Source: Patescibacteria group bacterium
Lineage (GTDB): Bacteria; Patescibacteriota; Patescibacteriia; UBA1558; GWA2-36-10
Reading direction: 5' to 3'
Length of the DNA stretch: 64,000 nt
Assembly (NCBI GenBank): GCA_041650755.1
Contig: JBAZKN010000003.1
Location: 18,060 to 82,059, forward strand
Part shown: piece by piece, positions 1 through 64,000 of the stretch
Layout of the letters: every line of letters begins with the position of its first letter
Numbering within the stretch: the stretch's first letter is position 1
Made by a program: the position numbers and the translations under genes
The notes under the pieces: generated by a model
What the model was told of the DNA's origin: nothing
Database searches by the model: none
What the model saw: only the letters and a program-made list of their open reading frames with translations

Positions 1-165
1 AGCTCGTGAATTTTCTGCACACATAGTCTATCTTTGTGCTGAAATGGGTATAGATCATCTAGACAAAAAATTATCTGGCAAGCTAGGAGATGTTTTGGAT
101 TTTAAAAAATAATAAATTTACGGCGCCCAACACCGCGTATGCGGTTCGCGGACTAAATAAAATTT

Positions 166-690
166 ATGATTGATAATTGGAAAAAAATTAAAGAAGAACC
201 ATTTAAAGCAGGATTTAGAAAACTAATAAAAAAGACATTTCAACTACCTAATAATAAAATAGTAGATTTTGATATAAAACAAGAAGGCCCGGCAGTTTGT
301 GTACTGGCCCTTACTAAAGATAATAATGTAATACTTACTAAACAATTTAGACCTGGGCCAGAAAAAATACTTTTAGAACTACCTGGTGGATTAATTGACA
401 AAAATGAATCTCCGGATGAAGCTGCCAAAAGAGAACTTTTAGAAGAAACTGGTTATAGTGGAAATTTCCAATTGATAGGAGAGAGTCTAGATTGCGCATA
501 TTCAACAATGGTAAGATATAATTTTGTAGCCATAAACTGCCATAAGATACAAGAACAAAGATTAGAAGAAAATGAATTTGCAGAAATAGTTGAAATATCT
601 TTAGGGAATTTTAAAAAACATTTAAGAAGTGGCCAATTAACAGATGTTGAATCCGGATATATGGGGCTGGATTATTTAAAATTACTATAA
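166..690 (+). CDS. NUDIX hydrolase (ADP-ribose pyrophosphatase-like)
   Basis: 174-aa ORF; Nudix box GGLIDKNESPDEAAKRELLEETG matches GX5EX7REUXEEXGU. Confidence 0.8.
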   Translation: MIDNWKKIKEEPFKAGFRKLIKKTFQLPNNKIVDFDIKQEGPAVCVLALTKDNNVILTKQFRPGPEKILLELPGGLIDKNESPDEAAKRELLEETGYSGNFQLIGESLDCAYSTMVRYNFVAINCHKIQEQRLEENEFAEIVEISLGNFKKHLRSGQLTDVESGYMGLDYLKLL

Positions 691-790
691 ATTTTATTTA
701 TTAGTCGGTCCACCCAAATATTTCGAGTCGTCGCACACACATCTGTCAGATGAAATAAATTTTTTTGAAATATATACTTTACCACAAATT

Positions 791-1237
791 ATGAAACATA
801 TTCATTTGGAGGGTTCGTGGATAATAAAAGCCCCTATTGATAGGGTTTTCAACATCGTCACTGATTTTGAAAACATGCCGAAATATTTTCCTAAAGTTGC
901 CAAGTCAATCATCGTTACGAAACGAGAAGCTAATAATTTGGAAATTGACGCTCAAGTAAAATCTTTTGGGACTATTCTTCCTGTCAAAATGAAAACCAAA
1001 ATTCTCCCACAAAGGGGTTTTATTTCTGATAACCAGAGCTCTAAGTTTGGCACATCGGGACATGAGGAACTTTTATTGAACGAGGTAGGGGTTGGCACAA
1101 AAATCAACTATTTTTATGAGATTGATATTCATAAAAAATGGCTGCGAATTATTGCTAAACCACTTATCGGATGGTTTGCCATGAAAGCATGGGAAAGGGC
1201 TTTTGTGAATGAATTGAAAAAAATTTTAGAAAAATAG
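791..1237 (+). CDS. SRPBCC-superfamily protein (polyketide cyclase/dehydrase-like ligand-binding fold)
   Basis: 148 aa; N-terminal WIIKAPIDRVFNIVTDFENMPKYFP pattern typical of Polyketide_cyc2/START-like proteins; no catalytic motif to verify. Confidence 0.45.
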   Translation: MKHIHLEGSWIIKAPIDRVFNIVTDFENMPKYFPKVAKSIIVTKREANNLEIDAQVKSFGTILPVKMKTKILPQRGFISDNQSSKFGTSGHEELLLNEVGVGTKINYFYEIDIHKKWLRIIAKPLIGWFAMKAWERAFVNELKKILEK

Positions 1238-1249
1238 TTTACCATAATT

Positions 1250-1435
1250 ATGCTGCCAGAAAATAAATCAAAAAAAATTTCCGGTTATGCAATGGCTGTT
1301 ACTGGGCTCATAATGCTTGTAATTAATGCCGTAGCATATATCTTCCATTTTAACTTCAAGGCACCTGCCCTAATTGTGCTGGGGATTGTATTTGCCGTAA
1401 TAGGCATGAGTCATGTCCGTAAATCCAGAAAATAG
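1250..1435 (+). CDS. small membrane protein, hypothetical
   Basis: 61 aa with two hydrophobic helices; starts 13 nt after the preceding stop. Confidence 0.3.
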   Translation: MLPENKSKKISGYAMAVTGLIMLVINAVAYIFHFNFKAPALIVLGIVFAVIGMSHVRKSRK

Positions 1436-1582
1436 ATCTTAAAATTCAACATTGCCCATGCCTGCTGGCAAAGAATAAATTCTGGTGGCAGCCATGTAAA
1501 TAAAGGTGTTAAATTTATCATTGACATAAACATTGGATAGCTATAAGCTAGCCAGGGACCAATCATATGGCGTTCTTTTGTC

Positions 1583-2011
1583 TTGAGCTTTGGAGGATCA
1601 GTCATGAGCACGGAAATTGTCATCCCAAGCACACCCTCGCCCTTTGGCAAAACCCTGCGCATGGATCTTGGGACATTCGACTCCTCTGCCGATGAATACC
1701 GCGTCGGCTTTACCCCGGGCAAGGACTTGTTGACCAACCTTCTGCGCACCGTACACGGCGGCGCCCTGGCCGGCATCTTTGATGAAGGCTCGGCCATGTG
1801 CATCTACTTCAAGTACGGCATCAATTCGGCAGTCACGCAACAGCTGTGTGTCGAGTACCACAATCCAGTCAGGCCGGGGCTGCCTCTAACCCTGGTGGCC
1901 AGAATTGTCAAGGAGGAGGACAGCACTATCATTGTAGAGGCGACTATATATAGCGGCTCACGCCTGATTGCTTCTTGCATCAGTCACTGGCAACGTCGCC
2001 ACCTGCCGTGA
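1583..2011 (+). CDS. PaaI/4HBT-family hotdog-fold thioesterase
   Basis: 142 aa; HGGALAGIFDEGSAM motif of PaaI-type thioesterases; segment is clearly GC-richer than flanks; true start may be M8 (1604). Confidence 0.6.
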   Translation: MSFGGSVMSTEIVIPSTPSPFGKTLRMDLGTFDSSADEYRVGFTPGKDLLTNLLRTVHGGALAGIFDEGSAMCIYFKYGINSAVTQQLCVEYHNPVRPGLPLTLVARIVKEEDSTIIVEATIYSGSRLIASCISHWQRRHLP

Positions 2012-2371
2012 CCGGTGACTTATCGAGAACAGCTACGGACTTCATTCCCTGGTTTAGGGGGTGTTGTCCGTTTTTTTGTCAATATTTACAAAAAAACCAA
2101 CTTGTAGTAATGTTAGATTAAATACGGGGGAATAATGTAAAAAGGCGAAAAATCGCATAAAAAGAATGGGGGTGACAAATTATTTATGAAAAACGCAGGC
2201 ACAATAGGTGTCGCTAAACCAATCAAACAATCCAAGAAAACACCACGTTTACGAGTAATAAAAATTACTCGGAATACTGAATGCTCTATTAATCAATTTT
2301 AAATAAGATTTAATAACGATCTAATTTAATAATTAACGGAGCATTATTCCCCCCAGTTTGAGTGTTATTAA

Positions 2372-3403
2372 ATGTTTGTGCCTAAATATCTTTATATTTT
2401 TTTAACCGAGAATTGCAACCTCAATTGTCGACATTGTTATGGTGATTTCTCAAAAAATAAAAAGGTCAAAAACTTAAATTTGCCAGAATGGCAAAAAATA
2501 TTTGAACAATGCGCAAGTCTGCGTATTTTTTATTATGTAATTTCTGGAGGCGAACCAACAACCCACCCGCAATTTAAAGAGCTGGTTGAATATCTATCTA
2601 AATCAAATCAATATTTTGCCTTAGTCACCAATGGTCACTTTAACAAAAATATTGAAGATTTGCTTATAAAAAATAAAAAACATATTATTGAGCTAAAATT
2701 TTCTTTGGACGGATATGATTTTGATACTTATAATTATCTACGCCAAATAAATAATAGGCTACTATTTGATAATTTTATCGCCAGAATAAAAAGGTTTTCT
2801 CGGGCTGGCGTAAAAATTTCCCTAGGTATAAATATCCATAGCCGAAATATCAATCACATAAAAAAATTCAGCAAATTTATAAATAGCCTTGGACCTCAAC
2901 ACATAGAAATATCCACTATTGCCAATACTGGCAGGGCAAAATTATTGCCCATAAAAGACAAGAATATTTCCCTAAAACAAATAAAAAAATTACAGGAACA
3001 ATTCACTTTATATCTGGATAAAAAAATCACTACCAGTTTTGTTGATATGCCATTCAATCACAGCCGTTTTGGTTTTAGCTGCCCAGCCATCACTGATTTT
3101 ATGGCGATCAGCAGCCGGGGCATATTACTGCCTTGCCCCCTGTTTAATTCGCCTGACATAAAAAAATACTGCCATCATCTAAATGCTCACAATCTTGGCC
3201 TCAAGAAAGTTTTAAGTAGTCCGGTCTTAAAAAAATTATACTTGGCCAAATTAACACCCTGTCTATATAGAGAGCGCGGCTGCCACAATGCCAAAAATTG
3301 CCAACGCTGCCTGGCTCAAAGCTTGATGAAGGGAAACCCCCAAACGCCACCTGACTTTTGTTTGCAATATAAAAAAATTCTATTTCAAAAAAATGCTGTA
3401 TAA
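2372..3403 (+). CDS. radical SAM enzyme with C-terminal SPASM-like cysteine-rich domain
   Basis: CNLNCRHC (CxxxCxxC) at aa 15-22; GGEPT; C-terminal Cys cluster CPLF..CHH..CLYRERGCHNAKNCQRC. Confidence 0.8.
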   Translation: MFVPKYLYIFLTENCNLNCRHCYGDFSKNKKVKNLNLPEWQKIFEQCASLRIFYYVISGGEPTTHPQFKELVEYLSKSNQYFALVTNGHFNKNIEDLLIKNKKHIIELKFSLDGYDFDTYNYLRQINNRLLFDNFIARIKRFSRAGVKISLGINIHSRNINHIKKFSKFINSLGPQHIEISTIANTGRAKLLPIKDKNISLKQIKKLQEQFTLYLDKKITTSFVDMPFNHSRFGFSCPAITDFMAISSRGILLPCPLFNSPDIKKYCHHLNAHNLGLKKVLSSPVLKKLYLAKLTPCLYRERGCHNAKNCQRCLAQSLMKGNPQTPPDFCLQYKKILFQKNAV

Positions 3404-3704
3404 ATGGCAAAACCACGTTAAGTGGCGCAAAGAAAAAAAATCTGTTTTGGTATGTAACTGCCAAACTACTCAGATTTTTGAATTACCCTTAAAATACTCC
3501 GGCATATGCAAATCCTTAGATCGTAGTTACCGAATGCCGAAGAAATATAATGATCTACTCTCGGACTTACTAGAGCTCAAACTTCTTAAAAAAGTATAGC
3601 CTATTTTGCCGGGGTGTTTTATTTTCACCAAAAATATTGTATAATATAACTACTGGTAAAATAAAAATTTTTAATATAAAGACAAAGATTACAAACAAAA
3701 AAAT

Positions 3705-4112
3705 ATGGAACCATTTTATCGCAAAATTTACGGCCAAACTTGGCAACTAATAAAACAAAATCTACATCTACTATTCTTCGGGCTGTTTGCTTCACTCTTG
3801 GGTTTCAATGAAATCAAGATGATAATCAACTGGCAAGAGTCCAGCCCAGATCTAGTAAGTAATGGCCTGGCTAATTTATGGCTCTATCTCAAGATCATTG
3901 TGGTCAATGGCATTAATCTGCAAAACATGGACCCTTTTGTAGCATCCATCGGCCTGTTTATCCTGTTTGGCATTATTCTGGTGCTGTCCACCTGCTCCCA
4001 AGGCGCACTGATGTATAGCGCAGCTGAAAAAAATAAATCTGCTCAAGGCAAAAAGAAAATGAACAGTGGATTACAAATTGCCCTGCCAGAACACAATAGT
4101 ATCGAAGGCTGA
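3705..4112 (+). CDS. membrane protein, hypothetical
   Basis: 135 aa with 3-4 hydrophobic segments; downstream of the rSAM gene. Confidence 0.35.
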   Translation: MEPFYRKIYGQTWQLIKQNLHLLFFGLFASLLGFNEIKMIINWQESSPDLVSNGLANLWLYLKIIVVNGINLQNMDPFVASIGLFILFGIILVLSTCSQGALMYSAAEKNKSAQGKKKMNSGLQIALPEHNSIEG

Positions 4113-4388
4113 CCTAAAAGGCTAAAGCTATTCAGATTTTCGTCAGTAATATTAATTCATCCACAGCCTCTAATGCGGGACTGGCTCTGGAGAGGCATTC
4201 ATACTATAATGATAATATGGAAAAAAGGGGATCAGAATTACTAAAGAAAAATGAGAGTAAATATAGTGAGTTTTTTATTTTTAAAAAAAATATTAGCCAG
4301 GGGGATAATCATATTAATTTTGATCATAATCTAGGTGATGAATCTTTTTTTTGGATTGTAGCGGACTCTAGAGCAGATTTTAAAAATA

Positions 4389-5315
4389 TTGCAACAGATC
4401 ACAATGGCTAATTGGAAAAATATTCTCGAGGAACTAAATGCGAATGGAAGTAATTTTGATATTATTAGAAGATCTTATTTAAAAAAACTAAGCAAGTTAA
4501 CGGGTAGGAATGTAATCGCTTATTATAGTGGCTGGCTGCAGAAAAACGCACCGGATTTGCGTTTTTCTCTCTCTATTAATGACAATGATAAAAATGGTTT
4601 TATGAATGCGCTCGCTGGAGTGAATTGTAGCAAGGGCCTAGATTTAGTTCTTCATACTCCGGGTGGCGATGTTGCGGCTACTGAATCAATTATTGATTAC
4701 TTGAAAAGCAAATTTGAAGATATTAGAGTTATTGTGCCTCAACTTGCTATGTCTGGGGGCACTATGATAGCGTGCTGTGCCTCTAGGATTATTATGGGTA
4801 AACATTCAAGCCTTGGTCCAATCGATCCTCAAATTGGTGGCTTACCAGCCCATGGCGTTGTAGAGGAATTCCTGCGTGCCTATGAAGAGATAAAAGCCGA
4901 CCCTGTTAAGCAGGCAGTCTGGGCTCCAATTATACAAAAATATCACCCTACTTTTATTGGAGAGTGTGAGAAAGCAATTGAATGGTCACAAAAAATAGCG
5001 GAAAATTGTTTGCGAGACAGAATGTTTAAGGGTCAAGCTGATGCTAATGAAAAGGTAAAAAAGATAATTGATGAACTCACTGATCACTCAATTAGTTTAT
5101 CTCATTCTAGACATCTCTCGTTTAAGAAATGTAGTGAGCTGGGATTTATGGTTGATGATTTGGAGAGTGATAGTAAGTTGCAAGATGCTGTGCTTAGTGT
5201 GCATCATTCTTTTATTCATACATTAACATCGACCCCAGCGATAAAAATTATTGAAAATCATAATGGTGTAGCTTTCATACAAAGCGTGCCCCAATACTTA
5301 ATGAATAGAAACTAA
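4389..5315 (+). CDS. ClpP/crotonase-fold serine peptidase, S49/SDH-family-like
   Basis: 308 aa; LHTPGGDVAATESII and AMSGGTMIACCA segments resemble SppA/SDH Clp-fold peptidases; family assignment from memory. Confidence 0.5.
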   Translation: MQQITMANWKNILEELNANGSNFDIIRRSYLKKLSKLTGRNVIAYYSGWLQKNAPDLRFSLSINDNDKNGFMNALAGVNCSKGLDLVLHTPGGDVAATESIIDYLKSKFEDIRVIVPQLAMSGGTMIACCASRIIMGKHSSLGPIDPQIGGLPAHGVVEEFLRAYEEIKADPVKQAVWAPIIQKYHPTFIGECEKAIEWSQKIAENCLRDRMFKGQADANEKVKKIIDELTDHSISLSHSRHLSFKKCSELGFMVDDLESDSKLQDAVLSVHHSFIHTLTSTPAIKIIENHNGVAFIQSVPQYLMNRN

Positions 5316-6631
5316 ATCTGTAAAGTAATTTTTCGATTAATATAAACCAGCTTACTTTTCAGTAGCGACAACAACTCTCGTTTTTCCGAAATATTTCCAT
5401 TTTGCAGCAGATATTTGGCGTAGGTTCTTACGTCAATTTTTTTACCTTTAATTTTTTCAGGATTACCGCCGAGCACAGATGTTTGTAGATTGTTTAATCT
5501 TCTTACTTCATCCTCAAATTTCCCTTGAACTCCAAGTTGATCAATTTCAACCTTGTCAATTATTTTTGCCAATTCGTTTATGAGTGCTTCTTCCCTGATA
5601 TAAGTGTTTTTACATTCGGGGTTTTTGGCTCTGGTGCAACCGTAGTAAATATATTTGGCGGTCGTTCCGTCAGTCAATTTTTTGAATTTTTCTTGTCCGG
5701 TGATACTGGATCCGCACAGGCCACAAACCATGAGTTTGGTAAAGGCAAATTCTTTGTTTTTGGCGCCGCATGTAGCCTCGATTGTTTTGATGTTGGCTTG
5801 TGCCTGATCAAAAAGTTTTTGAGTGATAATCGGTTTGTGCTTTCCTTGATACCACTTGCCACTGTTTTTCGGGTACTCAAACATACCGTAGTAGAACGGG
5901 TTTCTCAGCAGATTATATATTCCGCTCAGAGCCAGGGTTTTTTGACCTCTGGTTTTAAAATTAAGATCAAACTTCAGCCAGTTGTATATCTTTCTACCGC
6001 TCCAACGCTCATTGGCGACTTTTTCGAATACTTGTTTGATTATTGGTGCGCGCAGGGGATCAACGATGATCTGGCACTTCTTATCCATTCGGTTTTGGTT
6101 CAGATAGCCCAAAGGCGCCATGCCTGGCCACAAACCCATTTCTACCCTCGTTCTCATGCCTCTTTTGACGTTTTCTCCGCGATGATCGTTTTCCAGTTTG
6201 GCGGTACTTCCCAAAATCATCAGCATGAATTTTTCATTTGGGTTATTGGTGAATGTTTGTCCGTGGGTTCTTATTTCCGCCAACAATCCTTGATCCATAA
6301 GATCGACGATGGCGCCTAAGTCACCGGCGTTACGACTTAAACGATCCGGCGCCCAAGTGATGATGCCGTTGAATCTGCCGGTTCTAATGTCACCCAAAAG
6401 CTCATTAAAGATTTCCCGCTGTCCCGTGTCCTTGGCCGAGTGACTTTCCCGTTTGATTTCAACAATATCCAAATTTTCCCGAACGGCAATATCCAACATT
6501 TCCTTAACTTGGGAATCGATGGACAGCACCTGGCGCTCCTCGGATTCCGTTGATTTTCTCGCGTAAAGGCAGTATTTGATTTTTTGTTCCGTTGTGGTTG
6601 CGTTTTCCATACAACAACATTGATGACGCAA
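5312..6631 (-). CDS. large serine recombinase (resolvase catalytic domain + recombinase domain + zinc ribbon)
   Basis: N-terminal YARKSTESEERQ..SIDSQ catalytic-serine context, DRLSRN, C-terminal CGLCGS..YYGC zinc ribbon; likely start MENATT at 6610; convergent with the protease gene. Confidence 0.85.
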   Translation of the reverse strand: MRHQCCCMENATTTEQKIKYCLYARKSTESEERQVLSIDSQVKEMLDIAVRENLDIVEIKRESHSAKDTGQREIFNELLGDIRTGRFNGIITWAPDRLSRNAGDLGAIVDLMDQGLLAEIRTHGQTFTNNPNEKFMLMILGSTAKLENDHRGENVKRGMRTRVEMGLWPGMAPLGYLNQNRMDKKCQIIVDPLRAPIIKQVFEKVANERWSGRKIYNWLKFDLNFKTRGQKTLALSGIYNLLRNPFYYGMFEYPKNSGKWYQGKHKPIITQKLFDQAQANIKTIEATCGAKNKEFAFTKLMVCGLCGSSITGQEKFKKLTDGTTAKYIYYGCTRAKNPECKNTYIREEALINELAKIIDKVEIDQLGVQGKFEDEVRRLNNLQTSVLGGNPEKIKGKKIDVRTYAKYLLQNGNISEKRELLSLLKSKLVYINRKITLQI

Positions 6632-6782
6632 CCCTTTCAGTGAGTCCAGAGTGGGTGATTAGGTAAGCTGTAGATAACTTTTTTTTGTAAGCCCGCATGT
6701 TTTTATTGACTTTTTGGCTTAAAAGTGGGAAAATTAAAGAAACAAATCGACACGGCGCTTTTATTTTTAACATATAAGCGCC

Positions 6783-7718
6783 ATGCAAATGCAAATGATA
6801 TTTATGACTCAAAAAAAGGTTAAAAAAACCGGAAAAAAAGACACCCTTACATTCATTGATCTGTTTGCCGGAATAGGAGGTTTTCACGTTGCCTTTCACA
6901 ATGCCGGAGCGGATTGTGTTTTTGTTTCGGAGTGGGATGAGTTCGCTCAAAAAACATACAGACACAATTTTTACAAAGTGTCTCCGGAGGTTTTCGATCT
7001 CGGCAATTTTGTCGGAGACATCACCAAGGTTGATCCGAAAAAAATTCCCGATTTTGACGTTTTGACCGCCGGGTTTCCTTGTCAGCCTTTTTCTCAGGCG
7101 GGATTTAAAAAAGGATTCAATGAAACTCGCGGCACTTTATTTTTCGATATCGCCAAAATAATAAAAGAAAAGAAACCAAAAGCTTTTTTTCTAGAAAACG
7201 TCAGAGGCCTGTACAATCACGACGGAGGCAAAACTTTCAAAACGATCAAGAGAATAATCACCGAAGACTTGGGTTATTCGTTTTTTTCACAAATCGTCAA
7301 AGCGTCCGATTTCGGTTTGCCGCAACACCGCCCACGTCTTTTCATGGTCGGATTTAAAAACAAGAAGATTGACTTTAAATTTCCCGAGCCCGCCAAAAGT
7401 CTGAAATACACCATGTCGGATATTTTCAAGGGCAAGTGCAACAAAGAAATCGGCTACACCTTGCGTGTGGGTGGTCGCGGAAGTAAAATTGACGATCGCA
7501 GAAATTGGGACGCATATATTGTCGATGGAAAGGTCGTTCAGCTCGGTCCGAACGAGGGATTGAAAATGCAGGGCTTTCCCGGTTGGTTCAAATTTCCTTC
7601 GGGGCTTTCTCCCGTGCAATCCATGAAGCAACTCGGTAATTCCGTTGCGGTACCCGCCATTGAGGCCGTTGCGGGAGAAATCGTCAAAACATTGAAAAAA
7701 TATGGGAACAAAAAATAA
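6783..7718 (+). CDS. DNA (cytosine-5)-methyltransferase
   Basis: Motif I FIDLFAGIGGF, motif IV GFPCQPFSQAG, motif VI ENVRGL, motif X QLGNSVAVP; likely start at M8 (6804). Confidence 0.9.
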   Translation: MQMQMIFMTQKKVKKTGKKDTLTFIDLFAGIGGFHVAFHNAGADCVFVSEWDEFAQKTYRHNFYKVSPEVFDLGNFVGDITKVDPKKIPDFDVLTAGFPCQPFSQAGFKKGFNETRGTLFFDIAKIIKEKKPKAFFLENVRGLYNHDGGKTFKTIKRIITEDLGYSFFSQIVKASDFGLPQHRPRLFMVGFKNKKIDFKFPEPAKSLKYTMSDIFKGKCNKEIGYTLRVGGRGSKIDDRRNWDAYIVDGKVVQLGPNEGLKMQGFPGWFKFPSGLSPVQSMKQLGNSVAVPAIEAVAGEIVKTLKKYGNKK

Positions 7719-8790
7719 CAAAGGCGAATGGTCGGAGTTATACGCATTTTTGAAAATTCTTGAAGAAAGAAAACTCTTCGCCGCGGACAAAAATTTGGAA
7801 ATAATCGAAGGAAAGTTTTTTGTGTTTCACAAAATCATCAGGGAAGAGAAAGATGAACCCGTGAAGATTTATGACATTTCCGAATCGCCGACGCAAATTT
7901 TGATCACAGACGAAAACGGAAAATTGTTGAAAGAATTAGATTCCGCCGGACTGAAAGAAAAAACTTTGAAGATTTTTAAAAAAATAAAGAGCGAGAAAAG
8001 CAGTTCTTTCGGGATTCCCGAAGCGAGCAAATTGATGAAGGAACTTCTGTGCACCAAGGTGAAAGCGGGCAGCGGCAAAAAAGCCGACCTGGTGGCCGTC
8101 ATTTACGACAGAATTTCAAATACCATGCCGATGTTGGGGTTTTCCGTCAAATCGATGGTGGGAGGAGCGTCGACTTTATTGAATCCGGGCAAGACAACAA
8201 ACTTCATTTACGAAATCAAAGGGTTCAAGGGCAATGTCGATGAAGTTAATCACATTGACACCAAATCTCAAATTCGGGATCGCGTGAGAAAAATCGTCGA
8301 GCAAGGCGGGTTGTTCGAGTATGTCGGCGTTTCAAATGAACAGTTTGAATTCAACATGAAAATGATCGATACGGCTTTGCCCGAGTTTGTCGCGCAAATG
8401 CTTTTCAATTTTTTCTCAAATTCCAACAGAACGATGTCGGATTTGACGGAAGAACTTTCCGGGGATGAGAACATAACCAAAAAATTCGGTTTGTCGCTGA
8501 CCAATTACGAATACAAAGTGAAAAATTTTCTGGATGCGGTGGCTTTGGGTATGGTTCCAAGCAAACCTTGGGACGGATTTTCAAAAGCCCACGGCGGCTA
8601 TATCGTCGTAAAACAAAACGGTGAAGTCGTTTGCTACCATCTTTACAACCGAGACGAGTTTCGGTCGTATCTGTACGAGAACACCAAGTTTGACGCCGCC
8701 AGTACGACTCGTTACGATTACGGCAAATTGTATGAAAGAGACGGGAGATTGTTTTTCAATCTTAACTTGCAAATCAGATTTGTGAAATAA
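7702..8790 (+). CDS. type II restriction endonuclease, HpaII-family-like
   Basis: 362 aa; overlaps the MTase stop by 17 nt and is followed by vsr, the same M-R-vsr order as the Haemophilus HpaII locus; N-terminal KGEWSELYAF; family membership recalled, not verified. Confidence 0.5.
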   Translation: MGTKNNKGEWSELYAFLKILEERKLFAADKNLEIIEGKFFVFHKIIREEKDEPVKIYDISESPTQILITDENGKLLKELDSAGLKEKTLKIFKKIKSEKSSSFGIPEASKLMKELLCTKVKAGSGKKADLVAVIYDRISNTMPMLGFSVKSMVGGASTLLNPGKTTNFIYEIKGFKGNVDEVNHIDTKSQIRDRVRKIVEQGGLFEYVGVSNEQFEFNMKMIDTALPEFVAQMLFNFFSNSNRTMSDLTEELSGDENITKKFGLSLTNYEYKVKNFLDAVALGMVPSKPWDGFSKAHGGYIVVKQNGEVVCYHLYNRDEFRSYLYENTKFDAASTTRYDYGKLYERDGRLFFNLNLQIRFVK

Positions 8791-8800
8791 CGGAATCATC

Positions 8801-9220
8801 ATGGCGGACATTTTCACAAGAAAAAAAAGAAGCGAAATAATGTCCAAAATAAAAGGCAAGGACAGCAAGATCGAAGTTGCCTTCAGAAAAAAGCTTTGGT
8901 CAAAAGGATTTCGTTACAGCAAAAATTCAAAAAATTATTTCGGAAAACCCGATCTGGCTTTGCCGAAGTACGAAACGGTCATTTTCGTCGATTCTTGTTT
9001 TTGGCACGGGTGTAAAAAACACGGCTCGATTCCGTCGACAAGAAAGAAGTTTTGGACGGAAAAAATAAATCGAAACAAAGCCAGAGACGGGGAAGTCGAC
9101 AGACATTATAAAAAGAAGGGATGGATCGTCATTCGGACATGGGAACACGAGATGCGTAAAAACCCCGACGAATTAATTGATAGGATTGTTTTGATTTTAA
9201 AAAATGTCTCCAGAGTTTAA
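8801..9220 (+). CDS. vsr: very short patch repair endonuclease
   Basis: 139 aa; FVDSCFWHGC motif; starts 10 nt after the REase stop. Confidence 0.85.
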   Translation: MADIFTRKKRSEIMSKIKGKDSKIEVAFRKKLWSKGFRYSKNSKNYFGKPDLALPKYETVIFVDSCFWHGCKKHGSIPSTRKKFWTEKINRNKARDGEVDRHYKKKGWIVIRTWEHEMRKNPDELIDRIVLILKNVSRV

Positions 9221-9377
9221 AACAGGTGGAATATTTTGAATAATTTAAACTAGAAGTATGAATAAAGAAACACCGGTTGAAAGTTTAGAGGTATGGCTAT
9301 CAAACAAACCATTTTGGGAAAAGTTTGTCTAGAAAATTAATCTTGAAAAGGAATTATTAACGGACGAAGATATTGAT

Positions 9378-11933
9378 TTGTGTTACAAATATTTATCCGA
9401 ACACTTGAGTTTGACAGATTCAATTTCCGACACTAAACCGGAGATATCTTTTAAGAATGAAATATTCACTGACACCGCAAACGCAGAATACGGACCTGTT
9501 TCGTGTGCTCAAAAAAAGAAAATCATTGAAGTTAAAGATTTTTCTGATGTTAACGCTATCTCTGGTACTTGCTCTATAAAATTTGGATCAAACTTAACTT
9601 TGATTTATGGCGGAAACGGTAGTGGTAAAAGCGGAGTTAGCAGACTTTTATGTAATGCTTGTTTTTCAAGGGGAGAGCGTGAGATTTTGCCAAATGTTAA
9701 AGTTGCTTCAATACCCGGACCGCAAGCAAAGGCCACTTTTGTTATTGATGACGGTTCCGGAAGCACACAAGATGTCGAGTATTCTCTTGGTGATAATATT
9801 GACGATCTTAAATGTTTCTCAGTCTTTGATTCAGAAAGTGTTTTGATACATCTTGATCAATCAAATAATGTTAACTTTACACCGGCACAGATAAAAATAT
9901 TTGATAAGGTTGCCGATACCATATCAAAACTTGAAGAGAAACTTCAGAATGAAAAAAATGAAAAGAAAAAGGATAATCCTTTCGCCTCAATGTTTTTATC
10001 TGATGATGCCACATCAGATACAGCGTTGTTTTGTAAAAACATAAGTGCGTCTACGGAAGTGGATGATTTTCTTAAACATGCAAATTTTAATGCAACAACA
10101 GACGAACCAAAAATATCGGATTTAAGCAAGCAGATTGATGAAAAGAAAAAGCTTGATATAACAAAAAAGAAAGCTCAGCTGGCATCGGATAGACAAAATT
10201 TAACAGCATTAAAATCTACACTGCAATCAACGGTTGATCGTTTCACTGAAGTTAAGAGAGATGCCATAAACAAAATAATTTCTGACATCACCGAAAAAAA
10301 GAAAATCGTTGAAAGTCTGAGCGTCCAAAGCTTCAACGATGGAATTATAAAAACTGTTGGTAGTCCTGAATGGAAAGCCCTTATAACAACAGCCAAGACT
10401 CTCTATGATAATGAAAAAGCAGCTAACGAGAATAACGATCTTGATAACTGCATCCTTTGTCATCAGAAATTATCATCTGATGCAAAAACTCTTTTTCAAA
10501 AATATTGGAAATTTCTCGAAAGCAAGGCAGAGTCGGAGCTTGCTTTGTTGGTGTCTCAACAAAGGTCTGCTTTAGAAGATCTTAAATCGGCAAAAACTTT
10601 GTATCCAAAATTTTTGGCAACGGATGCCGGTGTAAAAACACTGAATGAAGAAAATTCCACCTATCTGTCTGAGTTAAAAACACAATTTTCGGCCGTGTCT
10701 GATGTTCTTGATGATTGGATTGATAAACTTGGAAAATATGAGTCTGTCAGTACGGACGGCGTACCGACGATAAATTTAGAAAAAATTACCGAAATAGTAA
10801 ATGCAAAGACTACGGAAGAATCTAAACTTGTTGATCCGTCTGTTGAAATTGCCACACTTACCGCAAGGTTAAATTCTCTAAAACATAAAAAAGACGCTAC
10901 CGCCGTCAAAGATGCAGCTCTTGAGTATTTGTCTTTCTTGAAATGGTCATCAAAAACAAGCGGTGTCAGTTTCTCCGGTATTAAAATGGCTACTACCAAA
11001 AAACGAACTGAATCATTTTTGGTTCGTGTCGGAAATAGTTATAAAGGAGTATTTAATCAAGAATTAGCCAGTCTCGGTTGCGATTTTAATTTAGTAATGA
11101 ATACGAGCGGAGAGCAAGGAAATACCGTCAAAGAATATCGTTTAGATTTTGCAGAGGACTATAATCCCAGCCAGATATTGAGTGAGGGCGAACAAAACGC
11201 TTGTTCATTAGCCGACTTCCTCACTGAAGTTCAATTGGATAACAAAAATTGCGGTATTATTTTTGACGATCCTGTGACATCGCTTGATCATGAACGAAAA
11301 GATAAAATTGCCGAAAGACTGACGAAGGAGGCTAATCAGAGACAAGTATTAATTCTTACCCATGACATGGTGTTTATGAGCCAGCTCGTTAAATATGCAA
11401 ATAAATTTATTATTCCTTTCGTAGCTCACTGGATGAAAAAAGTTGATGGTATCCCTGGTTGCGTTGAAGACAATGCCAGTCCGAAGCTTGCAACATTAGC
11501 GAATTTAAAAGCCAAAGCACAAGAAGCGATCAAAGATATTAATACTCTCGATTCCACAACACAAGAGATCCATCTTGGATCAGCTTTTGATTATTTGCGT
11601 AGTGCTTGCGAGGCTTTAATCGAGGAAGTTTTGTTTGCCGGGACGATTCAAAGATATGATGATCATATCAAAGTGCAGAATTTAGAAGAAGTTGTCTTTG
11701 ATAAAGATTTGGCATTAAAAATTACCGACTTGCATGGAAGAATCTCAGGATTTTTATTAGCCCATAACCGTAGCGATTTACAGCGAGAAAATCCTCCTCA
11801 ATTGAGTGACTTTGAATCATTTCAGAAAGAATTCAATGAGCTTGAGACCAGCCTTCGATGCTCCTTAAAGACCGCTCGAAGCGAACGAAATCAAAGAAAA
11901 GAGGAAAAGGCTGCAGCTCAAGCTGGTTGGTAA
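9378..11933 (+). CDS. RloC/PrrC-like ABC-type ATPase with zinc-hook coiled coil; putative anticodon nuclease / defence ATPase
   Basis: Walker A GGNGSGKSG; ABC signature LSEGEQ; Walker B/D-loop IIFDDPVTSLD; H-loop LTHD; about 400 aa K/E-rich coiled-coil insertion with CILCH (CxxC) at its centre; C-terminal ~230-aa non-ATPase domain containing LRSACE (R-x3-E) and downstream His. Confidence 0.5.
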   Translation: MCYKYLSEHLSLTDSISDTKPEISFKNEIFTDTANAEYGPVSCAQKKKIIEVKDFSDVNAISGTCSIKFGSNLTLIYGGNGSGKSGVSRLLCNACFSRGEREILPNVKVASIPGPQAKATFVIDDGSGSTQDVEYSLGDNIDDLKCFSVFDSESVLIHLDQSNNVNFTPAQIKIFDKVADTISKLEEKLQNEKNEKKKDNPFASMFLSDDATSDTALFCKNISASTEVDDFLKHANFNATTDEPKISDLSKQIDEKKKLDITKKKAQLASDRQNLTALKSTLQSTVDRFTEVKRDAINKIISDITEKKKIVESLSVQSFNDGIIKTVGSPEWKALITTAKTLYDNEKAANENNDLDNCILCHQKLSSDAKTLFQKYWKFLESKAESELALLVSQQRSALEDLKSAKTLYPKFLATDAGVKTLNEENSTYLSELKTQFSAVSDVLDDWIDKLGKYESVSTDGVPTINLEKITEIVNAKTTEESKLVDPSVEIATLTARLNSLKHKKDATAVKDAALEYLSFLKWSSKTSGVSFSGIKMATTKKRTESFLVRVGNSYKGVFNQELASLGCDFNLVMNTSGEQGNTVKEYRLDFAEDYNPSQILSEGEQNACSLADFLTEVQLDNKNCGIIFDDPVTSLDHERKDKIAERLTKEANQRQVLILTHDMVFMSQLVKYANKFIIPFVAHWMKKVDGIPGCVEDNASPKLATLANLKAKAQEAIKDINTLDSTTQEIHLGSAFDYLRSACEALIEEVLFAGTIQRYDDHIKVQNLEEVVFDKDLALKITDLHGRISGFLLAHNRSDLQRENPPQLSDFESFQKEFNELETSLRCSLKTARSERNQRKEEKAAAQAGW

Positions 11934-12073
11934 TAGGAATTTATGTTAAGTGGTCGTACTTAAATTGAAATATTTAATTTTAAAATAAATTGTTGTAATT
12001 ATCCGTAGTTATTAAGATTATTACCTGTAGATAACTCAGCCTTCGCAAAAACCCTAACCTAAGCTAATATACG

Positions 12074-12094
12074 ATGGACATTTGTCCATTTTTT
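12074..12094 (+). terminator. rho-independent terminator after the RloC-like gene
   Basis: ATGGACA-TT-TGTCCAT perfect 7-bp hairpin followed by TTTTTT. Confidence 0.6.
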
Positions 12095-12294
12095 GGTTAA
12101 AATGTAATTGACAATTAAGTGACCTAAACCCGTCGTTTTCGGCGGGCATGGTCTCAAATCGTAACTCACATACAACCCGTCATTCAGGGCGTGAGTTACG
12201 TTATGCAGGGAAACTTGCATAGGGGCTTTAAAACCCTCCTGGTGGCGGGCTTTATGTTTGGCCCGCGTTTCCGGGAAAAGCGAAAGGAAACGTC

Positions 12295-13356
12295 ATGTCT
12301 TTAATCATCTCTCAGGGCGGAAGAAACGCCCGAAAAATCGACAAGACCGGTTTTGACAAGGAAGACTATCTGCAACAATACATTCGGGAAAATCCCGAAG
12401 CCATTCCGGTCTATGAAATCGCCCAAGACAAAAGGTTGTTTGTCGCCGCCCGTGAATTTCCGACCGAATCCGGTCCGATTGACGCGCTGGCCGTGGACAA
12501 AGACGGCGACATCTATGTCGTTGAAACCAAACTGTACAAAAACCCCGACAAAAGAACCGTTGTCGCCCAAGCGCTGGACTACGGCGCTTCGCTCTGGAAA
12601 CATTCCGGCGACTTTTCCGAATTTTTGAGCCTGCTTGACTCTGAAATTCAAGACAAATTCAATCTCACTTTTCCCGAAAAGGCAAAAGATTTTTTTGGTT
12701 TGACCGACGAGCAGTCAAGCGCCCAACTTGACGCCATGCAAAGAAATCTGCGCGAAGGCAATTTGAAGTTTGTCATTTTGATGGACTCAATGGAAGAAAG
12801 ACTCAAAGACCTCATAATCTATGTCAACCAAAACAGTCAGTTTGATATTTACGCCGTGGAATTGGAATACTACAAATTCAACGACTACGAAATCATGATT
12901 CCCAAGATTTTCGGGGTGGAAGTCAAAAAGAACGTCGGCACAACCGCAAACGCCAAAAGATTCAAATGGGACGAAGCCAAGTTTTTCAACTACGCCAAAC
13001 AAAACCTGTCCCAAGACATCTGTGATCAAGTGTTCAAGCTTTTCGCTTTCAGTAAAGACAAAGCTTCATCAATCAATTACGGCACCGGCAGTTATCCAGC
13101 ATTTTCACCCGTCTTTTCAAAGATAAGCGACAAATCGCTTTTCACTTTGACTTTGGACGGCGTTATCAGATTAAGCTTTAACTTTGAGTGGGCTTTTCGC
13201 GACAACGAAGCGTTGGCCAAAAAGTTCAACACCAGACTCAAAGAAATCGGAGTTATTATGCCCAAAGATTTTTTGCAGCTTCGTCCCAGCGTTGAATTCA
13301 AACAGTGGGGAAACAAGACGCAAGATATCATTAAAATAATAAAAGAATTAACATAA
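12295..13356 (+). CDS. PD-(D/E)xK nuclease-fold protein (NucS/DUF4263-like core), function unknown
   Basis: [21 protein letters not shown] = D..D/E-x-K restriction-endonuclease-like motif at aa 60-82; about 270-aa C-terminal extension without motifs; GC-richer than flanks. Confidence 0.45.
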
Positions 13357-13367
13357 CAAAAAACCAT

Positions 13368-13685
13368 ATGAAGAAATGTCCGTTTTGCGCCGAAGAAATC
13401 CAAGACGAAGCCGTCAAATGCAAACATTGCGGCAGCGATTTGGTCAAGCAGGAAAAGAGTGCGCCGCTTCAGGCCCAATCGATTTCCAATCCCAAGAGCG
13501 GGAAAAACAAGATGGTCGGCGGTTGCGCTTTGATCATCCTCGGCTTCATTATTGTTTTCTCAAGCGCTGCTTCCGGCGCTCAAGAAGGTTTAGGTTGGTT
13601 GGTGGTGCCGGCCGGCATGGCCATTTTGGCCGGATTGATAATTCTTTTGCTCGGCAAATTCGAAAATTGGTATCATTGGAAATAA
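13368..13685 (+). CDS. zinc-ribbon membrane protein
   Basis: N-terminal CPFC..(11)..CKHC zinc ribbon followed by two TM helices; 105 aa; starts 12 nt after upstream stop. Confidence 0.45.
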
Positions 13686-13724
13686 CGAGGTAAAAGATTG
13701 AACAACCGATTGTCTTTGACTTTT

Positions 13725-14309
13725 TCAAGTCGCGGTTTCATGCCCGTCCAGTTTTCGGTCGGGTTTTGAATTTTCTTCATTTTTGTCATCATTCGACTTT
13801 TTTGTATTGTCATCGGGATTTTTGTTTTTCAAAGTTTTTTCGATCTTTACCTGCTTGTTCAAGTTCGGATCACGCCAAGCGATCATCATGTCTTTTATTT
13901 TTTCTAAGCGCTCATTGGTCAGCAGACCCGCTTGATCATTTACCTGAATCGCATGGTTGTGATTGTGGGTGACTTTTTCCACGAATTCTTTGCTTCTGGT
14001 TTTCAGCCAAAACAAGACATAAGTGGGAACGCCGTCTTTGATTCCCTGAATGACTCTGCTTTGCGCCATGTCCGATATCAGCAAGGTGCCTTCTTTGCAA
14101 GCGTCTCTGACTTCGGCGGCGAATTTCCGGTCTTCTTGTGTCCAGCGATAAAAAGTGGAGGGATTGATACCAGATCTTAAGCAAGCCGTTGCGATAATCG
14201 GATTTTTTCGCAGTTCTTCAAGCAAGTCTTTTTTTATTCGACTTTTTCTTTTTTTGACGGTGATGGCCCGAGTTTTTGTCGGGTCCTTTTTTGGTTTGTT
14301 TATTGTCAT
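13725..14309 (-). CDS. HTH DNA-binding protein, phage terminase small-subunit-like
   Basis: N-terminal HTH IIATACLRSGINPSTFYRWTQEDRKFAAEV resembling terS-type HTH; K/D/E-rich tail; 4-nt overlap with upstream ParB-MTase gene. Confidence 0.35.
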   Translation of the reverse strand: MTINKPKKDPTKTRAITVKKRKSRIKKDLLEELRKNPIIATACLRSGINPSTFYRWTQEDRKFAAEVRDACKEGTLLISDMAQSRVIQGIKDGVPTYVLFWLKTRSKEFVEKVTHNHNHAIQVNDQAGLLTNERLEKIKDMMIAWRDPNLNKQVKIEKTLKNKNPDDNTKKSNDDKNEENSKPDRKLDGHETAT

Positions 14310-15703
14310 ATTTTTTTAGTTAACATCGGTTGGTTTATTTTTTTCGGTTTTTGTCCGGTTGTTTTTTCCCATCTTCGCAAAATCACCTGGGCATACACCG
14401 GTGACTTTTCCATCAAAAAGCAACGGCGCTTCATGGCGGTGGCGGCTATGAGCGTTGAACCCGAACCCCCGAACGGTTCGATTATGATGTCGTCTCGTTT
14501 GGTCAGCACTTTGACATAGGGGATGAGTATTTCAACGGGTTTGGTGCCAAAGATTATACCTTGCCCCGATGACTTTTGATCATCGGCTTTGTAACTGATG
14601 AAATCTGTCGGACAGATTTTTTTACCTTTTTCATAGCCTTCCCAGTGCGGTTTGCCGGAGATGGCAAACAAAGCGTTTTCGTATTCTTGTTGAAGCAAAG
14701 AATCGGCTTCTTGATCAACATTCAGTTCAATATCACCTTCGGTTCCCACCAAAGCGATATCGTGCTTGTTGAAGAATCGATGCTTGGCGGAAAATCCCTG
14801 GGTGCGGTTGGGCAAATGCCAAACAATGGTGTTTCGGTATTTCCAGTGTTTCTCCAGCTCGTTCCATATTATTTTTAGATTCTTGGGATTTTCAAAAACA
14901 ATGATGGAAAAGTCCGGTTTTTGAATTTTGGCGATATTAGTCATCCAAAGTTCGGTGAAGTTGTCGGGCAAAATATCGGTTTCCAAATATCGGCGGTTTT
15001 TCTTCACGCCAAAGCCGGTGGTGACCCCGTCCTTTTGTTTGGTTTTGCCTTTGAGATAATCAAGCAGGTAAGGAGGATCGGTAAGACACATGTCGGCTTT
15101 TTCATTGCCCATGAGTTTCAGGACATCGGCTTCAACGGTGCTGTCGCCACACATCAGTCTTGAACCGTTCAGTTCGTAGATGTCGCCTTTTTGCACGGAA
15201 ATGTTTTTGATGTCCAGTTTTGCCAATTCCTTGTTTAAATCAAACATTTCCGGTTCGCTTTCGAGTCCGAAAATTTCGTCCAGTTCTTCCGAGGAAAAAC
15301 CAACGTCTGAAAGCAGCGATTCGTCAAACTCGGCAAGCAGGGAATAATCGAATTCGCCGACATTTTTATTCAACCTGATATTGAGCTCTTTTTCTTTCTT
15401 TTCGTCGGGAATGTTCACATATACCACCGGGACTTCTTTGTAGCCCAAAGCTTTGGTGGCTTTCAGGCGCATGTGACCTCCAATCAGAATATTTTTGCGG
15501 TTTTCGGCCCCGTTGGCAATCAGCGGATCGCACAAGCCGAAGCGTCGTATCGATTCGGTCAGTTGTTCCATGGCTTCTTTATTATGTTTGCGGGGATTAT
15601 ACTCCGCCGGTTTCAACGTTGAGATCGGTAAATGAATGATTTTAAGATTGTTTGTTTCAGTCATAATTTTTTGATTAATTTTTAGCGATAAATAAAACGA
15701 CAC
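14306..15703 (-). CDS. ParB-like nuclease domain fused to beta-class DNA amino-methyltransferase (N6-adenine or N4-cytosine)
   Basis: N-terminal ParB/Srx motifs (LKPAEYNPRKH, IGGHMRLKA); motif IV CLTDPPY precedes motif I FGGSGST (beta-class order). Confidence 0.8.
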   Translation of the reverse strand: MSFYLSLKINQKIMTETNNLKIIHLPISTLKPAEYNPRKHNKEAMEQLTESIRRFGLCDPLIANGAENRKNILIGGHMRLKATKALGYKEVPVVYVNIPDEKKEKELNIRLNKNVGEFDYSLLAEFDESLLSDVGFSSEELDEIFGLESEPEMFDLNKELAKLDIKNISVQKGDIYELNGSRLMCGDSTVEADVLKLMGNEKADMCLTDPPYLLDYLKGKTKQKDGVTTGFGVKKNRRYLETDILPDNFTELWMTNIAKIQKPDFSIIVFENPKNLKIIWNELEKHWKYRNTIVWHLPNRTQGFSAKHRFFNKHDIALVGTEGDIELNVDQEADSLLQQEYENALFAISGKPHWEGYEKGKKICPTDFISYKADDQKSSGQGIIFGTKPVEILIPYVKVLTKRDDIIIEPFGGSGSTLIAATAMKRRCFLMEKSPVYAQVILRRWEKTTGQKPKKINQPMLTKKI

Positions 15704-16140
15704 GAGAATTCGCTCGTGCCGTTATGACTTGTTTATTTTAATTATTTAAAAAAGCTATATTAAATCAACAACAAAAACGAGCGAATCAATAAATGATATT
15801 ACGGTAAATGTCTTGTTGATTTAATACAGCTTTCTTGTTTCTTGTCGCCGTATTTGAATCTAGTCAGGCCAGGTAAATGCAAAATGTCGATAAATGTCTG
15901 ACTAACCGTCCGTTTTGGAAAAACAGTTCGGTTTTTCACCCTGCTGAGCTTTTGTCTAGCTAAGGTGGACTCAGTTACGATTGAAAAGAGCGGGTACCAT
16001 ATTAAATATAGCGCCAATTCTTAAAAAACTCAATATAAAGTATAATAATAGGGTGTGGATAACTTTTTTGACACTGGTGATACTATCGGCACTATTGTTT
16101 GTGGTCTTAATATTTTTTTAAACTGGTCAATTTTTTTTAT

Positions 16141-17067
16141 ATGATTTATGAATTAAAAGTAAGGGTTGACGGGCATTCAACTATCCGTGATTCTTATATC
16201 ATGAATGTTGATCCGTATTTATTGAAAATAGATTGCAATGAATATGGAGGCGTTGATTATTTATCTGTCGGTGTTAGGGTAAAAGATTTCCGTAATTATT
16301 TGCCCAAATTAAATATTTCTAAAGATGACCGTGCTCACACCTTGAATATTCCCGATAATCATTTTCATGCAGACATAATAAATTTATTGCAACACATTGA
16401 ATCCTTAGGCAGTTTTTGGCTTGGTGTTAAAAAAATTTATTGGGATAATCCAATATCAACATGGATTCCAGAAAATGAAGAGGAGGAGAAAATTTTAAAA
16501 AACGACAGCACCATTAACGGTTATAGTTTTGATAAAAAATATGAACCAAATATTGTTGAGTTTAGTTCCGGCATTCTTAGACAAATTATAGATAATAGAA
16601 ATTTTTATAAACGTTTGGTGATCCCGCTATCTTTTTACAGGGAAGGCAGAAATGAATTTGAATCTAAAAGATATATTCAGGCTTTTTATAATTTTTATTT
16701 TTATCTTGAGGATTTATACGGTAACGGCAAAACGAAGAATAATCAAATTGAGAATGAATTTTTAAATTCCAAACAATTCGTTGAAGCAGTGGAAGAAACA
16801 TTGGTTTTATTTAGCACCAATGGTTATGAAAAGCATTTTAGAAAACTTCAAGAACTTTTGTCTTCAAAAAAGTATGACTATCGCACGGAGGGCGTTGTCA
16901 AATTGATTGTTAGTATCAGGGGCAACTTGCACCACTTTTCTCAGAAAAGTACGTTACGGCTTGGACATTATTTCAATCAAGAAGAATTTAAAACGATGGC
17001 TTTTCTTCTGATGTCAATTTGCTTAAAGACGTTTACATATTTAACAACGGGAGTAAATCCTGAATAA
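16141..17067 (+). CDS. hypothetical protein (AT-rich island cargo)
   Basis: 308 aa, no recognisable motif; very AT-rich, Y/N/K-rich composition. Confidence 0.35.
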   Translation: MIYELKVRVDGHSTIRDSYIMNVDPYLLKIDCNEYGGVDYLSVGVRVKDFRNYLPKLNISKDDRAHTLNIPDNHFHADIINLLQHIESLGSFWLGVKKIYWDNPISTWIPENEEEEKILKNDSTINGYSFDKKYEPNIVEFSSGILRQIIDNRNFYKRLVIPLSFYREGRNEFESKRYIQAFYNFYFYLEDLYGNGKTKNNQIENEFLNSKQFVEAVEETLVLFSTNGYEKHFRKLQELLSSKKYDYRTEGVVKLIVSIRGNLHHFSQKSTLRLGHYFNQEEFKTMAFLLMSICLKTFTYLTTGVNPE

Positions 17068-17071
17068 TGTT

Positions 17072-17473
17072 ATGGCTGATATGTGTTCAATAATTTCGAT
17101 ATCAACAGTGAGCTCATTTTCCGTTTTTATATGGAAAATTATAGTATTGCTTTGGCCATGGTATTGGTTTGTCATTTTTTTATGTCTTGCAACTTGGATG
17201 ACTTGGGAAATAATTACCCGCAATGGTTCAGCGCATTATAATTCTGCAAATGGTTTTTCGCCTGGTTTTAATCGGTTTGTTGGTAGTGGAACTTATATGC
17301 TATTGCAGTCTTTGCTTTTTTTACTTTTTAAAATATTTTTTGGTGAATCCGTCTACTGTATGATTTGGCCTTATCCGGTTCATCTGGTATTATTTTTATC
17401 GACAGGATTGCTTTTGCATTTATCAGGATTTTGGCCTTATCTGAAAGAACCTGGTTACCATCGTCGCAGGTGA
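17072..17473 (+). CDS. hypothetical membrane protein
   Basis: 133 aa with four hydrophobic segments; 4 nt after preceding stop. Confidence 0.3.
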   Translation: MADMCSIISISTVSSFSVFIWKIIVLLWPWYWFVIFLCLATWMTWEIITRNGSAHYNSANGFSPGFNRFVGSGTYMLLQSLLFLLFKIFFGESVYCMIWPYPVHLVLFLSTGLLLHLSGFWPYLKEPGYHRRR

Positions 17474-17615
17474 AGGTAAATGCCGAGTATAATTGAATTC
17501 TTTAACCATAAGGTATTTACTTGTTGTTTAATAAAAAATAATGGATAAAAAAATGAGGACAGATGTGACTCCGTCCTCAGCAGTTGTGTTGTGACCGGTT
17601 ATTCCGGTTGTTTTT

Positions 17616-18866
17616 TTACCCTCCAAATTTCCAGGTGACACCGGCCGAGATGACATGAACGTCGACTTCGTATTTTCCCGGTGCCAGGAAGCCGAAGTGT
17701 TTTTCAACTTCTCTTTTACCCCAGCCGTAGGTATAGCCGAGATCGAAATCCAAGTTGTCGTTCGGTCTGTATCCAAGGCCGAAAGAAATTCCCGGGCCGT
17801 CCACTTCCGGTGCGGTCGGCGTGGTGGTTTCCCGCGGAATGGCCGCGGTATGCCAGCAGACGCCGCTTCTCAAAAGCCACTTTTCGGTCAGCTCGTACTC
17901 GGCGCCGAGATGGAAGCTGAAGTTGTCATGCCAATTCAGCTTTTGGCCGTATTCAAGCAGCTCGCCGATTTTGGCCGTCATCTGTTTGGCCGCCGAATAG
18001 TCGTACCAGTTGGCGTCAGCCAGAATTCTCAACCTGTTATTCGGTTCAAACTTCAAGCCGAGTCCGAGTCTTCCCGGAAAGTAGACCGAAGCGGTCATGC
18101 CGTATTTTCCAAGAGGCAAGCCCAGCAGCTCCGGCTTGGTTGATCCTTTCAGGCGGACCTCCATGGGCAGACTGTAGGACGCGCCGACAGTCCATTGGTC
18201 GTTGAGCCGGTAGAGAATTCCGATTCCGCCACCCAGTCCGATGCCGTCAGCTTCAGCTTCCATACTTGCCATGTCCAGTCGAAAGTTTCCAAGTTGGAGA
18301 CTGCCGGCATTGATAAACTGGGCGTAGCCGATATTCAGGCTCAGTCCGACGGAGAGTTCATTATTGACCCGGTAGGCCATTGCCGGAACCAGCGAAGTCA
18401 GACTCAGCATTCCTTCTTTCCAGGGAAAGTCGCCGTCATACTTGCTGCCAAGACCGCCAACAACGTGCCAGCCCGCTCCAATCGTCAACCGGTCGTTCAG
18501 GCGTGTGGAAAATCCGCCGAAAGGCAGAGGGATGATTCCTCCCTCCGAATTTTTGGATAATTCTCGGCCGCATTCCGACCACTGATATGTCCCTTCGGCG
18601 ATAATTGATTCCATTCCGAGTTGTAGTGAAGTACGCTTGATGTTGCTTAACCCCGCAGGGTTGTAGTAGAACGCCGAAGCGTCTACCGGATCGGCGATTT
18701 GAGCACCGCACATTCCCATGGCTCTGGGACCGACACTGCCGCTGACGCGGTTGACTCCTCCGGCTATTGCCGAATTGACGGTCAACAAGACCAGCATAAA
18801 TACCGCAATCGTTATCTTTTTCATCGTTTGTCCTCCCTTGGTAAAGGGTTTCGGTTTAAGGTTCAT
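17616..18866 (-). CDS. FadL/TodX-family outer-membrane transporter for hydrophobic compounds
   Basis: Signal peptide MKKITIAVFMLVLLTVNSAIA (probable start 18824 preceded by AGGGAGG RBS); glycine/aromatic-rich beta-strand pattern and C-terminal WKFGG barrel terminus typical of the FadL/Toluene_X family; GC-rich. Confidence 0.7.
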   Translation of the reverse strand: MNLKPKPFTKGGQTMKKITIAVFMLVLLTVNSAIAGGVNRVSGSVGPRAMGMCGAQIADPVDASAFYYNPAGLSNIKRTSLQLGMESIIAEGTYQWSECGRELSKNSEGGIIPLPFGGFSTRLNDRLTIGAGWHVVGGLGSKYDGDFPWKEGMLSLTSLVPAMAYRVNNELSVGLSLNIGYAQFINAGSLQLGNFRLDMASMEAEADGIGLGGGIGILYRLNDQWTVGASYSLPMEVRLKGSTKPELLGLPLGKYGMTASVYFPGRLGLGLKFEPNNRLRILADANWYDYSAAKQMTAKIGELLEYGQKLNWHDNFSFHLGAEYELTEKWLLRSGVCWHTAAIPRETTTPTAPEVDGPGISFGLGYRPNDNLDFDLGYTYGWGKREVEKHFGFLAPGKYEVDVHVISAGVTWKFGG

Positions 18867-18983
18867 TCAAGATACAATCCAACAGGTTATAGTACTCTTA
18901 TTTGTTGAAAAAGTCAAGGTTGGCTGGACATTTTTTGAAAAATGTGCTATTATGCTTTGTTGCCTGAATTTGGTATAATTTAG

Positions 18984-20027
18984 GTGGTTCTTTTGAAAGT
19001 CTGTCAACAATTACAACCCATAGGAGGAGTCGAAATGAACAGAACCGTGTCGATTCAGCGACGATCTGTCAAAGCGGCTCCTTCAGTAAATGGAGCCGAA
19101 AAGAAACGCAGTTGGTTGAATGCCGTAAAACTGCACACGAGGCGCATTGCCATTGAGTTGTTGAATCTCCTGATTAATCATGACTTGCTGTTCTGGTTGG
19201 TCGGGTTGGTCAACAAAAAGGTTAATCTGATTGAGTCCGTATTCCTGGTTTATCCGGCGAATGAGAAATATGCGCTGGCGTATGTATACCCGTGTCGCCT
19301 ACCAAAGGTAAAGTGGAATCCCATCCCGGGCGGGCTGTTGTGGCAAAACGGAAAATTAACCGTCATGTTCATGATTTCCGCAACCAATGGCCAATTCACT
19401 GATCCACAGAATACGGAAAATCTCCGTCGGATGTCCGATCGAATGGAAAGGCTGCGCCAACTGTTTGGTGCCAGGAGAAAGACGTTTGCCGGAATAGTAC
19501 CCGGAGTCCTGTACGCAGGGAAAATCATCCGGGAAGCTCCGGAAGCGGATTTGACCGCCCAGGCGGTTGCCCAGGCAATTGATTCAGTGAAAGTTGAAGA
19601 ATCGCTTGGCGACGACACGCCGGTCATCATCCTTGGTGGCAGAGGTTTTATCGGCCGTCGAGTAATCGGGTTACTCAAAGATTCTAATGTCTTCAGTATT
19701 GACTCGTCAGACGGTCAGGGCAGTAAAGATTGGCCAAACCACCTTCGCGGGCAGCGAGTCATCGTTGTCAACATCACTCTCAACAATGCCCTTAAGGATT
19801 ACCTTGACGTAATCTGGCCGGGCACGGTGGTGATCAATGAGGTTTATCCTGAGCCGAACTCGGCTATTCTGGAGAGACTGAAAAACAATGGCTGCAGCTG
19901 TCATCACGTGGTTGGTGTCCAAGCCAACGCCTTTCCGTCTTTTCCGGCAGCTTATCATGGAGCGATTCCTTGTTGCGCGGCATGGCCTTCGTCAGAAATG
20001 AAGGTCGTCGTGCGAAGAATCGTTTAG
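18984..20027 (+). CDS. NAD(P)-binding Rossmann-fold protein, function unknown
   Basis: ILGGRGFIGRR (GxGxxG); probable start MNRTVS at 19035 with AGGAGG RBS; GC-rich, co-oriented islet with the FadL gene. Confidence 0.4.
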   Translation: MVLLKVCQQLQPIGGVEMNRTVSIQRRSVKAAPSVNGAEKKRSWLNAVKLHTRRIAIELLNLLINHDLLFWLVGLVNKKVNLIESVFLVYPANEKYALAYVYPCRLPKVKWNPIPGGLLWQNGKLTVMFMISATNGQFTDPQNTENLRRMSDRMERLRQLFGARRKTFAGIVPGVLYAGKIIREAPEADLTAQAVAQAIDSVKVEESLGDDTPVIILGGRGFIGRRVIGLLKDSNVFSIDSSDGQGSKDWPNHLRGQRVIVVNITLNNALKDYLDVIWPGTVVINEVYPEPNSAILERLKNNGCSCHHVVGVQANAFPSFPAAYHGAIPCCAAWPSSEMKVVVRRIV

Positions 20028-20104
20028 CAGGCGGGTGTCTTTCCGAAGATGCCCGTCTTTTTTATTAGCTTAAAATGTTGTATAATAAACTTAGTTAATA
20101 AAAT

Positions 20105-22036
20105 ATGAGCATACTTTTTGATAAAATTAACATTCTATTGCTAGTTACCGCTTTATTAAATCTTTTTTTAGGGTTTATTATTTTTTTTAATGGTCGTAAT
20201 AAAAAGATTAATATTGTTTATACTTTGAATATCGTAACAATTATTAGCTGGGTTTTAGGGATGGTTTTATATCGTTCAGCTCCTTTAGAAACAAGTTTAT
20301 TCTGGTGTACAGTTTTATACATAGCGCCTACTTTGATTGCCAGCAGTTTTTTATATTTTACTTACATTTTTCCAATGAAGATTGATAGTAATGTGACTTT
20401 AAAGAGTGTCATAATTTTTTCTATTAATACGATTATCATAATAATGTTAGCTTGGCCTGGGTTGGTTATTAAAGCAGTGAATATTAATCCTGGATTTGAA
20501 AAAGAAATCATATTTACAAAGTTCTATTGGTTTTACTTTTTGTATATTGCCGGATTTTTTTCTTATGGTTTTCAAAGACTATTTTTGCGGTATTTAAAGA
20601 GTTCAGGAATAGAACGTCTGCAAATAATTTATTTTTTATTGGGATATGCTATAGCGTCCAATTTAGCGTTTGTAACTAATTTGATAATGCCATGGATTGG
20701 TTATTTCTTTTTGAATTGGCTTGGTCAAGTATTTACAGTGACCATGGTTGGATTTACGACATATGCCATTCTCCGTTATCGCTTGATGGATATTCGTATC
20801 GTCGCCAGAAAACTTTTTATTTATATCGGAATAGCCGGCTTTGCTTATGGTATTTTTTATTTTTTAATTTGGTTTTATAATCATGCATTCGGTAGTGTAT
20901 TTTCTTCCGCCGCCTACGTTACTGGTTTGGTTGTAGCCCCGTTTTTTGTTTTAGCATTTTATAGTTTAGATAGGTACTTAAAGATTTTCGCAAATAAGTA
21001 CCTTTTTGTTTCTCTGTATAATTATCAAGACACCATAAGCAAACTAACCGACAAATTAAATTATTATATTGATCTGGATGAGATTATAGGTTTGATTGTT
21101 GATACTATCAAAAAAACAATGCAGTTAGACCGCGCAGGTGTTTTGTTGGTCAATTCGCAAACAGATCCTATTAAATACCAAATTGCCAAAGTAATTGGTT
21201 TTAATCGTCAAAATGGTATTTCGTTGGTTCAAGACAATTTCCTCACGAAATATTTGTCAAAAACACAGAAACCGTTAGTTCGAGATGAGCTTAATTTTTT
21301 AGTTAGAAATTTTAAAACTGTCGAAGAAAAGCAAAATTTTGAAAAATTATATGATCACATGAAGCATATTGAGGCATCTATATGTTTACCCTTGATGAGC
21401 AATCAAAAATTAATTGGCATTGTCGTCTTGGGGTCAAAAATATCAGGTGATGCTTACAGCAAGGAAGATTTGGAATTGCTTAATACGCTTGCCAATCAAG
21501 CCGGTATCGCCGTTGATAATGCCCGGCTTTATAAAGAAGTCCAGGACTTCAGCCAGACTCTAAAACAAAAAGTTAATGAGCAGACCAAAGAAATCAAAAC
21601 TCAAAGCAAAGACATTGAAGAGAAAAATAAATATCTTCAAGAGTTGCTGAATATGAAGACTGATTTTTTGCGGGTAGTCAACCATCAATTAAATACGCCG
21701 TTGGCGGTAATGAAAGGTTATTTTTCCATGATGGAAGAAGGATCATACCCGAAAGAAAAAGCGATGAAATCAGTCAAAGGCGGGTTGGAGAGGATCAGCT
21801 CAACGGTGTCAGACTTCTGGGATGCCTATGAGCTTGAAGGCGAAAGAATGAATATGGAGCCGCAAAAAACCGATATCACAGAAATCGTCAACCGTTTGAT
21901 TCCGGAAAAACAAAAGTTGCAGTTGGCCCAGGAAAGAAATTTGGAAGTATCCGTTAAAAAGCCTAATTTCAAAATACCCCTTGTTTGGTGCGACTACAAA
22001 AAAAACCGCTCATGTTATTTCCAACCTTTTGGATAA
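20105..22036 (+). CDS. sensor histidine kinase, N-terminal part (multi-pass membrane sensor + GAF-like + HisKA); frame broken near 3' end
   Basis: More than 7 hydrophobic helices, then H-box VNHQLNTPLAVMKGY; ORF terminates shortly after an A8 tract and the ATP-binding domain continues in another frame. Confidence 0.75.
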   Translation: MSILFDKINILLLVTALLNLFLGFIIFFNGRNKKINIVYTLNIVTIISWVLGMVLYRSAPLETSLFWCTVLYIAPTLIASSFLYFTYIFPMKIDSNVTLKSVIIFSINTIIIIMLAWPGLVIKAVNINPGFEKEIIFTKFYWFYFLYIAGFFSYGFQRLFLRYLKSSGIERLQIIYFLLGYAIASNLAFVTNLIMPWIGYFFLNWLGQVFTVTMVGFTTYAILRYRLMDIRIVARKLFIYIGIAGFAYGIFYFLIWFYNHAFGSVFSSAAYVTGLVVAPFFVLAFYSLDRYLKIFANKYLFVSLYNYQDTISKLTDKLNYYIDLDEIIGLIVDTIKKTMQLDRAGVLLVNSQTDPIKYQIAKVIGFNRQNGISLVQDNFLTKYLSKTQKPLVRDELNFLVRNFKTVEEKQNFEKLYDHMKHIEASICLPLMSNQKLIGIVVLGSKISGDAYSKEDLELLNTLANQAGIAVDNARLYKEVQDFSQTLKQKVNEQTKEIKTQSKDIEEKNKYLQELLNMKTDFLRVVNHQLNTPLAVMKGYFSMMEEGSYPKEKAMKSVKGGLERISSTVSDFWDAYELEGERMNMEPQKTDITEIVNRLIPEKQKLQLAQERNLEVSVKKPNFKIPLVWCDYKKNRSCYFQPFG

Positions 22037-22406
22037 CGCCGTTTATTATACCCGCAAAGGTGCAGTCACTCTTTCGTATGAAATGGCAGGCAAAGATTAT
22101 TTGAAAATAAATATCAAAGATACCGGTGTGGGCATATCCGAAGAAGGCAAGAAAAAACTGTTTCAAAAATTTTCCCGCGGTCAGAACGCCACCGACCTTC
22201 GGCCGGACGGTTCCGGGCTCGGACTGTTTATCGCCAAAAAAATCGTTGAAGGAAACAACGGGGAAATATCCTGTTTCAGCGAAGGCATAGGCAAAGGCTC
22301 AACTTTCAGTTTTACTATTCCTATTTACAAAAACCAGCAGACAGCCATAGGACAAGAAAAGCCGGTTACCAGAGAAAAAAAGATTGTCATATTCGACCAA
22401 GATTAA
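21981..22406 (+). CDS. histidine kinase HATPase_c domain (out-of-frame continuation of 20105..22036)
   Basis: N-box NLLDNAVYYT, G1 DTGVGI, G2 GSGLGLFIAK. Confidence 0.7.
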   Translation: MFGATTKKTAHVISNLLDNAVYYTRKGAVTLSYEMAGKDYLKINIKDTGVGISEEGKKKLFQKFSRGQNATDLRPDGSGLGLFIAKKIVEGNNGEISCFSEGIGKGSTFSFTIPIYKNQQTAIGQEKPVTREKKIVIFDQD

Positions 22407-22425
22407 TTAATTTAAAAATTGACAT

Positions 22426-22863
22426 ATGAAACCTACCAACATAATGAAGTCAGACAAAGGCCGAATCCTTTTGGTTGAAGACGAACAGGGTTTGGTTGAC
22501 ATTTACCATGATTTTTTGCTGAATAACGGCTATGATTTTTTATCCACCAAAAACATTGAAGAGGCTTTAACGCTGACTGAATTTGAGCAGCCCGATTTGG
22601 TCTTGCTTGATATCATTATTCCCAAGCCGGAGAATACCATTGCCGAACAGGGCTGGGAATATTTGGAGGCGGTGAAAAAAAATCCCAGGACCAAGGACAT
22701 TCCGATTGTCATTTTCACCAATCTTGATACGCACCGAGACAGAGTGAGAAGCCAAGAGATGGGCGCGGTGGCTTATATTTTTAAAAGGGATTGTACACCC
22801 AGAGAAGTGATGGAAGCAATCGATGAAATTATTAGAAGAGACAGGGAAAAGAAGAAAAAATGA
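22426..22863 (+). CDS. stand-alone response regulator receiver domain protein
   Basis: LLVEDE..DLVLLDIIIP phospho-acceptor Asp context; 145 aa, no output domain. Confidence 0.8.
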   Translation: MKPTNIMKSDKGRILLVEDEQGLVDIYHDFLLNNGYDFLSTKNIEEALTLTEFEQPDLVLLDIIIPKPENTIAEQGWEYLEAVKKNPRTKDIPIVIFTNLDTHRDRVRSQEMGAVAYIFKRDCTPREVMEAIDEIIRRDREKKKK

Positions 22864-23047
22864 TAATTTGACAATCAAGATCATTTTTTATTAAGATAAA
22901 AACATAATTGAATCAATCGACATGGCGCGCCGGTTTTTGGTGCGTTTTATTTAAAATTGATTGACGTTGCCCATAGCATGCAGTGAATCAATGTGAAGTT
23001 TATTCAAGCGGTATAATTAAGTTTATAGTAATCACTAATCGGTATGT

Positions 23048-24046
23048 ATGGATAAAGTTATAGAATTGATAAAATTAAATTACGGCCTATTGCCCAGGTT
23101 AGTTAAGATAATTGACGGGGGCTATTTAGGTAATAATTATTTTCTCACAAGCGGAAAAGGCAACTTTTTTCTTAAGGGATATTGTTATCAAGACATTAGT
23201 AAAGTAGAGGAAATACAGAAGATTGAGTTTTTTTTGGCTGATGGTGGTATCCCCGTGATATTACCCATAAAAAATAATCAAGGATTATATATTTTTACAG
23301 TCGAAGGAATTCATTATTCCTTGTTCCCTTATATTGAAGGGCGCATTGTCCATCGCGACGATCTCACTCAAAAGGTATTTGAATCGGCTGGAAAAATGTT
23401 GGCGCGTATTCATTTACTGAGTAAAAATGGTATTCCTGATTTTGTAACTGAAATAATAAGTCCATATAATAAAAGTATATTTTCAGAAGAATTACAACTT
23501 ATCGAAAAGAAGTTAGAAGATAAGACTCAATTGGATAGCTTTGATCAATTAGCAAGAGAGGCAATTTATTTTAAGAAAAATGCTGTTGAAAGGAATAAAA
23601 TTAAGTATCAAGATCTGAATTTACCTGATAGCCACCTTATCCACGGAGATTACCACGAAGCAAATTTATTCTTTGACGGAAACGAGAATGTAAGTCATGT
23701 CTTTGATTTGGAAAAAGCCAAACGTGCGCCGCGGGTTTATGATATTATTCGTGCGATGGATTCCATGTGTTTTTTTACTCATTTTGAAAACCATAATTTT
23801 GAAAATGCTAAAAGTTTTATTCAGGCGTATGGCTCAATATATCCGCTTGATCAAGTTGAATTTGAAACAGGCATAAAGTACTATTATCTTAAAAAAATAC
23901 ACTCGCTTTTGATTGAGAAAGAACATTATCTTAAACATAATAACCGACTAAATGATTTTTTAAAAAGCGATTTAGTTTCATTATCTTATTATTCATCAAA
24001 TTTAGAAAATTATACCAAACGTCTGATGGAATTTTTGAGAACCTAA
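23048..24046 (+). CDS. phosphotransferase-family kinase (APH/CotS/homoserine-kinase-II-like)
   Basis: Brenner motif HGDYHEANLFFD; downstream DLEKA. Confidence 0.6.
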   Translation: MDKVIELIKLNYGLLPRLVKIIDGGYLGNNYFLTSGKGNFFLKGYCYQDISKVEEIQKIEFFLADGGIPVILPIKNNQGLYIFTVEGIHYSLFPYIEGRIVHRDDLTQKVFESAGKMLARIHLLSKNGIPDFVTEIISPYNKSIFSEELQLIEKKLEDKTQLDSFDQLAREAIYFKKNAVERNKIKYQDLNLPDSHLIHGDYHEANLFFDGNENVSHVFDLEKAKRAPRVYDIIRAMDSMCFFTHFENHNFENAKSFIQAYGSIYPLDQVEFETGIKYYYLKKIHSLLIEKEHYLKHNNRLNDFLKSDLVSLSYYSSNLENYTKRLMEFLRT

Positions 24047-24058
24047 ATATATTATTAA

Positions 24059-25381
24059 ATGTATAGTATGATTTTAAATGAAGACAAAATCATAATCGAA
24101 ATTGATACCATTATTATAGGAGGTGGTATTTCAGCCATCTTTGTTGGTTTGGAATTTATTAACAAGGGTTTTAATGATTTCGTGATTTTAGAGAAAGAAG
24201 ATAGACCGGGCGGCTTATGTCGCTCTTTTCAGTTTGGAGAATTATATTACGATTTGGGCGCTCATGCTTTGCATAAACAAGCTATATTGTCGTCTGACAA
24301 ACTAAGGGAAACTATTAATCCAAATAAACTATATTGTCAGAAGAGAAAAGCTAAAGTATTTATCTTTGATAAATTGATTCCGCACCCTTTTCAATTGCAT
24401 ATTTTTTACGCCCCAATGAATATCAAGCTCAAATGTTTTTATGGTTATTTAGTCAAGAAGAATATAATGCCAGGTAACCTTAAAGAGTGGTTATTATCTA
24501 AATTTGGCAAACAGGTTTGTGAATATTTTCTATTTCCCTATAATGAAAAAGCGTGGCGAACCGATTTAAGTAATATATCTTTGAATTGGATCAACCGAGT
24601 ATCGGCCGGTAATTCAAAATTTATAAAAGGATTATTTTTTAAAGGTGATAAAAATTATAGTTCAAACGAATTTGTTTGTTATCCGTCAAACGGTGGCTTT
24701 GAAAATTTATTTTCAGACGGCATAAAAAAATTATCCAGTTTTATTAAGATTAATGAAGAGGTGATTGGAGTTGATTTGGAAAATAAATTAGTACAGGTTA
24801 AGAATGGGGTCGTATATCATTACGATAAATTAATTTCAACGGTGCCAATAGATATTTTGGTAACAAGACTAATCGAGACCAAGGATAATGAAATTATCAA
24901 ATTGGTAAGTGGGCTGGAAAAAGTTTCCACATGTATCGTCACTTTTTTGACGACAAAGCAATCGACTGATTTACAAAGAGTTTATGTTCCTGAGAAAAAG
25001 TATCTGAGTCAAAGAATTACCATTAATTCCAATTCGAGCGGATTTTTTAAGGAAAAGAGCGAGTCATTATTCTCTTTAGAAATTTCTTACAAAAAAAGAA
25101 ATGATTTACCTGCCGAAGATATTATTATCGACGACTGTAAAAAATTGCTCAAAGATGTCGGTTTGGTAAAATCTAATAATGACATTAAGAATTTTAAAAT
25201 AGAGTTTTTCGAGTATATGTATCCCACACAGACCGTTCGACTGGACAATATAATTTTGCAGACAAAATCATATTTGCAGAAATACGATTGTTATACAATT
25301 GGTCGATTTGGATCATGGAATTATGCCAATATTGATGGTATACTGGATGAAGGAATTGAATTAATTGATAAATATTTTTAA
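24059..25381 (+). CDS. FAD/NAD(P)-binding oxidoreductase (amine oxidase/protoporphyrinogen oxidase-like)
   Basis: Dinucleotide-binding IIIGGGISAIFVGLEF..ILEKEDRPGG at N-terminus; 12 nt after upstream stop. Confidence 0.55.
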   Translation: MYSMILNEDKIIIEIDTIIIGGGISAIFVGLEFINKGFNDFVILEKEDRPGGLCRSFQFGELYYDLGAHALHKQAILSSDKLRETINPNKLYCQKRKAKVFIFDKLIPHPFQLHIFYAPMNIKLKCFYGYLVKKNIMPGNLKEWLLSKFGKQVCEYFLFPYNEKAWRTDLSNISLNWINRVSAGNSKFIKGLFFKGDKNYSSNEFVCYPSNGGFENLFSDGIKKLSSFIKINEEVIGVDLENKLVQVKNGVVYHYDKLISTVPIDILVTRLIETKDNEIIKLVSGLEKVSTCIVTFLTTKQSTDLQRVYVPEKKYLSQRITINSNSSGFFKEKSESLFSLEISYKKRNDLPAEDIIIDDCKKLLKDVGLVKSNNDIKNFKIEFFEYMYPTQTVRLDNIILQTKSYLQKYDCYTIGRFGSWNYANIDGILDEGIELIDKYF

Positions 25382-26567
25382 AATTATGACAATAAATACT
25401 GATGCAAAAAAAATTGAGGAGCTTCTGACACGCGGAGTCGAAGAGGTAATTGAAAAAGATATCTTAAAAAATAAACTGAGGACCGGAAGGCAATTGAGAG
25501 TGAAATTAGGTATTGACCCCACAAGTCCAAACATTCATATCGGCAGATCAATCCCTCTGCTTAAATTGCGAGATTTTCAGGAGTTGGGGCATAAAGTAGT
25601 TTTTATAATTGGTGATTTTACCGGAGTGATTGGCGATACATCCGACAAAGACAGTGAACGGCCGATGCTAAGTGAGAGACAGGTTAATGAAAATATGAAA
25701 AGTTACATTGAGCAGGCCAAGAAAATCATTGATATAGAAAAGTGCGAAGTTCACTATAATAGTGAATGGTTAAAAAAATTGGATTATCATGAAATTGGCA
25801 GGCAAGCGGACGTATTTTCCTTAAATGAATTTATTTCAAGAGAAAATATTAGAAAGAGGCTGGATTCTGGTAAAACCATATCGTTGAGAGAGTTACTGTA
25901 CCCATTAATGCAGGGTTATGATTCCGTAGCAATAAAAGCGGATGTAGAAATTGGCGGGACAGACCAAAGATTTAATTTATTGGCTGGCAGAGAATTGCAA
26001 AGACACTATAAACAAGAACCCCAGGATATTATTACTAATCCTCTAATTGAAGGACTAGATGGTAGGAAAATGAGTTCTAGCTGGGGTAATACTATCAACT
26101 TATTTGATTCAGCTAATGATATATATGGTAAAGTCATGTCTTTGCAAGACGAACTAATTGTAAAATATTTTGTTTTAACAACCAGAGTGGATTTGGCTGA
26201 AATTAATAAGTTGGATAATGAAATGCGATCAGGTAAAAATCCCAGAGATTTGAAAATGAGGTTGGCTTTTGAGATCGTTAAATTTTATCATTCAGCAGAC
26301 CAAGCCAAAGAAGCTGAAAAATATTTTATTAATACTTTCAGCAAAAAAGAAATTCCGGATAATATTCCTTCGTTAAAGCCAAGCCAATATGATATCGTGA
26401 CTGTTCTCTTGGAATCTAAAATTTCACCGACAAAGTCCGAAGCCAGACGGGTTATTGAACAAGGTGGAGTTAAGGTTAATAGTACGGTTGTTGATGATTT
26501 AAAAAAGATAGTAGAAGTAGGGGACGTTATTCAGAAAGGTAAAAGATTTTTTGTAAAAATTGCTTAA
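25365..26567 (+). CDS. tyrS: tyrosine--tRNA ligase
   Basis: Class I signatures HIGR (HIGH variant) and KMSSS (KMSKS variant); C-terminal S4-like domain; overlaps the oxidoreductase gene by 17 nt (alt start M8 at 25386). Confidence 0.85.
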   Translation: MINIFKIMTINTDAKKIEELLTRGVEEVIEKDILKNKLRTGRQLRVKLGIDPTSPNIHIGRSIPLLKLRDFQELGHKVVFIIGDFTGVIGDTSDKDSERPMLSERQVNENMKSYIEQAKKIIDIEKCEVHYNSEWLKKLDYHEIGRQADVFSLNEFISRENIRKRLDSGKTISLRELLYPLMQGYDSVAIKADVEIGGTDQRFNLLAGRELQRHYKQEPQDIITNPLIEGLDGRKMSSSWGNTINLFDSANDIYGKVMSLQDELIVKYFVLTTRVDLAEINKLDNEMRSGKNPRDLKMRLAFEIVKFYHSADQAKEAEKYFINTFSKKEIPDNIPSLKPSQYDIVTVLLESKISPTKSEARRVIEQGGVKVNSTVVDDLKKIVEVGDVIQKGKRFFVKIA

Positions 26568-26588
26568 TTAATCAACTAATTAAATAAC

Positions 26589-28265
26589 ATGAGACTAAAA
26601 TTTAAATTGGATAAATATTTTTTGAATCCACAAAATGATAACTGCGATGAGCTTTTTAAACAGATATCCATTTTAGACAAAGCGATTCAGAAATTAAAAA
26701 AAGTAAATCAATCTAGGATTCCCGGAATAGTATCTAAAAAGTACGAAAGTTATTTAAAAAAATCTTTCATACCGCAAAATGAACAAAATCCAGCGAAAGT
26801 AATGGCCGAATTATCGGAGCTCTTTAAGGGCGCAGTTAGATGGCATCATCCTGGCACGATGATCAACGTAACACCGCCACCGTTAATTTCGACAGTAGCG
26901 GCTTCGACAATGACGATGCTATATAATCCTAATCTGGCAATTGATGTTTCTTGTGGCGGTCTAAGCGTCTCTGAATTAGAGGTGACTAAACATATGGCGA
27001 CATTAGTAAACTGGGATTGGCACAAAGCTTTTGGCGTCTTTACCTTTGGTGGTAAGGGAACCAATTTATATGCCGTTAAGGTAGCTTTAAATCGGTACCG
27101 TTCTGATTTTAAAGAGAAAGGACTGCAGGGCAAAGTCGCAATAACCTCAACCGAGCAGGGCCATCCTTGTCATATTGAAGTATGCGATTGGCTTGGCTTA
27201 GGCAGATCCAATTGCCTTAGATTGCCTCTAGATTCCACGGGAAGAATTGACTCAAAACAGGCTGAAAAAATAACCTCATCTTTTATTGAAGAAGGAGGCG
27301 CTATTCCATGCATGATAGTCAACGGTGGAACCACGCTGCATAATACCGTTGATCCGATTAAGAAAATGGTGCAATTAAGAGATCGGTTGGTTAAGAAGTA
27401 TAAATTAAAATATAAGCCTCATGTTCACGTTGATTCAGTTTTGGGTTGGGCTTGGCTTTTCTTTAAAGATTATGATTTTAAAAGTAATCCAGAGAAATTA
27501 AATAAAATAGCAATCAAGAAATTAGAGAACATGTATAAGCGGTTGTCAGAAATTGAATTTGCCGATTCTTTTGGAGTGGATTTTCATAAAACCGGTTTTT
27601 GTCCTTATCTATCAAGTGTGTTTATCGCAAAAGATAAAAAATGGATTGATAATCTTGGTGTGTCCCCACAACCATCATTGGCTGAATTGCAATTTGGTAA
27701 TTATTCGCCCTTTACTTATACCTTAGAATCATCCAGACCTTTAACTGGGTCGGTATCGGCTTTAGTCGCTTTAAGATCGCTGGGCATGCGAGGTTTCAGA
27801 AAAATTATTTCCGATTTGGTGAGTAGTACGGAAATAATCAAAAGACGATTTAATGAGATGAAGGGGTTTTGCGTGGCAAATCCCGAAGATGAAAATTTCG
27901 TTACCCTGTTTATGGTGTTGCCGCCAGATATTGATAGTAGCTATAAAGAAGCTTTAAATGCTGGTCGCGCTGTTGCCATTAGAGTTGCCGAGTATAATTA
28001 TAAATTTTATTTATTTTTAATGGAGAAACAAATTATTGGCGGCAGTTCTTTGGCCATTGACTACATTAGCGGCTACGAAAAATCGAAGTCAGACATCAAA
28101 CTGGGAGTGTTGAAAATGTATCCAGTTTCACCATATTTTGATACCAAATATGTCGACCAGTTATCAAAGGAATTAGTTAAGTATAAAAAGGAATTTGAAA
28201 AAGTAGCCGATAAATTTAAACCCAAGGCCTGTCCTCACGTGCCAAAAAATTTAGTCCTAAGATAA
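26589..28265 (+). CDS. group II PLP-dependent decarboxylase (tyrosine/aromatic amino-acid decarboxylase-like)
   Basis: HHPGTMINVTPPPL and NPNLAIDVSCGGLSVSELEV segments characteristic of TDC/MfnA-type decarboxylases; 558 aa. Confidence 0.65.
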   Translation: MRLKFKLDKYFLNPQNDNCDELFKQISILDKAIQKLKKVNQSRIPGIVSKKYESYLKKSFIPQNEQNPAKVMAELSELFKGAVRWHHPGTMINVTPPPLISTVAASTMTMLYNPNLAIDVSCGGLSVSELEVTKHMATLVNWDWHKAFGVFTFGGKGTNLYAVKVALNRYRSDFKEKGLQGKVAITSTEQGHPCHIEVCDWLGLGRSNCLRLPLDSTGRIDSKQAEKITSSFIEEGGAIPCMIVNGGTTLHNTVDPIKKMVQLRDRLVKKYKLKYKPHVHVDSVLGWAWLFFKDYDFKSNPEKLNKIAIKKLENMYKRLSEIEFADSFGVDFHKTGFCPYLSSVFIAKDKKWIDNLGVSPQPSLAELQFGNYSPFTYTLESSRPLTGSVSALVALRSLGMRGFRKIISDLVSSTEIIKRRFNEMKGFCVANPEDENFVTLFMVLPPDIDSSYKEALNAGRAVAIRVAEYNYKFYLFLMEKQIIGGSSLAIDYISGYEKSKSDIKLGVLKMYPVSPYFDTKYVDQLSKELVKYKKEFEKVADKFKPKACPHVPKNLVLR

Positions 28266-28294
28266 GTTAAAATATTATCATCTGTCCTAAAAAA

Positions 28295-28340
28295 ATTGAG
28301 CCCCTTTTTCGTAGTTTGCAACTGACAGAAAAGGGGCCCG
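28295..28340. terminator. bidirectional terminator hairpin between convergent decarboxylase and tyrS-2 genes
   Basis: GAGCCCCTTTTTC..(loop)..GAAAAGGGGCCC stem with an A-run upstream and U-rich stem arm. Confidence 0.5.
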
Positions 28341-28345
28341 AGGTT

Positions 28346-29680
28346 TCATTGCTCGACAACATTGATCGCGAAGAATTTGAGCTTACCAACTCGCAGCTTA
28401 CACGTTTCCGTGATTGATGCAGAGGAGGCGAGAATTGATTCTCCGGAGTCCGATATCAACCGAACCGCGTTCTGATCGAAGAGTCGGCGCAACTCCCCTT
28501 TGCTTTTGAAATGACCAGAGTTAACGAGTAAGTCAAGTAAGTTTTGGCCGCTACTGGCCGTTAGGGGAATGCAGTCCGCGTCCGTGACGATCCGTTTGGA
28601 GAACTTCCGCTCAAAGTTCTCTCGTTCCTGGAGACCCGCTGCGAGGTCTTTGGCTTCGAGCGCAACCAGGAACGTCGCCAATTGCTTTTTCGCTTCCATC
28701 GGATCAGAGTCGATTAGCTGTTTGAGCGCCTCGACCTCACGTTCGTGGACATCGGCGAAACTGCAGAAGTACTGGAAGATGAGCTGGTCGGGGATTGACA
28801 TGATTTTGCCGAACTTGTCTTCCAAACTGGCGTTGACGGGTACGGTGTTGCCGAAACTCTTGCTCATCTTACGGCCTGCTCCGTCCGTGCCTTCGAGCAA
28901 CGGGACCATCAGTGCAACTTCTTCCTCTATTCCTTTTTCCTGCATGATCTTGCGACATTGCTGGAAGTTGAGAAGCTGATCGATGCCTCCGATCTCGACG
29001 TCGGTTGACAGTTGGACTGAATCAATTCCCATCAACACGCCGTAGCACACTTCCGCCAGAGAAACACCCTGTTCGTTTCTCATCCTCTTGCGGAAGTCTT
29101 CCCTCTGCATCGCCTCGGTCAGGTTGATCCGTTGAAACACTGCGAATACATCTCGCAGCGTCATGGGGTTTAACCACTCCGAGTTGCGGTGAAGATGGAG
29201 CCGTGACAGGTCAATGTACCTGCCGATCTGGTCCTGGTAGGTTCGCATGTTTTCGACGATTTGTTCATTGGTGAGCGGTACCCGACCCGTATCTCGTTCG
29301 GTCGGATCACCAATGATCGCGGTGAAGTCACCAATGATAAAATCAATGTGGTGACCCGCCTTAGCGAATTGGTTGAGGAGCATAATCGGCACGATATGAC
29401 CCAGGTGGATGTTTGAAGCGGTTGGGTCAATGCCAAACTTCACTCGCAGCTTTCTGCCTGCTTCCAGGAGACGCTGCAGCTTGCCCGCGGTAATGATTTC
29501 CTGACACTTGGGGTACAGGAAACCGACTAGCTCGCTGGCATTCATTCCTTCCCACGACTCGCTGATGCGTGGGAAAAACTGCTGGTCGAACCTAGTTTTG
29601 GTATTCATGGTTCCTGTTCCCTTCTGTGACTGTTGTTGAATGTTCAAAGCTACCCAATGTAGCATTGTATTGTATATCAA
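28346..29680 (-). CDS. tyrS: tyrosine--tRNA ligase, second GC-rich paralog
   Basis: HLGH, KMSKS, S4-like C-terminus; clearly homologous to 25365..26567 (for example LRVKFGIDPTASNIHLGH versus LRVKLGIDPTSPNIHIGR) but very different codon/GC usage; probable start MNTKTRF at 29608. Confidence 0.8.
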   Translation of the reverse strand: MIYNTMLHWVALNIQQQSQKGTGTMNTKTRFDQQFFPRISESWEGMNASELVGFLYPKCQEIITAGKLQRLLEAGRKLRVKFGIDPTASNIHLGHIVPIMLLNQFAKAGHHIDFIIGDFTAIIGDPTERDTGRVPLTNEQIVENMRTYQDQIGRYIDLSRLHLHRNSEWLNPMTLRDVFAVFQRINLTEAMQREDFRKRMRNEQGVSLAEVCYGVLMGIDSVQLSTDVEIGGIDQLLNFQQCRKIMQEKGIEEEVALMVPLLEGTDGAGRKMSKSFGNTVPVNASLEDKFGKIMSIPDQLIFQYFCSFADVHEREVEALKQLIDSDPMEAKKQLATFLVALEAKDLAAGLQERENFERKFSKRIVTDADCIPLTASSGQNLLDLLVNSGHFKSKGELRRLFDQNAVRLISDSGESILASSASITETCKLRVGKLKFFAINVVEQ

Positions 29681-29884
29681 ATTATGATATTTGTCAAGGA
29701 GTTTTTTGCTTATTATAGGTATAAATTTTTTTAATTACCATTGACAAAAATGGCTTTATTGTTCTAAAGTTAATCAGATCAGTCGATTCGTAAATGGCTG
29801 GTTACAATGTTTTCATGCTCCTTACAACTGGAGTAAGGTGAAATTATAGAGCTATATGAGTCAAACACCAAGGAGAAAACAGCG

Positions 29885-30766
29885 ATGAACACTCTGCAAA
29901 TAAAAGCAGTGGCATATAAGAGCAAGTATTATTACCAGGGACTCGATTACCTTGCAAGGAATCACCCGGATAATTCTCATTTGCTCTCGTGCTACGAAGG
30001 AACCAGTTTCAGGGATTTGGCTAGGCACGTGACGTTCGACAAAACCGGCAAAGTTCTGAAGTTGAACGGATATCTGGCAAGACCGCGCCGATTCGTTTTG
30101 ATTGCGGCTGATGAAAGAATCGCTGGTGTCATGGTTACAATTTCTTTGCCCGAGTTTTACAAAGAGATTGACTATGAAGACTACGCCGTGATCGACACCC
30201 AGACCATTTCTGGATATGAAAGATTTTTGGATCATCTGTCTTTCGGCGGACGGGCGGAAATCGTGACCTTTGATGCAAATCAGGTCAAGTCGGTGAAATC
30301 AAGATTTCCCATCAGGGGAATTCACCACTGGACTGTTTTTGCTTCTCAAGGAAAAACTTCGACTCGTTCTGTCAACGCTGTCTTGATGGACAGAGGTGAT
30401 CTGAAAATCGCTAGAGAGTTGGCACAACAAGTGCCGGAAGAATCGTCGCCGTTTCGTTTGTTGATGTTTCAACTCAGAGGGTTGCCGTACAGAAACTACG
30501 CCTTTAGCTACAACGGCAGACCAGCGGTTTTTGTGGGTATTTGCCCTTACAGTCGGGGAGTCTACCAGGTCAATTACTTCATAAGACTTTCCGGCAGTAC
30601 CGCTTTCTCGCTCGCTGCTTTAGAGTCCATAAGTAGATTAGTCAAAACCGAAAGGTGCAGATTAATCTGGCGATTGAGAAAGAAAGAAGTATTGAAGAAC
30701 AAAGTTCTGATTGCGAGATCGAGCTTTGGGAAGTTGACCGATGAACAGCATTTGCATTTGAAATAG
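29885..30766 (+). CDS. hypothetical protein (GC-rich islet)
   Basis: 293 aa; AGGAG RBS 8 nt upstream; no motif recognised. Confidence 0.35.
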   Translation: MNTLQIKAVAYKSKYYYQGLDYLARNHPDNSHLLSCYEGTSFRDLARHVTFDKTGKVLKLNGYLARPRRFVLIAADERIAGVMVTISLPEFYKEIDYEDYAVIDTQTISGYERFLDHLSFGGRAEIVTFDANQVKSVKSRFPIRGIHHWTVFASQGKTSTRSVNAVLMDRGDLKIARELAQQVPEESSPFRLLMFQLRGLPYRNYAFSYNGRPAVFVGICPYSRGVYQVNYFIRLSGSTAFSLAALESISRLVKTERCRLIWRLRKKEVLKNKVLIARSSFGKLTDEQHLHLK

Positions 30767-30812
30767 CCTTTGTTCCACACTGACTAGACGGTGTAGTTGG
30801 AATAAGGTAAAT

Positions 30813-32405
30813 TTGAATGCATCACAAGCCCAACACCAAGGAGGAATAGCGATGAAAGGTCGTATAACGTTGATTAGTCCGAACACGCCAGGTTCGTACC
30901 GTTCCGCGAAAATCAATGATGAAAACCTCGCCCTTGGTTATTTGGCAGCCGTGCTTGATATGCATGGTTATGAGGTAGAAATTGTTGATGCGCGGATGAG
31001 TCAGCTCTCCCCAGAACTAGCAGCAGAGCAGATTCAGAGATTTCAGCCCTTCTTTCTCGGTATTTCTACGATTTCCGAGGAGTCAGTGCCGTGGATTGAG
31101 GCATTGTGGGCGTTGCTCGGTTCGCCGAGCTATCTGAAACACGTCTGCATGGGTGGCTATTATCCATCCCTGCAACCGGAGACAGTGTTGCACCGATTGC
31201 CTTTCGTTGACTCGGTCGCCAGAGGAGAAGGCGAAATTACTGTCGTGGAGTTGACTGAAAAAGTTAGGCTCGGCGAATGTTGGGATAATGTCATGGGGAT
31301 TGCCAGAAGATTAGCTGACGGATCCGTCGCAATGAATCCGCGTCAGGCCGTCATCGCCAATCTTGATTCCTTGCCTTTCCCGAAACGTTATGCCAACAGC
31401 AACGGCACGGAGATCGTCATCGAGGGGGCCCGAGGATGTTTTGGCCGGTGTTCTTTTTGTGCCGTAGGTCCCCACTTCGAAGCGGGTTGCAAACTCGCCT
31501 GGAGGGGTCGTTCACCAGAGCACATCATTGCGGAGATAATCGAGCTTCGTCAATTGTTCCCCGGTAATTTCCGATACCGCTTCATTGACCCTGACTTTTT
31601 CGGATCAGCATCTCGAGTTCACTCGGATAGGATTGAAAGAATTGCTACCCTCGTCCGCGAGAAAGTCCCTGGGATTGAGCTCTACGTTGAAGCGCGAGTA
31701 ACCGACATTTGCCGAAAAGACATCTTGGAGTCCTTGAAACAAGCTGGGCTTAAAGAGGTCTATCTCGGCATTGAATCGGGTAGCAATAAGATCCTTGCCC
31801 TTATGGGTAAGTGCGCTTCGGCGGCTGATGCAATCAGGGCGACGAGCCTTCTCGAGGCAGTGGGGATTAACTATCAGTATGGTCATATGATGGTTACTCC
31901 TTGGACCGAATACCAAGACGTGCTCGACAGTCTAGCTCTTCTGCGAGTAATTGGCAGAGTGCAATTTGATAAGTTGTTTAACGAGCTCTATTTGATTCCC
32001 GGGACCAAACTCGTGGATCAAGTAGGGAGCGAACATCAACTTGTCAGAGAGGAGGGCACAGGGTACTACTTCTACGAGGCCAATCAGTTGGTCAGAAACA
32101 TCCGCGCCATTGGCGTTGCCTTTGAAACAGTATACAAATCGTTCTCTGAAAGCCTTTGGTATTTATACAAAGACGTTCAGCGGCACGAGCAGTGTAATGT
32201 TAAAGGGGCGACAGCCATTCAACGCGAGTTAAGCGGTTGGTTCATTGCCGCCTTCGAGTTTTGTTTAGAGAGAAGCAAGGATAAACCACTTAGCACTTCG
32301 CAAGTGCACGGCATCGTGGAAGAAGCGATCGCTCGCTTCCAAGCAGTCTTTGAGACAATCCGGGAAAAGTTGGATCAGGACATCACCTTCCCCAGAATGA
32401 TTTAG
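30813..32405 (+). CDS. B12-binding-domain radical SAM protein (class B rSAM)
   Basis: CFGRCSFC (CxxxCxxC) at about aa 210, preceded by an N-terminal cobalamin-binding-like Rossmann domain; probable start MKGRITL at 30852 with AAGGAGG RBS. Confidence 0.75.
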   Translation: MNASQAQHQGGIAMKGRITLISPNTPGSYRSAKINDENLALGYLAAVLDMHGYEVEIVDARMSQLSPELAAEQIQRFQPFFLGISTISEESVPWIEALWALLGSPSYLKHVCMGGYYPSLQPETVLHRLPFVDSVARGEGEITVVELTEKVRLGECWDNVMGIARRLADGSVAMNPRQAVIANLDSLPFPKRYANSNGTEIVIEGARGCFGRCSFCAVGPHFEAGCKLAWRGRSPEHIIAEIIELRQLFPGNFRYRFIDPDFFGSASRVHSDRIERIATLVREKVPGIELYVEARVTDICRKDILESLKQAGLKEVYLGIESGSNKILALMGKCASAADAIRATSLLEAVGINYQYGHMMVTPWTEYQDVLDSLALLRVIGRVQFDKLFNELYLIPGTKLVDQVGSEHQLVREEGTGYYFYEANQLVRNIRAIGVAFETVYKSFSESLWYLYKDVQRHEQCNVKGATAIQRELSGWFIAAFEFCLERSKDKPLSTSQVHGIVEEAIARFQAVFETIREKLDQDITFPRMI

Positions 32406-32408
32406 TCA

Positions 32409-32447
32409 GGCCTCTTTGTTATTTCACGATAACGAGAGGCTTTTTTT
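32409..32447 (+). terminator. rho-independent terminator after the B12-rSAM gene
   Basis: GGCCTCT..AGAGGC stem followed by TTTTTTT. Confidence 0.6.
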
Positions 32448-32505
32448 CATAAATTCATAACATGCTATAATAATTCAGTATAGTCAAATGAGACACGCCC
32501 CTTTT

Positions 32506-32643
32506 TGTGTCCCACTTCGAAAAACCTCAATTTTATTGGCTAATGTGATAAAATATCGTTAAAATGTGACACTTCAAAAAACCCTTTAATAGTGTTGCAT
32601 TTGTCTCATTTTTCCTTTTTATACTGTTGCATTCATCTCATTT
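32506..32643. repeat. two pairs of ~20-bp direct repeats in intergenic region (possible operator sites)
   Basis: TGTGTCCCACTTCGAAAAACC / ATGTGACACTTCAAAAAACC, and TGTTGCATTTGTCTCATTT / TGTTGCATTCATCTCATTT. Confidence 0.4.
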
Positions 32644-32714
32644 ACCCCGACCTATGTGGCTCAAATCCCGTTATGGTAAAATAGCTAAATAACCCTTATA
32701 ATACCTTATATACT

Positions 32715-33335
32715 TTGGCACCCAACAATAGTGGCCTGGACAGATTTTGGTCTTTACTAGGGCTCAACATTGTCAATTCCCTTATAGGCTACTTTTTCCT
32801 AGTCATGGTCATCAAACCCCTGGTAGAGATAGCCGCTCTCAACACCAATTTGCCTTATTACTTTTTGATCACGGTGGTCATATTTTTCCTGCTCATACCC
32901 ATAGTAATAGCCATCTCTTTTGCTACCCGCTATGGCGTAGGCTACGTCATGATTTATAAACAACCATTCAAAACAGCTTTTAATAACGGCTGGGAATTAT
33001 TCAGGATAAATTGGCTGATCACTGTCGAGAGCGCTCTAGCCATCATGCTAACCACTATATTATATTTCATTATTATGTTTGCGGTGGTGGCCATAGTCTT
33101 TGCCCCATTCTTGATACTAGCCTATATGCTGGCCGTGAACCTCACCATGTTCCAAGTCTTCATAGTCTTGGGCGCTATCATATCTATAATACTCCTGCTC
33201 TTGGGCACTGCTTTTTATGGCGCTTACTACAATCTCCTTTGGTCATACATTTTCTTGCGTCTGACCAGTCGCACGCCCAGCTACAGCAAAATACATCGTC
33301 TAGCTCACAAACATCTGCCCTCACTGGCGCGCTAG
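32715..33335 (+). CDS. polytopic membrane protein, hypothetical
   Basis: 206 aa with 6 hydrophobic helices. Confidence 0.35.
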   Translation: MAPNNSGLDRFWSLLGLNIVNSLIGYFFLVMVIKPLVEIAALNTNLPYYFLITVVIFFLLIPIVIAISFATRYGVGYVMIYKQPFKTAFNNGWELFRINWLITVESALAIMLTTILYFIIMFAVVAIVFAPFLILAYMLAVNLTMFQVFIVLGAIISIILLLLGTAFYGAYYNLLWSYIFLRLTSRTPSYSKIHRLAHKHLPSLAR

Positions 33336-33374
33336 AAAATATCATTATTCTAAGCTTTACCCTGCACTTTACTG

Positions 33375-35165
33375 GTGCAGGGTAAATTGACTTTATCTAG
33401 CGTCCTAAGTATAATTAGTGAAGAAACGCAAATAAAATATATGACTGATGCACCAAAAATAAATCCCTTCCCAGAAGAAACCAGCCAAAAACTTTCCAAT
33501 AAGTTGACTGCTTTGCAACTCAAAGAAAAAGAAAAAGAAGTGGAGGTCAAGGCCAATCAAATGAACCTGCCCTATATAAACTTGGATAAATTTCCTATCT
33601 CACAAGAGGCTCTCAAAGTAATACCGCAGGATCAAGCTGATAGTTTGCAGACTATCTGCTTTTTATACACTGGAGAAGAAATGCGTTTGGGCTCCCTCAA
33701 CCCCCAAAATCCTCAAGTTGCCAATTTAGCCAAAGAGTTGATTGACACTTACCATGTCCGACTAAAAGTGTATCTAATCTCGGAAAATAGCTTCCAGTAT
33801 GCCTTTCAAATTTATGACAAAATACCAACTATTATCCAAATTGAAGGTGTCAATATATCCGAGGAAGACTTAAATAAATTTGATGACAAGCTGACTGATT
33901 TCAGCTCTTTGAAAACCTTGATCAAGGAAACTAGTTTGACTGAAACTATCAACCTAATCATTGCTGCTGGCTTAAAATTTGCTGCCTCTGATGTGCACAT
34001 CGAAGCTGAAGAGCAAGATGTCAAAGTCAGACTGAGAATCGATGGCGTCCTCCACGACGTAGTCAGTCTAGATAAGGACTCTTGGAACAAAGTAAACTCC
34101 CGCATAAAACTACTAGCCGGACTCAAACTAAACTTGGGCAATAGGCCACAAGATGGCCGCTTTACAATCTCTCTGACTAAAGACAAGGTCGATGTTCGTG
34201 TCTCTATCATACCTTCAGTTTATGGCGAAAGTATAGTTTTGCGTCTTTTGCGGGCTTCTAGTGTCGGCCTAAAATTTGAAGACTTGGGCCTGCGTGGTAA
34301 AGCCTTTAATGATCTGGCCAACCAAATGCGCAAACCCAATGGCATGATCCTAGCTACCGGTCCGACTGGTTCTGGTAAAACTACTACCCTCTATGCCATT
34401 TTGAATAAGCTCAACCGCCCAGAGAATAAAATCATCACCCTTGAAGATCCCATTGAATACAAGCTCCCTGGCATAGTCCAGAGTCAGGTGGAAAACAAGT
34501 CAGTTGATGATAGCCGCGCAGAGTCAAACTCGGAAAAAACTAGCCACTATACTTTTGCCAAAGGCCTACGAGCCATCCTGCGCCAAGATCCGGATATTGT
34601 CATGGTTGGCGAAATCCGCGACTTGGAAACGGCAGATACGGCAATCAACGCCGCTCTGACTGGTCACTTGATGCTATCCAGCATGCATACTAATTCAGCC
34701 GCCGCTACCATACCCCGCATATTGGCTATGGGCGTGCAATCATTTTTATTGGCCCCAGCCCTCAATGCTATTATTGGTCAACGCTTGGTGAGGCGCCTCT
34801 GTGCCCATTGTAAAGTAGAAGATGATACTATTGATAATGCCAAAATGACAGACATCCTCAACTCCCTCAAGTCTATCAGTCCTGAATCCGGCCACGCCGT
34901 TGATCTGAATAATTTAAAATTTTATAAAGCAGTTGGCTGCAGTGAATGCCACAACCTCGGTTATCGTGGCCGAATCGGCATCTATGAAATTTTCACCATG
35001 TCACCGGCTATAGAAAAAAAGATACTGGCCGGCAATGTCTCTGAATATGAAATAGAGAATCTAGCTATATCAGGCGGCATGATCACTATGCTGCAGGATG
35101 GTTTACTTAAAGCCCTGGACGGCATCACCTCAGTTGACGAGGTTTGGACTAAAGTTAGAGATTAA
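33375..35165 (+). CDS. type IV pilus / type II secretion ATPase, PilB/GspE family (paralog 1)
   Basis: Walker A GPTGSGKTTT; C-terminal tetracysteine CAHC..CSEC..GYRGRIGIYE; probable start MTDAPK at 33441. Confidence 0.85.
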   Translation: MQGKLTLSSVLSIISEETQIKYMTDAPKINPFPEETSQKLSNKLTALQLKEKEKEVEVKANQMNLPYINLDKFPISQEALKVIPQDQADSLQTICFLYTGEEMRLGSLNPQNPQVANLAKELIDTYHVRLKVYLISENSFQYAFQIYDKIPTIIQIEGVNISEEDLNKFDDKLTDFSSLKTLIKETSLTETINLIIAAGLKFAASDVHIEAEEQDVKVRLRIDGVLHDVVSLDKDSWNKVNSRIKLLAGLKLNLGNRPQDGRFTISLTKDKVDVRVSIIPSVYGESIVLRLLRASSVGLKFEDLGLRGKAFNDLANQMRKPNGMILATGPTGSGKTTTLYAILNKLNRPENKIITLEDPIEYKLPGIVQSQVENKSVDDSRAESNSEKTSHYTFAKGLRAILRQDPDIVMVGEIRDLETADTAINAALTGHLMLSSMHTNSAAATIPRILAMGVQSFLLAPALNAIIGQRLVRRLCAHCKVEDDTIDNAKMTDILNSLKSISPESGHAVDLNNLKFYKAVGCSECHNLGYRGRIGIYEIFTMSPAIEKKILAGNVSEYEIENLAISGGMITMLQDGLLKALDGITSVDEVWTKVRD

Positions 35166-35212
35166 ATAAAAAAACAGTCCGACAAATTATATGGAGGGCT
35201 GTTTTTTGTTAT
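35166..35212. terminator. bidirectional terminator between convergent pilB-like and tsaE
   Basis: AAAAAACAGTCC..GGGCTGTTTTTTG imperfect hairpin flanked by A- and T-runs. Confidence 0.45.
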
Positions 35213-35635
35213 TCAACTTATCTGGATGCGACGCTGATCATTGGCAATATGATCCAAACTAACACGAATAGCATTGGCTGGCAAATTTTTTATACGATCA
35301 GCCCATTCGATTACTACCAAATTTTCTGGATCAGATAAATAGTCGCCCAGACCAATGTCATGCAAATCCTCCTGGCCTTCTAGACGATAGCAATCAACGT
35401 GGATAAAACGTTTTATTTTTTTGTATTTTAAATTATATACCTTCAACAAAACAAAAGTTGGGCTATTGATGTTATCTTTTAAGCCCAGGGCTTTGGCCAG
35501 ACCCCTGACCAGGACCGTTTTGCCGGCGCCCAGATTTCCAGACAAGGCGATCACTTCACCACCCCGCAGGTCTTTGGCTAGCTGAGCGGCAATTGATTCA
35601 GTCTCCTTAACACTCTTTGATATGTATTCAATCAT
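35213..35635 (-). CDS. tsaE: tRNA threonylcarbamoyladenosine biosynthesis protein TsaE
   Basis: P-loop SGNLGAGKT; 140 aa; adjacent to tsaD. Confidence 0.75.
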   Translation of the reverse strand: MIEYISKSVKETESIAAQLAKDLRGGEVIALSGNLGAGKTVLVRGLAKALGLKDNINSPTFVLLKVYNLKYKKIKRFIHVDCYRLEGQEDLHDIGLGDYLSDPENLVVIEWADRIKNLPANAIRVSLDHIANDQRRIQIS

Positions 35636-35655
35636 GTCTATAAATTTATTATAGT

Positions 35656-36705
35656 TTATTTTTTACTTAATTGCCAATTAGCATCCGGCTCCAAAAAAAA
35701 TAACTTTTGACCCCCCAAGCCTTTGCTAGAATGGCTGGCTAGGCGGTAATAAGCGGCCGCGGCTATCATGGCGGCGTTATCACCGGTCAAAGATTTTAGC
35801 GGCGCAAAAAAAGGCGTATCTATCTCACGGGCCGCATCAGCCAGACTGACTTGTAATCTCACATTAGCCGCTACCCCGCCAGCTAGCATTATTGACTTGG
35901 CCCGATACTTTTTGGCAGCCCCAATAGTTTTTTTGACCAAAACTTCGACAATCGCCTGCTCAAAACTGGCGCAGATATCAGCCACGTCTAACTGGCTAAT
36001 ATGCTTTTTCTTTTCTAAAATATACAGCACTGCCGTCTTTAGGCCAGATAAACTAAAATCAAAATCCTGGGTGTTTATCATCGGTCTGGGCAAAAGAAAC
36101 TTATCTGCTTGGCCACTTATAGCCCAGTGGCTGACCACTGGCCCTCCGGGATAACCGAGCGACAAAAGTTTAGCCACTTTATCAAAAGCTTCACCCACAG
36201 CATCATCTAAGGTCTGACCCAAAAGTTGATATTGACCGTGGCCGCGCATCAAAACCAATTCAGTGTGCCCACCGGAAACGACCAAAACAATGGCTGGCAA
36301 ATATTTTTCTGTATTATCTACCAAATCTTGATGCGTCAACCAATTGGAATATATGTGCCCCTCCAAATGGTTGATAGCTAGCAACGGTTTTTGAGCAGCA
36401 TAGGCCAAGGTTTTAGCTGTAGCCACTCCTAGCAGCAGAGAAGTAATCAAACCCGGCCCAACTGTCACCGCTAAATAATCAATATTTTTCAATTTATCTT
36501 TCCCTACAGCCTCATTAAGCAAGGGGATGATTGTCTGCAGATGCTTACGGGCAGCCACTTCGGGGATGACACCGCCATATTTTTTGTGAATATTTACCTG
36601 AGAATAGATGAGGTTTTTTTCCAAAACTAATCTTGAGTCGCTACCACGCAAAATGGCAATGGCTGTTTCATCACAAGAGCTTTCAATGGCTAATATTCTG
36701 GTCAT
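35656..36705 (-). CDS. tsaD: tRNA N6-adenosine threonylcarbamoyltransferase TsaD
   Basis: N-terminal ILAIESSCDETAIAIL; HLEGH metal-binding motif; Kae1/YgjD family. Confidence 0.9.
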   Translation of the reverse strand: MTRILAIESSCDETAIAILRGSDSRLVLEKNLIYSQVNIHKKYGGVIPEVAARKHLQTIIPLLNEAVGKDKLKNIDYLAVTVGPGLITSLLLGVATAKTLAYAAQKPLLAINHLEGHIYSNWLTHQDLVDNTEKYLPAIVLVVSGGHTELVLMRGHGQYQLLGQTLDDAVGEAFDKVAKLLSLGYPGGPVVSHWAISGQADKFLLPRPMINTQDFDFSLSGLKTAVLYILEKKKHISQLDVADICASFEQAIVEVLVKKTIGAAKKYRAKSIMLAGGVAANVRLQVSLADAAREIDTPFFAPLKSLTGDNAAMIAAAAYYRLASHSSKGLGGQKLFFLEPDANWQLSKK

Positions 36706-36872
36706 TTTTCTATTATAGCAGATTTATTAATTTACTGAAAAAAATGCTAGCTGTCAAGAAAATATAGTATACCACCAAGCCTTGACATTATTGTGTCATG
36801 TGTCAAAATAATCACGTTTTCTGTTCGTTTACAGCTCAAGGGACCAATCAAAACCCGAGGGGAGGTGAGGAG

Positions 36873-37211
36873 ATGAAGCGAAAAAACGCCGCATCTAAAA
36901 GTCCCCGGATCATAGAAGCTGATGATTTTGTCTCGCCCTTGGCTTCGTGCGTAGCCAGCCGGCTAAAAAGGGAGGCAGGCGACTGGGTACATGAGATACT
37001 CATCTTGCCGGCAGAAAATATAGGGCGACATGGATCCGCACACCTTTGTTTCACAGCTAGTGCTGATCGAGCCTATGTGTGCGCCTACCAGCCACTATAC
37101 GGGCAATACCAAGCTATGGTTATCAATCCTCGTTTCGGCGTGACTGCCTCTATTTTTTTACCAAAATGTAGTAGAATAATAATATGCCCAGAAGAAAATT
37201 ACAAAAAATAA
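36873..37211 (+). CDS. hypothetical protein
   Basis: ATG at 36873 preceded by strong RBS GGAGGTGAGGAG; 112 aa; locally GC-rich; 3' end overlaps trmB. Confidence 0.3.
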   Translation: MKRKNAASKSPRIIEADDFVSPLASCVASRLKREAGDWVHEILILPAENIGRHGSAHLCFTASADRAYVCAYQPLYGQYQAMVINPRFGVTASIFLPKCSRIIICPEENYKK

Positions 37212-37826
37212 AGGAATTGCACGATTTGTCTAATGTAGCCGAGATGCAAGACCTTAATTTAAAAAACAAATTGGCCGATTTTTTAAAAAATAAAAAACCG
37301 CTCACTTTAGAATTGGGTTGTGGTAAAGGAGAATATACTTTAGCACTGGCCAAAGAAAACCAAACAGAAAATTTTATTGGTATTGATATCCAGGGAGAAA
37401 GACTATGGCACGGCGCCAAAATAGCTCAAGAGCAAAAATTAAATAATGTCTTTTTTTTTGCGCTTGCCCATAGAAAATATAAATCAATTCTTCGCGCCCA
37501 CCAGCATAAGTACAATTTGGTTGACTTTCCCCGATCCCCAGCCGCGCCAAGGTGATGCCAACAAGCGCTTGACTGGCCCTGATTTTTTGGCTAAATATAA
37601 AAAAATACTGGCTACCGGCGGCCAGCTAAACCTTAAAACCGATGATCAAACTTTCTTTGCATACTCCCTTGACTCCATCGCCTTTAGCGGCGGAATAATC
37701 CTGCAGAAAAAAATAATCGACCCCCTAAATGAGGCCGATCAACGGCTATTAATCAGCACCTTTTATGAGCAACTGCACCTTCGGGCTGGAAAAAATATCT
37801 ACTATCTACAAGCTAAATTTATCTGA
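37184..37826 (+). pseudogene. trmB: tRNA (guanine-N7)-methyltransferase TrmB, reading frame interrupted at a T9 tract
   Basis: ORF 37184..37555 has the SAM-binding N-terminus (LELGCGKGEY); ORF 37446..37826 in another frame carries FPDPQP (equivalent of FPDPWPK) and the C-terminus; switch at the T9 run 37451-37459. Confidence 0.65.
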
Positions 37827-37836
37827 CCACCAATCC

Positions 37837-39369
37837 CTATTTAAGCGCCTGAGCTGTCAAATATTCTACCGGCGCATAATTATCAACCAAAAGTGTATAC
37901 TGGCTTAAAGCAAGCCCATCCAAATCTACCAAATGCTCGGACAAACTGCGGATTATTGGGTCGGCGCTATTTTTTATATCGGGATCAGTAAAATCTATTT
38001 TTTGCTCGCCATTTATTCCTAAAACAATAATATTCTGCACGTTAGGAAAATCCGGCGATTTTACGGCAAAAACATAAGTGTTGGAAAAGACTGATTGAAA
38101 GGTGCGCAGCTCTGATAAAATGAAAGAATTTTTTGACATGCTTAAATCGCCGATAAAATTACCCATAAAAATCCCGTTTTTGCTGAGACGCTGCTTGGCC
38201 AACTCAAAAAATTCTTTAGTGGTCAGGTGAGCTGGTATCGAATACAGGGAAAGAAAAGCATCGCCAAAAATGACATCATATTGGCTATCGCTTTTGGCTA
38301 AAAAGCGCCTGCCATCCTCCACATAATTGTTTAAACGATCGTCTTTTGACAAATTAAAATATTTGTAAGCCAAATCAAGCAGGGCTGGCTCAATTTCAAC
38401 CACATCAACTCGGCTGGCTTTTGGATTTGATAAGAATACTTTTGGCAAAGTATAGCCGGCCCCACCGATCACCAAAAAATCTTTAGCCAAAGGATTGAGC
38501 AGATGATACAGGACATAATACTTACTATAATCAAAGGCCAAATCATGAATATCGTCTTGACTATCCAAAAAAATACCGCTGGACAGATTCCTGTCCTGCA
38601 AAAAAAAGCGGGTTGGCCGATTATTATACTGGCCATCAAGTATGACTATCCTGTCATAAACGCCGTCGTGGCTATAAACGACCTTAGTGCTGGGTTGGAA
38701 AACATTCAACAAAAAATAGGTGGCCGCGCCAACCAATAAAACTGCCAAAACAAAAATTAATTTTAATTTAAATTTGTTTGTGGAAAATAATATCGGAATT
38801 AAGCTCAATAAAACCAAAATTGAACCGACAATGATAATAATTTTATCTACGCCCAAGCGCGGTATTAAAACAAAACCGGTCAACAGACTACCGACAATGC
38901 TCCCACAGGTTGACCAAAAAAAAGCTTGGCCAGACAGCGAGCCGACACCCACCTCTGGATGCAAAACCTGCTGCAATTTGATGGCATAGGGCGATAGGGT
39001 GCCCAAGAGTAAGCTGGGCACAAAAAACATAATCAAAGAATTAACTAACGGACCCCACATAATCGACATCTGGTATCCTATTAAAGGCAAGAGTAATTTG
39101 ATAAAAACTTGCAGCAGCCAAATGAACAAGGCGCCCAATAAAATAATGCCAAAAAACCAGATAAAGTCTGGATGGCGATCGGCTAATTTTCCACCCCAAT
39201 AATAACCCAAGCTTAGGGCCAACAAGATAACTCCCATCACGCTAGAAGCAGAAAAAATAGTATTGCCATAATAAGGGGACAAAATCCTTAATGCCAAAAC
39301 TTCCACCACCAAAACTGCCGCACCGGTCACAAAAACCGTAAAAAGCAAACCAGCTTTTTTACTAAACAT
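37837..39369 (-). CDS. membrane-anchored spermidine-synthase-like (aminopropyltransferase-family) protein
   Basis: About 200-aa multi-TM N-terminus, then VIGGAGYTL..VDVVEIEP and DVIFGDAF motifs of spermidine synthase family. Confidence 0.65.
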   Translation of the reverse strand: MFSKKAGLLFTVFVTGAAVLVVEVLALRILSPYYGNTIFSASSVMGVILLALSLGYYWGGKLADRHPDFIWFFGIILLGALFIWLLQVFIKLLLPLIGYQMSIMWGPLVNSLIMFFVPSLLLGTLSPYAIKLQQVLHPEVGVGSLSGQAFFWSTCGSIVGSLLTGFVLIPRLGVDKIIIIVGSILVLLSLIPILFSTNKFKLKLIFVLAVLLVGAATYFLLNVFQPSTKVVYSHDGVYDRIVILDGQYNNRPTRFFLQDRNLSSGIFLDSQDDIHDLAFDYSKYYVLYHLLNPLAKDFLVIGGAGYTLPKVFLSNPKASRVDVVEIEPALLDLAYKYFNLSKDDRLNNYVEDGRRFLAKSDSQYDVIFGDAFLSLYSIPAHLTTKEFFELAKQRLSKNGIFMGNFIGDLSMSKNSFILSELRTFQSVFSNTYVFAVKSPDFPNVQNIIVLGINGEQKIDFTDPDIKNSADPIIRSLSEHLVDLDGLALSQYTLLVDNYAPVEYLTAQALK

Positions 39370-39514
39370 AAATTTTTGCTATTTAATGATTACTAAAAAA
39401 TTATAACATTTTTAGTAAATTAAAAATAGCATTATAATGAATCATGAGGGTAGTAATACCTCAATATTGACAAGATAGATAAAATATTGTATACTTATAT
39501 ATTACATAATAAAT

Positions 39515-40873
39515 ATGGCTAAAAAAGTAACATTTTACTTAATTATTGCTACCCTAATGATCGGCTTATTGCCTACCTCTAGCCGGGCTTTGATTATTAT
39601 AACTAACACCCAAGTTAGTAATTTTAAAAATGGCACAGCTGAAATGACCTGGACCACAGATAACCCGACCAAGGGCACTGCCTATTATGGTTTAGCTGCC
39701 AACCAGCTAGATAGCTGGCTCAGCTATGGCCCTTATAGCTACCAACACAGCCTAATTTTGACCGGCCTGACCAAGGACAAAACTTATTACTATAAAATAA
39801 TTGTTGAAGGACAAGATGGATCGCAAACCGAAACCTATGTCCAAACTTTTTCCACCAAGGGCATGACAGATACAGTTGCCCCGAATTTTGTGCAAATCAA
39901 ATTGTTGCAGGCTACCGGCAATGCCGTAGCCCTATATTGGAGAACCGACGAGAAGAGTCGAGCTACCATAAATTATCGGCCGGATAATACTGAAATCAGT
40001 AAAAGCACCAGCTATGGTAACTATGACTTGGAGCACGTCCTGTTTATTTATGACCTGACACCAAGAAAAAATTATTTAGCGCAAATCATTGCTCAGGATT
40101 CAACTGGAAATAAAAACACTGATTCTGTTTATTTTTATACTAGCGATGGCATCCGTGATGCCTCTAACTTTACAATAAGTGATATCCAGCCGGCCAGCTT
40201 TGATCCTAGTATGATCTTTTCTGATACAGCGATCATCAGCTGGGAAACCAGCATTGCTGTTCGCAGCAGTCTTACTTATGGCACCAGAAGCGGCGCTTAT
40301 GGCAAAACTCTGACCGCCAGTGACATACCTAACACCGAACACAAGGTGATTATCGCTGGCCTAAACCCAAATACCACTTATTTTTATAAAATAAAAACTT
40401 GGGGCGGCATCTATAATAGAAATGTGGACAGCTCCGAACGTAGTTTTACTACCATACCGGTCCAATCAACGGTGGTGCCGGCTCAAACAAGCAACAACCA
40501 ATCTAATTCTTTGGTTGATTCCTATAAGGACAGTGATAATGACGGCTATCCTGATAGCCAAGAAATAAAGAACAGCTATAACCCCTATGGTTATGGCCGC
40601 ACCCTGACTACTGTCGCCAACAATATAAAAAAAGCTAACACTCCGGAAAACAAACAAGACCAGCGGCTCAAAAAAATTGTCCAACAGACTTTGGGTAAAA
40701 CAAAAATTAATTCTCGCCTCTGGCTGGCCCTTATCAATGCCGCTACCTACGGCGGCTATTCAGACCAAGCTATTATCCAGGCTATAAAGCATAAGGGTAA
40801 AACTGTACACGCTACCATTTCAGCTGAAAACTGGCAAAATAGCAGCGATTATCAAAACTATATTAATAGGTAA
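39515..40873 (+). CDS. secreted protein with three Fn3-like (purple-acid-phosphatase-N-type) repeats
   Basis: Signal/anchor MAKKVTFYLIIATLMIGLL; three repeats of (W/Y)-T-(T/D)..YG..Y(Y/F)YKI. Confidence 0.5.
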   Translation: MAKKVTFYLIIATLMIGLLPTSSRALIIITNTQVSNFKNGTAEMTWTTDNPTKGTAYYGLAANQLDSWLSYGPYSYQHSLILTGLTKDKTYYYKIIVEGQDGSQTETYVQTFSTKGMTDTVAPNFVQIKLLQATGNAVALYWRTDEKSRATINYRPDNTEISKSTSYGNYDLEHVLFIYDLTPRKNYLAQIIAQDSTGNKNTDSVYFYTSDGIRDASNFTISDIQPASFDPSMIFSDTAIISWETSIAVRSSLTYGTRSGAYGKTLTASDIPNTEHKVIIAGLNPNTTYFYKIKTWGGIYNRNVDSSERSFTTIPVQSTVVPAQTSNNQSNSLVDSYKDSDNDGYPDSQEIKNSYNPYGYGRTLTTVANNIKKANTPENKQDQRLKKIVQQTLGKTKINSRLWLALINAATYGGYSDQAIIQAIKHKGKTVHATISAENWQNSSDYQNYINR

Positions 40874-40881
40874 AAATAAAA

Positions 40882-40917
40882 CCAGCCCCACACCATACGG
40901 TGCAGGGCTGGTTTTTT
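40882..40917. terminator. bidirectional rho-independent terminator between Fn3 gene and csp
   Basis: CCAGCCCCACACC-ATAC-GGTGCAGGGCTGG hairpin followed by TTTTTT. Confidence 0.65.
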
Positions 40918-40933
40918 AAACTATCACAGAAGC

Positions 40934-41134
40934 TTAGGCTCTCTGTACTTTGACAGCGGCTGGACCTTTTGGAGTATCGGTCAATTCAAAGGTAACCATG
41001 TCACCTTCATTGATCTCATCAAAAGTCACACCCACTAATTCAGAAGCGTGAAAAAACAGATCCTTGGCTTCGCCTTCGCGACTGATAAAACCAAAGTTTT
41101 TACCAATCACTTTCTTTGCGATTTTTCCTTGCAT
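40934..41134 (-). CDS. cspA: cold-shock protein (CspA family)
   Basis: 66 aa MQGKIAKKVIGKNFGFIS..; RNP1-like K-G-F-G-F-I and RNP2-like FFHAS motifs; the listed ORF 40934..41269 has a spurious N-terminal extension. Confidence 0.85.
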   Translation of the reverse strand: MQGKIAKKVIGKNFGFISREGEAKDLFFHASELVGVTFDEINEGDMVTFELTDTPKGPAAVKVQRA

Positions 41135-41292
41135 GTTTTTTGAAATAAAGTGAATTAAGATATAGTAATTTCGAAATTCGACTTTATTTCTAAACTTACT
41201 ATACTTGTGAACATATATTGTAAATGTCCACAAAACAGTATGGCATAAATCTAGAAAAAAGTCAACCAAACACCAAAAAAATTATTATAAGG

Positions 41293-41367
41293 CGTTCTGG
41301 CTTGGTGACCCCACGGGGAATCGAACCCCGATTGCCAGGATGAAAACCTGGTGTCCTAACCATTAGA
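41293..41367 (-). tRNA. tRNA-Glu (anticodon UUC)
   Basis: 75 nt incl. CCA; GGCCCTATCGTCTAATGG..; anticodon arm CCAGG-TTTTCAT-CCTGG; T-loop GGTTCGATTCC. Confidence 0.85.
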
Positions 41368-41437
41368 CGATAGGGCCATAAAAGTAAAATAACGCCGATA
41401 TCATACCTAAAAATAAGATTTATGTCAATCGTACTAG

Positions 41438-43294
41438 CTATTCTACTGTCACAGACTTGGCTAAATTCCTAGGTTTATCAACGTCTAGGCCCTTGGCATT
41501 GGCTATATAGTATGATAGTAGTTGCAAGGGGATAATATTTACAATGGGTGATAAAAACTCACTGACTGTGGGCACAATAATAGTGTAGTCAGCTACTTTA
41601 TAAACATCCTCCTGACCGCTATTTACCACAGCAATGATCTGCCCACCCCTAGCTTTAACTTCTTGCATGTTGCTCAAAATCTTGGGCGACAATATATTTT
41701 TTGTAGCTATAAAGACCACGGGCATGTTTTTATCGACCAAAGCAATTGGACCATGCTTGATCTCAGCGGCCGGATACCCTTCAGCATGGATATAAGAAAT
41801 TTCTTTTAGCTTCAAGGCACCCTCTAAGGCTACTGGAAAATTTAAGCCCCGACCCAAATACAAAAAATTATTTCTATCTTTAAAGGTATCGGCGATTTTT
41901 TTAACTATTTGATCGGTAGCCAAAGCCTGCCTTATCAACTCCGGCAAAGTATTTATTTCAAATAATAAATCTTTGTCTATTGCCCAGCCTTTTTGTTGCC
42001 TAATATATAAAGCTAAAAGCAATAAAGAGGTCACTTGGGCCGTAAAAGCCTTAGTACTGGCCACGCCAATCTCTGGGCCAATGTGCAAATAAATGCCGGA
42101 CTTAACTTCGCGAGTGATAGTAGAGCCGACCACATTGACTATGCCCAAAGTTTTGGCCAGTTTTTCTTTAGCTAGCCTCACGGCAGCCAAAGTATCGGCT
42201 GTCTCCCCAGATTGAGATATGGCAATCAACAAATCATCTGACCCGATGATGGGTTTGCGATAGCGAAATTCAGAAGCATAATCAACCTCAACCGGAATAT
42301 TTAATAAAGACTCAAAATAATGCTTACCCACTAGGCCAGCGTGCCAGCTGGTGCCACAGGCGGTGATAATTATCCGCTTTATTTGTTCGGCAGCAAAATC
42401 AACGGATAATTTGATTTGCCCATCTTTGATGCGACCGCGCAAAGTGTTATTCAATGCCTCGGGCTGCTCAAAAATTTCTTTGAGCATAAAATGCTCATAG
42501 CCTTTCTTTTCCAGTTCAGCCACTGACCACTTGATATCATCAATTTGTTTATCTATTTTTTCACCATCCAAATTCTTTATCACATAGCCGTCTTTATATA
42601 GAACAGCCATTTCATTATCTTGCAAATAAATCACTCTCTGAGTATATGATAAAATAGCTGGGATATCAGAGGCCACAAACATCTCGCCTTCACCCACGCC
42701 GATCACCAACGGCGAACCGCGCCTAGCTACCACGATTTTGTTTTCCCCTCGATGAATTACGGCCAAACCAAATGCGCCGTCAACTAGCTCCAAGGCCTGA
42801 CGCACAGCCAACTCCACATCCCCCTGATAAAATTTTTCTATCAAGTGAGCAAAAATTTCTGAATCAGTTTCTGATATTATAGTATGCCCTTCATTGACCA
42901 ATAAATCCTTAAGAGCGGGATAATTTTCTATAATACCGTTATGAACTATGGCAATATCGCCACGGCAATCAAGATGCGGATGAGCATTGGCCTCATTGGG
43001 CTCACCATGGGTAGCCCAACGGGTGTGGGCAATGTCCACTAAACCAGATAGATTATTTGACTCAAGTCGCTTGGCCAATCGGGCTATTTTGCCGACCTCT
43101 TTGATAACTTGTAAACTATCATTTTGCAAAACACAAATACCGGCACTATCATAGCCTCGGTATTCTAATTTTTCTAAGCCCGTAAGCAATACGCTCACTA
43201 GCGGCCTCTGGCCTATATAACCGACAATCCCGCACATAAAAATGCCATTATTTGTTCTTCTTTCTATTGTAGGCTTTAAAAATAAAACTGGCAA
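41438..43294 (-). CDS. glmS: glutamine--fructose-6-phosphate aminotransferase
   Basis: Catalytic N-terminus MCGIVGY (probable start 43237); two SIS domains; C-terminal ..KSVTVE. Confidence 0.9.
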   Translation of the reverse strand: MPVLFLKPTIERRTNNGIFMCGIVGYIGQRPLVSVLLTGLEKLEYRGYDSAGICVLQNDSLQVIKEVGKIARLAKRLESNNLSGLVDIAHTRWATHGEPNEANAHPHLDCRGDIAIVHNGIIENYPALKDLLVNEGHTIISETDSEIFAHLIEKFYQGDVELAVRQALELVDGAFGLAVIHRGENKIVVARRGSPLVIGVGEGEMFVASDIPAILSYTQRVIYLQDNEMAVLYKDGYVIKNLDGEKIDKQIDDIKWSVAELEKKGYEHFMLKEIFEQPEALNNTLRGRIKDGQIKLSVDFAAEQIKRIIITACGTSWHAGLVGKHYFESLLNIPVEVDYASEFRYRKPIIGSDDLLIAISQSGETADTLAAVRLAKEKLAKTLGIVNVVGSTITREVKSGIYLHIGPEIGVASTKAFTAQVTSLLLLALYIRQQKGWAIDKDLLFEINTLPELIRQALATDQIVKKIADTFKDRNNFLYLGRGLNFPVALEGALKLKEISYIHAEGYPAAEIKHGPIALVDKNMPVVFIATKNILSPKILSNMQEVKARGGQIIAVVNSGQEDVYKVADYTIIVPTVSEFLSPIVNIIPLQLLSYYIANAKGLDVDKPRNLAKSVTVE

Positions 43295-43356
43295 ATAAAA
43301 TCTAAGGGTAGCGATTTAAACCGATTTCTGTTATAATATAAAAGTAATACAAAAAT

Positions 43357-43956
43357 ATGCCCGACATCAACCCGACGGTTGCTAAAATTTTAAATCAAGG
43401 CAAACCAGTCAGCTCCGGCCGCAGCGAATTATTGGACGCCGGCCAAATTTTAAGAGAGATCGTCAAGCTCAAAGTGGGCGACATGGTCGGAGACTTGGGC
43501 GCTGGCGGCGGCTTATTTTTATTAGAAGCGGCCCGCTTGGTCGGCGACCAGGGGCAAGTATATGCTGTCGATGTTGTCAAAAATATTTTATCGGAAATAG
43601 AATCAAAGGCAAGACTCAATGGCCTCAACAATATCAAAACTATTTGGAGCAATCTAGAAATTGTCGGCGCTACTAAAATAAATGAGGGCACCCTGGATGC
43701 CAACATCCTGGTCAATGTGCTCTTCCAATCTCAAAAACACTATGAAATTCTAGCTGAAGCCACCAGACTACTAAAACCAGGCGGCAAACTATTGATAGTT
43801 GATTGGGCTAATAACGATCTGGGTGTTGGCCCACCAAATAACAGAATTGTCGACCAAAATCAAGTCAAAAATCTAGCTCAACAACTTGACCTAGTTTTAG
43901 CGCAAGAATTCAAGGCCGGCAAATATCATTTCGGTCTCCTATTTGCTAAAAAATAA
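43357..43956 (+). CDS. class I SAM-dependent methyltransferase
   Basis: Motif I VGDLGAGGGLF, motif II-like VYAVDV, post-I acidic residue; 199 aa. Confidence 0.6.
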   Translation: MPDINPTVAKILNQGKPVSSGRSELLDAGQILREIVKLKVGDMVGDLGAGGGLFLLEAARLVGDQGQVYAVDVVKNILSEIESKARLNGLNNIKTIWSNLEIVGATKINEGTLDANILVNVLFQSQKHYEILAEATRLLKPGGKLLIVDWANNDLGVGPPNNRIVDQNQVKNLAQQLDLVLAQEFKAGKYHFGLLFAKK

Positions 43957-43979
43957 ATTTATAATGTCCCTGGTTTCCA

Positions 43980-44255
43980 ATGGAAACAAATAAAAAAATA
44001 TTTTATCCTTTGTTTATCCTAGAAATTCCTCTTATCGGAGTCATTTCTCTTATGATAGCATTGTTTATTGGTGATATAGTAGGATCTGGAGAAATTATTA
44101 TTTATATCGCTACCCTGATATTCACTGTTGTTTTTAGTTTTATATTATTTAAAATAGGTAAGAAATCAAAATTAGCCTTCTATCTTTTATCTATATTAAT
44201 CAGCGCCCTTGCCGTATTGGTTCTAAATTTCATTTTCTCGCCATTATATAGCTAG
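43980..44255 (+). CDS. small membrane protein, hypothetical
   Basis: 91 aa, three hydrophobic helices. Confidence 0.3.
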   Translation: METNKKIFYPLFILEIPLIGVISLMIALFIGDIVGSGEIIIYIATLIFTVVFSFILFKIGKKSKLAFYLLSILISALAVLVLNFIFSPLYS

Positions 44256-44370
44256 CCCTCTTTACTGAGCAACAAAACAGTCAAATGATTTATCTCTGCC
44301 CACACCCCTAAAAAGGCGGAGTTGACTTTATGTTTAAAATTATTTACCATATACTCGTTAAAGAAAACTT

Positions 44371-44781
44371 ATGGATTTAACTAAATTAACACATTGGTCA
44401 TATTTATTTCAGATTTATACTTATGAGCAGCTCTCTTGGCCTACTTTGATTGGCTTATTGGTCATTTTCGTAGGATCTATAGTATTAGCTATATACTCCC
44501 ACAAAAAAGTCAAAAACAGCTCAGGCGTCATGAAAGTAGTCTGGCAAAAACTGACTGCCTGGGGCTGGTCAACTGGCTTGGTCGGCCTATTACTGGTATC
44601 TTTTAGGGCTGCCACGGCTATGTATTTGAGCGCTAGGCTTTGGCTGTTATTATGGTTATTGATAATATTGGTTTGGCTTGGCTATATATTATTTTACCGC
44701 CTATCCATCGTCCCCAAAAAACAAGCTGAGCGGGAAAAAAATATTGAATACAATAAATGGCTACCTAAGCCAAAAAAATAA
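44371..44781 (+). CDS. membrane protein, hypothetical
   Basis: 136 aa, four hydrophobic helices, basic C-terminus. Confidence 0.35.
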   Translation: MDLTKLTHWSYLFQIYTYEQLSWPTLIGLLVIFVGSIVLAIYSHKKVKNSSGVMKVVWQKLTAWGWSTGLVGLLLVSFRAATAMYLSARLWLLLWLLIILVWLGYILFYRLSIVPKKQAEREKNIEYNKWLPKPKK

Positions 44782-44829
44782 TTTGTTATAAAAAATTAAA
44801 AAACGGGCAAAATTTTAAGCCTGTTTTTT

Positions 44830-45183
44830 ATGCACAAAAATAATAAACAAATAATCGGCCGCCTGGGTGAACAGTTGGCGGAAAAATATTATCAAACTTT
44901 AGGTTTTAAATTAATCGCTAAAAATTTTTACACCCGCTATGGCGAACTTGATTTGGTCTTTAAAAAAAGACGGCGAATCTTGCTGGTAGAAGTAAAAACT
45001 CGGACCAATCAAAATTTTGGTTGGCCAGAAGAAGTTATCAATCCAGCTAAAATAGAAAGGATGCTGCGAGCTTATGCAATTTTAAGAAATCAACTAGCCC
45101 TTGACCCAGACCCAGAGATAGAAATCTGCGCTATTGTGATCAAAGGCAGACAAGCTGCCCTAAGGCGCTACCCGCTGGTTTAA
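44830..45183 (+). CDS. YraN/UPF0102-family endonuclease-like protein
   Basis: GEQLAEKYY..GELDLVF..LLVEVKTR pattern of UPF0102. Confidence 0.7.
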   Translation: MHKNNKQIIGRLGEQLAEKYYQTLGFKLIAKNFYTRYGELDLVFKKRRRILLVEVKTRTNQNFGWPEEVINPAKIERMLRAYAILRNQLALDPDPEIEICAIVIKGRQAALRRYPLV

Positions 45184-45339
45184 ATTTTGACCCTTGACGA
45201 AAGCTGGAAAAAAAAGTATACTACCATTGTTGTAAGCTAGTTTATATTTAAACTAGCTTATTTTTATTCCCTTTTGCCTAAATCGCCAAGATTTACCATG
45301 GGATAATACAAAATATTTCATCAATTAAAAACAAACAAG

Positions 45340-46629
45340 ATGTCTAGCAACAACAATCTGTCGGCCGCCATCAAACAAATTTGTCAAGAAAAAAATTTGT
45401 CTATGGAAGCTGTTATTGGTGCCATCGAAGCGGCTCTGGCAGCTGCTTATCGCAAAGAATTTGGCACACCCAATCAAAACGTCAAAGTTGTTTTCAATGC
45501 CGATAATGGCCAAACAGCTGTTTTTGATGTAAAAACCGTCGTAGAGGATGTTGACCTCGAGGCCCAAGAAAAAGCTTGGGAGGAGCAGCACTTGCGCAAA
45601 GAGGCTGGTGAAGAAATACCCGAGGATGAACAAATTAAAAAATTTAATCCCCGCACCGAAATCATGCTATCGGAAGCCAAAAATGTCAATCCTGACCATA
45701 AAATCGGCGATGTGATTGAAACTAAATTAACCGTGCCTGATGAATATGGACGCATGGCCGCTCAAACCGCTAAGCAGGTCATTATTCAGCGCCTGCGTGA
45801 AGCTGAACGCGATCATATCTTCAATGAATATCAAGACAAGGAAGGCCAACTAGTCTTAGGCACTATCCAGCGACGCGAAGGTCGCCGCTACATTGTCGAT
45901 CTTGGGCAGGCCAGCGGCATATTAGCGCCCGAGGAGCAAATCAGAAACGAAAGTTATAATATCGGCTCTCGCCTCAACTTTTACATTTTACAGGTGCGCA
46001 TGGGCAGTAAAGGGCCGGAAATTATTCTGTCCCGCACCCATCCTGATATAGTCAAGGAATTATTCGCTACCGAAGTGCCAGAAATTGCAGCCGGCACCGT
46101 AGAAATCAAGGCTATTGCCCGCGAAGCTGGCGCGCGCTCTAAAATCGCCGTCTTTACAACAGAAGAAAATATCGACCCAGTCGGCTCCTGCGTGGGCCAA
46201 CGCGGTTCACGCGTACAAACTGTCATCAGTGAACTAGGTGGAGAAAAAATCGATATTATCCAGTGGAATGCCGATTCCAAGGTATTTATTGCCAATGCCT
46301 TAAGCCCGGCTAGCATCAGCCAAATTATTATCAACGAAGAAGCCAAAACTGCTACCGTCAAAGTCAATGAAGACCAGCTATCCTTGGCTATTGGCCGCAG
46401 TGGCCAAAACGCTAGATTGGCCGCTAAACTGACTGGCTGGAAAATCGATATCGTATCCAATCAAGCTGCCCCGGAAAGCAAGACTGACGAGCCGATTGAA
46501 ACCCCGGTAGAAAACAAAACTGAACCGGAAAATACAGTGGCTGAAGAAATTGAAAAACCAGCTAAAAAAGAAAAAACTGAAAAAAAGACAAAAGCAAAAA
46601 CCAAAAAAACAAGCAAAACATCTAAATAA
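45340..46629 (+). CDS. nusA: transcription termination/antitermination factor NusA
   Basis: N-terminal NusA domain (MEAVIGAIEAALAAAYRK), S1 and two KH domains, K-rich C-terminal tail. Confidence 0.9.
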   Translation: MSSNNNLSAAIKQICQEKNLSMEAVIGAIEAALAAAYRKEFGTPNQNVKVVFNADNGQTAVFDVKTVVEDVDLEAQEKAWEEQHLRKEAGEEIPEDEQIKKFNPRTEIMLSEAKNVNPDHKIGDVIETKLTVPDEYGRMAAQTAKQVIIQRLREAERDHIFNEYQDKEGQLVLGTIQRREGRRYIVDLGQASGILAPEEQIRNESYNIGSRLNFYILQVRMGSKGPEIILSRTHPDIVKELFATEVPEIAAGTVEIKAIAREAGARSKIAVFTTEENIDPVGSCVGQRGSRVQTVISELGGEKIDIIQWNADSKVFIANALSPASISQIIINEEAKTATVKVNEDQLSLAIGRSGQNARLAAKLTGWKIDIVSNQAAPESKTDEPIETPVENKTEPENTVAEEIEKPAKKEKTEKKTKAKTKKTSKTSK

Positions 46630-46656
46630 TTAAACATTAAACTAATAATTAAAACT

Positions 46657-48690
46657 ATGGTTAGTATAAAACTTTTAGCGATTTTGGCCTCCTTGTTATC
46701 ACTAATTTTTGGGGCCTGGATGATTAAAAAAATCCTGAAATTACCAAAAGGTAATGACAAAATGCAGGCTATTGCCCAAGCCATTCAAGCTGGCGCCAAG
46801 GCTTATCTAACCCGACAATACAAAACTATTGCTTATTTGGCAGTTGTATTATTTTTGCTCCTGGGGTTTGCTATTGATTGGAGCACGGCTCTAGCCTTTA
46901 TCATTGGAGCTGCCTTATCAGCCGCTGCAGGCATCATCGGCATGAATGTATCAGTCAGAACCAATGTACGCACTACTGAAGCTGCCAGGAGCGGTTTATC
47001 GGCTGCTCTAAGAGTAGCCGTCTTAGGCGGTTCAATCACTGGTATGTTGGTAGTCGGTCTGGCTCTTTTGGGCGTAGCTGGCCTTTATGCTTTACCATTT
47101 ATTACTGTCAAAAATTTAGTTGGCTTGGGTTTTGGTGGCAGCTTAATCTCGGTATTTGCCCGCTTGGGCGGCGGCATATTCACCAAGGCAGCCGATGTCG
47201 GCGCTGACTTGGTAGGTAAAGTAGAGGCTGGTATTCCGGAAGATGACCCGCGCAACCCAGCTGTGATTGCTGATAATGTCGGCGATAATGTCGGCGATTG
47301 TTCTGGTATGGCTGCTGATTTATTTGAGACTTATGCTGTCACACTGGTGGCTGCCATGCTTTTAGGCTCTCTAACTTTCAATAATGTCAGCAATGCTGTC
47401 CTGTATCCTCTGGCCTTGGGCGGCATGGCTATCATCACTTCTCTGGTTGGTTTATTTTTTATTAAATTAAATAAAGGTCATTCTCTAGAAGAAGTAGAAA
47501 AAAAGGGGCTCATCATGAAGGCTTTATACAAAGGTCTGATCGCTGCCGGATTACTGACCATAGTGGCTTTCTACTTCATTACTAAATACATGATGTCCGA
47601 TCTTATCAGCTATCGTTTTACTGATATTTATTATGCCAGCTTAGTTGGTCTAGTGGTCGCTGGCCTGATTGTCTGGATTACTGAATATTATACCTCTACC
47701 AAATATAATCCGGTAAAATCAATTGCCAAAGCATCTGAGACCGGACACGGCACCAATGTCATCCAAGGACTAGCTATCAGCATGAAGGCCACTGCTTGGC
47801 CGGTGCTAGTCATTGTGGCGGGTATTATTGCCGCCTATTATTTCGCCGACCTCTATGGCATCGCCATCGCAGCTATGAGCATGCTTTCTTTAACCGGTAT
47901 TATCGTCACTATTGATGCTTATGGTCCGATCACCGATAATGCCGGCGGCATCGCTGAAATGTCTGGCTTACCAGAAGATGTGCGTAATGTTACTGATCCT
48001 TTGGATGCGGTTGGCAATACCACCAAAGCTGTCACTAAAGGCTATGCCATTGCTTCTGCTGGTTTAGCGGCCCTAGTATTGTTTTCTGCTTATACCCAAG
48101 AGCTTGATGCCTCCAATAAGGGCGTAATTTTTGCCCTAGACAATCCTTATGTATTGGTCGGTTTATTCATCGGCGGTTTATTGCCTTATATCTTCGGAGC
48201 GCTCTCCATGGAAGCGGTTGGCAAAACTGCCGGCTATATAGTACAGGAAGTTCGCCGCCAATTTAGAGACAAACCGGGCATTATGTCTGGCCAAGAAAAA
48301 CCAGATTATGGCACGGCGGTAGACATTGTCACCAAAGGCGCTCTCAAACAAATGATTATTCCTGCTTTAATACCGGTTCTAGTACCGATAATCATCATGT
48401 TGATTTTTGGCAGTCGTGGGTTTACGGTCTTAGGCGGTGCTTTGGTGGGCAGCATCATCACTGGCCTATTTATTGCCATTTCTATGACCTCGGGTGGCGG
48501 TGCCTGGGATAATGCCAAAAAATATATTGAAAAAGGCAATTATGGCGGCAAGGGATCTGATGCTCACAAAGCCGCTGTCACCGGCGATACTGTCGGCGAC
48601 CCCTACAAAGATACTGCTGGGCCGGCCATCAACCCGATGATAAAAATATTAAATGTCGTTGCCCTACTATTGATTGCCATGATGTTATAA
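46657..48690 (+). CDS. hppA: membrane-bound H+/Na+-translocating pyrophosphatase
   Basis: [26 protein letters not shown]-type motif (here ..[17 protein letters not shown]); 677 aa polytopic. Confidence 0.9.
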
Positions 48691-48704
48691 AGATTCAAAA
48701 AACT

Positions 48705-48737
48705 GCCCCGCACCGTACGGTGCGGGGCTTTATTTTT
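48705..48737 (+). terminator. rho-independent terminator after hppA
   Basis: GCCCCGCACCG-TAC-GGTGCGGGGC perfect hairpin followed by TTTATTTTT; shared with convergent downstream gene. Confidence 0.8.
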
Positions 48738-48747
48738 ATTTATAAAA

Positions 48748-49728
48748 TTATGGTACTAATTCGCTCCAAACACAATTATCAATTTCTTGATTGCAAGTAT
48801 ACCTTACCTCACGGGTAGCATTGGTGGTGCTGGCACTGGCTTCAATATTTGAATTGCATTGTGCATCCTCGCCACACCCCTCTGGCCAAGGTGTGATAAT
48901 CAGACTTGGATTATCAAAATAAAAACGAAAGCCGGACTCCACAGTGTGCCGCTCAGCAAAATAAAGTTCAACTATATTATTACTACCGGCGGCTAAATAT
49001 ATAGTGCCGGTTTTAGTAAAAGCAGCATGCGTACCACTATTATTCACTACCACGATGCCATTCAAAAGCACCCAGGAATCGTCATCAGAGGCTAGACTAT
49101 AGCTATAATTGCCTGCCTGTGGAGCTGTCACTCTAGCGCGCCAATGAATACCAAAAAAATAATCATGAGCCAAACCTTCTTTATTTTCCCATTGCGTCCC
49201 ATCATAAGGAAACCACATGCTCACCGGAAACAAAAGATTGGCATCTATTTGCTCGTGCGTCTTATAAGTATTATCGTACCAATCATGTTCTGTCGGGGTT
49301 GGCGTCGGCCCAGGATAAGGATTAACCTCCATGTCGGGGTGCTTCTGAGCGCCAACACCTAAATAATTAAAATATTCGCCCCACCAACCACTGCCGGGCA
49401 CAAATTGACATTCTGGTGGCGGATCACAGGCTCCCGGAATTTCTACAAACTGACTGATGGTCGACACGCCGCCCACTATCAAATTGGGGAAAATAAAATT
49501 ATTCGGCTCCCTTCTTAATTGTATCAGGGCTTCGCCCACGCCCGATTCAGCAGCATAAAAACTTTGCAGAGCAGAAGCAAATGATTGCAAGCTAGCTCGG
49601 CTATTAATGGTAATAGCCAGCACCGATAATACAATGGAAAGCACGACCGCTGACACAACAATAGAGGCAATCAAAGCAGCTGAACCATTTTGGCTATAAT
49701 AATTAAATTTAAAATCGGATTTTTTCAT
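48748..49728 (-). CDS. pilus-associated membrane-anchored protein, hypothetical (minor-pilin/PilX-like?)
   Basis: Single N-terminal TM; last gene of the pilin operon; no clear prepilin cleavage motif. Confidence 0.3.
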   Translation of the reverse strand: MKKSDFKFNYYSQNGSAALIASIVVSAVVLSIVLSVLAITINSRASLQSFASALQSFYAAESGVGEALIQLRREPNNFIFPNLIVGGVSTISQFVEIPGACDPPPECQFVPGSGWWGEYFNYLGVGAQKHPDMEVNPYPGPTPTPTEHDWYDNTYKTHEQIDANLLFPVSMWFPYDGTQWENKEGLAHDYFFGIHWRARVTAPQAGNYSYSLASDDDSWVLLNGIVVVNNSGTHAAFTKTGTIYLAAGSNNIVELYFAERHTVESGFRFYFDNPSLIITPWPEGCGEDAQCNSNIEASASTTNATREVRYTCNQEIDNCVWSELVP

Positions 49729-50277
49729 CTATCTAATACTCAAAAATGTATTAAAACTTTTTTGGGCAAAACTCTTGGGATCACTGGGATCACCAGCCGC
49801 AATAGTAAAACTAATAAGCACTCCCTGATTTTCTTCACCCCGATTATCGGCCAGTGGCACCAGACTAAAGTCACTCACCCTGACATTTTTAGTATTGAGC
49901 GACAGGGGCGTAGCTGTACTTTGGTCCGGAAAACCACTGCCCGTATCTTCGGTTTGGCGGAAAAAAAGATTATTTGACTCAAGAGCTAGATTAAATCTAT
50001 AGCTGGGTAGGTTATAAAAATAAACATTGGCCGGATCACCGCCCCCATCCGATATAATATCCACATTATGAACTTTGTTTAGAACAAAATTCATAATATA
50101 TCTGGCATTGCTATCAACTGCATCTGAAACTTGAAATTTTTTGCGGGCATAAAATATATTCATCACTAAGCTGACTATCATGATGAGCAACATGCAAGTG
50201 ATAAATAAATAGGCTAACAATTCTACTAGCGTAAAACCATTCGCTCTATTGATTTTTGGTAAAAAATCGTATTTCAT
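49729..50277 (-). CDS. prepilin-type N-terminal cleavage/methylation domain protein (minor pilin)
   Basis: NRANG|FTLVELL prepilin peptidase motif with conserved E5. Confidence 0.55.
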   Translation of the reverse strand: MKYDFLPKINRANGFTLVELLAYLFITCMLLIMIVSLVMNIFYARKKFQVSDAVDSNARYIMNFVLNKVHNVDIISDGGGDPANVYFYNLPSYRFNLALESNNLFFRQTEDTGSGFPDQSTATPLSLNTKNVRVSDFSLVPLADNRGEENQGVLISFTIAAGDPSDPKSFAQKSFNTFLSIR

Positions 50278-52175
50278 GGATAAATCGAATAACTTATAGT
50301 TACATCCTCTAGGATGGGCACCTGTAATTCTGAACTGGTATCCAAATAAAGACGATAGCGCAAATAACGCTGATTGAGATGACTTTGATAGTTAATGTAT
50401 TCCTGGGACGCATTAGTATAATAAGTATTACTGCTGCCATCAGGTCCCAAGAAATTCCACGGACCAGCTTGATTTTGGCTGGTGGCTATTTGAAACTTTA
50501 TATTTGTGCCCAGTGGCTCAAGTCCAGACCAACGAATCCAGTTGTAGGCTACGGTGCTAGTGCCAGTATCAAAAGTGGATGATTCTAGCATGCCGGCCGA
50601 GGCATATTGGCAATCAGTATCTTCCGTGGAAATAATGGCAAACTCCCCCAAATCACCAGTAGTAGCCGCATAAATAACTGCGCAATTAGCTGACATGCCC
50701 AAAATTGATCCAAACAAATCAAATCCGGAAACCTTATTAATGGTGGACGGGAAGCTAATATCTATCACTCTTAGTTCTTCTGTGCTAATTGCTGTGCCAA
50801 GAAGCGCATATGGACCGACTATGCCAAAGGCGTTGATGTCGGCACCCACCTCGTATTGACCGATTAATTCTGGGCTAATTGGGTCCTCAATGTTAAATAT
50901 AAAAAACTCTGGGCCGCTATAATTGACCTTGGTTGAAACATAGGCTCTGGTGCCACGAACATTTACATCGGTTGCCCTTAGCGAACCCGATAGATCATAT
51001 TGGCCGGCCAAAAACATATTAGCCGGATTAGTAATGTCAACAATCTGCAATTCTTTGCTAGAATCCTCTGTGGCTACATAGACATAATTACCGGAAACAA
51101 ATAACTCATTGCCAGTGGCGCTTACACTTAAGGTATGTGAATATTGAGTCGGGTTAGATGGATTAGTGATATTGAAAGCATACAAGGTGCTACCCTGAAT
51201 AATATAAGCTTGAGTATTATTAACCACAATGTCTCTAGCGTCGCTACTGCCAGATAAATTACGAGTAACTTCTACATGCAGATTGTGCGGATCAGCCACA
51301 TCTATCACCTGAAATTCTGCACCATCAGATCGGGTAGAAACATAAGCAAAATTACCCTGAACCATTACAGCCGTTACACCGGTACCAATATTCAAAGATC
51401 CCAGAGGTTGAGGATCGCGAATATCGCTGATATTTAAAACATAAAACTCACTGCCCGAACTATTATTTTCAGTCACCACATAAGCTATGCCGTCTGTCTC
51501 ATAAACATCATTGTCATCAGAACTGCCCGGAGTATTGTAAAAAGCAGTAGTAGTAGCATTGTTCCAATTCAAAAAACCTGCGATTAAAGTTGATACGCCA
51601 GGTATAGTAACATCAATACCAGCATTTTTTGAATAAAACTTGGTATCATCTGACCAATCAACTTGACCTGTACCACCCACCCAATTCTCTTGAGACCAGC
51701 GGCTGGCCTGAAAACGATAAACGTAGGTTTCCAGCTGTTCTTGCCGCTGCCTGCCAGTGCGGCTCAACCAGGAAATGGTGACGGTAATTTTTTTAGTGTC
51801 AGGGTCAATATTTTGGCTACCTCCCATCAGACCATAAACATTGCCATTCTCAACATCGGTCCGATAGACATCAGATACTGTGACTACTCGGGAAAATCTA
51901 TTATCTAAGAGTGGTTCATTGGCCGCCAAAGCCCAGGTGCCATCTTGCTGGACTAGGCCATGGTCACCAATAACCAAATTTTCCCAAGAAATTAACTTAC
52001 TAGCCTCTATGCCTTCAACAGCATAAAATAGGGCCTGCGTCCGCTCTTCATTGAGACGACGGATAGAACTATTAAATGAGCTAATGTTAAAAATAGCTAC
52101 AATAATCACACCCACAAAAGAAATGGCCACTAATAACTCTACTAAAGAAAATCCGGCTGATTTATTTCTAAACAT
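50274..52175 (-). CDS. large pilin-like protein with LVIVD-repeat beta-propeller region
   Basis: N-terminal KSAG|FSLVELL prepilin motif; at least six repeats of (V/I)xDI(S/T)(D/N)P..P..(G/S). Confidence 0.55.
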   Translation of the reverse strand: MFRNKSAGFSLVELLVAISFVGVIIVAIFNISSFNSSIRRLNEERTQALFYAVEGIEASKLISWENLVIGDHGLVQQDGTWALAANEPLLDNRFSRVVTVSDVYRTDVENGNVYGLMGGSQNIDPDTKKITVTISWLSRTGRQRQEQLETYVYRFQASRWSQENWVGGTGQVDWSDDTKFYSKNAGIDVTIPGVSTLIAGFLNWNNATTTAFYNTPGSSDDNDVYETDGIAYVVTENNSSGSEFYVLNISDIRDPQPLGSLNIGTGVTAVMVQGNFAYVSTRSDGAEFQVIDVADPHNLHVEVTRNLSGSSDARDIVVNNTQAYIIQGSTLYAFNITNPSNPTQYSHTLSVSATGNELFVSGNYVYVATEDSSKELQIVDITNPANMFLAGQYDLSGSLRATDVNVRGTRAYVSTKVNYSGPEFFIFNIEDPISPELIGQYEVGADINAFGIVGPYALLGTAISTEELRVIDISFPSTINKVSGFDLFGSILGMSANCAVIYAATTGDLGEFAIISTEDTDCQYASAGMLESSTFDTGTSTVAYNWIRWSGLEPLGTNIKFQIATSQNQAGPWNFLGPDGSSNTYYTNASQEYINYQSHLNQRYLRYRLYLDTSSELQVPILEDVTISYSIYP

Positions 52176-52176
52176 A

Positions 52177-52647
52177 TTAATTTACTTGTCCATCAGCTGT
52201 CACCATAATGGTTTTTATTGGGGCATCCTCAAACTGTGGCGACAACTCTATGGCACCGACATTTGGTGTTTCGCCAGTAAATTTCGTAAACACTACATCT
52301 GGTCCATGGCCCCCTGCCCCATCAGATATGGCTGTGTTCAAATTTATTATTCTGGCGCCAATGATATTTTTGGTCTGATTAGCGGGGTTATCCATATCAT
52401 AAAAGCTTCCTGGAAAAACAACATAAGTACTAGTTGCCAAATGTATTCCCCAATTTGTCCCACCGGCAGCTGCTACGGCTTTACTTTGAGCCAGTCTCAA
52501 ACTGCTTTTCAATTCATCAACCGCATTTAGAGTCTGCACCTCTCTCTGCCAAAGCCGGTATGAAGTCAAAGACATAGAGGCCAAAAGAGCAACAACAAAA
52601 AATGTTATCATCAGCTCTAAAATAGTAAATCCTTTTTTGTTAAACAT
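52177..52647 (-). CDS. type IV pilin (candidate major pilin)
   Basis: KKG|FTILELM prepilin motif; 156 aa. Confidence 0.7.
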   Translation of the reverse strand: MFNKKGFTILELMITFFVVALLASMSLTSYRLWQREVQTLNAVDELKSSLRLAQSKAVAAAGGTNWGIHLATSTYVVFPGSFYDMDNPANQTKNIIGARIINLNTAISDGAGGHGPDVVFTKFTGETPNVGAIELSPQFEDAPIKTIMVTADGQVN

Positions 52648-52667
52648 CCTAAAAAATAACTAAAACT

Positions 52668-53876
52668 CTACTGGGCAAAACTTTGGGTTAATTCATACAT
52701 TGGAGCAATCACCGACAGGGCAATAAAGCCAACTGCTACTCCGACTGTCACTAGTAATATTGGCTCAATGATCGAAGACAGGTTAGTCAAAACATTGCTC
52801 ACTCGCTCTTCATAGTATTCGGAAATTTTCTTGAGAATATTTTCCAGCTCACCAGTATCCTCGCCCACATGGGATAGCTGTACAGTCAAAGAAGTAAATA
52901 ATTGTGGCCGATCGGCCATAGAAGCTGCCAAAGATTTACCCTTTTCCAGCTCTTTGGCCATTATCAAAATCTCTTGCCTATATTTCAAATTGGGCACAGT
53001 TTTGGCAACTATTTCCAAGGAGCGAACTATGGACAAACCTGAGGCCAAAAGGGCATTTAAATTGCTGGCAAAACGAGATAGGTTTAGCTCCCTGACTAGA
53101 TTACCAACAAAGGGAAATCTTAATATTATGGTCGCAGACCAAAGTCTTACTGCTCGCAGACGAAATACCAAACTAATAATCAGGATCAGCCCCAAAGCAC
53201 CAGATAAAACATACCAGCCATATGTTTGTATGGCCCAGGTCAAAAATTGAACAGCCAGCAGAATGGCGGGTAATTTTACTTCCGCTTCATTGAAGGTGTC
53301 TATCAATTGAGGAAAGACAAAAAATGCCAAAAATACCGAAATGCCTACCATAGCCACTACTACCACACTCGGATAAATCAAGGCGCTAATAACTTTGCTG
53401 CGCATCTTTTTTTGTGAAGACAAAATGTCAGCCAAGTGCGCCAATGATTCAGCCAAAGCGCCGGTATTTTCACCCACCTCAACCGCTGATACTATCATAT
53501 CAGAAAAGCTCTTGGGATATTGCTTCATGCCGTCCGATAGGCTCTGGCCATTTTCTATCATCTCATATAAGTGTTCCAGGATCTTTCGGAAATATTGATT
53601 CTTAATTTCTTTGGTCAAGGTAAGTAGGGCTGGGGCTAGCGCCAAACCAGCCTTAATCATGGTAGACAGGTTATCCAAAAAAACCATTTGATCGGTCATA
53701 GTGACCCGACCAAAAAGTAAAATTTTTGACCTAGATTTAGTAGTCTTTTTCAAAGGCTTTTTGCCCGGCCTGGTGATAGCTGCCGGTTTATTGACTGGAG
53801 TACCAAGCTTTGATTTGACGACATTAAATTTGCTAGTATCATCAATTTTTCGATGCTTAGTGTCCAAATATTCCAT
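52668..53876 (-). CDS. pilC: type IV pilus assembly platform protein PilC/GspF
   Basis: Two T2SSF-like repeats, three TM segments; 402 aa. Confidence 0.85.
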   Translation of the reverse strand: MEYLDTKHRKIDDTSKFNVVKSKLGTPVNKPAAITRPGKKPLKKTTKSRSKILLFGRVTMTDQMVFLDNLSTMIKAGLALAPALLTLTKEIKNQYFRKILEHLYEMIENGQSLSDGMKQYPKSFSDMIVSAVEVGENTGALAESLAHLADILSSQKKMRSKVISALIYPSVVVVAMVGISVFLAFFVFPQLIDTFNEAEVKLPAILLAVQFLTWAIQTYGWYVLSGALGLILIISLVFRLRAVRLWSATIILRFPFVGNLVRELNLSRFASNLNALLASGLSIVRSLEIVAKTVPNLKYRQEILIMAKELEKGKSLAASMADRPQLFTSLTVQLSHVGEDTGELENILKKISEYYEERVSNVLTNLSSIIEPILLVTVGVAVGFIALSVIAPMYELTQSFAQ

Positions 53877-53932
53877 ATTTACCCTGTTAAATAAATTTAT
53901 TTATCTTTGTTTATTATACTAAATTTTTACAA

Positions 53933-55672
53933 CTACTCGCGCTTAATGCGCAAAACCTCTTCTATGGTAGTGATGCCCAACAGGGCTTTTTGCAAGCCAT
54001 CTTCAAAAATAGTCACCATACCGTAGTCCATAGCGGCCTTGGCAATCTCTGCGGATGAAGCATTGCGAATAATGCACTTTTGCACAGCCTCTGTATTCTG
54101 TAATATTTCCATCACGGCCACACGCTTGGCATAGCCGGTATTATGGCAACGAGCGCAACCCTTGCCTCGATAAAAAGTAAGTTCCGCAAAAGACTTTACA
54201 TTGTCCTTGACGACACCTAGGGTTTTGAATCTAGCCAGCATGTCGACTAAATTTATTTCCTTGCTTAGGCTCTCAATTTCTTCTTTTTTTAGCTTAAAAC
54301 TATAAATACAGTCCTGACAGATGCGGCGCACCAAACGCTGAGCAATCACTACGTTCAGGGTAGAGGCCACCAAAAAAGGCTCTACATCCATGTCCAGCAA
54401 GCGTGGTGGAGCGCCTGAAGCATTGTTGGTATGCAAAGTGGAAAGAACCAAGTGACCAGTCAAGCCTGCCCGCACAGCGATTTGAGCAGTTTCATTATCG
54501 CGAATTTCTCCAATCATGATAATATCTGGATCCTGGCGAAGCAATGAACGCAAACCGTTGGCAAAGGTATAACCAGCCTGTGTGTTGACCTGGGTCTGAT
54601 TGACGCGATGAACGCCATATTCTATCGGATCCTCAATAGTGCAAATATTCACATCCTCGGTATTCAAAATATTTAAAACAGCGTACAGAGTGGTGGTTTT
54701 ACCAGAGCCAGTTGGTCCGACCACTAAAATCATACCATAAGGCTTTTCTATCTGTTTTTCCATGATCTTAGCATTTTTTTCGGAAAAACCAATATCTTGT
54801 AAGTTTAAATTTTGAGCCTCATCTGTCAATAAACGCATCACTACCTTTTCTCCATAAAAAGCTGGAATTACCGAGACGCGAACCGATTCTTCTTCATTGG
54901 CAATCTTAAAAGAAAAACGACCGTCTTGCGGTATGCGATGTTCGTCAATGCGCAAATTGGATAATATTTTGACACGCGCCACAATAGCATCATGTAAAGA
55001 TGCCGGCAGCTCAACCTCGTCATGTAAATCACCATCAACCCTAAATCTCACTACCACCGCATCGGGCAAAGCCTCAATATGGATATCTGATGCCTGCTCA
55101 AACATAGCATACTCTAAAATGGCATCGACAATTTTTATGATTGGCACATCAACTTCTTCGTGGCCACCATGGTTGCCATCACTGGCTACGCTATTGATAA
55201 TATTATTGAGCTCTTCCTTGATATCGCGCTGATAAAGCCGAAAGGCAAAGGCAAAATTGCGCTGGCTAGTCATAAAGACCTTAATAGATTTATTGAGAGA
55301 CGACTGAACCGCTTCTACATTTTGCTTATTGCGCGGATCAACAAAGGCAATTTTTATTGCATCATTATCAGCGGCAAAAGGTATGGCCTGGGCCGCCTCG
55401 GCCACTTTGGCATCCAGCTGAGCAATTGCCTCGGGATCAATGCGACGCTTGCGTAAATTTACATAAGGTATTTTTATGGCATCACCAATAATTTCATATA
55501 AATAACGCTCATTAAAAAACCCGCGCTCAATTAAAACTTCGTCAATGCCTCGACGGCGACGTTGTGAATTCTTTTCTGCCTCTTGCCAATCAGTTTCTTT
55601 GATAACACCTGATTTAAGCAATATGGCCTTTAGTTCTTCTTGGCTAATTGGTAATGTTGAAGCCATATACAT
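53933..55672 (-). CDS. pilB: type IV pilus assembly ATPase PilB/GspE (paralog 2)
   Basis: GspE N-terminal domain, Walker A GPTGSGKTTT, tetracysteine CQDC..CARC; probable start MASTLPI at 55666. Confidence 0.9.
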   Translation of the reverse strand: MYMASTLPISQEELKAILLKSGVIKETDWQEAEKNSQRRRRGIDEVLIERGFFNERYLYEIIGDAIKIPYVNLRKRRIDPEAIAQLDAKVAEAAQAIPFAADNDAIKIAFVDPRNKQNVEAVQSSLNKSIKVFMTSQRNFAFAFRLYQRDIKEELNNIINSVASDGNHGGHEEVDVPIIKIVDAILEYAMFEQASDIHIEALPDAVVVRFRVDGDLHDEVELPASLHDAIVARVKILSNLRIDEHRIPQDGRFSFKIANEEESVRVSVIPAFYGEKVVMRLLTDEAQNLNLQDIGFSEKNAKIMEKQIEKPYGMILVVGPTGSGKTTTLYAVLNILNTEDVNICTIEDPIEYGVHRVNQTQVNTQAGYTFANGLRSLLRQDPDIIMIGEIRDNETAQIAVRAGLTGHLVLSTLHTNNASGAPPRLLDMDVEPFLVASTLNVVIAQRLVRRICQDCIYSFKLKKEEIESLSKEINLVDMLARFKTLGVVKDNVKSFAELTFYRGKGCARCHNTGYAKRVAVMEILQNTEAVQKCIIRNASSAEIAKAAMDYGMVTIFEDGLQKALLGITTIEEVLRIKRE

Positions 55673-55787
55673 CTAAACGCTATCCACAACAGTGGAAAAT
55701 TTCTTTAATTATAACATTTTTTGGCCAAAAACCAAAATGAAAATCAAGGCTCCGATAATTGACTAAAATCCCCTTTTCCGTTATACT

Positions 55788-57116
55788 TTGGAACGTTATA
55801 AAAATCAATTTTTATTATTTCTAAAAACAGATATCATGCAAATAACTAAAAATGATTTGGGCAAAAACCAAACAGAACTCACTATCGAAGTGTCAGTTGC
55901 TGAAATTAAACCACACCTCACCAAGGCGGCCAATCAATTATCCCAAAAGACAAAAATTCCGGGTTTTAGACCTGGCAAAGCGCCCTATGATTTGGTAAAA
56001 AGTCGTTTTGGGGAAATGGCCATACTCCAAGCGGCCCTCGATGATATCGTTAACCAAACATTCTTTCGGGCTGTCACCCAAGAAAAACTGATGACTGTCG
56101 GGCGACCGGAAATCAACATAGAAAAGCTGGCTCCAGAAAATCCTATCGTTTACAAGGCCAAAGTATCTTTGCTGCCAAATGTGGTTTTGGGTGATTGGAA
56201 AAAATTGAATATCAAGAAAAAAGAAGCCAAGACCAGCAGCGAAGATATAGAAAAAACTCTAAAGCAACTCCAGGAACTCAATGTTAAAGAGACTAGGGCT
56301 GACCGCCAAGCTAAAAGCGGCGATAAACTAGAGGTAGATTTTGAAGCCAGTATTAATAAGGCGATAATTGAAGGCGGCAAAAGCTACAAATATCCGGTAG
56401 TCATCGGCGAGCAACGCATGATACCCGGTTTTGAAAATCAACTGATCGGTTTAAAGGCGGGTGAAGAAAAAGAGTTTGATCTAAAATTTCCGGAAAAGTA
56501 CTTCCAAACACATGTGGCTGGTAAAAATGCTCACTTCAAAGTCAAGGTAATAAGTGTTTTTGATCGTGAACTCCCCAAACTAGATGATGCTTTTGCTAAA
56601 AATATCGGTTTTGATACTCTAATGGCCCTCAAAGAGCAACTAGAAAAAAATATCACTCAAGATAAAATCAGCAAAGAAAATCAGCGTGTAGAAAGTGAGG
56701 CCATTCAGGAAATTATCAAGCTAGCAACCATTAATGATATCCCGGAAATTCTAGTTGACAATGAAATTCACAAAATGATCCATGAGCTAGAAGACAGTGT
56801 GCGGCAACAAGGAATGGATATGGCCGGCTACCTAAAATCCATAAATAAAACTCACAAGGATTTTCATACTGATTTTCGCAAACCAGCCATAGAGAGAATA
56901 AAAGCTGCCTTGGTTTTAAGAAAAATTGCTAATGAGGAGAAAGTGAATGTATCTGTTGATGAGCTCAATGCCGAAATCACCAAGCAAGAACAAATGTATA
57001 AAGATCACCCAGAAGCTCTGGCCAATATCAATTCCCAACAATACAAAGATTATTTGACCAATGTGCTGCTCAATCAAAAAGTAATCAAGTTGATCACAGA
57101 AAAAATCATAAAATAA
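55788..57116 (+). CDS. tig: trigger factor
   Basis: N-terminal ribosome-binding GFRPGKAP motif, central FKBP-like PPIase; probable start MQITKN at 55836. Confidence 0.85.
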   Translation: MERYKNQFLLFLKTDIMQITKNDLGKNQTELTIEVSVAEIKPHLTKAANQLSQKTKIPGFRPGKAPYDLVKSRFGEMAILQAALDDIVNQTFFRAVTQEKLMTVGRPEINIEKLAPENPIVYKAKVSLLPNVVLGDWKKLNIKKKEAKTSSEDIEKTLKQLQELNVKETRADRQAKSGDKLEVDFEASINKAIIEGGKSYKYPVVIGEQRMIPGFENQLIGLKAGEEKEFDLKFPEKYFQTHVAGKNAHFKVKVISVFDRELPKLDDAFAKNIGFDTLMALKEQLEKNITQDKISKENQRVESEAIQEIIKLATINDIPEILVDNEIHKMIHELEDSVRQQGMDMAGYLKSINKTHKDFHTDFRKPAIERIKAALVLRKIANEEKVNVSVDELNAEITKQEQMYKDHPEALANINSQQYKDYLTNVLLNQKVIKLITEKIIK

Positions 57117-57133
57117 ACCACACACAATAAACC

Positions 57134-57166
57134 CGCTCCGAGAATAGTCGAGGGGCGGCTTTTTTG
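57134..57166 (+). terminator. terminator-like hairpin after tig
   Basis: CCGCTCC..GGGGCGG stem followed by CTTTTTTGATTTTT. Confidence 0.45.
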
Positions 57167-57211
57167 ATTTTTATTATTACCAATGTTAAGATACAAAAGT
57201 AAACCAAAAAT

Positions 57212-58432
57212 ATGAGCAATTCTTCCCCCTTAGCTGACCGCCTACGTCCCACCAAACTTAGCCAATTTTATGGCCAAGAACACATTTTGGGTTCTGGAAA
57301 AATTTTGACGCAAATGGTCAAAAACCAATCCTTGAGTTCTTTAATATTCTGGGGTCCGCCCGGCGTGGGCAAGACTACTCTGGCAAAAATTTTGAGCCAT
57401 GAATTAAAATATAAATTTATAGCTACTAGCGCTGTGCTGATCGGTACACCAGAGATTAAAAAAATCGCCGAAGCAGCCAGGCAAGATGCTGACTTCCTAA
57501 AAACCAAAACCATTTTATTTTTAGATGAAATTCACAGATTCAACAAAGCCCAACAAGATGTGCTTTTGCCTTATGTAGAGCAAGGCATCCTGACTCTAAT
57601 AGGTGCAACTACCGAGAATCCATCTTTTACTATAAACTCGGCCCTGCTTTCCCGCTGCCGGGTTTTAGTTTTAAAAAATTTAGCCAGAGCCGATCTCAAA
57701 AAAATACTAGACCAGGCTTTGGCTGATGAAAAAAATGGTCTTGGTAAAGACAAAATATCCCTTGACCCAGAAGCGGAAAAAATATTATTGGCTTTTGCTG
57801 GCGGCGATGCCCGCCGGTTGCTAACTGCTTTGGAAATTGCCAGCACTGGCCAAAAAAATTATCAGCTGCAAAGTCAGGATATCAGAGAAGCTATCCAGAG
57901 CTCCATCCTCTACTATGATAAAAATGGCGAAGAGCACTACAATATTATTTCTGCCCTGCACAAATGCCTACGCGATTCTGATCCGGATGCGGCTCTCTAC
58001 TGGCTGGCTCGGATGCTGGAAGCTGGCGAGGACCCGCTCTATGTGGCCAGGCGTCTGATACGTTTTGCCAGCGAAGATGTGGGGCTAGCTGACCCCCAGG
58101 CTCTGATTTTGGCTGTGGCTGCCAAAGATGCTGTACATTTTATTGGTATGCCGGAAGGCAAGTTGGCTCTTGCCCAAATCGTCATTTACCTAGCCAAAGC
58201 TCCAAAATCAAACAAGCTATATACTGCTTACATAGAAGCTGGTCGCGATGCCAAAAGCACCAGCCACTATGGCGTGCCTTTGGTCTTACGCAATGCACCC
58301 ACTAAACTAATGAAAGACTTAGGCTATGGCCAGGGCTACAAATATGCTCCAAATAGTTCCGAGGGTGAAATAAAAAAACAACAGCATTGGCCAGATGGTT
58401 TTAAACCAAAAAAATATTATTCTGAAAAATAG
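57212..58432 (+). CDS. rarA: replication-associated recombination protein A (AAA+ ATPase RarA/MgsA)
   Basis: Walker A GPPGVGKTT, Walker B LFLDEIHR, sensor-1 GATTENP, MgsA C-terminal helical domain. Confidence 0.9.
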   Translation: MSNSSPLADRLRPTKLSQFYGQEHILGSGKILTQMVKNQSLSSLIFWGPPGVGKTTLAKILSHELKYKFIATSAVLIGTPEIKKIAEAARQDADFLKTKTILFLDEIHRFNKAQQDVLLPYVEQGILTLIGATTENPSFTINSALLSRCRVLVLKNLARADLKKILDQALADEKNGLGKDKISLDPEAEKILLAFAGGDARRLLTALEIASTGQKNYQLQSQDIREAIQSSILYYDKNGEEHYNIISALHKCLRDSDPDAALYWLARMLEAGEDPLYVARRLIRFASEDVGLADPQALILAVAAKDAVHFIGMPEGKLALAQIVIYLAKAPKSNKLYTAYIEAGRDAKSTSHYGVPLVLRNAPTKLMKDLGYGQGYKYAPNSSEGEIKKQQHWPDGFKPKKYYSEK

Positions 58433-58437
58433 GCTAC

Positions 58438-58956
58438 TTGTGTTATAATATTCTTATTATGCCCACTCTAGCTGTCATTTCTGACGTTCATGATAATTTA
58501 GCCAATCTGCAAAAGGCCTTGGATTATATTACTGATCATAAAATTGATTATTTGATTTGCCTGGGCGACCTGCAGAGCTTGGAGGCCTGGCAAATGCTGG
58601 ATGCTCTAAGTATGCCTGCCTGGGGCGTGCATGGTAATGCCGACAGCTATGGCTGGCAACTAAAAGATTTAAAAAACATCAAAGTATTTGAAGAGTTTGG
58701 CGAAGTCACTTTAGCTGATAAAAATATAATTTTCTGCCATTACCCAGAAATTGTAAAAAAATTTATCATGGATAAAGTGGGTAAATATCAGCTGGCTCTT
58801 CATGGACACAGCCATAAGCCGTGGGAAGAAAATTATCATGGTACAAAAATATTAAACCCTGGTAACGTAGCCAATATACGCTATGCACCCAGTTTTGCTA
58901 TAATTGACTTAGATACCCTGCAAGCTAAATTAATATTAATCAATGAAATAAAATGA
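58438..58956 (+). CDS. metallophosphoesterase (YfcE-like)
   Basis: VISDVHDN, GD, GNAD, HGHSH metal-ligand motifs; probable start MPTLAV at 58459. Confidence 0.7.
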   Translation: MCYNILIMPTLAVISDVHDNLANLQKALDYITDHKIDYLICLGDLQSLEAWQMLDALSMPAWGVHGNADSYGWQLKDLKNIKVFEEFGEVTLADKNIIFCHYPEIVKKFIMDKVGKYQLALHGHSHKPWEENYHGTKILNPGNVANIRYAPSFAIIDLDTLQAKLILINEIK

Positions 58957-59741
58957 CCTATCAACTAGAATTAAGCAGCGCCAAAAAGGCCGCCCTAAAA
59001 GCCGGTAAATATCTGGCTAAAGAGTTTATAAAATTCCACCGTCAGCAAGCAGATCACAAAAGCCGCCATGAATTAGTGACTAAATGTGATAAACGGGCAG
59101 AAAAAATAATCCTGCAGACTTTGAAAAAACGCTTTCCTAAACTAAACTTTTTATCTGAAGAAAAAGGCGCCAATCACAAAAACCCAGAATATCTATGGAT
59201 AATAGACCCTTTGGATGGCACTAATAATTTTGTTGTCCATAATCCACTTTTCAGCGTAGCCATTGCCCTAGCGCACGATAAACAAATTGTGATGAGCGTC
59301 ATCTATGTGCCTATGCTCAAAGAATTATATTGGGCAACTAGTAGGGGCACCTATAAAAATGGACGGAAAATATCCGTCTCTCGCCACCACGATGTCAAGG
59401 AAATGTTTTTGACATATTGCCATGGCAAAAGTTTGGCCGATAATAAAAAAGCTTTTAAGCTATACGAATACTACCACTTGCATGCTCATGAGTGCCGACA
59501 CTTTGGCAGCACATCGATAGAATTAGCCATGGTGGCTAGCGGCCAGACTGACAGCCTGGTAGTATCTGGACCAAATCTTTGGGATGTGGCGGCTGGCATC
59601 ATGCTGGTCAAAAATGCTGGTGGCCATGTCACTGATTGGCAAGGCAGACCATGGCAACTGCATTCAAAATCTGTATTAGCTAGCAATAAGAAATTACAAC
59701 CCCAAATACTCAGAGAGTTAAAAAAACTTAGAGTTGCTTAA
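58953..59741 (+). CDS. suhB: inositol monophosphatase family protein
   Basis: WIIDPLDGT and WDVAAG motifs; 4-nt overlap with upstream gene. Confidence 0.8.
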   Translation: MTYQLELSSAKKAALKAGKYLAKEFIKFHRQQADHKSRHELVTKCDKRAEKIILQTLKKRFPKLNFLSEEKGANHKNPEYLWIIDPLDGTNNFVVHNPLFSVAIALAHDKQIVMSVIYVPMLKELYWATSRGTYKNGRKISVSRHHDVKEMFLTYCHGKSLADNKKAFKLYEYYHLHAHECRHFGSTSIELAMVASGQTDSLVVSGPNLWDVAAGIMLVKNAGGHVTDWQGRPWQLHSKSVLASNKKLQPQILRELKKLRVA

Positions 59742-59842
59742 AACCTAAAAATCTGCTAAATTACTGCGAGTTAATAAATAGGGTCACGTAACCAAGTGGT
59801 AAGGCATGGGTCTGTCCCTCGACCCCGCACAAATTTAAATAT

Positions 59843-59917
59843 GGCCTGGTAGCCAAGTGGTAAGGCATGGGTCTGCAAAACCCTCATCCGGCGGTTCGAT
59901 TCCGCCCCAGGCCTCCA
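59843..59917 (+). tRNA. tRNA-Cys (anticodon GCA)
   Basis: 75 nt incl. CCA; acceptor GGCCTGG/CCAGGCC; anticodon loop CTGCAAA; T-arm GGCGG-TTCGATT-CCGCC. Confidence 0.7.
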
Positions 59918-60024
59918 TAATTTTAATGACTCGGGATCCTCGCAACCAGATGGGCTCACTTCGTTCGTCTCATCGTTGCGGGACAAAACCCTTATTCACC
60001 GGTTCAATTCCGCCCGTGACCTCC

Positions 60025-60047
60025 ATCGAGCTTAGCTCGATTTTTTT
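60025..60047 (+). terminator. rho-independent terminator ending the tRNA-Cys locus
   Basis: ATCGAGC-TTA-GCTCGAT perfect hairpin followed by TTTTTTT. Confidence 0.75.
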
Positions 60048-60099
60048 GATACAAAAAAACTGGGCTTGAATTGCCTTCAAACCCAGATATTGGTCTCGC

Positions 60100-60759
60100 T
60101 CATACACCAACCAATGTACTTCTAAGCTGATCAATGATCTCCAAAAATTCTTGCCCACGTATGCTAAAATTACGCTTAGCGTAATTTTTTGACACTCTCT
60201 CATCGGCCAAAAGCGTAGACAAAGAATTAATAGGGTCTTTCCTTTCTGGGCTACCGCACCATCTAACAGCAAAAAAACTATTAAACCCCCTAAAACGAGC
60301 CGAATTTTGTGCCAACCAACTAGCCGAGTGCCACCTGACATTGGCCAAAGTAGCTACCATGGGGTAGTCTGCCAAACGAACACCCCTTATGGTAAGGCCG
60401 GAAGAAACCACATCATCCAACACCACTATATTGGCTATTCCTATATAAAACCGCTCGGAATAAACAATTTTCCGACACTCCACAATCGGACCTTTATCGG
60501 ACCAGTACCGCTTGGCATATATACTAATATTATGCCAACGATCAAGCCAGCCGTCCGGCAAATAACTTTTAACAATACTGGCGCCGTTGCCAGGCAAAAC
60601 AAGCAGGGTGTCTTGAGGGGAAAACCTGCGCCAAGCTTCCCATCCCAACAAGTTCTTGGTCAAATCTTCCGCCCAAACCAGCTCCAAATCAAATGAACTA
60701 AAACTATTCTGCCATTTTCTAGATACACCCGGTACGTCGATGATGATGTGGTTAGCCAT
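60100..60759 (-). CDS. phosphoribosyltransferase-domain protein
   Basis: PRPP-binding motif IVVLDDVVSSGLT; 219 aa; GC-richer than neighbours. Confidence 0.55.
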   Translation of the reverse strand: MANHIIIDVPGVSRKWQNSFSSFDLELVWAEDLTKNLLGWEAWRRFSPQDTLLVLPGNGASIVKSYLPDGWLDRWHNISIYAKRYWSDKGPIVECRKIVYSERFYIGIANIVVLDDVVSSGLTIRGVRLADYPMVATLANVRWHSASWLAQNSARFRGFNSFFAVRWCGSPERKDPINSLSTLLADERVSKNYAKRNFSIRGQEFLEIIDQLRSTLVGV

Positions 60760-60806
60760 TTCTGACCTCCTTTTTCGAGAATTATTGTAAAGAACAAAAA
60801 CACGAT

Positions 60807-61337
60807 CTATATTAATGTCTCTTCGGCTATCTTTATAGCCAAATCAACAGCTTCTTTTGCGTTTAAAGTAACGTAACTTGGATAATCTTTGGGTAAGCTG
60901 TCAAATAAATTTCCTAAAATACTTTCACCAAAGTCTTTAATAAAAATGAGCGGCTTTCTATAACGATAGGCTATAGCTAGTTCTGCTATCGTACCTGCAT
61001 CGCCAGGAAGAACTATAATAACATCTGCACTTAAAATGCCGGCAAATAAATAATCGCCAACATCCATGGGAGTACAAATCTCAACAGTCACAAAATCATT
61101 GCTTGTCAATCTGTTTCTGCCTGGTGTGCCAACTGTAATACCGCCATTCTCAAATGCTCCGCGACAGGCTGCCTCCATTACGCCGCTACATCCACCGGTA
61201 ATCAAAATTGCCCCAGCTTGTGCTAGTTGCTTGCCCATGGCAAAAGACATATCTAACATGGTTTTGGCTGAATTATTTTTAGGTAAATTCTTTTTTTCTG
61301 GGCCAATAATGCCAATTTGTAATTTTCTTTTCTGCAT
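60807..61337 (-). CDS. LOG/TIGR00725-family Rossmann-fold nucleotide-binding protein
   Basis: ITGGCSGVMEAACRGA and PGDAGTIAEL (LOG-like GGGxGxM and PGGxGTxEE motifs). Confidence 0.6.
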   Translation of the reverse strand: MQKRKLQIGIIGPEKKNLPKNNSAKTMLDMSFAMGKQLAQAGAILITGGCSGVMEAACRGAFENGGITVGTPGRNRLTSNDFVTVEICTPMDVGDYLFAGILSADVIIVLPGDAGTIAELAIAYRYRKPLIFIKDFGESILGNLFDSLPKDYPSYVTLNAKEAVDLAIKIAEETLI

Positions 61338-61409
61338 ATTATTTATTTACAAATTAAAAAACTCCCTCCATCGGGAGAGAGCTGCTTTTATTTCTAAAAA
61401 TAGACCAAA

Positions 61410-61733
61410 TCAAAGCAATCCTTTCCCGGGGGAGGGATTTCTGTGGTGAGAATTTAATTCCTGCCAAACAGAATTATAACCACCACGGCCATTTTTTAAC
61501 CAAAAGGCGACTCGAGCTACTGTGGTAGTGCTAGTTTTCATTCTTTTAGCAATATCTCGGTAGGATAAACCTTTTTGTAAATAAGTCACAATCCGCCAAC
61601 GATCGCGCATATCTTTGAGCTCTTGAATAGTGCATAAATCACGAAAAAATGCCTCACAGTCGGCTATGTTTTTGAGGCTTAAAACAGCTTTAAACAATTC
61701 ATCGCTACGCTTATCAAATTTGAAATCGTTCAT
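61410..61733 (-). CDS. TrpR/YerC-YecD-family HTH protein
   Basis: 107 aa; RWRIVTYLQKGLSYRDIAKRMKTSTTTVARV HTH typical of Trp-repressor-like YerC family. Confidence 0.6.
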   Translation of the reverse strand: MNDFKFDKRSDELFKAVLSLKNIADCEAFFRDLCTIQELKDMRDRWRIVTYLQKGLSYRDIAKRMKTSTTTVARVAFWLKNGRGGYNSVWQELNSHHRNPSPGKGLL

Positions 61734-61889
61734 ATGTCTGTATTAATGTATTAATACATTATCACAAAATAAAATGCTTGTCAAGTGCAAACAAAAAACC
61801 AGCGATTTTAGCTAGTTCGTACAAAGGTACCGGCAGTCTGACTTGCCACCGCGCAGCGGGGTCCCGCTTCGCGGGAAACCCAAATTTTG

Positions 61890-61976
61890 TGGTACCGGCG
61901 GTCGGACTTGAACCGACACACCCTTGCGGGTACAGGATTTTAAGTCCTGCGTGTCTACCAATTCCACCACGCCGGC
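61890..61976 (-). tRNA. tRNA-Leu (anticodon UAA), class II
   Basis: 87 nt incl. CCA; GCCGGCGTGGTGGAATTGGTAGACAC..; anticodon arm CAGGA-CTTAAAA-TCCTG; long variable arm; T-arm GTCGG-TTCAAGT-CCGAC. Confidence 0.85.
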
Positions 61977-62065
61977 AGGATTATAGGTAAAAAAATGGAG
62001 CGAGTGACCCCTCGACTCCGCTCGGGATCGATACTTATTTAAACGTCCTACTGCAATCATCACAG

Positions 62066-62317
62066 TCTTCGACATCCTGAGCTTGTCGAAGGATGGAGCG
62101 AGTGATCCATTCGGCTCACTCCGTTCGCTCAGGATCTTTTGTTGGCAATTAATGCCATCAATTTATTTTTATCTTCGACATCCTGAGCTTGTCGAAGGAT
62201 GGAGCGAGTGATCCATTCGGCTCACTCCGTTCGCTCAGGATCTTTTGTTGGCAATTAATGCCATCAATTTATTTTTATCTTCGACATCCTGAGCTTGTCG
62301 AAGGATGGAGCGAGTGA
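62066..62317. repeat. 106-bp tandem repeat array (2.4 copies) abutting and overlapping the 3' end of tRNA-Gly; degenerate partial copy at 61995-62029
   Basis: Units start at 62066, 62172, 62278 (identical by eye); each unit ends (tRNA orientation) with TCACTCGCTCCA = tRNA-Gly acceptor 3' strand + CCA and contains nested inverted repeats (CTTCGACA/TGTCGAAG; ATCCTGAGC/GCTCAGGAT; GAGCGAGTGA/TCACTC..GCTC). Confidence 0.8.
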
Positions 62318-62382
62318 CCGGGCTCGAACCGGCGACCTTTTCCTTGGCAAGGAAACGTTCTAGCCAACTGAACTACACTCGC
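62306..62382 (-). tRNA. tRNA-Gly (anticodon GCC)
   Basis: 77 nt incl. CCA; acceptor GCGAGTG/CACTCGC; D-arm GTTC-AGTTGGCTA-GAAC; anticodon arm TTTCC-TTGCCAA-GGAAA; T-arm GCCGG-TTCGAGC-CCGGT. Confidence 0.85.
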
Positions 62383-62529
62383 TCGATATAAAATTTATTT
62401 ATAATGAATCAGGGCTATTAATGTATAAAACACAAGTATTATACAATAAAACCACAAAAAGTCAACCCTATTTACCCTTGTCTAAACCCCTATAAATGGT
62501 ATGATAAAATAAAGAAATAAAAGCAAAAT

Positions 62530-64000
62530 ATGCCCGGCAAACAAAAAAAACTAGTAATAATTGACTCCAATGCCTTGCTCCACAGGGCCTGGCATGCCGT
62601 GCCGCCACTATCCACCAAAGATGGTCTAGTAGTCAATGCAGTATTTGGTTTTACCTCTTTACTCTTAAAAACAATATCTGAACTAAAACCTGATTATATC
62701 CTGGCAGCTTTTGATCTGGCAGGAAAAACTTTCCGCCACGAAGAATACGCTGATTATAAAGCGCAACGTATCAGGCAGGCTCAAGAATTTTATGATCAAA
62801 TTCCTTTGGCCAAAGAAGTGCTGGCTGCTTTTCATATACCGGTGATCACTAAAGAGGGCTTTGAGGCTGATGATGTTATTGGCACTATCGCCAACACTGT
62901 TTACAAAAAATACCCAACTATCCAGACCATTATCGTCACTGGAGACTTGGATGCCTTGCAATTAGTCAATGACAAAATAAAAGTTTTAACTCTCAAGCGC
63001 GGCTTCAATGACACTATTGTTTATGATGTAGCAGCTATCAAAGAGCGCTATGGTTTGACACCAAAACAATTGATAGACTTCAAAGCTCTACAAGGAGATA
63101 GTTCGGACAATATCAAGGGTGTCAAAGGTATCGGCGAAAAGGGCGCGAGCGATTTAATCGGGGAGTTCGGCTCTTTGGATAATTTGTACAAAAAAATTGC
63201 ACAAGCAAAAATCAAGGATAGAATCAAAGAATTATTGACTAAATATAGAGCCGAAGCCCTGGCTAGCCGTAAGCTAGTCAGCATTGTGACTGATCTTCCT
63301 CTGGCTTGGAAATTGACCGACGCCGAATGGCACCAATTTGACCCCGAGGATGTTTATCAAATTTTCCAAAAATTTGAATTTAACTCCCTACTCAAGAAGG
63401 TGCCCGGCACAAAAAAAGAGCACCAGATGTCTTGGGAGATATCCCAACCCAGCAAAAATCATAATTATCAAATTATCGATAGCCTGGCAGCTTGGAAAAA
63501 ATTATTAGCCGAGCTAAAACAACAAAAAATATTTTCTCTAGATACCGAGACCAGCGGCCTGGATCTTTTCAACGATTATCTTTTGGGCATCTCTTTGTCT
63601 TGGCAAGATCAGTCTGCTTATTTTATAAATTTGAAAAATCAGGATTTAAAATCTTTGGTGCTAAAAAATTTACAGCCGATTCTAGAAAATCCAAACATCA
63701 AAAAAGTTGGCCACAACATAAAATTTGATTATAAAGTTTTGAAATTACTGGGCATAGAAATCAAAGGTTTGGAATTTGACACCATGATAGCTGCCTACTT
63801 GATAAACCCCAACCGGGGTTTGAGACTGGAGGAACTGGCCTTTGCTTATTTGGGCTACCGCAAGCTAAAATTAAGCGATTTACTGCCGAATCAAACGAAA
63901 AAAAAGGACATAGAGGTGGCTGGCATACCCTTGGAAAAACTGGGTTGGTATGCCTGTGAAGATGCCGATATTACTTGGCGGCTTTACCAAAAAATCCTAC
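62530..64000 (+). CDS. polA: DNA polymerase I, N-terminal part (5'-3' exonuclease and 3'-5' exonuclease-like domains), truncated by window end
   Basis: LVIIDSNALLHRAWHA 5'-nuclease start, GVKGIGEKGA helix-hairpin-helix, FSLDTETSGLD exo I motif; open to the end of the window; short ORFs listed inside it on either strand are shadows. Confidence 0.9.
   Translation, partial: MPGKQKKLVIIDSNALLHRAWHAVPPLSTKDGLVVNAVFGFTSLLLKTISELKPDYILAAFDLAGKTFRHEEYADYKAQRIRQAQEFYDQIPLAKEVLAAFHIPVITKEGFEADDVIGTIANTVYKKYPTIQTIIVTGDLDALQLVNDKIKVLTLKRGFNDTIVYDVAAIKERYGLTPKQLIDFKALQGDSSDNIKGVKGIGEKGASDLIGEFGSLDNLYKKIAQAKIKDRIKELLTKYRAEALASRKLVSIVTDLPLAWKLTDAEWHQFDPEDVYQIFQKFEFNSLLKKVPGTKKEHQMSWEISQPSKNHNYQIIDSLAAWKKLLAELKQQKIFSLDTETSGLDLFNDYLLGISLSWQDQSAYFINLKNQDLKSLVLKNLQPILENPNIKKVGHNIKFDYKVLKLLGIEIKGLEFDTMIAAYLINPNRGLRLEELAFAYLGYRKLKLSDLLPNQTKKKDIEVAGIPLEKLGWYACEDADITWRLYQKIL

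Follow-up and report, generated by a model that had tools for sequence, protein, structure and literature searches.

The window analysed here comprises 64,000 nucleotides of chromosomal DNA from a bacterium of the Patescibacteria (CPR). The N-terminal half of a host membrane-protein gene (positions 3705..4082, + strand) runs for 126 codons and its ORF continues to a stop at 4112; the C-terminal half lies far to the right (32738..33335, +), as located by tblastn and by an alignment in which it adjoins the N-terminal half. The interval between them starts with a 64-aa ORF (4217..4411, +), called in the ENA and JGI contigs and without family matches, and an SDH-type ClpP-fold serine protease of 303 aa as called (4404..5315, +; PF01972, 3e-26; phrog_11747, 4e-99). 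On the opposite strand follows a large serine recombinase (LSR) of 432 aa (5312..6610, -; Resolvase, 5e-21; Recombinase, 5e-14; Zn_ribbon_recom, 2e-9). The earlier note, made from the sequence alone, had placed this gene at 5312..6631; the gene is present, but its start is likely the ATG at 6610. Its motifs (YARKS-T, DRLSR and Cys, catalytic and zinc) are all there, which speaks against an inactive fragment, an objection that the earlier note had itself raised. The nearest solved structure is that of SPbeta YokA/SprA (1e-11).

Next comes a gene for a C-5 cytosine DNA methyltransferase (6789..7718, +; PF00145, 2e-80; PADLOC MTase_II, 7e-101), which overlaps by 17 nt the gene of an HpaII-family type II restriction endonuclease (7702..8790, +; PF09561, 1e-108, full length). 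A Vsr very-short-patch mismatch endonuclease gene follows (8801..9220, +; PF03852, 1e-28). A methylase adjoins Vsr also in dcm-vsr of E. coli. The likeness to HpaII restriction-modification (R-M) with Vsr lies in the 5mC methylase, full-length endonuclease and Vsr in one co-directional block; in contrast, the CCGG specificity of the window enzymes is putative, and CCGG is not depleted in the window. An AAA_13/SMC-like ABC ATPase of 840 aa as called (9411..11933, +) matches the PADLOC defence candidate PDC-S06 (PDLC04891, 2e-121) and AAA_13 (1e-14), and in the PDB finds Rad50, through weak matches only. It had been described as RloC-like, which stands at the level of an AAA_13 ATPase but not beyond, as no anticodon-nuclease domain was shown.

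A LOOT RNA (Rfam RF03000, 12121-12237), overlooked in the earlier note, occupies 12121..12260 (+) together with its conserved 3′ motif CTGGTGGCGGGCTTTATGTTT; the match to the family is full-length, at 83.3 bits against a gathering score of 46.4. Just upstream is a promoter-like site, TGGACA-17-TAAAAT (12075..12103, +), a consensus scan match only. A candidate PD-(D/E)xK-type nuclease of 353 aa (12295..13356, +; motif PID...VETK; PDC-S11, 2e-16; weakly NucS, 9e-5, and NERD, 0.006) begins 57 nt past LOOT, and a 59%-identical homolog also follows LOOT in locus L088. A Zn-ribbon protein with a membrane segment (13368..13685, +; Zn_ribbon_3, 5e-6; TcaA N-terminus, 5e-7) is followed on the opposite strand by a terS-like HTH protein of 194 aa (13725..14309, -; PHROG small-terminase families, 5e-7 to 6e-4) and a ParB_N and N6/N4 DNA methyltransferase fusion (14306..15664, -; PF02195, PF01555; phrog_498, 2e-84). 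The R-M system with Vsr, the PDC-S06 ATPase and, past LOOT, the nuclease would be defence cargo between the LSR and the ParB-methylase.

Two AT-rich ORFs, by ORF calls of 308 aa and 130-133 aa (16141..17473, +), had no matches in Pfam, NCBIfam, PHROG or PADLOC; the smaller, a membrane protein, shares 69% identity with an L054 ORF. A FadL/OmpP1-type beta-barrel gene (17616-18866; PF03349, 8e-52) forms with its own flanks a single-gene module (17545..18918, -), and exactly this 1374-bp stretch is found at 85% identity in L096 and L097. To its right are an ORF for a 344-aa protein in a patch of 50% GC (18993..20027, +), without family matches, and a 7TM-GAF histidine kinase and response regulator (20105..22863, +). 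The kinase gene has a frameshift in the window, where an A run counts eight bases (A8) instead of the seven (A7) of other assemblies. Then come an APH/homoserine-kinase-like kinase, a flavin amine oxidase, tyrS (25386-26567; TIGR00234, 362 bits) and a PLP decarboxylase whose best weak matches are Tyr-decarboxylase models (23048..28265, +), a second tyrS paralog (28346..29665, -; TIGR00234, 261 bits against a cutoff of 113.8), and an uncharacterised 293-aa protein and a B12-binding radical SAM enzyme (29885..32405, +). The composition of the whole interval changes in at least six blocks, from 30% to 55% GC, which bears out the compositional mosaicism proposed earlier. The genes named in the earlier note for 4389-17500 were likewise all present, at or within a few codons of where it had put them.

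The two halves of the membrane-protein gene fit together precisely. The N-terminal half matches columns 1-129 of full-length Patescibacteria homologs (319-333 aa) in the alignment and is divergent thereafter. For the C-terminal half there were 42 homologs, typically of 324 aa, most of them with a query coverage of 100%. In tblastn, residues 1-128 of protein P0002 matched 3705-4085 (E = 3e-31) and residues 127-178 matched 32733-32888 (E = 8.5e-14). The fragments meet at one column of the multiple alignment, and their 126 + 200 residues make up the family length. In GCA_964633905.1 and GCA_964992075.1, the host gene is uninterrupted and is immediately followed by genes for T2SSE, ValRS, TsaE, TsaD, a TrmB-like methyltransferase and an fn3 protein. 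The gene order to the right of 32738 is that of both relatives (PilB/TsaE/TsaD neighbours), ValRS excepted. None of the island genes was present at the equivalent locus of these two genomes, contrary to what would be expected of conserved core content. Both relatives are distant, with about 55% identity for the split protein, and the left flank of the window (1-3700) is not syntenic with theirs.

The junctions define attL at 4064..4125 (+), with a B arm (..cagtggattacaaattgcc), the core C4083-T4084 and a P′ arm GCCAGAACACAATAGTATCGAAGGCTGACCTAAAAGGC, and attR at 32605..32737 (+), with a conserved P arm (...CTTTGGCACCCAACAATAGTGGC) and the core C32736-T32737. In contigs L002, L015, L016 and L017, an exact match to the window starts at CTGCCAG and the sequence to the left differs in each. 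The JGI contig L002, from another metagenome, matches window 4080-10494 at 99.97% identity, has an identical LSR protein, and carries tRNA-Glu in place of the membrane gene left of CTGCCAG. The P′ arm is common to L017 (tRNA-Trp), L015 (a tRNA-like fragment) and L016, with the same first base. A search with a 21-mer of the P arm found two metagenome contigs, L013 and L014, with 92-95% identity to the arm; in both, similarity to the window ends at 32738. Beyond the P arm, L013 has unrelated DNA (attR), whereas L014 continues into a family-type P′ arm and thus represents an attP junction. The recurrences at the left and right ends both break at the same CT(G) core. When the ends are joined, the core is flanked by a 4-bp inverted repeat, TGGC-CT-GCCA.

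From these observations, we consider it very probable (about 85%) that 4083-32737 is a single integrative element of 28,653 bp (28.7 kb), inserted by the LSR and belonging to a phage-derived family. The LSR of the element itself would have joined a circular attP form, reconstructed as ...CAACAATAGTGGC-CT-GCCAGAACACAATAGTATCG..., to a chromosomal target, reconstructed as ...caaattgcc-CT-ggacag..., within the conserved 324-aa membrane-protein gene. Exchange at the CT (or TG) core would divide the gene, leaving attL at 4083 on one side and attR at 32737 on the other. The flanking att sites, and these only, suggest that the full 28.65 kb moved as one unit, and the element may have retained the ability to excise. 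Searches of all collections found neither an excised circle nor an element-free site, and the right half (10.5-32.7 kb) did not turn up a second time.

The earlier note had proposed a composite mobile and defence island anchored by an LSR. The idea of a mosaic island that was acquired horizontally, carries defence genes and is tied to an LSR, here intact, holds, and the island has recognisable att sites, but it is twice the proposed size of about 13 kb. The left boundary of about 4.2 kb was near the true one, if imprecise; the right boundary of about 17.5 kb was wrong, and housekeeping genes do not resume after the FadL gene, as the insertion runs on to 32737. The att-type direct repeats to be looked for at about 4.2 kb and 17.5 kb were absent from these places and also from the true boundaries, where sequence in common amounted to words of 8-9 nt at most, in the range of chance. 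Such a lack of repeats is expected for a serine recombinase. A mobile unit of about 13 kb, with native chromosome from FadL or the histidine kinase onward, would agree with the clustering of defence and phage-like genes in 6.7-15.7 kb, where the proposed PADLOC run gave MTase_II, PDC-S06 and PDC-S11, with nothing convincing further right, and with the AT content of the 20-28 kb block, which resembles that of the left flank. We regard it as very unlikely: the P arm conserved in the family, and the point where the split gene resumes with its C-terminal half, lie at 32.6-32.7 kb and not at 17.5 kb, no att-like sequence or repeat lies near 17.5 kb, and the genes of 17.5-32.4 kb are all missing at this locus in the relatives. 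Because the element ends map to 4083 and 32737, the genes after FadL (two tyrS, kinase, amine oxidase, decarboxylase, histidine kinase and response regulator, B12-radical SAM) are cargo.

That the structure is a chimera of the assembly, or reflects a rearrangement of the chromosome in which the recombinase had no part, is very improbable. The genome is metagenome-assembled and Logan contigs break at 3726 and 12229, but the ENA contig is colinear over all fetched stretches (window 1-40767) and a Logan contig over 12229-27068. The only assembly difference found was one homopolymer base. The ENA, Logan and NCBI MAG assemblies agree on the structure, though they may stem from the same or related samples. 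Each junction coincides with the core, the very point at which independent contigs of other samples change partner.

The LSR of the 28.7-kb element is short, as are the other members (about 430 aa) of its large, CPR-specific family; relatives occur in no fewer than 143 species genomes, almost all of CPR bacteria. Family LSRs almost always adjoin a tRNA 3′ end: of 53 loci that extend 3 kb or more downstream of it, 44 had a tRNA within 6 kb, and the first tRNA was oriented toward the LSR in all 44. Most of these 44 share a motif, ACAAT..GTATCGG..GACCCA, after the tRNA end. tRNA genes are normally targeted at their 3′ ends; in the sub-family nearest to the window LSR, crossover falls at tRNA positions 71-72, where GCCA from the element restores G73-CCA. 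The non-tRNA site used here is therefore unusual. The B arm of the window matches the tRNA T-loop at 7 of 11 positions, plus N8 and CTG, a likeness that 12 other places in the window equal or exceed.

Homologs of the backbone were found in L009, L011, L013, L018 and L021. The ParB-methylase occurs in about 19 of 80 loci (62-74% identity in L009, L013 and L043), and terS-like homologs come after it in L009, L011, L013 and about 14 genome loci. The backbone, which is phage-derived, runs ParB-methylase, terS, terL, LSR, att, with lysin and repressor genes at the opposite end and a divergently transcribed LOOT RNA. The window copy retains of it only the LSR, LOOT, the ParB-methylase and the terS-like gene, the remainder being cargo. 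As there is no terL, lysis, repressor or detected structural gene in the element, it is a degraded phage-derived island. A temperate CPR phage that is still intact and inducible is very unlikely, even though relatives with terS, terL, an endolysin, a holin-like gene and a LexA/cI-like repressor exist and three close LSR relatives are on IMG/VR contigs. In tblastn, the ORFs of L009, L010 and L011, both terL included, matched in the window only the LSR, ParB-methylase, terS-like and MTase genes, and the lysis and repressor ORFs of L013 had no match there. In a PHROG scan, the unknown ORFs matched a protease family of unknown function but nothing of a capsid, portal or tail.

The SDH-type protease, cargo like the 64-aa ORF between the LSR and attL, has no counterpart downstream of the L015 LSR, which is separated from the P′ arm by about 70 nt. 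Mosaic modules over about 17 kb (FadL, two-component system, tyrS/decarboxylase/oxidase cluster, second tyrS, B12-radical SAM) would also be cargo. Possibly, though with less likelihood, the element arrived smaller (perhaps 10-16 kb), the cargo of 16-32.4 kb was partly or wholly added in place, and the 28.65 kb never moved whole. The compositional blocks point this way, as do the FadL gene, a self-contained 1.37-kb module common to another MAG, the distance from P arm to ParB-methylase (3.2 kb in L013 against 17 kb in the window) and the fact that L002 documents only the first 6.4 kb elsewhere. However, 16-32.4 kb yielded neither a further recombinase or transposase nor an internal att site, and the additions could equally predate integration. 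This reading and that of a single mobile unit differ in timing only, and both keep the ends at 4083 and 32737. No additional P or P′ copies were found within the element.

The recombinases of SPbeta (SprA, or YokA, of Bacillus subtilis), phiC31, Bxb1 and A118 have the same three domains as the window LSR. As with SPbeta SprA-type integrases, a protein-coding gene is split at a short common core, long direct repeats are lacking and the att arms are imperfectly symmetric. The window LSR differs in its length of only 432 aa and in its family's usual targeting and regeneration of the tRNA 3′ end. The host is a CPR bacterium, the window copy has lost phage functions, and no recombination directionality factor was identified in the element. 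The element resembles SCCmec/Ccr as an LSR-bounded chromosomal island with accessory cargo and without virion genes, and CcrB is the best NCBIfam match of its LSR (1.5e-34). This match scores far under the cutoff, however (119 against 900 bits), and there is a single recombinase rather than a CcrAB pair, a target other than rlmH and a different host phylum. Phage satellites, or phage-inducible chromosomal islands, similarly combine a site-specific recombinase and a small-terminase-like gene with no detected structural genes, and relatives of the window element appear small. Unlike satellites, the element has a serine and not a tyrosine integrase and no replication module or repressor was seen in it; some relatives also carry terL and lysis genes, and no helper phage is known.

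Multi-targeting LSRs have reportedly been described by Durrant et al. 2023. PhiBT1 in Nocardia exemplifies pseudo-attB integration by a serine integrase (PMC5937489). The presence of one LSR protein at tRNA-Glu (L002) and inside a protein-coding gene (window) is similar, except that here natural events would have taken place, as the junctions suggest.

The LOOT RNA is said to be a candidate sRNA, with attribution to Weinberg et al. 2017. In LSR-family elements it has a fixed context, divergently upstream of the LSR gene (21 relatives) and 45-85 nt before variable ORFs. Because of this position, LOOT appears to behave more like an operon leader than a free-standing sRNA. Its 3′ motif was present in 18 of 18 relatives examined, and all nine tested passed the Rfam threshold. 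A -10 box and the motif ACAAyTnAATA are conserved upstream of LOOT in relatives, and window 12023-12292 is 97% identical to L015. The main text of PMC5737381 does not mention LOOT or state an LSR-linked genomic context. The window copy belongs to a widespread, phage-derived family of elements that normally targets tRNA genes and often carries an orphan LOOT RNA.

The gene for the large serine recombinase (LSR) lies at 5312-6610 on the minus strand. An identical LSR is encoded on a JGI contig from another metagenome (L002), which shows 99.97% identity to window positions 4080-10494. The same element is present there at another site, with a documented extent of 4083-10494. To the left of CTGCCAG, L002 has a tRNA-Glu(UUC) gene and the window has ORF 3705-4112. 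Neither the tRNA-Glu of L002 nor its flank matches the tRNA-Glu that the window itself has at 41303-41377. A stretch of 35-86 nt (GCCAGAACACAATAGTATCGAAGGCTGACCTAAAAGGC...) recurs in three further contexts, with the same first base each time: after tRNA-Trp in L017 (LSR 91% identical), after a tRNA-like fragment in L015 (LSR 96% identical) and after a contig end in L016 (LSR 90% identical). One arm with a fixed start base and differing left contexts marks 4083/4084 as a recombination junction, from which the P′ arm of the element extends rightward.

ORF 3705-4112 is a truncated host gene. In the first search its sole non-self homolog was the membrane protein P0002, residues 1-128 of which align to window positions 3705-4085 (E 3e-31) and residues 127-178 to 32733-32888 on the same strand as the N-half (E 8.5e-14). 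When the downstream half was used as the query, 42 Patescibacteria proteins of typically 324 amino acids were retrieved; in a multiple alignment the two window fragments meet at one column and sum to the family length. Two nearer candidates for the missing remainder, the sequence just upstream of 16141 and the gene at 17072-17473 (also a membrane protein), were rejected since the frames were closed or unrelated. Two relatives, GCA_964633905.1 and GCA_964992075.1, carry the intact gene, directly followed by genes for a PilB-type ATPase, TsaE, TsaD, a TrmB-like methylase and an fn3 protein. Apart from a ValRS gene between the PilB-type ATPase (T2SSE) and TsaE in both relatives, this is the gene order of the window to the right of 32738. 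None of the genes at 4083-32737 is present at the equivalent locus in either relative.

The right junction was also recovered independently. An exact 21-mer just inside 32737 led to two metagenome contigs, L013 and L014, which are 92-95% identical to the window over 115-134 nt and lose their similarity at 32738. L013 runs on into unrelated DNA with a terminator and thus represents attR in another host, and L014 runs on into GCCAAGACATTTTTTATCGAGGACCGACCTA, a P′ arm of the family type, and thus represents attP. No further copies of the P or P′ arm occur within the window. The two junctions and the lack of internal arm copies define the element as 4083-32737, 28,653 bp. An earlier note, made from the sequence alone, had proposed a mobile/defence island of ~13 kb at 4389-17500. 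A real LSR-integrated, phage-derived island, a kind of element already known in general, is present, but its size had been underestimated by half: its right edge is not at ~17.5 kb but at 32737/32738, where the P arm meets the C-half of the host gene. The window matches an ENA metagenome contig, and its NCBI annotation is that of a Patescibacteria-group MAG. Window positions 1-3700 encode NUDIX, cyclase-like, 4HBT thioesterase (in a 52% GC patch) and radical SAM proteins, unlike the left flank in two relatives (L102 and L104), which has FtsH, DUF4440 and an acyltransferase or methyltransferase. The sequence left of the element may be a variable region in its own right.

The attL site at 4083 reads ..caaattgcc-CT-GCCAGAAC.. 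and the attR site at 32737 reads ..AATAGTGGC-CT-ggacag.., with CTG as the bases common to all junctions. The P′ arm was found joined to four differing B (host) arms, and the P arm to two differing B′ arms and once to a P′ arm. This is the pattern of an attP x attB exchange at a short core that yields hybrid attL and attR sites without long direct repeats. When the ends of the element are joined, TGGC-CT-GCCA results, in which a 4-bp inverted repeat encloses CT; this speaks for CT rather than TG as the crossover dinucleotide. With the host arms rejoined, the reading frame is intact again (..LQIALDRFW..). Direct repeats of att type, which the earlier note had suggested looking for at the edges of the smaller island, do not exist beyond chance; both there and at the true ends only 8-9-mers within chance were found, as expected for a serine recombinase. 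The 8-mer ACAATAGT, present in both arms, was dropped as evidence for the same reason.

In L002 and L017, CT corresponds to tRNA positions 71-72, and the GCCA of the element provides the discriminator base together with CCA. The host's own tRNA-Glu(UUC), at 41303-41377 on the minus strand, has TC, not CT, at these positions. In the region of this tRNA (41290-41377, minus strand), CCA-A is followed by GCCAGAAC, which equals the start of the P′ arm (its first 8 nt) at an offset of 5 nt. The B arm of the window resembles the T-loop region of a tRNA (GATT..C, same spacing). We did not retain it as a T-loop mimic, since matches of 7/11 plus CTG occur 12 times in 64 kb and are not significant. Integration at pseudo-attB sites has been reported for serine integrases before (PMC5937489).

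The LSR carries a resolvase catalytic domain (PF00239, 5e-21, model positions 3-143 of 145) with the serine motif YARKS(20)T (YARKST) and DRLSR. C-terminal to this domain are PF07508 (5e-14) and the zinc beta-ribbon PF13408 (2e-9), and the zinc cysteines CxxC...C...C are retained. The domain content is that of a large serine recombinase, or serine integrase; the nearest solved relative of the protein is SPbeta YokA/SprA. The most likely start is the ATG at 6610 (432 amino acids), preferred because the exact 432-amino-acid protein is on record. For the 439-amino-acid ORF starting at TTG 6631 the exact look-up was empty, and gene callers use ATG 6610. The insertion was probably made by this LSR, and the element may still be able to excise. 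No candidate recombination directionality factor (RDF) was identified, and no excised form or circle of the element was found.

The ORF map and the domain scans bore out the gene list of the earlier note for 4389-17500. An SDH-type ClpP-fold protease (PF01972, 3e-26) is convergent with the LSR. A C5-cytosine methylase gene (PF00145, 2e-80) overlaps by 17 nt a gene for a full-length HpaII-family endonuclease (PF09561, 1e-108, model positions 1-359 of 359), 3′ of which is a Vsr gene (1e-28). The methylase and endonuclease would together form an HpaII-family type II restriction-modification (RM) system. As a test of HpaII specificity, CCGG depletion in the window was uninformative: there was none, with 96 copies observed versus 46 expected. 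An ATPase with matches to AAA_13 (1e-14) and SMC_N (4e-11) is best described as the PADLOC candidate PDC-S06 (2e-121). It has an AAA_13/Rad50-like ATPase in common with RloC, but no model for the anticodon-nuclease domain of RloC matched in it. A 353-amino-acid PD-(D/E)xK candidate has the visible motif PID(63)...VETK(79) and weak family matches to NucS (9e-5), NERD (0.006) and PDC-S11 (2e-16). The domain scan also identified a Zn-ribbon protein. On the strand opposite to the defence genes lie a ParB_N plus N6/N4 methylase gene and a gene for a 194-amino-acid terS-like protein (small-terminase PHROG, 5e-7), and two AT-rich ORFs have no assigned family. The alternating composition noticed earlier was also confirmed, with blocks of the window ranging from 30% to 55% GC in a mosaic.

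A structured RNA, absent from the earlier note, lies at 12121-12237 on the plus strand, 57 nt upstream of the 353-amino-acid nuclease-candidate gene. It matches the LOOT RNA model (Rfam RF03000) in full, from position 1 to 121 of 121, at 83.3 bits (gathering threshold 46.4). A covariance model built from four LOOT copies and run on 80 genome loci retrieved by LSR similarity found 24 more LOOT RNAs in 23 loci (for example, L018 6319-6439 and L034 9683-9805); all nine copies that were re-checked were above the Rfam threshold, at 77-91 bits. In 21 of the 24 cases LOOT was encoded upstream of the LSR and on the strand opposite to it, at 0.16-9.5 kb from the LSR start, and it is likewise divergent upstream of the LSR in the window and in L009. 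A strict LOOT pattern run first against IMG/VR hit the L009 contig only, an uninformative result. LOOT is preceded by a conserved -10 box and an ACAAyTnAATA motif and is followed by a conserved CTGGCGGCGGGCTTTTTGTTT motif (18 of 18 examined). An ORF starts 45-85 nt after it in 16 of the 22 cases with room, and these ORFs belong to many unrelated families.

L015 and window positions 12023-12292 are 97% identical, and the ~5 kb between LOOT and the LSR are wholly different. This interval, which in the window holds the RM/Vsr and PDC-S06 genes, is therefore a spot for cargo exchange. From its context, LOOT would be part of the element backbone and behave as the leader of a cargo-bearing transcript. 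It may act as a leader or regulatory RNA, e.g., for processive antitermination or expression control, rather than as a free-standing sRNA, and its operon may be a hot spot for the exchange of defence genes and other cargo. Two more specific roles were discarded. A guide-like role, suggested by a GACCTAA word in both LOOT and the P′ arm, was dropped because CCTAAAC of LOOT is near-invariant and P′ arms differ between sub-families. For pairing of the post-LOOT motif with the second hairpin, as a terminator/antiterminator switch, there was no covariation and RNAalifold gave no pairs.

Relatives of the LSR (56-96% identical) were found in at least 143 species-representative genomes, and the 80 retrieved loci were nearly all from CPR (Patescibacteria) MAGs. 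In the loci with at least 3 kb past the LSR stop, a tRNA gene occurred within 6 kb in 44 of 53; the first tRNA was on the opposite strand with its 3′ end toward the LSR in all 44. This first tRNA was mostly tRNA-Ser, with tRNA-Trp, Arg, Gln, Gly, Met, Asn and Phe also represented, and a common motif ACAAT..GTATCGG..GACCCA directly followed the tRNA in most of the 44 loci. The gap between LSR and tRNA is 0.1-5.4 kb with variable genes; the protease and a 64-amino-acid ORF occupy this place in the window. The family LSR, of ~430 amino acids, would thus insert at the very 3′ terminus of tRNA genes; in the present sub-family the crossover would fall at tRNA positions 71-72, with the G73-CCA end rebuilt.

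The ParB-methylase and terS-like genes are upstream in about 20 of the 80 loci. L009, L018 and L021 show the order ParB-methylase, terS, terL (Terminase_6N, 9e-14), LSR, and L011 a similar arrangement with another terL (Terminase_6C). L013 shows the opposite element end, where just 3.2 kb separate the P arm from genes for an M15 endolysin (with a peptidoglycan-binding domain), a holin-like protein and a LexA/cI-like repressor. Terminase, lysis and repressor genes in relatives indicate that the family backbone is phage-derived. An unsystematic look near the LSR in the relatives inspected revealed no capsid, portal or tail genes. Neither the terL genes of L009 and L011 nor the lysis and repressor ORFs of L013 have a match in the window, and the window's unassigned ORFs have no structural PHROG match; the element does not qualify as an intact temperate phage. 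Of the traits of PICI-like satellites, the window shows the LSR and a weak terS-like gene, with no repressor or replication genes recognised. In the literature we found no relevant account of CPR serine-recombinase prophages and no description of these family features (CPR hosts, a short LSR at tRNA 3′ ends, a LOOT leader). Our tentative reading, to which we give a probability of roughly 0.4, is that the element belongs to a widespread, compact, Patescibacteria-specific family of phage origin that combines an LSR at tRNA 3′ ends with a divergent LOOT leader and ParB-methylase/terS(/terL).

Signs of tandem or nested family elements were seen in L015 (6481-6600, 9904-10016) and L021 (6893-15554). 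In L015, a window-type P′ arm abuts the tRNA-like fragment (GGTTCGATTCC-N8-CT), a second, different P′-like motif precedes the fragment, and 3.4 kb further on there is another LOOT copy. L021 has two ParB-methylase/terS modules and a LOOT downstream of the LSR. In the window, two partial copies border tRNA-Cys (59843-59917): before it, one of its 5′ half (59775-59814, 88%), and after it, one of its 3′ half (59984-60026, 81%). They may be left over from other integration events. At 62066-62320 a 106-nt unit is repeated in tandem with 100% identity (twice in full, then its first 40 nt). The repeats reach the 3′ end of tRNA-Gly (62306-62382, minus strand), and each contains the last ~15 nt of this tRNA.

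The first reading had housekeeping genes resume after the FadL gene. In fact, FadL and the genes after it lie inside the element, and the segment 17.5-32.4 kb does not behave as a core segment, being conserved at the locus in neither of the two relatives. The FadL/OmpP1-type outer-membrane barrel gene with its flanks forms a 1.37-kb module, and exactly this stretch (17545-18918) is 85% identical in MAG GCA_964535715.1; this MAG also has a 90% identical LSR, and the module there adjoins NERD and type ISP RM genes. Such a barrel was thus found in a presumed single-membrane CPR bacterium. FadL homologs with 33-88% identity occur on other contigs, at least one of them labelled Patescibacteria, and four independent contigs all break ~130-150 nt upstream of the FadL gene.

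The other genes of the right half are predicted to encode a 7TM-GAF histidine kinase and a response regulator, an APH/homoserine-kinase-like kinase, a flavin amine oxidase, TyrS, a PLP decarboxylase, a second TyrS, a protein of no assigned family and a B12-radical-SAM enzyme. A homopolymer at ~21997-22004 is A8 in the window and A7 in ENA and Logan contigs; A8, in the window only, splits a 766-amino-acid histidine kinase gene into ORFs of 643 and 141 amino acids. The difference could reflect either an assembly error or a phase-variable tract. The two tyrS paralogs (25386-29665), both above the TIGR00234 cutoff, flank the decarboxylase gene, whose best weak matches are tyrosine-decarboxylase models, with the kinase and amine oxidase genes upstream. 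The neighbouring tyrS and decarboxylase genes are reminiscent of the tyrS-tdc tyramine operon of lactic acid bacteria.

The main live alternative for the right half is that part of it was added after integration, which would leave the boundaries unchanged. Exact look-ups of its proteins returned the same strain only, and the extent documented at the other site ends within the left half. No second recombinase or transposase was found in the right half, and PADLOC found no defence genes in it. We still favour movement of the whole 28.65 kb as one unit.

The mobile elements and defence islands that CPR/Patescibacteria carry have so far been poorly mapped. A composition-based island call ended 15 kb short in this case, with cargo aminoacyl-tRNA synthetase and signalling genes mistaken for housekeeping genes. 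For one CPR element the ends, the target and the empty site are now defined to the base, with at least 143 related loci as family context. Its relatives provide short LSRs (~430 amino acids) whose natural attP, attB, attL and attR sites are readable from sequence, and one identical LSR protein at two targets offers useful material for studying the specificity of serine integrases and for developing genome-integration tools. For the orphan LOOT RNA there is now a reproducible genomic context from which experiments on its function can start.

What the first reader, a model, noticed from the sequence alone, without database searches (positions are those of the whole stretch)
9378..11933. 851-aa ABC ATPase with Rad50-like zinc hook (CxxC) in a coiled coil: RloC-type anticodon-nuclease candidate beside an R-M system
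The sequence shows a split ABC ATPase: Walker A GGNGSGKSG, signature LSEGEQ, Walker B/D-loop IIFDDPVTSLD and H-loop LTHD. The two halves are separated by a roughly 400-aa K/E-rich coiled coil carrying CILCH at its midpoint. That arrangement is a defining feature of RloC (a Rad50-like zinc hook inside the ATPase head). A roughly 230-aa C-terminal domain contains an R-x3-E pair (LRSACE) plus downstream His, reminiscent of the PrrC/RloC Arg-Glu-His tRNase triad, although the spacing differs from PrrC. The position immediately after an R-M/vsr module matches the restriction-linked ORF context. If it is a tRNase it would be a suicidal backup defence. The divergent C-terminus could alternatively be a different effector.
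Basis: partly seen in the sequence, partly recalled or inferred. Interest (0 to 1): 0.65.

Follow-up and report, generated by a model that had tools for sequence, protein, structure and literature searches.

The report
Broken RloC-like defence gene beside R-M
This is a copy of a widespread but untested "long-form RloC-like" phage-defence gene (a Rad50-like ATPase with a zinc hook and a probable RNase tail) sitting behind a restriction-modification system, and in this genome it is cut short by a premature stop codon near its start.

Summary
The ORF and all the quoted motifs are real. The 851-aa reading is an artefact, though. The gene starts at ATG 9258, and an in-frame TAG at 9330-9332 replaces a family-invariant Trp codon. 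Intact relatives are 883-893 aa. The same TAG is present in a second, independent metagenome assembly.

The protein belongs to PADLOC candidate family PDC-S06 (E=2e-121) and passes Pfam AAA_13. It aligns (E=2e-31) with Swit_4992, a protein listed as an RloC orthologue in the founding 2008 paper. PDC-S06 equals RloC in the broad sense and has two subgroups. This gene is in the long form, which has an extra N-terminal domain and a C-domain that Pfam and the PrrC model do not recognise.

The CxxC is invariant and sits at the midpoint of the helical insert, and Rad50 is the best fold match. The C-domain is helical and has R741, E745, R759 and H796 invariant in 168 diverse relatives. Similarity to HEPN RNases and to the canonical RloC nuclease is only suggestive.

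In close relatives, 7 of 10 copies abut R-M systems of types I, II or III. In the wider family about 17-34% do.

Verdict: a new, apparently disabled member of a known candidate family. tRNase activity is plausible but unproven.

The parts
9258..9329 (+). First 24 codons of the ancestral gene (MNKETPVESLEVWLSNKPFWEKFV), now cut off from the rest by the stop codon.
   Evidence: In frame with the ORF. Matches the conserved N-terminus of 883-893-aa relatives. DNA homology to L001 starts at 9264.
9330..9332 (+). Premature amber codon (TAG) in place of a family-invariant Trp codon (TGG in the closest relative).
   Evidence: The TAG is also present in assemblies ERZ27247363 and JGI 3300044603. TAG is used as a normal stop in the window.
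9333..11933 (+). Remainder of the gene.
   Evidence: dN/dS is 0.08 against the L001 copy, so the gene was under purifying selection until recently.
9258..9524 (+). Long-form-specific N-terminal module. In the model of the intact relative it is a three-helix domain (residues 12-51) followed by a disordered linker. The stop codon falls inside its second helix.
   Evidence: Model of P0002. Conserved W15, P20, W22, E23, W27, D40, C44, Y45. Canonical RloC (APEC O1) has its Walker A at about residue 30 and lacks this module.
9609..9635 (+). Walker A / P-loop, GGNGSGKSG (Lys84 of the ORF).
   Evidence: G125, K126 and S127 are invariant in P0002 numbering.
9975..11063 (+). Helical (coiled-coil-like) insert that splits the ABC head. 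It corresponds to P0002 residues about 215-607.
   Evidence: Secondary structure of model ma8ef51096789. Rad50 and SMC are the best fold matches.
10449..10460 (+). CILC: the CxxC zinc-hook candidate, in the loop between the ascending and descending helices.
   Evidence: C400 and C403 are invariant in 64 sequences. The loop spans 392-408, between H372-391 and H409-423, and the insert midpoint is about residue 411. It aligns with CVLC of Swit_4992.
11178..11195 (+). ABC signature motif, LSEGEQ.
11256..11288 (+). Walker B / D-loop, IIFDDPVTSLD. The 'DDP' form is shared with canonical RloC (IVIDDPISSLS).
11355..11366 (+). H-loop, LTHD.
11409..11930 (+). C-terminal domain (ORF residues 678-851): a beta-hairpin, a helical bundle and a long terminal helix. 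It is the presumed effector. R741 (11598-11600), E745 (11610-11612), R759 (11652-11654) and H796 (11763-11765) are invariant. The motif AHNRSD lies at 11760-11777.
   Evidence: Model mbe0399df95db, pLDDT 84. Invariance in 168 diverse relatives. 1975 cluster representatives carry the domain, nearly all at the end of 850-900-aa proteins. HEPN proteins are enriched among weak fold matches.
6783..9220 (+). Adjacent type II R-M module: C5 cytosine methyltransferase (6783-7718), HpaII-family endonuclease (7702-8790) and Vsr mismatch endonuclease (8801-9220). It ends 37 nt before the ATG at 9258.
   Evidence: Pfam E=2e-80, 1e-108 and 1e-28 respectively.
5312..6631 (-). Large serine recombinase, the probable mobiliser of the island. 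Homologous recombinases lie near the gene in four related loci.

Best explanation
The locus 9258-11933 is a nonsense-disrupted copy of a 'long-form RloC-like' single-gene defence protein. This is the long subgroup of PADLOC candidate PDC-S06, and it was already counted among RloC orthologues in 2008.

Intact relatives are about 890 aa and have four parts:
- a family-specific N-terminal three-helix module;
- a Rad50-like ABC ATPase head, split by a helical insert of roughly 390 aa;
- an invariant CxxC zinc hook at the turn of that insert;
- a helical C-terminal domain with an invariant Arg-x3-Glu, Arg and His set.

The most likely mechanism is inferred by analogy with Geobacillus RloC. The ATPase head with its zinc hook acts as an internal switch that responds to DNA, or to the state of DNA restriction. 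It then licenses the C-terminal domain, probably a metal-independent HEPN-like RNase that cuts tRNA anticodon loops, to shut down translation in an infected cell.

The gene travels as a discrete module and tends to land next to R-M operons of any type, as a second line of defence. In this genome the amber codon at codon 25 means that the full-length protein is not made. The copy is most likely inactive, or at best gives an N-terminally truncated restart product.

Shown here: gene structure, the stop codon, family membership, conserved residues, fold class, and genomic context. Inferred: RNase activity, tRNA as the target, the DNA-dependent switch, and loss of function.
For: Gene structure and the stop codon:
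- In-frame ATG at 9258 plus TAG at 9330 in place of an invariant Trp.
- Homology to L001 covers exactly 9264-11935.
- The TAG is reproduced in an independent assembly.
- The genetic code is standard.
- dN/dS is 0.08.

Family:
- PDC-S06 E=2e-121 over the full length, and AAA_13 at 54 bits.
- BLASTP E=2e-31 to Swit_4992. Swit_4992 is entry #30 (881 aa, next to a carbamoyltransferase) in the RloC table of PMC2610378.
- Swit_4992 and the window protein hit the same PDC-S06 models. A canonical RloC (APEC O1, entry #51) hits the other PDC-S06 models.
- PA14 has two PDC-S06 hits and two listed RloC orthologues.

Rad50-like head and hook:
- Foldseek's best hits are Rad50, with E=1.8e-10.
- The CxxC is invariant and lies mid-insert.

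C-domain:
- R741, E745 and H796 are conserved in 168 of 168 sequences, and R759 in 167 of 168.
- The spacing fits R-x3-E-x36-52-H.
- HEPN toxins dominate the weak Foldseek list.
- hhalign against the canonical RloC C-domain gives P=4.6e-4, centred on RYIxxHxHSD versus RYINRxSHSD.

Context:
- R-M abuts 7 of 10 close relatives, and the R-M types are I, II and III-like.
- There is no conserved partner among 139 immediate neighbours. R-M parts are the commonest neighbour families.

Mechanistic precedent:
- GkaRloC's nuclease is switched on by its DNA-dependent ATPase and de-repressed by zinc-hook mutations (PMC3458546).
Against: - No member of the long form has been tested. I found no experimental paper on PDC-S06.
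- No sequence model recognises the C-domain. Pfam finds nothing on the domain alone, AAA_13 ends at position 580 of 713, and the PrrC HMM gives no hit. Canonical RloC hits both models.
- The hhalign similarity is weak (33% probability). It was matched by 1 of 30 block-shuffled controls, so it rests mostly on one short motif.
- There is no Rx4-6H HEPN motif.
- The position aligned with the canonical catalytic His is Arg in this subfamily.
- Davidov and Kaufmann flagged several entries of 833-895 aa as having a 'poor' or 'suboptimal' triad.
- Loss of function from the amber codon is inferred, not measured. The allele persists in two samples, so a restart product could be in use.
Confidence: 0.62

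Rival explanations
1. The gene is still functional here. Translation restarts at TTG 9378 (or at 9411) and produces an N-terminally truncated protein that keeps the ATPase, the hook and the C-domain. The truncated form could be an altered or constitutively licensed variant.
For: Apart from the single stop, the reading frame is intact for 2.6 kb and dN/dS is 0.08. The allele is present in two assemblies. In-frame TTG codons follow the stop. A database relative of 853 aa (P0063) starts at the equivalent point, MTDEDIDLCY.
Against: The lost segment is among the most conserved parts of the family: W15, P20, W22, E23 and W27 are at least 90% conserved. No convincing ribosome-binding site precedes the TTG. 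The promoter scan is not above chance. A low dN/dS reflects past selection, not current selection. The two assemblies are one near-identical lineage.
Confidence: 0.2
2. The protein is not an RNase. It is an SMC/Rad50-like DNA sensor or clamp. In this view the helical C-domain is a regulatory or partner-binding module, and any killing or restriction is done by neighbouring nucleases, such as the R-M enzymes.
For: The best fold matches are DNA-handling Rad50, SMC, JetC and RecN. The gene is frequently adjacent to nucleases and R-M systems. The C-domain has no significant match to any nuclease. The founding paper itself noted a 'poor ACNase triad' for some large RloC list entries of 833-895 aa.
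Against: There is no conserved partner gene among 139 immediate neighbours. Near-identical copies sit behind three unrelated R-M types, which argues against a specific protein partner. Four invariant charged or His residues in an otherwise variable helical domain look like an active site. The His-loop motif resembles the canonical RloC one.
Confidence: 0.15
3. It is a housekeeping Rad50/SbcC-type repair ATPase or an ABC-transporter ATPase. Some database records name relatives 'EcfA2'.
For: JGI names several relatives 'energy-coupling factor transporter ATP-binding protein EcfA2'. There are weak Rad50 sequence hits.
Against: NCBIfam transporter models match only about 70 residues around Walker B and fall far below their cut-offs. 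There is no adjacent Mre11/SbcD or permease gene. The gene lies on a mobile island with a recombinase and R-M and is patchily distributed across phyla.
Confidence: 0.02

Closest known systems
RloC sensu lato, long form (e.g. Swit_4992 / YP_001260375 of Sphingomonas wittichii RW1 pSWIT02; PADLOC PDC-S06 models PDLC04891/93/88/92)
   Same: The architecture is the same from end to end: N-terminal module, split ABC head, CxxC (CILC versus CVLC), 'DDP' Walker B, and a C-domain with LR-x3-E, an invariant Arg, and a His loop. BLASTP gives E=2e-31. Both proteins hit the same PADLOC models.
   Different: Identity is only 24-29%. The window copy carries a premature stop. In the His loop the window has AHNRSD where Swit_4992 has THSHD.
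Canonical RloC (Geobacillus kaustophilus RloC, Campylobacter rloC, E. coli APEC O1 WP_000423308; COG4694 'wobble nucleotide-excising tRNase'; Pfam AAA_13 full length)
   Same: Both have an ABC head with a 'DDP' Walker B, split by a helical insert that carries CxxC. Both have a C-terminal domain with R-x3-E followed by a His about 40-50 residues later. Both are single-gene systems found in defence and mobile contexts. PADLOC groups both under PDC-S06.
   Different: The canonical form lacks the roughly 90-aa N-terminal module. Its C-domain is matched by AAA_13 (to position 713 of 713) and by the PrrC HMM, and ours is matched by neither. Pairwise BLAST finds only the Walker B region. The canonical His motif is SHSD with spacing x39, while ours is H-N-R-S-D with spacing x50 and Arg at the canonical His position. 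Only the canonical form has demonstrated tRNase activity (PMC2610378).
PrrC anticodon nuclease (E. coli prr locus)
   Same: The design is an ABC ATPase plus a C-terminal effector acting as an R-M-linked back-up. Some relatives (P0115, L019) sit inside type I hsd operons between hsdS and hsdR, which is the prrC position.
   Different: PrrC is about 400 aa and has no coiled-coil or zinc hook. The PADLOC PrrC model does not match our protein. Here the neighbour is a type II system, and across relatives the R-M type varies. That makes PrrC-style silencing by one cognate R-M enzyme unlikely.
Rad50 / SbcC
   Same: Rad50 is the best structural match for the whole model (7zr1, E=1.8e-10). It shares the split head, the antiparallel helical insert and the apical CxxC.
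   Different: There is no Mre11/SbcD partner next door. The insert is much shorter. Our protein has an extra C-terminal effector domain and an extra N-terminal module.

Membership tests
RloC as defined operationally by Davidov and Kaufmann 2008 (PMC2610378) | ABC ATPase motifs: Walker A, signature, Walker B/D-loop and switch His. | tested here: met
   All motifs are present. AAA_13 scores 54 bits against a cut-off of 36.
RloC as defined operationally by Davidov and Kaufmann 2008 (PMC2610378) | CXXC within a largely alpha-helical insert that splits the ATPase domain. | tested here: met
   CILC lies at ORF residues 358-361. Both Cys are invariant in 64 sequences. The motif sits in the loop at the midpoint of the helical insert in the model.
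RloC as defined operationally by Davidov and Kaufmann 2008 (PMC2610378) | C-proximal Arg-X3-Glu-X36-52-His. | tested here: met
   The pattern is R741-x3-E745-x50-H796, and all three residues are invariant in 168 relatives. Ser does not precede the His here, although the paper says it often does.
RloC as defined operationally by Davidov and Kaufmann 2008 (PMC2610378) | Sequence homology to a listed orthologue. | tested here: met
   BLASTP to Swit_4992 (entry #30) gives E=2e-31 over 526 residues, plus a head segment at E=1e-11.
RloC as defined operationally by Davidov and Kaufmann 2008 (PMC2610378) | Wobble-nucleotide-excising tRNase activity regulated by the zinc hook and a DNA-dependent ATPase. 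| not testable with these tools
   This needs expression and tRNA cleavage assays. I found no data for any long-form member.
Canonical RloC / Pfam AAA_13 full length (COG4694) | Match to the whole AAA_13 profile, including its C-terminal part (positions about 580-713). | tested here: not met
   The window protein and relatives stop at profile position 580-582. The C-domain alone gives no Pfam hit at E<=10. The APEC O1 RloC matches positions 11-713 at 374 bits.
Canonical RloC / Pfam AAA_13 full length (COG4694) | Nuclease domain homologous to the canonical one (MRNILE ... RYINRxSHSD). | tested here: inconclusive
   hhalign gives P=4.6e-4 and 33% probability. One of 30 block-shuffles does as well. 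Arg occupies the canonical His position in the window.
PrrC | Match to a PrrC profile, including the C-terminal anticodon-nuclease domain. | tested here: not met
   The PADLOC PrrC model PDLC02360 gives no hit at E<=1. The same model hits canonical RloC at E=1e-12 over residues 490-730.
PrrC | About 400 aa with no coiled-coil insert, embedded in a type Ic hsd locus. | tested here: not met
   Intact relatives are about 890 aa and have a 390-aa insert. The neighbour here is a type II HpaII-like system.
PADLOC PDC-S06 (candidate single-gene defence system) | Full-length match to a PDC-S06 HMM. | tested here: met
   PDLC04891 gives E=2e-121, aligning residues 37-826 to profile positions 65-853 of 858.
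HEPN RNase superfamily | Rx4-6H catalytic motif. | tested here: not met
   No conserved Arg lies 4-6 residues before the invariant His. The loop reads G/A-H-x-H/R-S-D.
HEPN RNase superfamily | Four-helix HEPN fold. | tested here: inconclusive
Rad50/SbcC | Head, antiparallel coiled coil and zinc hook, working with an adjacent Mre11/SbcD nuclease. | tested here: not met
   The fold resemblance is strong. However, no phosphoesterase partner is present in the window, and only 3 of 139 neighbours in relatives are metallophosphoesterases.

The most novel reading that the evidence does not exclude
Long-form RloC-like proteins could be a mechanistically distinct branch. In this reading their family-specific N-terminal three-helix module couples them to whatever R-M system they land beside, or senses its failure. 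Their C-domain, with its own invariant R/E/R/H tetrad, would be a new nuclease type whose target need not be the tRNA anticodon. The amber codon here removes exactly that N-terminal module, so it could mark selection to disarm, or to rewire, a toxic effector while keeping the R-M system.
Probability: 0.15. Interest if true: 0.6.

Novelty: new member of a known kind. Interest (0 to 1): 0.35.

Why it matters
PDC-S06 / long-form RloC-like genes are abundant. At least 1975 clusters at 50% identity carry the C-domain, and at least 528 relatives occur in species-representative genomes across many phyla. No member of the long form has been tested.

Three results make the family easier to test:
- PDC-S06 is the 2008 'RloC' set, and it splits into two subgroups with different end domains.
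- Four invariant residues are now defined and can be mutated.
- Near-identical copies sit behind type I, II and III R-M operons.

For this genome, the practical message is that the gene should be annotated as disrupted, not as an 851-aa (or 840-aa) ATPase.

Tried and rejected
1. TAG recoding or suppression: rejected. TAG ends 14 long ORFs in the window, and none of the four tRNAs is a suppressor.
2. Random sequencing error at the TAG: rejected. The same codon is in a JGI assembly from another sample.
3. Fetching Geobacillus RloC by searching with the machine-read Fig. S1 sequence from the 2008 supplement: no hit at all. That text is not usable as sequence, so I do not rely on it. This cost one of the three large searches.
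4. The afdb50 fold library was unavailable, so no direct fold comparison with PrrC or RloC models was possible. The PDB holds no PrrC or RloC structure.
5. A Ralstonia megaplasmid hit (H39) turned out to be a copy truncated by an IS21 element and was useless for the C-domain.
6. MADS system (mad3 hit, E=7e-17): rejected. The match covers only the ABC head, and no mad operon is present.
7. NCBIfam and PHROGs hold no informative model. A canonical RloC is not named by either library.
8. Promoter and terminator scan: the counts are not above the shuffled expectation, so nothing was concluded from it.
9. GC profile: patchy, with no clean island border.
Full report
OBSERVATION

The ORF 9378..11933 (+) exists and translates to 851 aa.
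- Walker A GGNGSGKSG, residues 78-86
- CILC, residues 358-361
- LSEGEQ, residues 601-606
- IIFDDPVTSLD, residues 627-637
- LTHD, residues 660-663
- LRSACE, residues 740-745

Pfam AAA_13 passes its gathering score (54 bits against 36). The match covers residues 72-673 and only profile positions 17-580 of 713. PADLOC gives a full-length match to candidate system PDC-S06 (PDLC04891, E=2e-121). NCBIfam gives only sub-threshold ABC-transporter fragments.

THE GENE IS LONGER THAN THE ORF, AND IT IS BROKEN

Full-length relatives are 883-893 aa. An ATG at 9258 is in frame with the ORF, and the only interruption is TAG at 9330-9332. The translated upstream stretch, MNKETPVESLEVWLSNKPFWEKFV*KINLEKELLTDEDIDLCYKYL, matches the conserved N-terminus of relatives from candidate-phyla bacteria to Bradyrhizobium. 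The stop replaces an invariant Trp, which is TGG in the closest relative.

DNA identity to that relative (L001) is 91.5% over window 9264-11935 and ends at the gene borders. dN/dS over the whole gene is 0.08, so the single nonsense change is recent relative to the divergence.

All three stop codons end long ORFs in the window, and none of its four tRNAs is a suppressor.

The same TAG is present in two other public assemblies. One is identical to the window. The other is from a different JGI sample and differs at one base in 5.8 kb. Gene callers there start the gene even later, giving 840 aa. The stop codon is therefore a real allele. The full-length protein cannot be made. Any product would be a restart form lacking about 40-50 N-terminal residues.

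ANATOMY

An AlphaFold model of the 94%-identical intact relative P0002 has mean pLDDT 79. It shows the following, in P0002 numbering:
- A three-helix N-terminal module (residues 12-51), followed by a disordered linker.
- An ABC head.
- A helical insert from about residue 215 to 607. Its two arms are joined by a loop (392-408) that carries the invariant C400 and C403. The insert midpoint is about residue 411.
- The second half of the head.
- A beta-hairpin and a helical C-terminal domain that ends in a 40-residue helix.

Foldseek of the whole model against the PDB puts Rad50 first (7zr1, E=1.8e-10). SMC heads, JetC, RecN, AriA and LmuB follow.

A separate model of the window's C-domain (ORF residues 678-851) has pLDDT 84.

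WHAT FAMILY IS IT?

I found no experimental study of PDC-S06. Three lines of evidence show that PDC-S06 is the 'RloC' set of Davidov and Kaufmann 2008 (PMC2610378). That set was defined by ABC motifs, CXXC and R-x3-E-x36-52-H, with sizes of 658-897 aa.

1. A plasmid tblastn found Swit_4992 on pSWIT02. It is 881 aa and lies next to a carbamoyltransferase, exactly as entry #30 of their Table S1.
   - The window protein aligns with it at E=2e-31 over residues 319-844, plus a head segment at E=1e-11.
   - The alignment covers CILC/CVLC, the signature motif, Walker B and, in the C-domain, LRSACE/LRDTYE, QR/RR and the His loop.
2. Swit_4992 hits the same PDC-S06 models as the window protein. The E. 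coli APEC O1 prophage protein (738 aa, between the P2 replication and portal genes, entry #51) hits the other PDC-S06 models at E=1e-254.
3. PADLOC reports two PDC-S06 genes in P. aeruginosa PA14, and Table S1 lists two RloC orthologues there.

There are two subgroups.

The canonical short form (APEC O1, Campylobacter) has these properties:
- JGI labels its relatives 'wobble nucleotide-excising tRNase'.
- It matches AAA_13 from end to end (positions 11-713, 374 bits).
- It is hit by PADLOC's PrrC model through its C-domain (E=1e-12).

The long form, to which the window gene belongs, differs as follows:
- It has an extra N-terminal module.
- AAA_13 stops at about position 580, or 644 in Swit_4992.
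- The PrrC model gives no hit.
- The C-domain alone gives no Pfam hit.
- Pairwise BLAST between the window protein and the APEC O1 protein finds only the Walker B region.

THE C-DOMAIN

A profile of the C-domain finds 1975 cluster representatives at E<=1e-3 among 1.84 billion proteins. The best 150 almost all carry it at the end of 850-900-aa proteins, so there is one uniform architecture.

In 168 diverse members, R741, E745 and H796 are present in 168 of 168, and R759 in 167 of 168 (ORF numbering; add 40 for the intact protein). The spacing E-x50-H lies inside the RloC definition.

The canonical C-domain reads ...MRNILE...(x39)...RYINRGSHSD. The long-form consensus reads ...LRxxxE...LF....QR...SRYIEGHxHSD. 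In this window's subfamily the His loop is ...AHNRSD. The position that lines up with the canonical catalytic His is His in 93 members and Arg in 61, and it is Arg in the window. The His two residues earlier is the invariant one.

Profile-profile comparison of the two C-domains gives P=4.6e-4 and 33% probability over 82 columns. One of 30 block-shuffled controls did as well, and reversed or unrelated helical segments scored P=0.025-0.43. The signal is therefore suggestive and rests largely on the His-loop motif.

The PrrC/RloC nuclease was assigned to HEPN by Anantharaman et al. 2013 as an atypical member. A metal-independent, HEPN-like RNase is therefore the best guess for this domain, but it is not demonstrated.

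CONTEXT

In the window, the gene follows a C5 methyltransferase, a HpaII-family endonuclease and Vsr by 37 nt. A large serine recombinase lies just upstream of these.

Other probable defence genes flank the locus: a viperin-like radical-SAM protein, a PDC-S11-like protein, and a ParB-methyltransferase fusion.

Close relatives (at least 45% identity) are arranged as follows:
- 6 nt after hsdR of a type I operon (P0002)
- after a type III-like module (P0006)
- after two N6/N4 methyltransferases (P0017)
- before hsdMSR (P0066)
- beside or inside type I operons (L019, L023)
- near a PLD-helicase/MmeI-type pair (P0107)
- with no R-M detected (P0029, L018)

With the window that makes 7 of 10 directly adjacent to an R-M system. 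P0115 (36% identity) sits between hsdS and hsdR, which is the prrC position.

I also examined 80 loci from species-representative genomes, mostly 25-38% identical. My seed-built HMMs find an R-M component within 5 kb in 20 of 59 informative loci, and adjacent in 10 of 59. This is a lower bound.

A Pfam scan of 139 immediate neighbours shows no conserved partner. The commonest families are R-M parts: ResIII 5, Methylase_S 5, SWI2_SNF2 4, HSDR_N 3, N6_N4_Mtase 3 and GmrSD_N 3.

Homology between the window and its closest relatives stops at the gene borders, and those copies sit behind different R-M types. The gene is thus an autonomous single-gene module that tends to accompany R-M systems of any type. 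That argues against PrrC-style silencing by one cognate enzyme. It favours an internal switch of the RloC kind, in which a DNA-dependent ATPase and the zinc hook control the nuclease (PMC3458546).

CONCLUSION

It needs three corrections:
1. The gene is disrupted at codon 25.
2. It belongs to the long-form subgroup, whose N- and C-terminal domains differ from those of the tested RloC proteins.
3. tRNase activity remains an inference.

This is a new, apparently disabled member of a known but experimentally untouched candidate family. Interest is moderate to low.

Noticed in passing
window 2372-3403 (+): A 343-aa radical-SAM protein matches PADLOC prokaryotic viperin (pVip) models (70 bits, E=4e-20). 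It may be another defence gene a few kb upstream.
   Followed up: partly
window 12295-13356 (+); L006 14559-15184: A 353-aa protein directly downstream has no Pfam domain but has a PADLOC PDC-S11 hit (58 bits). A stretch with 69% DNA identity lies in the Uhrbacteria island, which also carries the ABC gene and a related serine recombinase. The islands therefore share three genes.
   Followed up: partly
window 14306-15703 (-): A fusion of a ParB N-terminal domain with an N6/N4 DNA methyltransferase. This is an orphan methylase typical of mobile elements and phages.
   Followed up: no
window 4389-5315 (+) and 5312-6631 (-): An SDH/ClpP-like serine protease gene ends where a convergent large serine recombinase gene ends, with a 4-nt overlap. 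An S49/NfeD-type peptidase also occurs in the related Campbellbacteria island L007.
   Followed up: no
window 17616-18866 (-): A FadL/TodX-type outer-membrane transporter shows that the host is a diderm bacterium. The closest copies of the ABC gene (89-94% aa identity), by contrast, come from candidate-phyla-radiation metagenome bins. This suggests recent cross-phylum transfer.
   Followed up: no
L015 (pSWIT02) 8739-14414: Swit_4992 is followed by an HD phosphohydrolase, an 'Abi family protein', and a pair made of a metallophosphoesterase and a second 881-aa hypothetical protein, whose family I did not check. This is another defence cluster.
   Followed up: no
plasmid collection: 284 plasmids carry relatives, all below 60% identity and all annotated only as 'AAA family ATPase'. 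Many Klebsiella plasmids have short 'hypothetical protein' genes that match only residues 15-176 (the N-terminal module plus Walker A). These may be gene fragments.
   Followed up: no
PMC2610378 supplementary Fig. S1: The machine-read alignment text in the held supplement is corrupted. A 357-aa query assembled from it found no protein at all. Sequence motifs should not be quoted from that text.
   Followed up: yes

Follow-up and report, generated by a model that had tools for sequence, protein, structure and literature searches.

SAM-II and preQ1-II are cis-regulatory leaders, or riboswitches, of the pseudoknot type, and the CI RNA of P4 and the c4 RNA of P1 and P7 are phage immunity RNAs derived from leaders. 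LOOT RNA (Rfam RF03000) is an orphan structured RNA from comparative genomics whose fold has strong covariation support. It was reportedly described originally in Latescibacteria, OD1, OP11 and TM7, which are uncultivated candidate phyla. Rfam classifies the family by type as ‘Gene; sRNA’. The motif is credited to Weinberg et al. (2017; PMC5737381), and the Rfam 14 paper (PMC7779021) shows it as a ‘metagenomic-based RNA’. The searchable text of the literature gives no function for LOOT, and later papers, in their searchable text, offer structure statistics only.

Here we describe a LOOT RNA in a 64,000 nt stretch of Patescibacteria DNA (the window), where it directly precedes a gene for a predicted nuclease. 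Like the leaders of the SAM-II and preQ1-II type, LOOT has a compact 5′-leader fold in which the 3′ strand that closes the pseudoknot can pair downstream instead. In some LOOT loci, the downstream pairing segment doubles as one half of a terminator. Unlike the two riboswitch classes, LOOT would regulate diverse genes, and its expression platform is recognisable in part of the family, with no predicted effect in the window. LOOT also resembles P4 CI and P1/P7 c4 in being a structured RNA that is encoded where a transcription unit of a temperate-phage-like element begins. In contrast to those RNAs, no complementary downstream targets of its loops or stems were found in the window.

A LOOT RNA forms the leader of a nuclease gene

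The leader before the nuclease gene is a copy of LOOT RNA. The curated covariance model RF03000 matches nt 12121–12237 of the forward strand over its full length (model positions 1–121 of 121) at 83.3 bits (E = 3e-16), the gathering score being 46.4 bits. An initial annotation of this DNA had proposed an Rfam scan and a covariation analysis of the leader without foreseeing the family, and both bear out a structured RNA. When aligned to the model, the LOOT core in the window has the same four hairpins, the same internal loop and the same GNRA-type loop. Specifically, P1 (12121–12153) carries the conserved internal loop CCUAAA/GCAUGG (CCUAA/GCAUGG as aligned to the model), P2 spans nt 12160–12200, P3 (12202–12221) has a GAAA loop, and P4 (12222–12237) is the last element of the model. 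P1 through P4 covary in an alignment of 117 LOOT sequences, wherein 87.3% of the cells in the tested helices are paired, compared with 69.8% in shuffles, and both sides change in 34 of 44 pairs. These compensatory changes support the pairings. Furthermore, the RNA from 12111 to 12300 folds at −76 kcal/mol, against −53.8 ± 3.9 kcal/mol for 200 shuffled sequences (z = −5.7), none of which folds as well. This z-score and the covariance-model score indicate that the leader is structured beyond chance.

The leader had initially been read as three hairpins built on inverted repeats, and all three repeats are present in the window sequence. Repeat I2 joins 12155–12169 with 12191–12205 and has the core CGTAACTCAC/GTGAGTTACG at 12160–12169 and 12191–12200, I19 (TATGCA/TGCATA) joins 12202–12207 with 12216–12221, and I18 (GCGGGC/GCCCGC) joins 12245–12250 with 12261–12266. 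The first two of these hairpins correspond to P2 and P3. The structure is real but was miscounted, as there are five helices and a pseudoknot, with P1 and P4 having been missed. Likewise, the leader is GC-rich in a relative sense only, having a GC content of 0.485 (12100–12299) compared with 0.315 before it (11900–12099) and 0.42–0.545 in the gene.

A covarying pseudoknot and an alternative hairpin extend the known fold

The Rfam model stops at P4. Beyond it, LOOT RNAs have a conserved 5′ motif, a covarying pseudoknot that involves a 3′ tail and often an alternative hairpin, and the window RNA carries all three. The tail (CCUGGUGGCGGGCUUUAUG, 12238–12256), which is absent from the model, is conserved in eight diverse sequences. 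Its nt 12243–12249 pair with the apical loop of P2 (12176–12182) to form the pseudoknot, which is supported by covariation. This helix (helix 5) is 99.5% paired among the 117 sequences, and both sides change in 4 of its 7 pairs. One pair is GC in 74 sequences, AU in 25 and CG in 11, another is AU in 76 and GC in 35, and at one position G-U is the commonest pair (95 of 117). Helix 6 is 81% paired in the same alignment, and nt 12238–12241 may pair with 12185–12188. The minimum-energy fold includes a local CCC/GGG pairing at the P2 apex, which was rejected in favour of the pseudoknot because it shows no covariation. The genome-scan pattern fixed GGCATGG, GT..T....GGAAAC and GGG.TTT.TG, so these bases are bound to be invariant in alignment A5; the covarying columns of the pseudoknot were left free.

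A downstream arm, D1 (12261–12275; GCCCGC-GUUU-CCGGG), is complementary to the tail. The third hairpin of the initial annotation is this tail/D1 pairing; it and the pseudoknot compete for the same tail strand, and it is present in the minimum-energy fold (12238–12275). Duplexes of −14 kcal/mol or below between the tail and downstream sequence occur in 43% of loci, compared with 4.5% of shuffled and 16% of other-locus controls. Terminator-like sites downstream of LOOT are present in 19 of 112 loci (17%) versus 4% in shuffles. Three loci (L076, L103 and L128) are clear three-helix examples, wherein the tail–D1 helix overlaps with a D1–D2 helix followed by U residues. A conserved CTTTNTG is enclosed by the inverted repeat that the tail and D1 form together.

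A weak Shine–Dalgarno-like AGGAA and the ATG start codon can be read at 12285–12297, and GGAAACG (12286–12292) is able to pair with CGTTTCC (12266–12272; repeat I8). Thermodynamic modelling of the window showed no dependence of this pairing on the pseudoknot state, and the accessibility of the start site was unchanged from one state to the other (−0.01). Across the family, the modelled effect of the pseudoknot on start accessibility is small, with shifts above 0.15 in 16% versus 4% of loci. We also considered LOOT as a substitute for a Shine–Dalgarno sequence and set this idea aside. Motifs of this kind are equally rare upstream of LOOT-linked and other ORFs (8% and 11%; 22% and 22%), in a comparison made uninformative by the spurious ORFs that the control includes.

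A putative promoter directly precedes LOOT

Upstream of LOOT on the same strand is a gene for an AAA_13 ATPase (9378–11933), and a hairpin with perfect 7 nt arms (ATGGACA-TT-TGTCCAT) and a T-run follows it at 12073–12095. This terminator-like site (12073–12090, with its T-run) is predicted to end the ATPase gene, in agreement with the terminator that the initial annotation had placed there. A promoter-like site for the LOOT transcript lies at 12075–12103 and comprises a −35 hexamer TGGACA (12075–12080), a 17 nt spacer and a −10 hexamer TAAAAT (12098–12103), which together match in 10 of 12 positions. Next on the forward strand is the conserved 5′ motif ACAATTAAGT (12111–12120; family consensus ACAAYTGAAT), which is outside the Rfam model.

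In 81 of 112 loci, the 60 nt that precede P1 contain this motif with no more than two mismatches. As judged by eye, a −10-like hexamer, often in the form TGnTATAAT, stands 6–8 nt upstream of the motif in most of the loci listed. These sequence features suggest that LOOT has a promoter of its own, and that the 5′ motif probably provides the first bases of a transcript predicted to start near 12111.

LOOT RNAs head a variable slot in prophage-like elements

An RNA-first scan with a long pattern that included P3 and the tail yielded 119 loci, of which 8 are chance matches in coding sequence and ~111 are true LOOT loci, almost all of them in metagenome-assembled genomes of Patescibacteria. No LOOT was found in cultured species among the scan loci, every match in a cultured species being due to chance. 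The Patescibacteria origin of the window is in line with the occurrence of LOOT in uncultivated candidate phyla. An earlier DNA pattern (CCTAANCC..GGCATGG..AAANC) gave 19 matches on viral contigs; 3 of these were LOOT RNAs, and a fourth LOOT lay elsewhere in one contig.

In 112 of 115 loci, an ORF of at least 45 codons starts on the same strand within 200 nt after the tail, at a median distance of 36 nt (interquartile range 27–41), too short to accommodate another promoter. Neither Pfam nor clustering revealed a function common to these downstream genes. The genes at LOOT loci form 882 clusters, and those directly downstream of LOOT mostly fall outside the recurring clusters. An N-terminal hydrophobic segment is present in 47% of the downstream proteins, and Pfam matches include Imm_superinfect, Lipoprotein_Ltp, Cap15, SNase, DNA methylases and Zn ribbons.

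The surroundings of LOOT are those of mobile elements. A large serine recombinase gene is present in the 8 kb block of 47 of 116 LOOT loci, and at least one gene for a recombinase, ParB-methylase, TerS or TerL is nearby in 63 of 116 (54%). The recombinase gene is divergent and 154–197 nt upstream of LOOT in nine loci. In the window, a large serine recombinase gene (5312–6631, reverse strand) matches the phage-type integrase family phrog_95 (3e-65). Genes for a Dcm methylase, an HpaII restriction enzyme and Vsr (6783–9220, forward strand) stand between it and LOOT, together with the AAA_13 gene. Because recombinase and LOOT are separated by 193 nt in locus L011, the restriction–modification genes and the ATPase gene of the window look like an insertion.

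Downstream of the nuclease gene are genes for a Zn-ribbon protein (13368–13685, forward), a small-terminase-like protein with a PHROG small-terminase match (13725–14309, reverse) and a ParB-N6/N4 methylase (14306–15703, reverse), all of which are recurrent LOOT neighbours in other elements. LOOT thus heads a variable accessory-gene slot of prophage-like elements with recombinase, ParB-methylase and terminase genes, and the nuclease gene belongs to the many interchangeable genes that occupy this slot as cargo. LOOT loci indicate where genes for defence and superinfection exclusion may be sought in bacteria that are hard to study, and the nuclease family of the window (>1700 homologues and no Pfam family) is one such candidate.

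The cargo gene encodes a predicted stand-alone nuclease

The cargo gene of the window begins with an ATG at 12295, as initially annotated, and encodes a 353 amino acid protein on the forward strand (12295–13356). At least 1762 homologues exist, and the protein has no Pfam domain. The PD-(D/E)xK residues D63, E77 and K79 are invariant in 40 homologues of 51–89% identity, as are D68, G71, Y74 and T78. Motif conservation and the restriction-endonuclease-like α/β fold predicted by AlphaFold2 assign the protein to this superfamily. The predicted nuclease fold, which includes a helical insert (residues 86–154), reaches approximately residue 206, and the predicted structure has a separate α/β domain resembling MotA-CTD and YdhG at residues ~227–352. 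The 270-residue C-terminal region labelled unknown in the initial annotation therefore belongs in part to the nuclease domain, and its remainder holds a domain that possibly binds DNA.

The same annotation had likened the core to NucS and DUF4263 (Shedu-type) nucleases. This likeness stands at the level of the predicted core fold, which resembles those of the NucS endonuclease (PDB 2vld) and Shedu SduA (PDB 8ps4), but the family matches fail. NucS_C (PF01939) scores 14 bits against a cutoff of 24 and NF003270 scores 21.7 against 216, both far below their cutoffs, and only residues 22–82 align. The protein has neither a NucS N-terminal domain nor a DUF4263 match, and its helical insert and C-terminal domain also distinguish it from NucS and Shedu.

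The PADLOC profile PDC-S11 matches weakly, with an E-value of 2.3e-16, and is similar in total length (358 profile positions), but only the N-terminal two thirds align (residues 10–233 on positions 12–213). PDC systems are ‘guilt-by-embedding’ candidates, not validated systems (PMC10855318). PHROGs contains no family for the nuclease, and a fold search of BFVD returned a single significant match, the uncharacterised Gp54 of Bacillus phage G. Most probably, the protein works alone as a DNA nuclease, with a predicted role in defence or exclusion. Of the two options in the initial annotation, an independent defence nuclease is the better one and agrees with the match to PDC-S11, a single-gene candidate.

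The second option is a two-gene defence system in which the nuclease serves as effector for the RloC-like AAA_13 ATPase encoded upstream. In its favour, the two genes are adjacent and share a strand both in the window and in the near-identical contig L008. In addition, an AAA_13 homologue (35% identity) stands upstream of the nuclease homologue in locus L190. This is 1 of 80 metagenomic homologue loci; the ATPase is missing from the other 79, and no AAA_13 homologue is near the nuclease homologue in L001–L007 and L011–L015. The loci without it include those of close nuclease homologues (L011, 82% identity; L012, 62%; L013, 96%). Moreover, the terminator-like and promoter-like sites stand between the two genes of the window, and the ATPase gene has the look of an insertion described above. 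The ATPase (AAA_13, 1.4e-14) matches a different single-gene PADLOC candidate, PDC-S06, over its full length (2.1e-121). The nuclease is independent of the ATPase, and the two-gene model is barely credible and close to refuted. The window yields no new ATPase–nuclease system, and its RNA family is already catalogued.

Association of LOOT with the nuclease is partial. LOOT is found upstream of the nuclease homologue on the same strand in 40 of 70 loci (57%), in 25 of these within 80 nt, and the linkage is kept down to ~50% protein identity. It is absent from the remaining 30, which include Terrybacteria and Terriglobales loci. These loci were searched with an nhmmer profile, and since this profile missed the L157 copy that the Rfam model found, 20 of 31 negatives were rechecked with the latter. 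Conversely, the nuclease is encoded in only 5 of 119 RNA-first loci, or ~5% of LOOT loci. The leader is therefore kept with the nuclease in some homologues and not in others, and it also precedes many unrelated genes.

Possible functions of LOOT RNAs

On balance, we favour as probable the joint reading that LOOT is a cis-acting leader with its own promoter, that it heads the variable cargo slot of prophage-like elements, that the cargo of the window is a stand-alone nuclease, and that the tail acts as a switch. A riboregulator was among the roles initially suggested for the leader, and a cis-regulatory role is the most likely one for a conserved structured RNA located directly upstream of a gene on the same strand. 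Transcription would start near 12111 from LOOT's own promoter, and the RNA folds into four hairpins and the pseudoknot of the P2 loop with the 3′ tail, ending ~38 nt before the start codon of the nuclease gene. Acting in cis, the tail would pair either with the P2 loop or with the complementary stretch just downstream (the third hairpin), and the choice of partner may influence whether transcription reads through into the cargo gene or how well this gene is translated. The position of the slot next to an integrase, the apparent promoter and the re-pairable pseudoknot strand now make LOOT testable.

The absence of a common downstream function and of a known ligand or protein partner would be unusual for a riboswitch. 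Also, the alternative hairpin is found in only about half of the loci and terminators after LOOT in only 17%, which counts against a switch.

A possible, if distinctly less probable, reading is that LOOT is a stand-alone phage sRNA that acts in trans, for instance in immunity or against the host as P4 CI or P1 c4 do, with the cargo expressed by read-through or otherwise. The Rfam type, the apparent promoter, the conserved 5′ end, the 19 loci with a terminator-like site shortly downstream of LOOT and the lack of a common function among the downstream genes are as expected for such an RNA. In six loci (L025, L069, L090, L091 and L150 from one phage lineage, and L035, where no ORF follows), a terminator stands directly after LOOT, which together with the Rfam type suggests that LOOT may function in its own right. 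Furthermore, near-identical elements differ in the P2 stem, which has been replaced on both sides so that pairing is fully preserved; this would be expected of a stem whose sequence confers specificity. However, most LOOT loci have no terminator, and the downstream ORFs are too close for promoters of their own. The conserved parts of LOOT are junctions and the pseudoknot, which are structural, rather than exposed antisense loops, and no second site complementary to the P2 arms emerged above chance in the window, where a search gave three matches, two of them the arms, and 17 of 100 shuffled sequences gave at least as many. A more specific role, as a guide, activator or RNA antitoxin dedicated to the nuclease in a two-part system, would explain the linkage of the two across homologues, but is very unlikely given the 30 homologue loci that have no LOOT, the rarity of the nuclease in the RNA-first loci, and the range of unrelated products of the genes directly after LOOT, around half of which have a hydrophobic N-terminal segment. 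No variable, guide-like single-stranded segment was seen in LOOT.

The repeats might instead act as DNA, either as an attachment or recombination site of the serine recombinase or as a protein operator, roles that the initial annotation had also listed. The recombinase gene is close to LOOT in many loci, the tail/D1 inverted repeat surrounds a conserved sequence, and two contigs (L009 and L010) begin inside LOOT. Nevertheless, this reading is highly improbable. The frequent compensatory changes and the predominance of G-U at one pseudoknot position indicate that pairing is maintained in RNA, and GNRA loops and pseudoknots are RNA features. The sense strand also pairs much more strongly than the opposite strand (−20.3 versus −12.2 kcal/mol for the pseudoknot and −12.6 versus −9.4 kcal/mol for tail/D1), in a comparison that the G-rich tail biases somewhat. 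Because element genes continue on both sides, LOOT is not the end of an element.

The cis-leader reading can be extended to a proposal that we consider unlikely, in which LOOT and the large serine recombinase form an integron-like platform of Patescibacteria phages. The architecture and the diversity of the cargo are the observed part of this proposal. If it is true, promoter and RNA would be a fixed module beside the integrase, unrelated cargo genes would replace one another at an exact boundary ~36 nt downstream of LOOT, and the pseudoknot/hairpin switch of LOOT would gate expression of the cargo.

A LOOT RNA precedes the nuclease gene

The region upstream of the nuclease gene, described in the initial annotation as a GC-rich leader holding three inverted repeats, yields a clear full-length match to the LOOT RNA (RF03000) when scanned against Rfam. 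Specifically, nucleotides 12121-12237 (+) align with model positions 1-121 of 121 at 83.3 bits (gathering score 46.4, E 3e-16), and this is the sole non-tRNA match in the whole window. The leader RNA is an additional member of an already known family, whose name derives from Latescibacteria, OD1, OP11 and TM7. All three inverted repeats are present in the sequence. The first corresponds to P2 (12160-12200) and the second to P3 (12202-12221, with a GAAA loop), but P1 (12121-12153, with the conserved internal loop CCUAAA/GCAUGG) and P4 (12222-12237), on the same (+) strand, had been overlooked. The terminator-like hairpin and T-run upstream of the leader were likewise found, at 12073-12095. GC content does rise from 0.315 (11900-12099) to 0.485 (12100-12299), although the gene behind the leader has a similar composition. 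The RNA spanning 12111-12300 has a fold energy of -76 kcal/mol, compared with -53.8 +/- 3.9 in shuffles (z = -5.7).

LOOT was first reported by Weinberg et al. (2017; PMC5737381), is presented as a 'metagenomic-based RNA' in the Rfam 14 paper (PMC7779021), and is described as having six helices with about 43 base pairs (Rivas, 2020; PMC7657543); the accessible literature assigns it no function. Added here for this orphan class are a pseudoknot, a predicted promoter with an associated 5′ motif, and a prophage accessory-slot context.

At 81 of 112 loci the conserved motif ACAAYTGAAT precedes P1 by 10-34 nt, and most listed loci have a -10-like hexamer, frequently extended to TGnTATAAT, 6-8 nt before the motif. 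The window copy, ACAATTAAGT (12111-12120), follows a promoter-like -10 box (TAAAAT, 12098-12103) with a -35-like TGGACA 17 nt further upstream, from which we infer that the transcript starts near 12111. Several copies (e.g. loci L042, L073, L086, L099, L106, L122, L124 and L133 from other genomes and metagenomes) carry an extra small GNRA/UNCG-type hairpin between this motif and P1, such as GCUCGAAAGAGC or CCCCGCAAGGGG; the window copy has none.

A conserved 3′ tail forms a pseudoknot

Alignment of eight diverse copies revealed a conserved 3′ extension, YCUGGYGGCGGGCUUUNUG (window 12238-12256), that lies outside the Rfam model and whose G-rich portion could base-pair with the apical loop of P2. 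The corresponding pseudoknot (12176-12182 with 12243-12249) is 99.5% paired among 117 sequences, and four of its seven pairs exhibit changes on both sides. One pair is represented as GC (74), AU (25), CG (11) and UG (5), and another as AU (76) and GC (35). The scan pattern fixed the tail GGG and several other motifs, whose invariance is thus by construction, while the covarying columns were left free. A possible four-pair extension (12185-12188 with 12238-12241) is 81% paired. Local pairing at the P2 apex, a competitor of the pseudoknot, was rejected, as it shows no covariation.

In the third annotated hairpin (GCGGGC/GCCCGC) the 5′ arm is the pseudoknot strand itself, and the hairpin grows to 12238-12275 when CCUGG/CCGGG is added. 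A downstream complement of the tail with an energy of -14 kcal/mol or better is found in 43% of loci, versus 4.5% of shuffled and 16% of other-locus controls. For both this pairing and the pseudoknot, the sense strand pairs much more strongly than its complement, which indicates an RNA structure rather than a DNA palindrome, in a comparison somewhat biased by the G-rich tail.

Two further features of the leader were observed. Locus L013 encodes a nuclease 96% identical to that of the window behind a nearly identical leader, and most differences across the 200 nt leader fall in the P2 helix (window 12160-12200; L013 367-407), where GTAACTCAC/GTGAGTTAC is replaced by the fully compensated GAACAGTAC/GTACTGTTC. 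Such an exchange could reflect recombination among LOOT variants, or else selection acting on the sequence of the helix. Also, an ATG at the conserved NTG of the tail (12254) opens a 16-codon upstream ORF (12254-12304) that runs past the nuclease start in a different frame. Downstream ORFs elsewhere are not consistently in frame with the NTG, which is therefore unlikely to be a start codon in general.

LOOT RNAs head a variable gene slot

A pattern of conserved LOOT bases was searched against one-genome-per-species contigs, giving at least 119 loci, with about 111 true LOOT RNAs among the matches listed. The eight false matches among the 119 listed include all cultured organisms; the true loci listed are almost all Patescibacteria MAGs, and a protein of the window contig is labelled likewise.

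Among the matches listed, a same-strand ORF of at least 45 codons starts no more than 200 nt past the tail in 112 of 115 loci, at a median distance of 36 nt (IQR 27-41; 38 nt in the window). The genes of these loci form 882 clusters, and most directly downstream genes fall outside every recurring cluster. An N-terminal hydrophobic segment is present in 47% of the downstream proteins at the loci listed, and their Pfam matches include Zn ribbons, DNA methylases, Imm_superinfect, Lipoprotein_Ltp, Cap15, SNase and T5orf172. The window's large serine recombinase has a homologue within the 8-kb block, mostly upstream and divergent, in 47 of 116 listed loci, and nine of the listed loci have a constant recombinase-LOOT spacing of 154-197 nt. 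ParB-methylase (24 loci), small-terminase-like (18) and terminase-large-like (17) proteins also recur among the listed matches. LOOT therefore heads a short, variable gene slot, which in these phage-like elements has the integrase on one side and packaging genes on the other.

Between recombinase and LOOT, the window carries a cassette of Dcm methylase, HpaII restriction enzyme and Vsr together with the AAA_13 ATPase gene (6783-11933), where the gap at locus L011 is just 193 nt; this interval looks like a defence-gene insertion hotspot.

The nuclease is a frequent cargo

The ORF at 12295..13356 (353 aa) was found as described. Its product has more than 1700 full-length homologues, matches no Pfam family, and carries D63, E77 and K79 that are invariant in 40 homologues; it is an additional member of a known superfamily. 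We do not assign it to NucS or to Shedu, because its sequence scores for NucS fall far below the family cutoffs. The protein matches PADLOC PDC-S11 (2.3e-16) through its N-terminal two thirds only, and the upstream ATPase matches PDC-S06 (2.1e-121) over its full length, both being single-gene candidates rather than validated systems. The proposal that the nuclease is an effector partner of this ATPase is not supported: an AAA_13 homologue is present at 1 of 80 nuclease-homologue loci.

Conservation of the leader with nuclease homologues held in part. Of the metagenomic homologue loci, 70 have 250 nt or more of sequence before the gene. A same-strand LOOT lies upstream at 40 of these (within 80 nt in 25, with a small gene between in the remainder) and the others lack it; LOOT was not found at the Terrybacteria and Terriglobales homologue loci. 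Conversely, only 5 of the 119 listed pattern-derived loci encode the nuclease. The nuclease is therefore often carried in LOOT slots as cargo and does not partner the RNA specifically.

Possible modes of action

The best-supported reading is that LOOT serves as a cis-acting leader, which we regard as somewhat probable. Such a leader might be a switch whose tail would have two alternative partners, the P2 loop and the downstream arm (12261-12275), a proposal that we consider possible, if not probable. Three loci (L076, L103 and L128) show the classical three-helix logic, in that their downstream arm doubles as one half of a terminator-like hairpin. Terminator-like sites follow LOOT at 19 of 112 loci, versus 4% in shuffles. 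Modelled start-site accessibility shows a small effect family-wide and none in the window. The genes behind LOOT have no common function, which is among the reasons for treating the switch as tentative.

The main rival, which we judge rather unlikely, is that LOOT is a trans-acting phage sRNA. Some loci, those with a terminator directly after the RNA, fit a trans-acting sRNA better than a cis-acting leader.

Additional observations

The 5-kb contig L035 carries two LOOT copies facing each other about 500 nt apart (3643-3761, +; 4275-4389, -); behind the first stands a clear intrinsic terminator, with no ORF after it. At L012, a tRNA gene (2042-2113) and the end of the serine recombinase gene (2226-3512) are only about 110 nt apart, which suggests that this element integrated at the tRNA gene. 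Two independent contigs encoding the identical nuclease (L009 and L010) start inside LOOT, at the equivalents of window positions ~12229 and ~12199, as expected if several variants of the element co-exist, share LOOT and so interrupt assembly at this point.

A few LOOT loci (L050, L091, L107 and L140) are labelled Gammaproteobacteria. The window ORF at 17616-18866 (-) has a counterpart at locus L008 with Toluene_X and OMP beta-barrel Pfam matches, and the contig protein is labelled Patescibacteria, which are generally thought to have no outer membrane. The window contig may be mis-binned, or the Patescibacteria label may be wrong. Finally, the IMG/VR contig L020, retrieved through a chance pattern match, holds a group I intron at 2188-2426 (106.5 bits) that is unrelated to LOOT.
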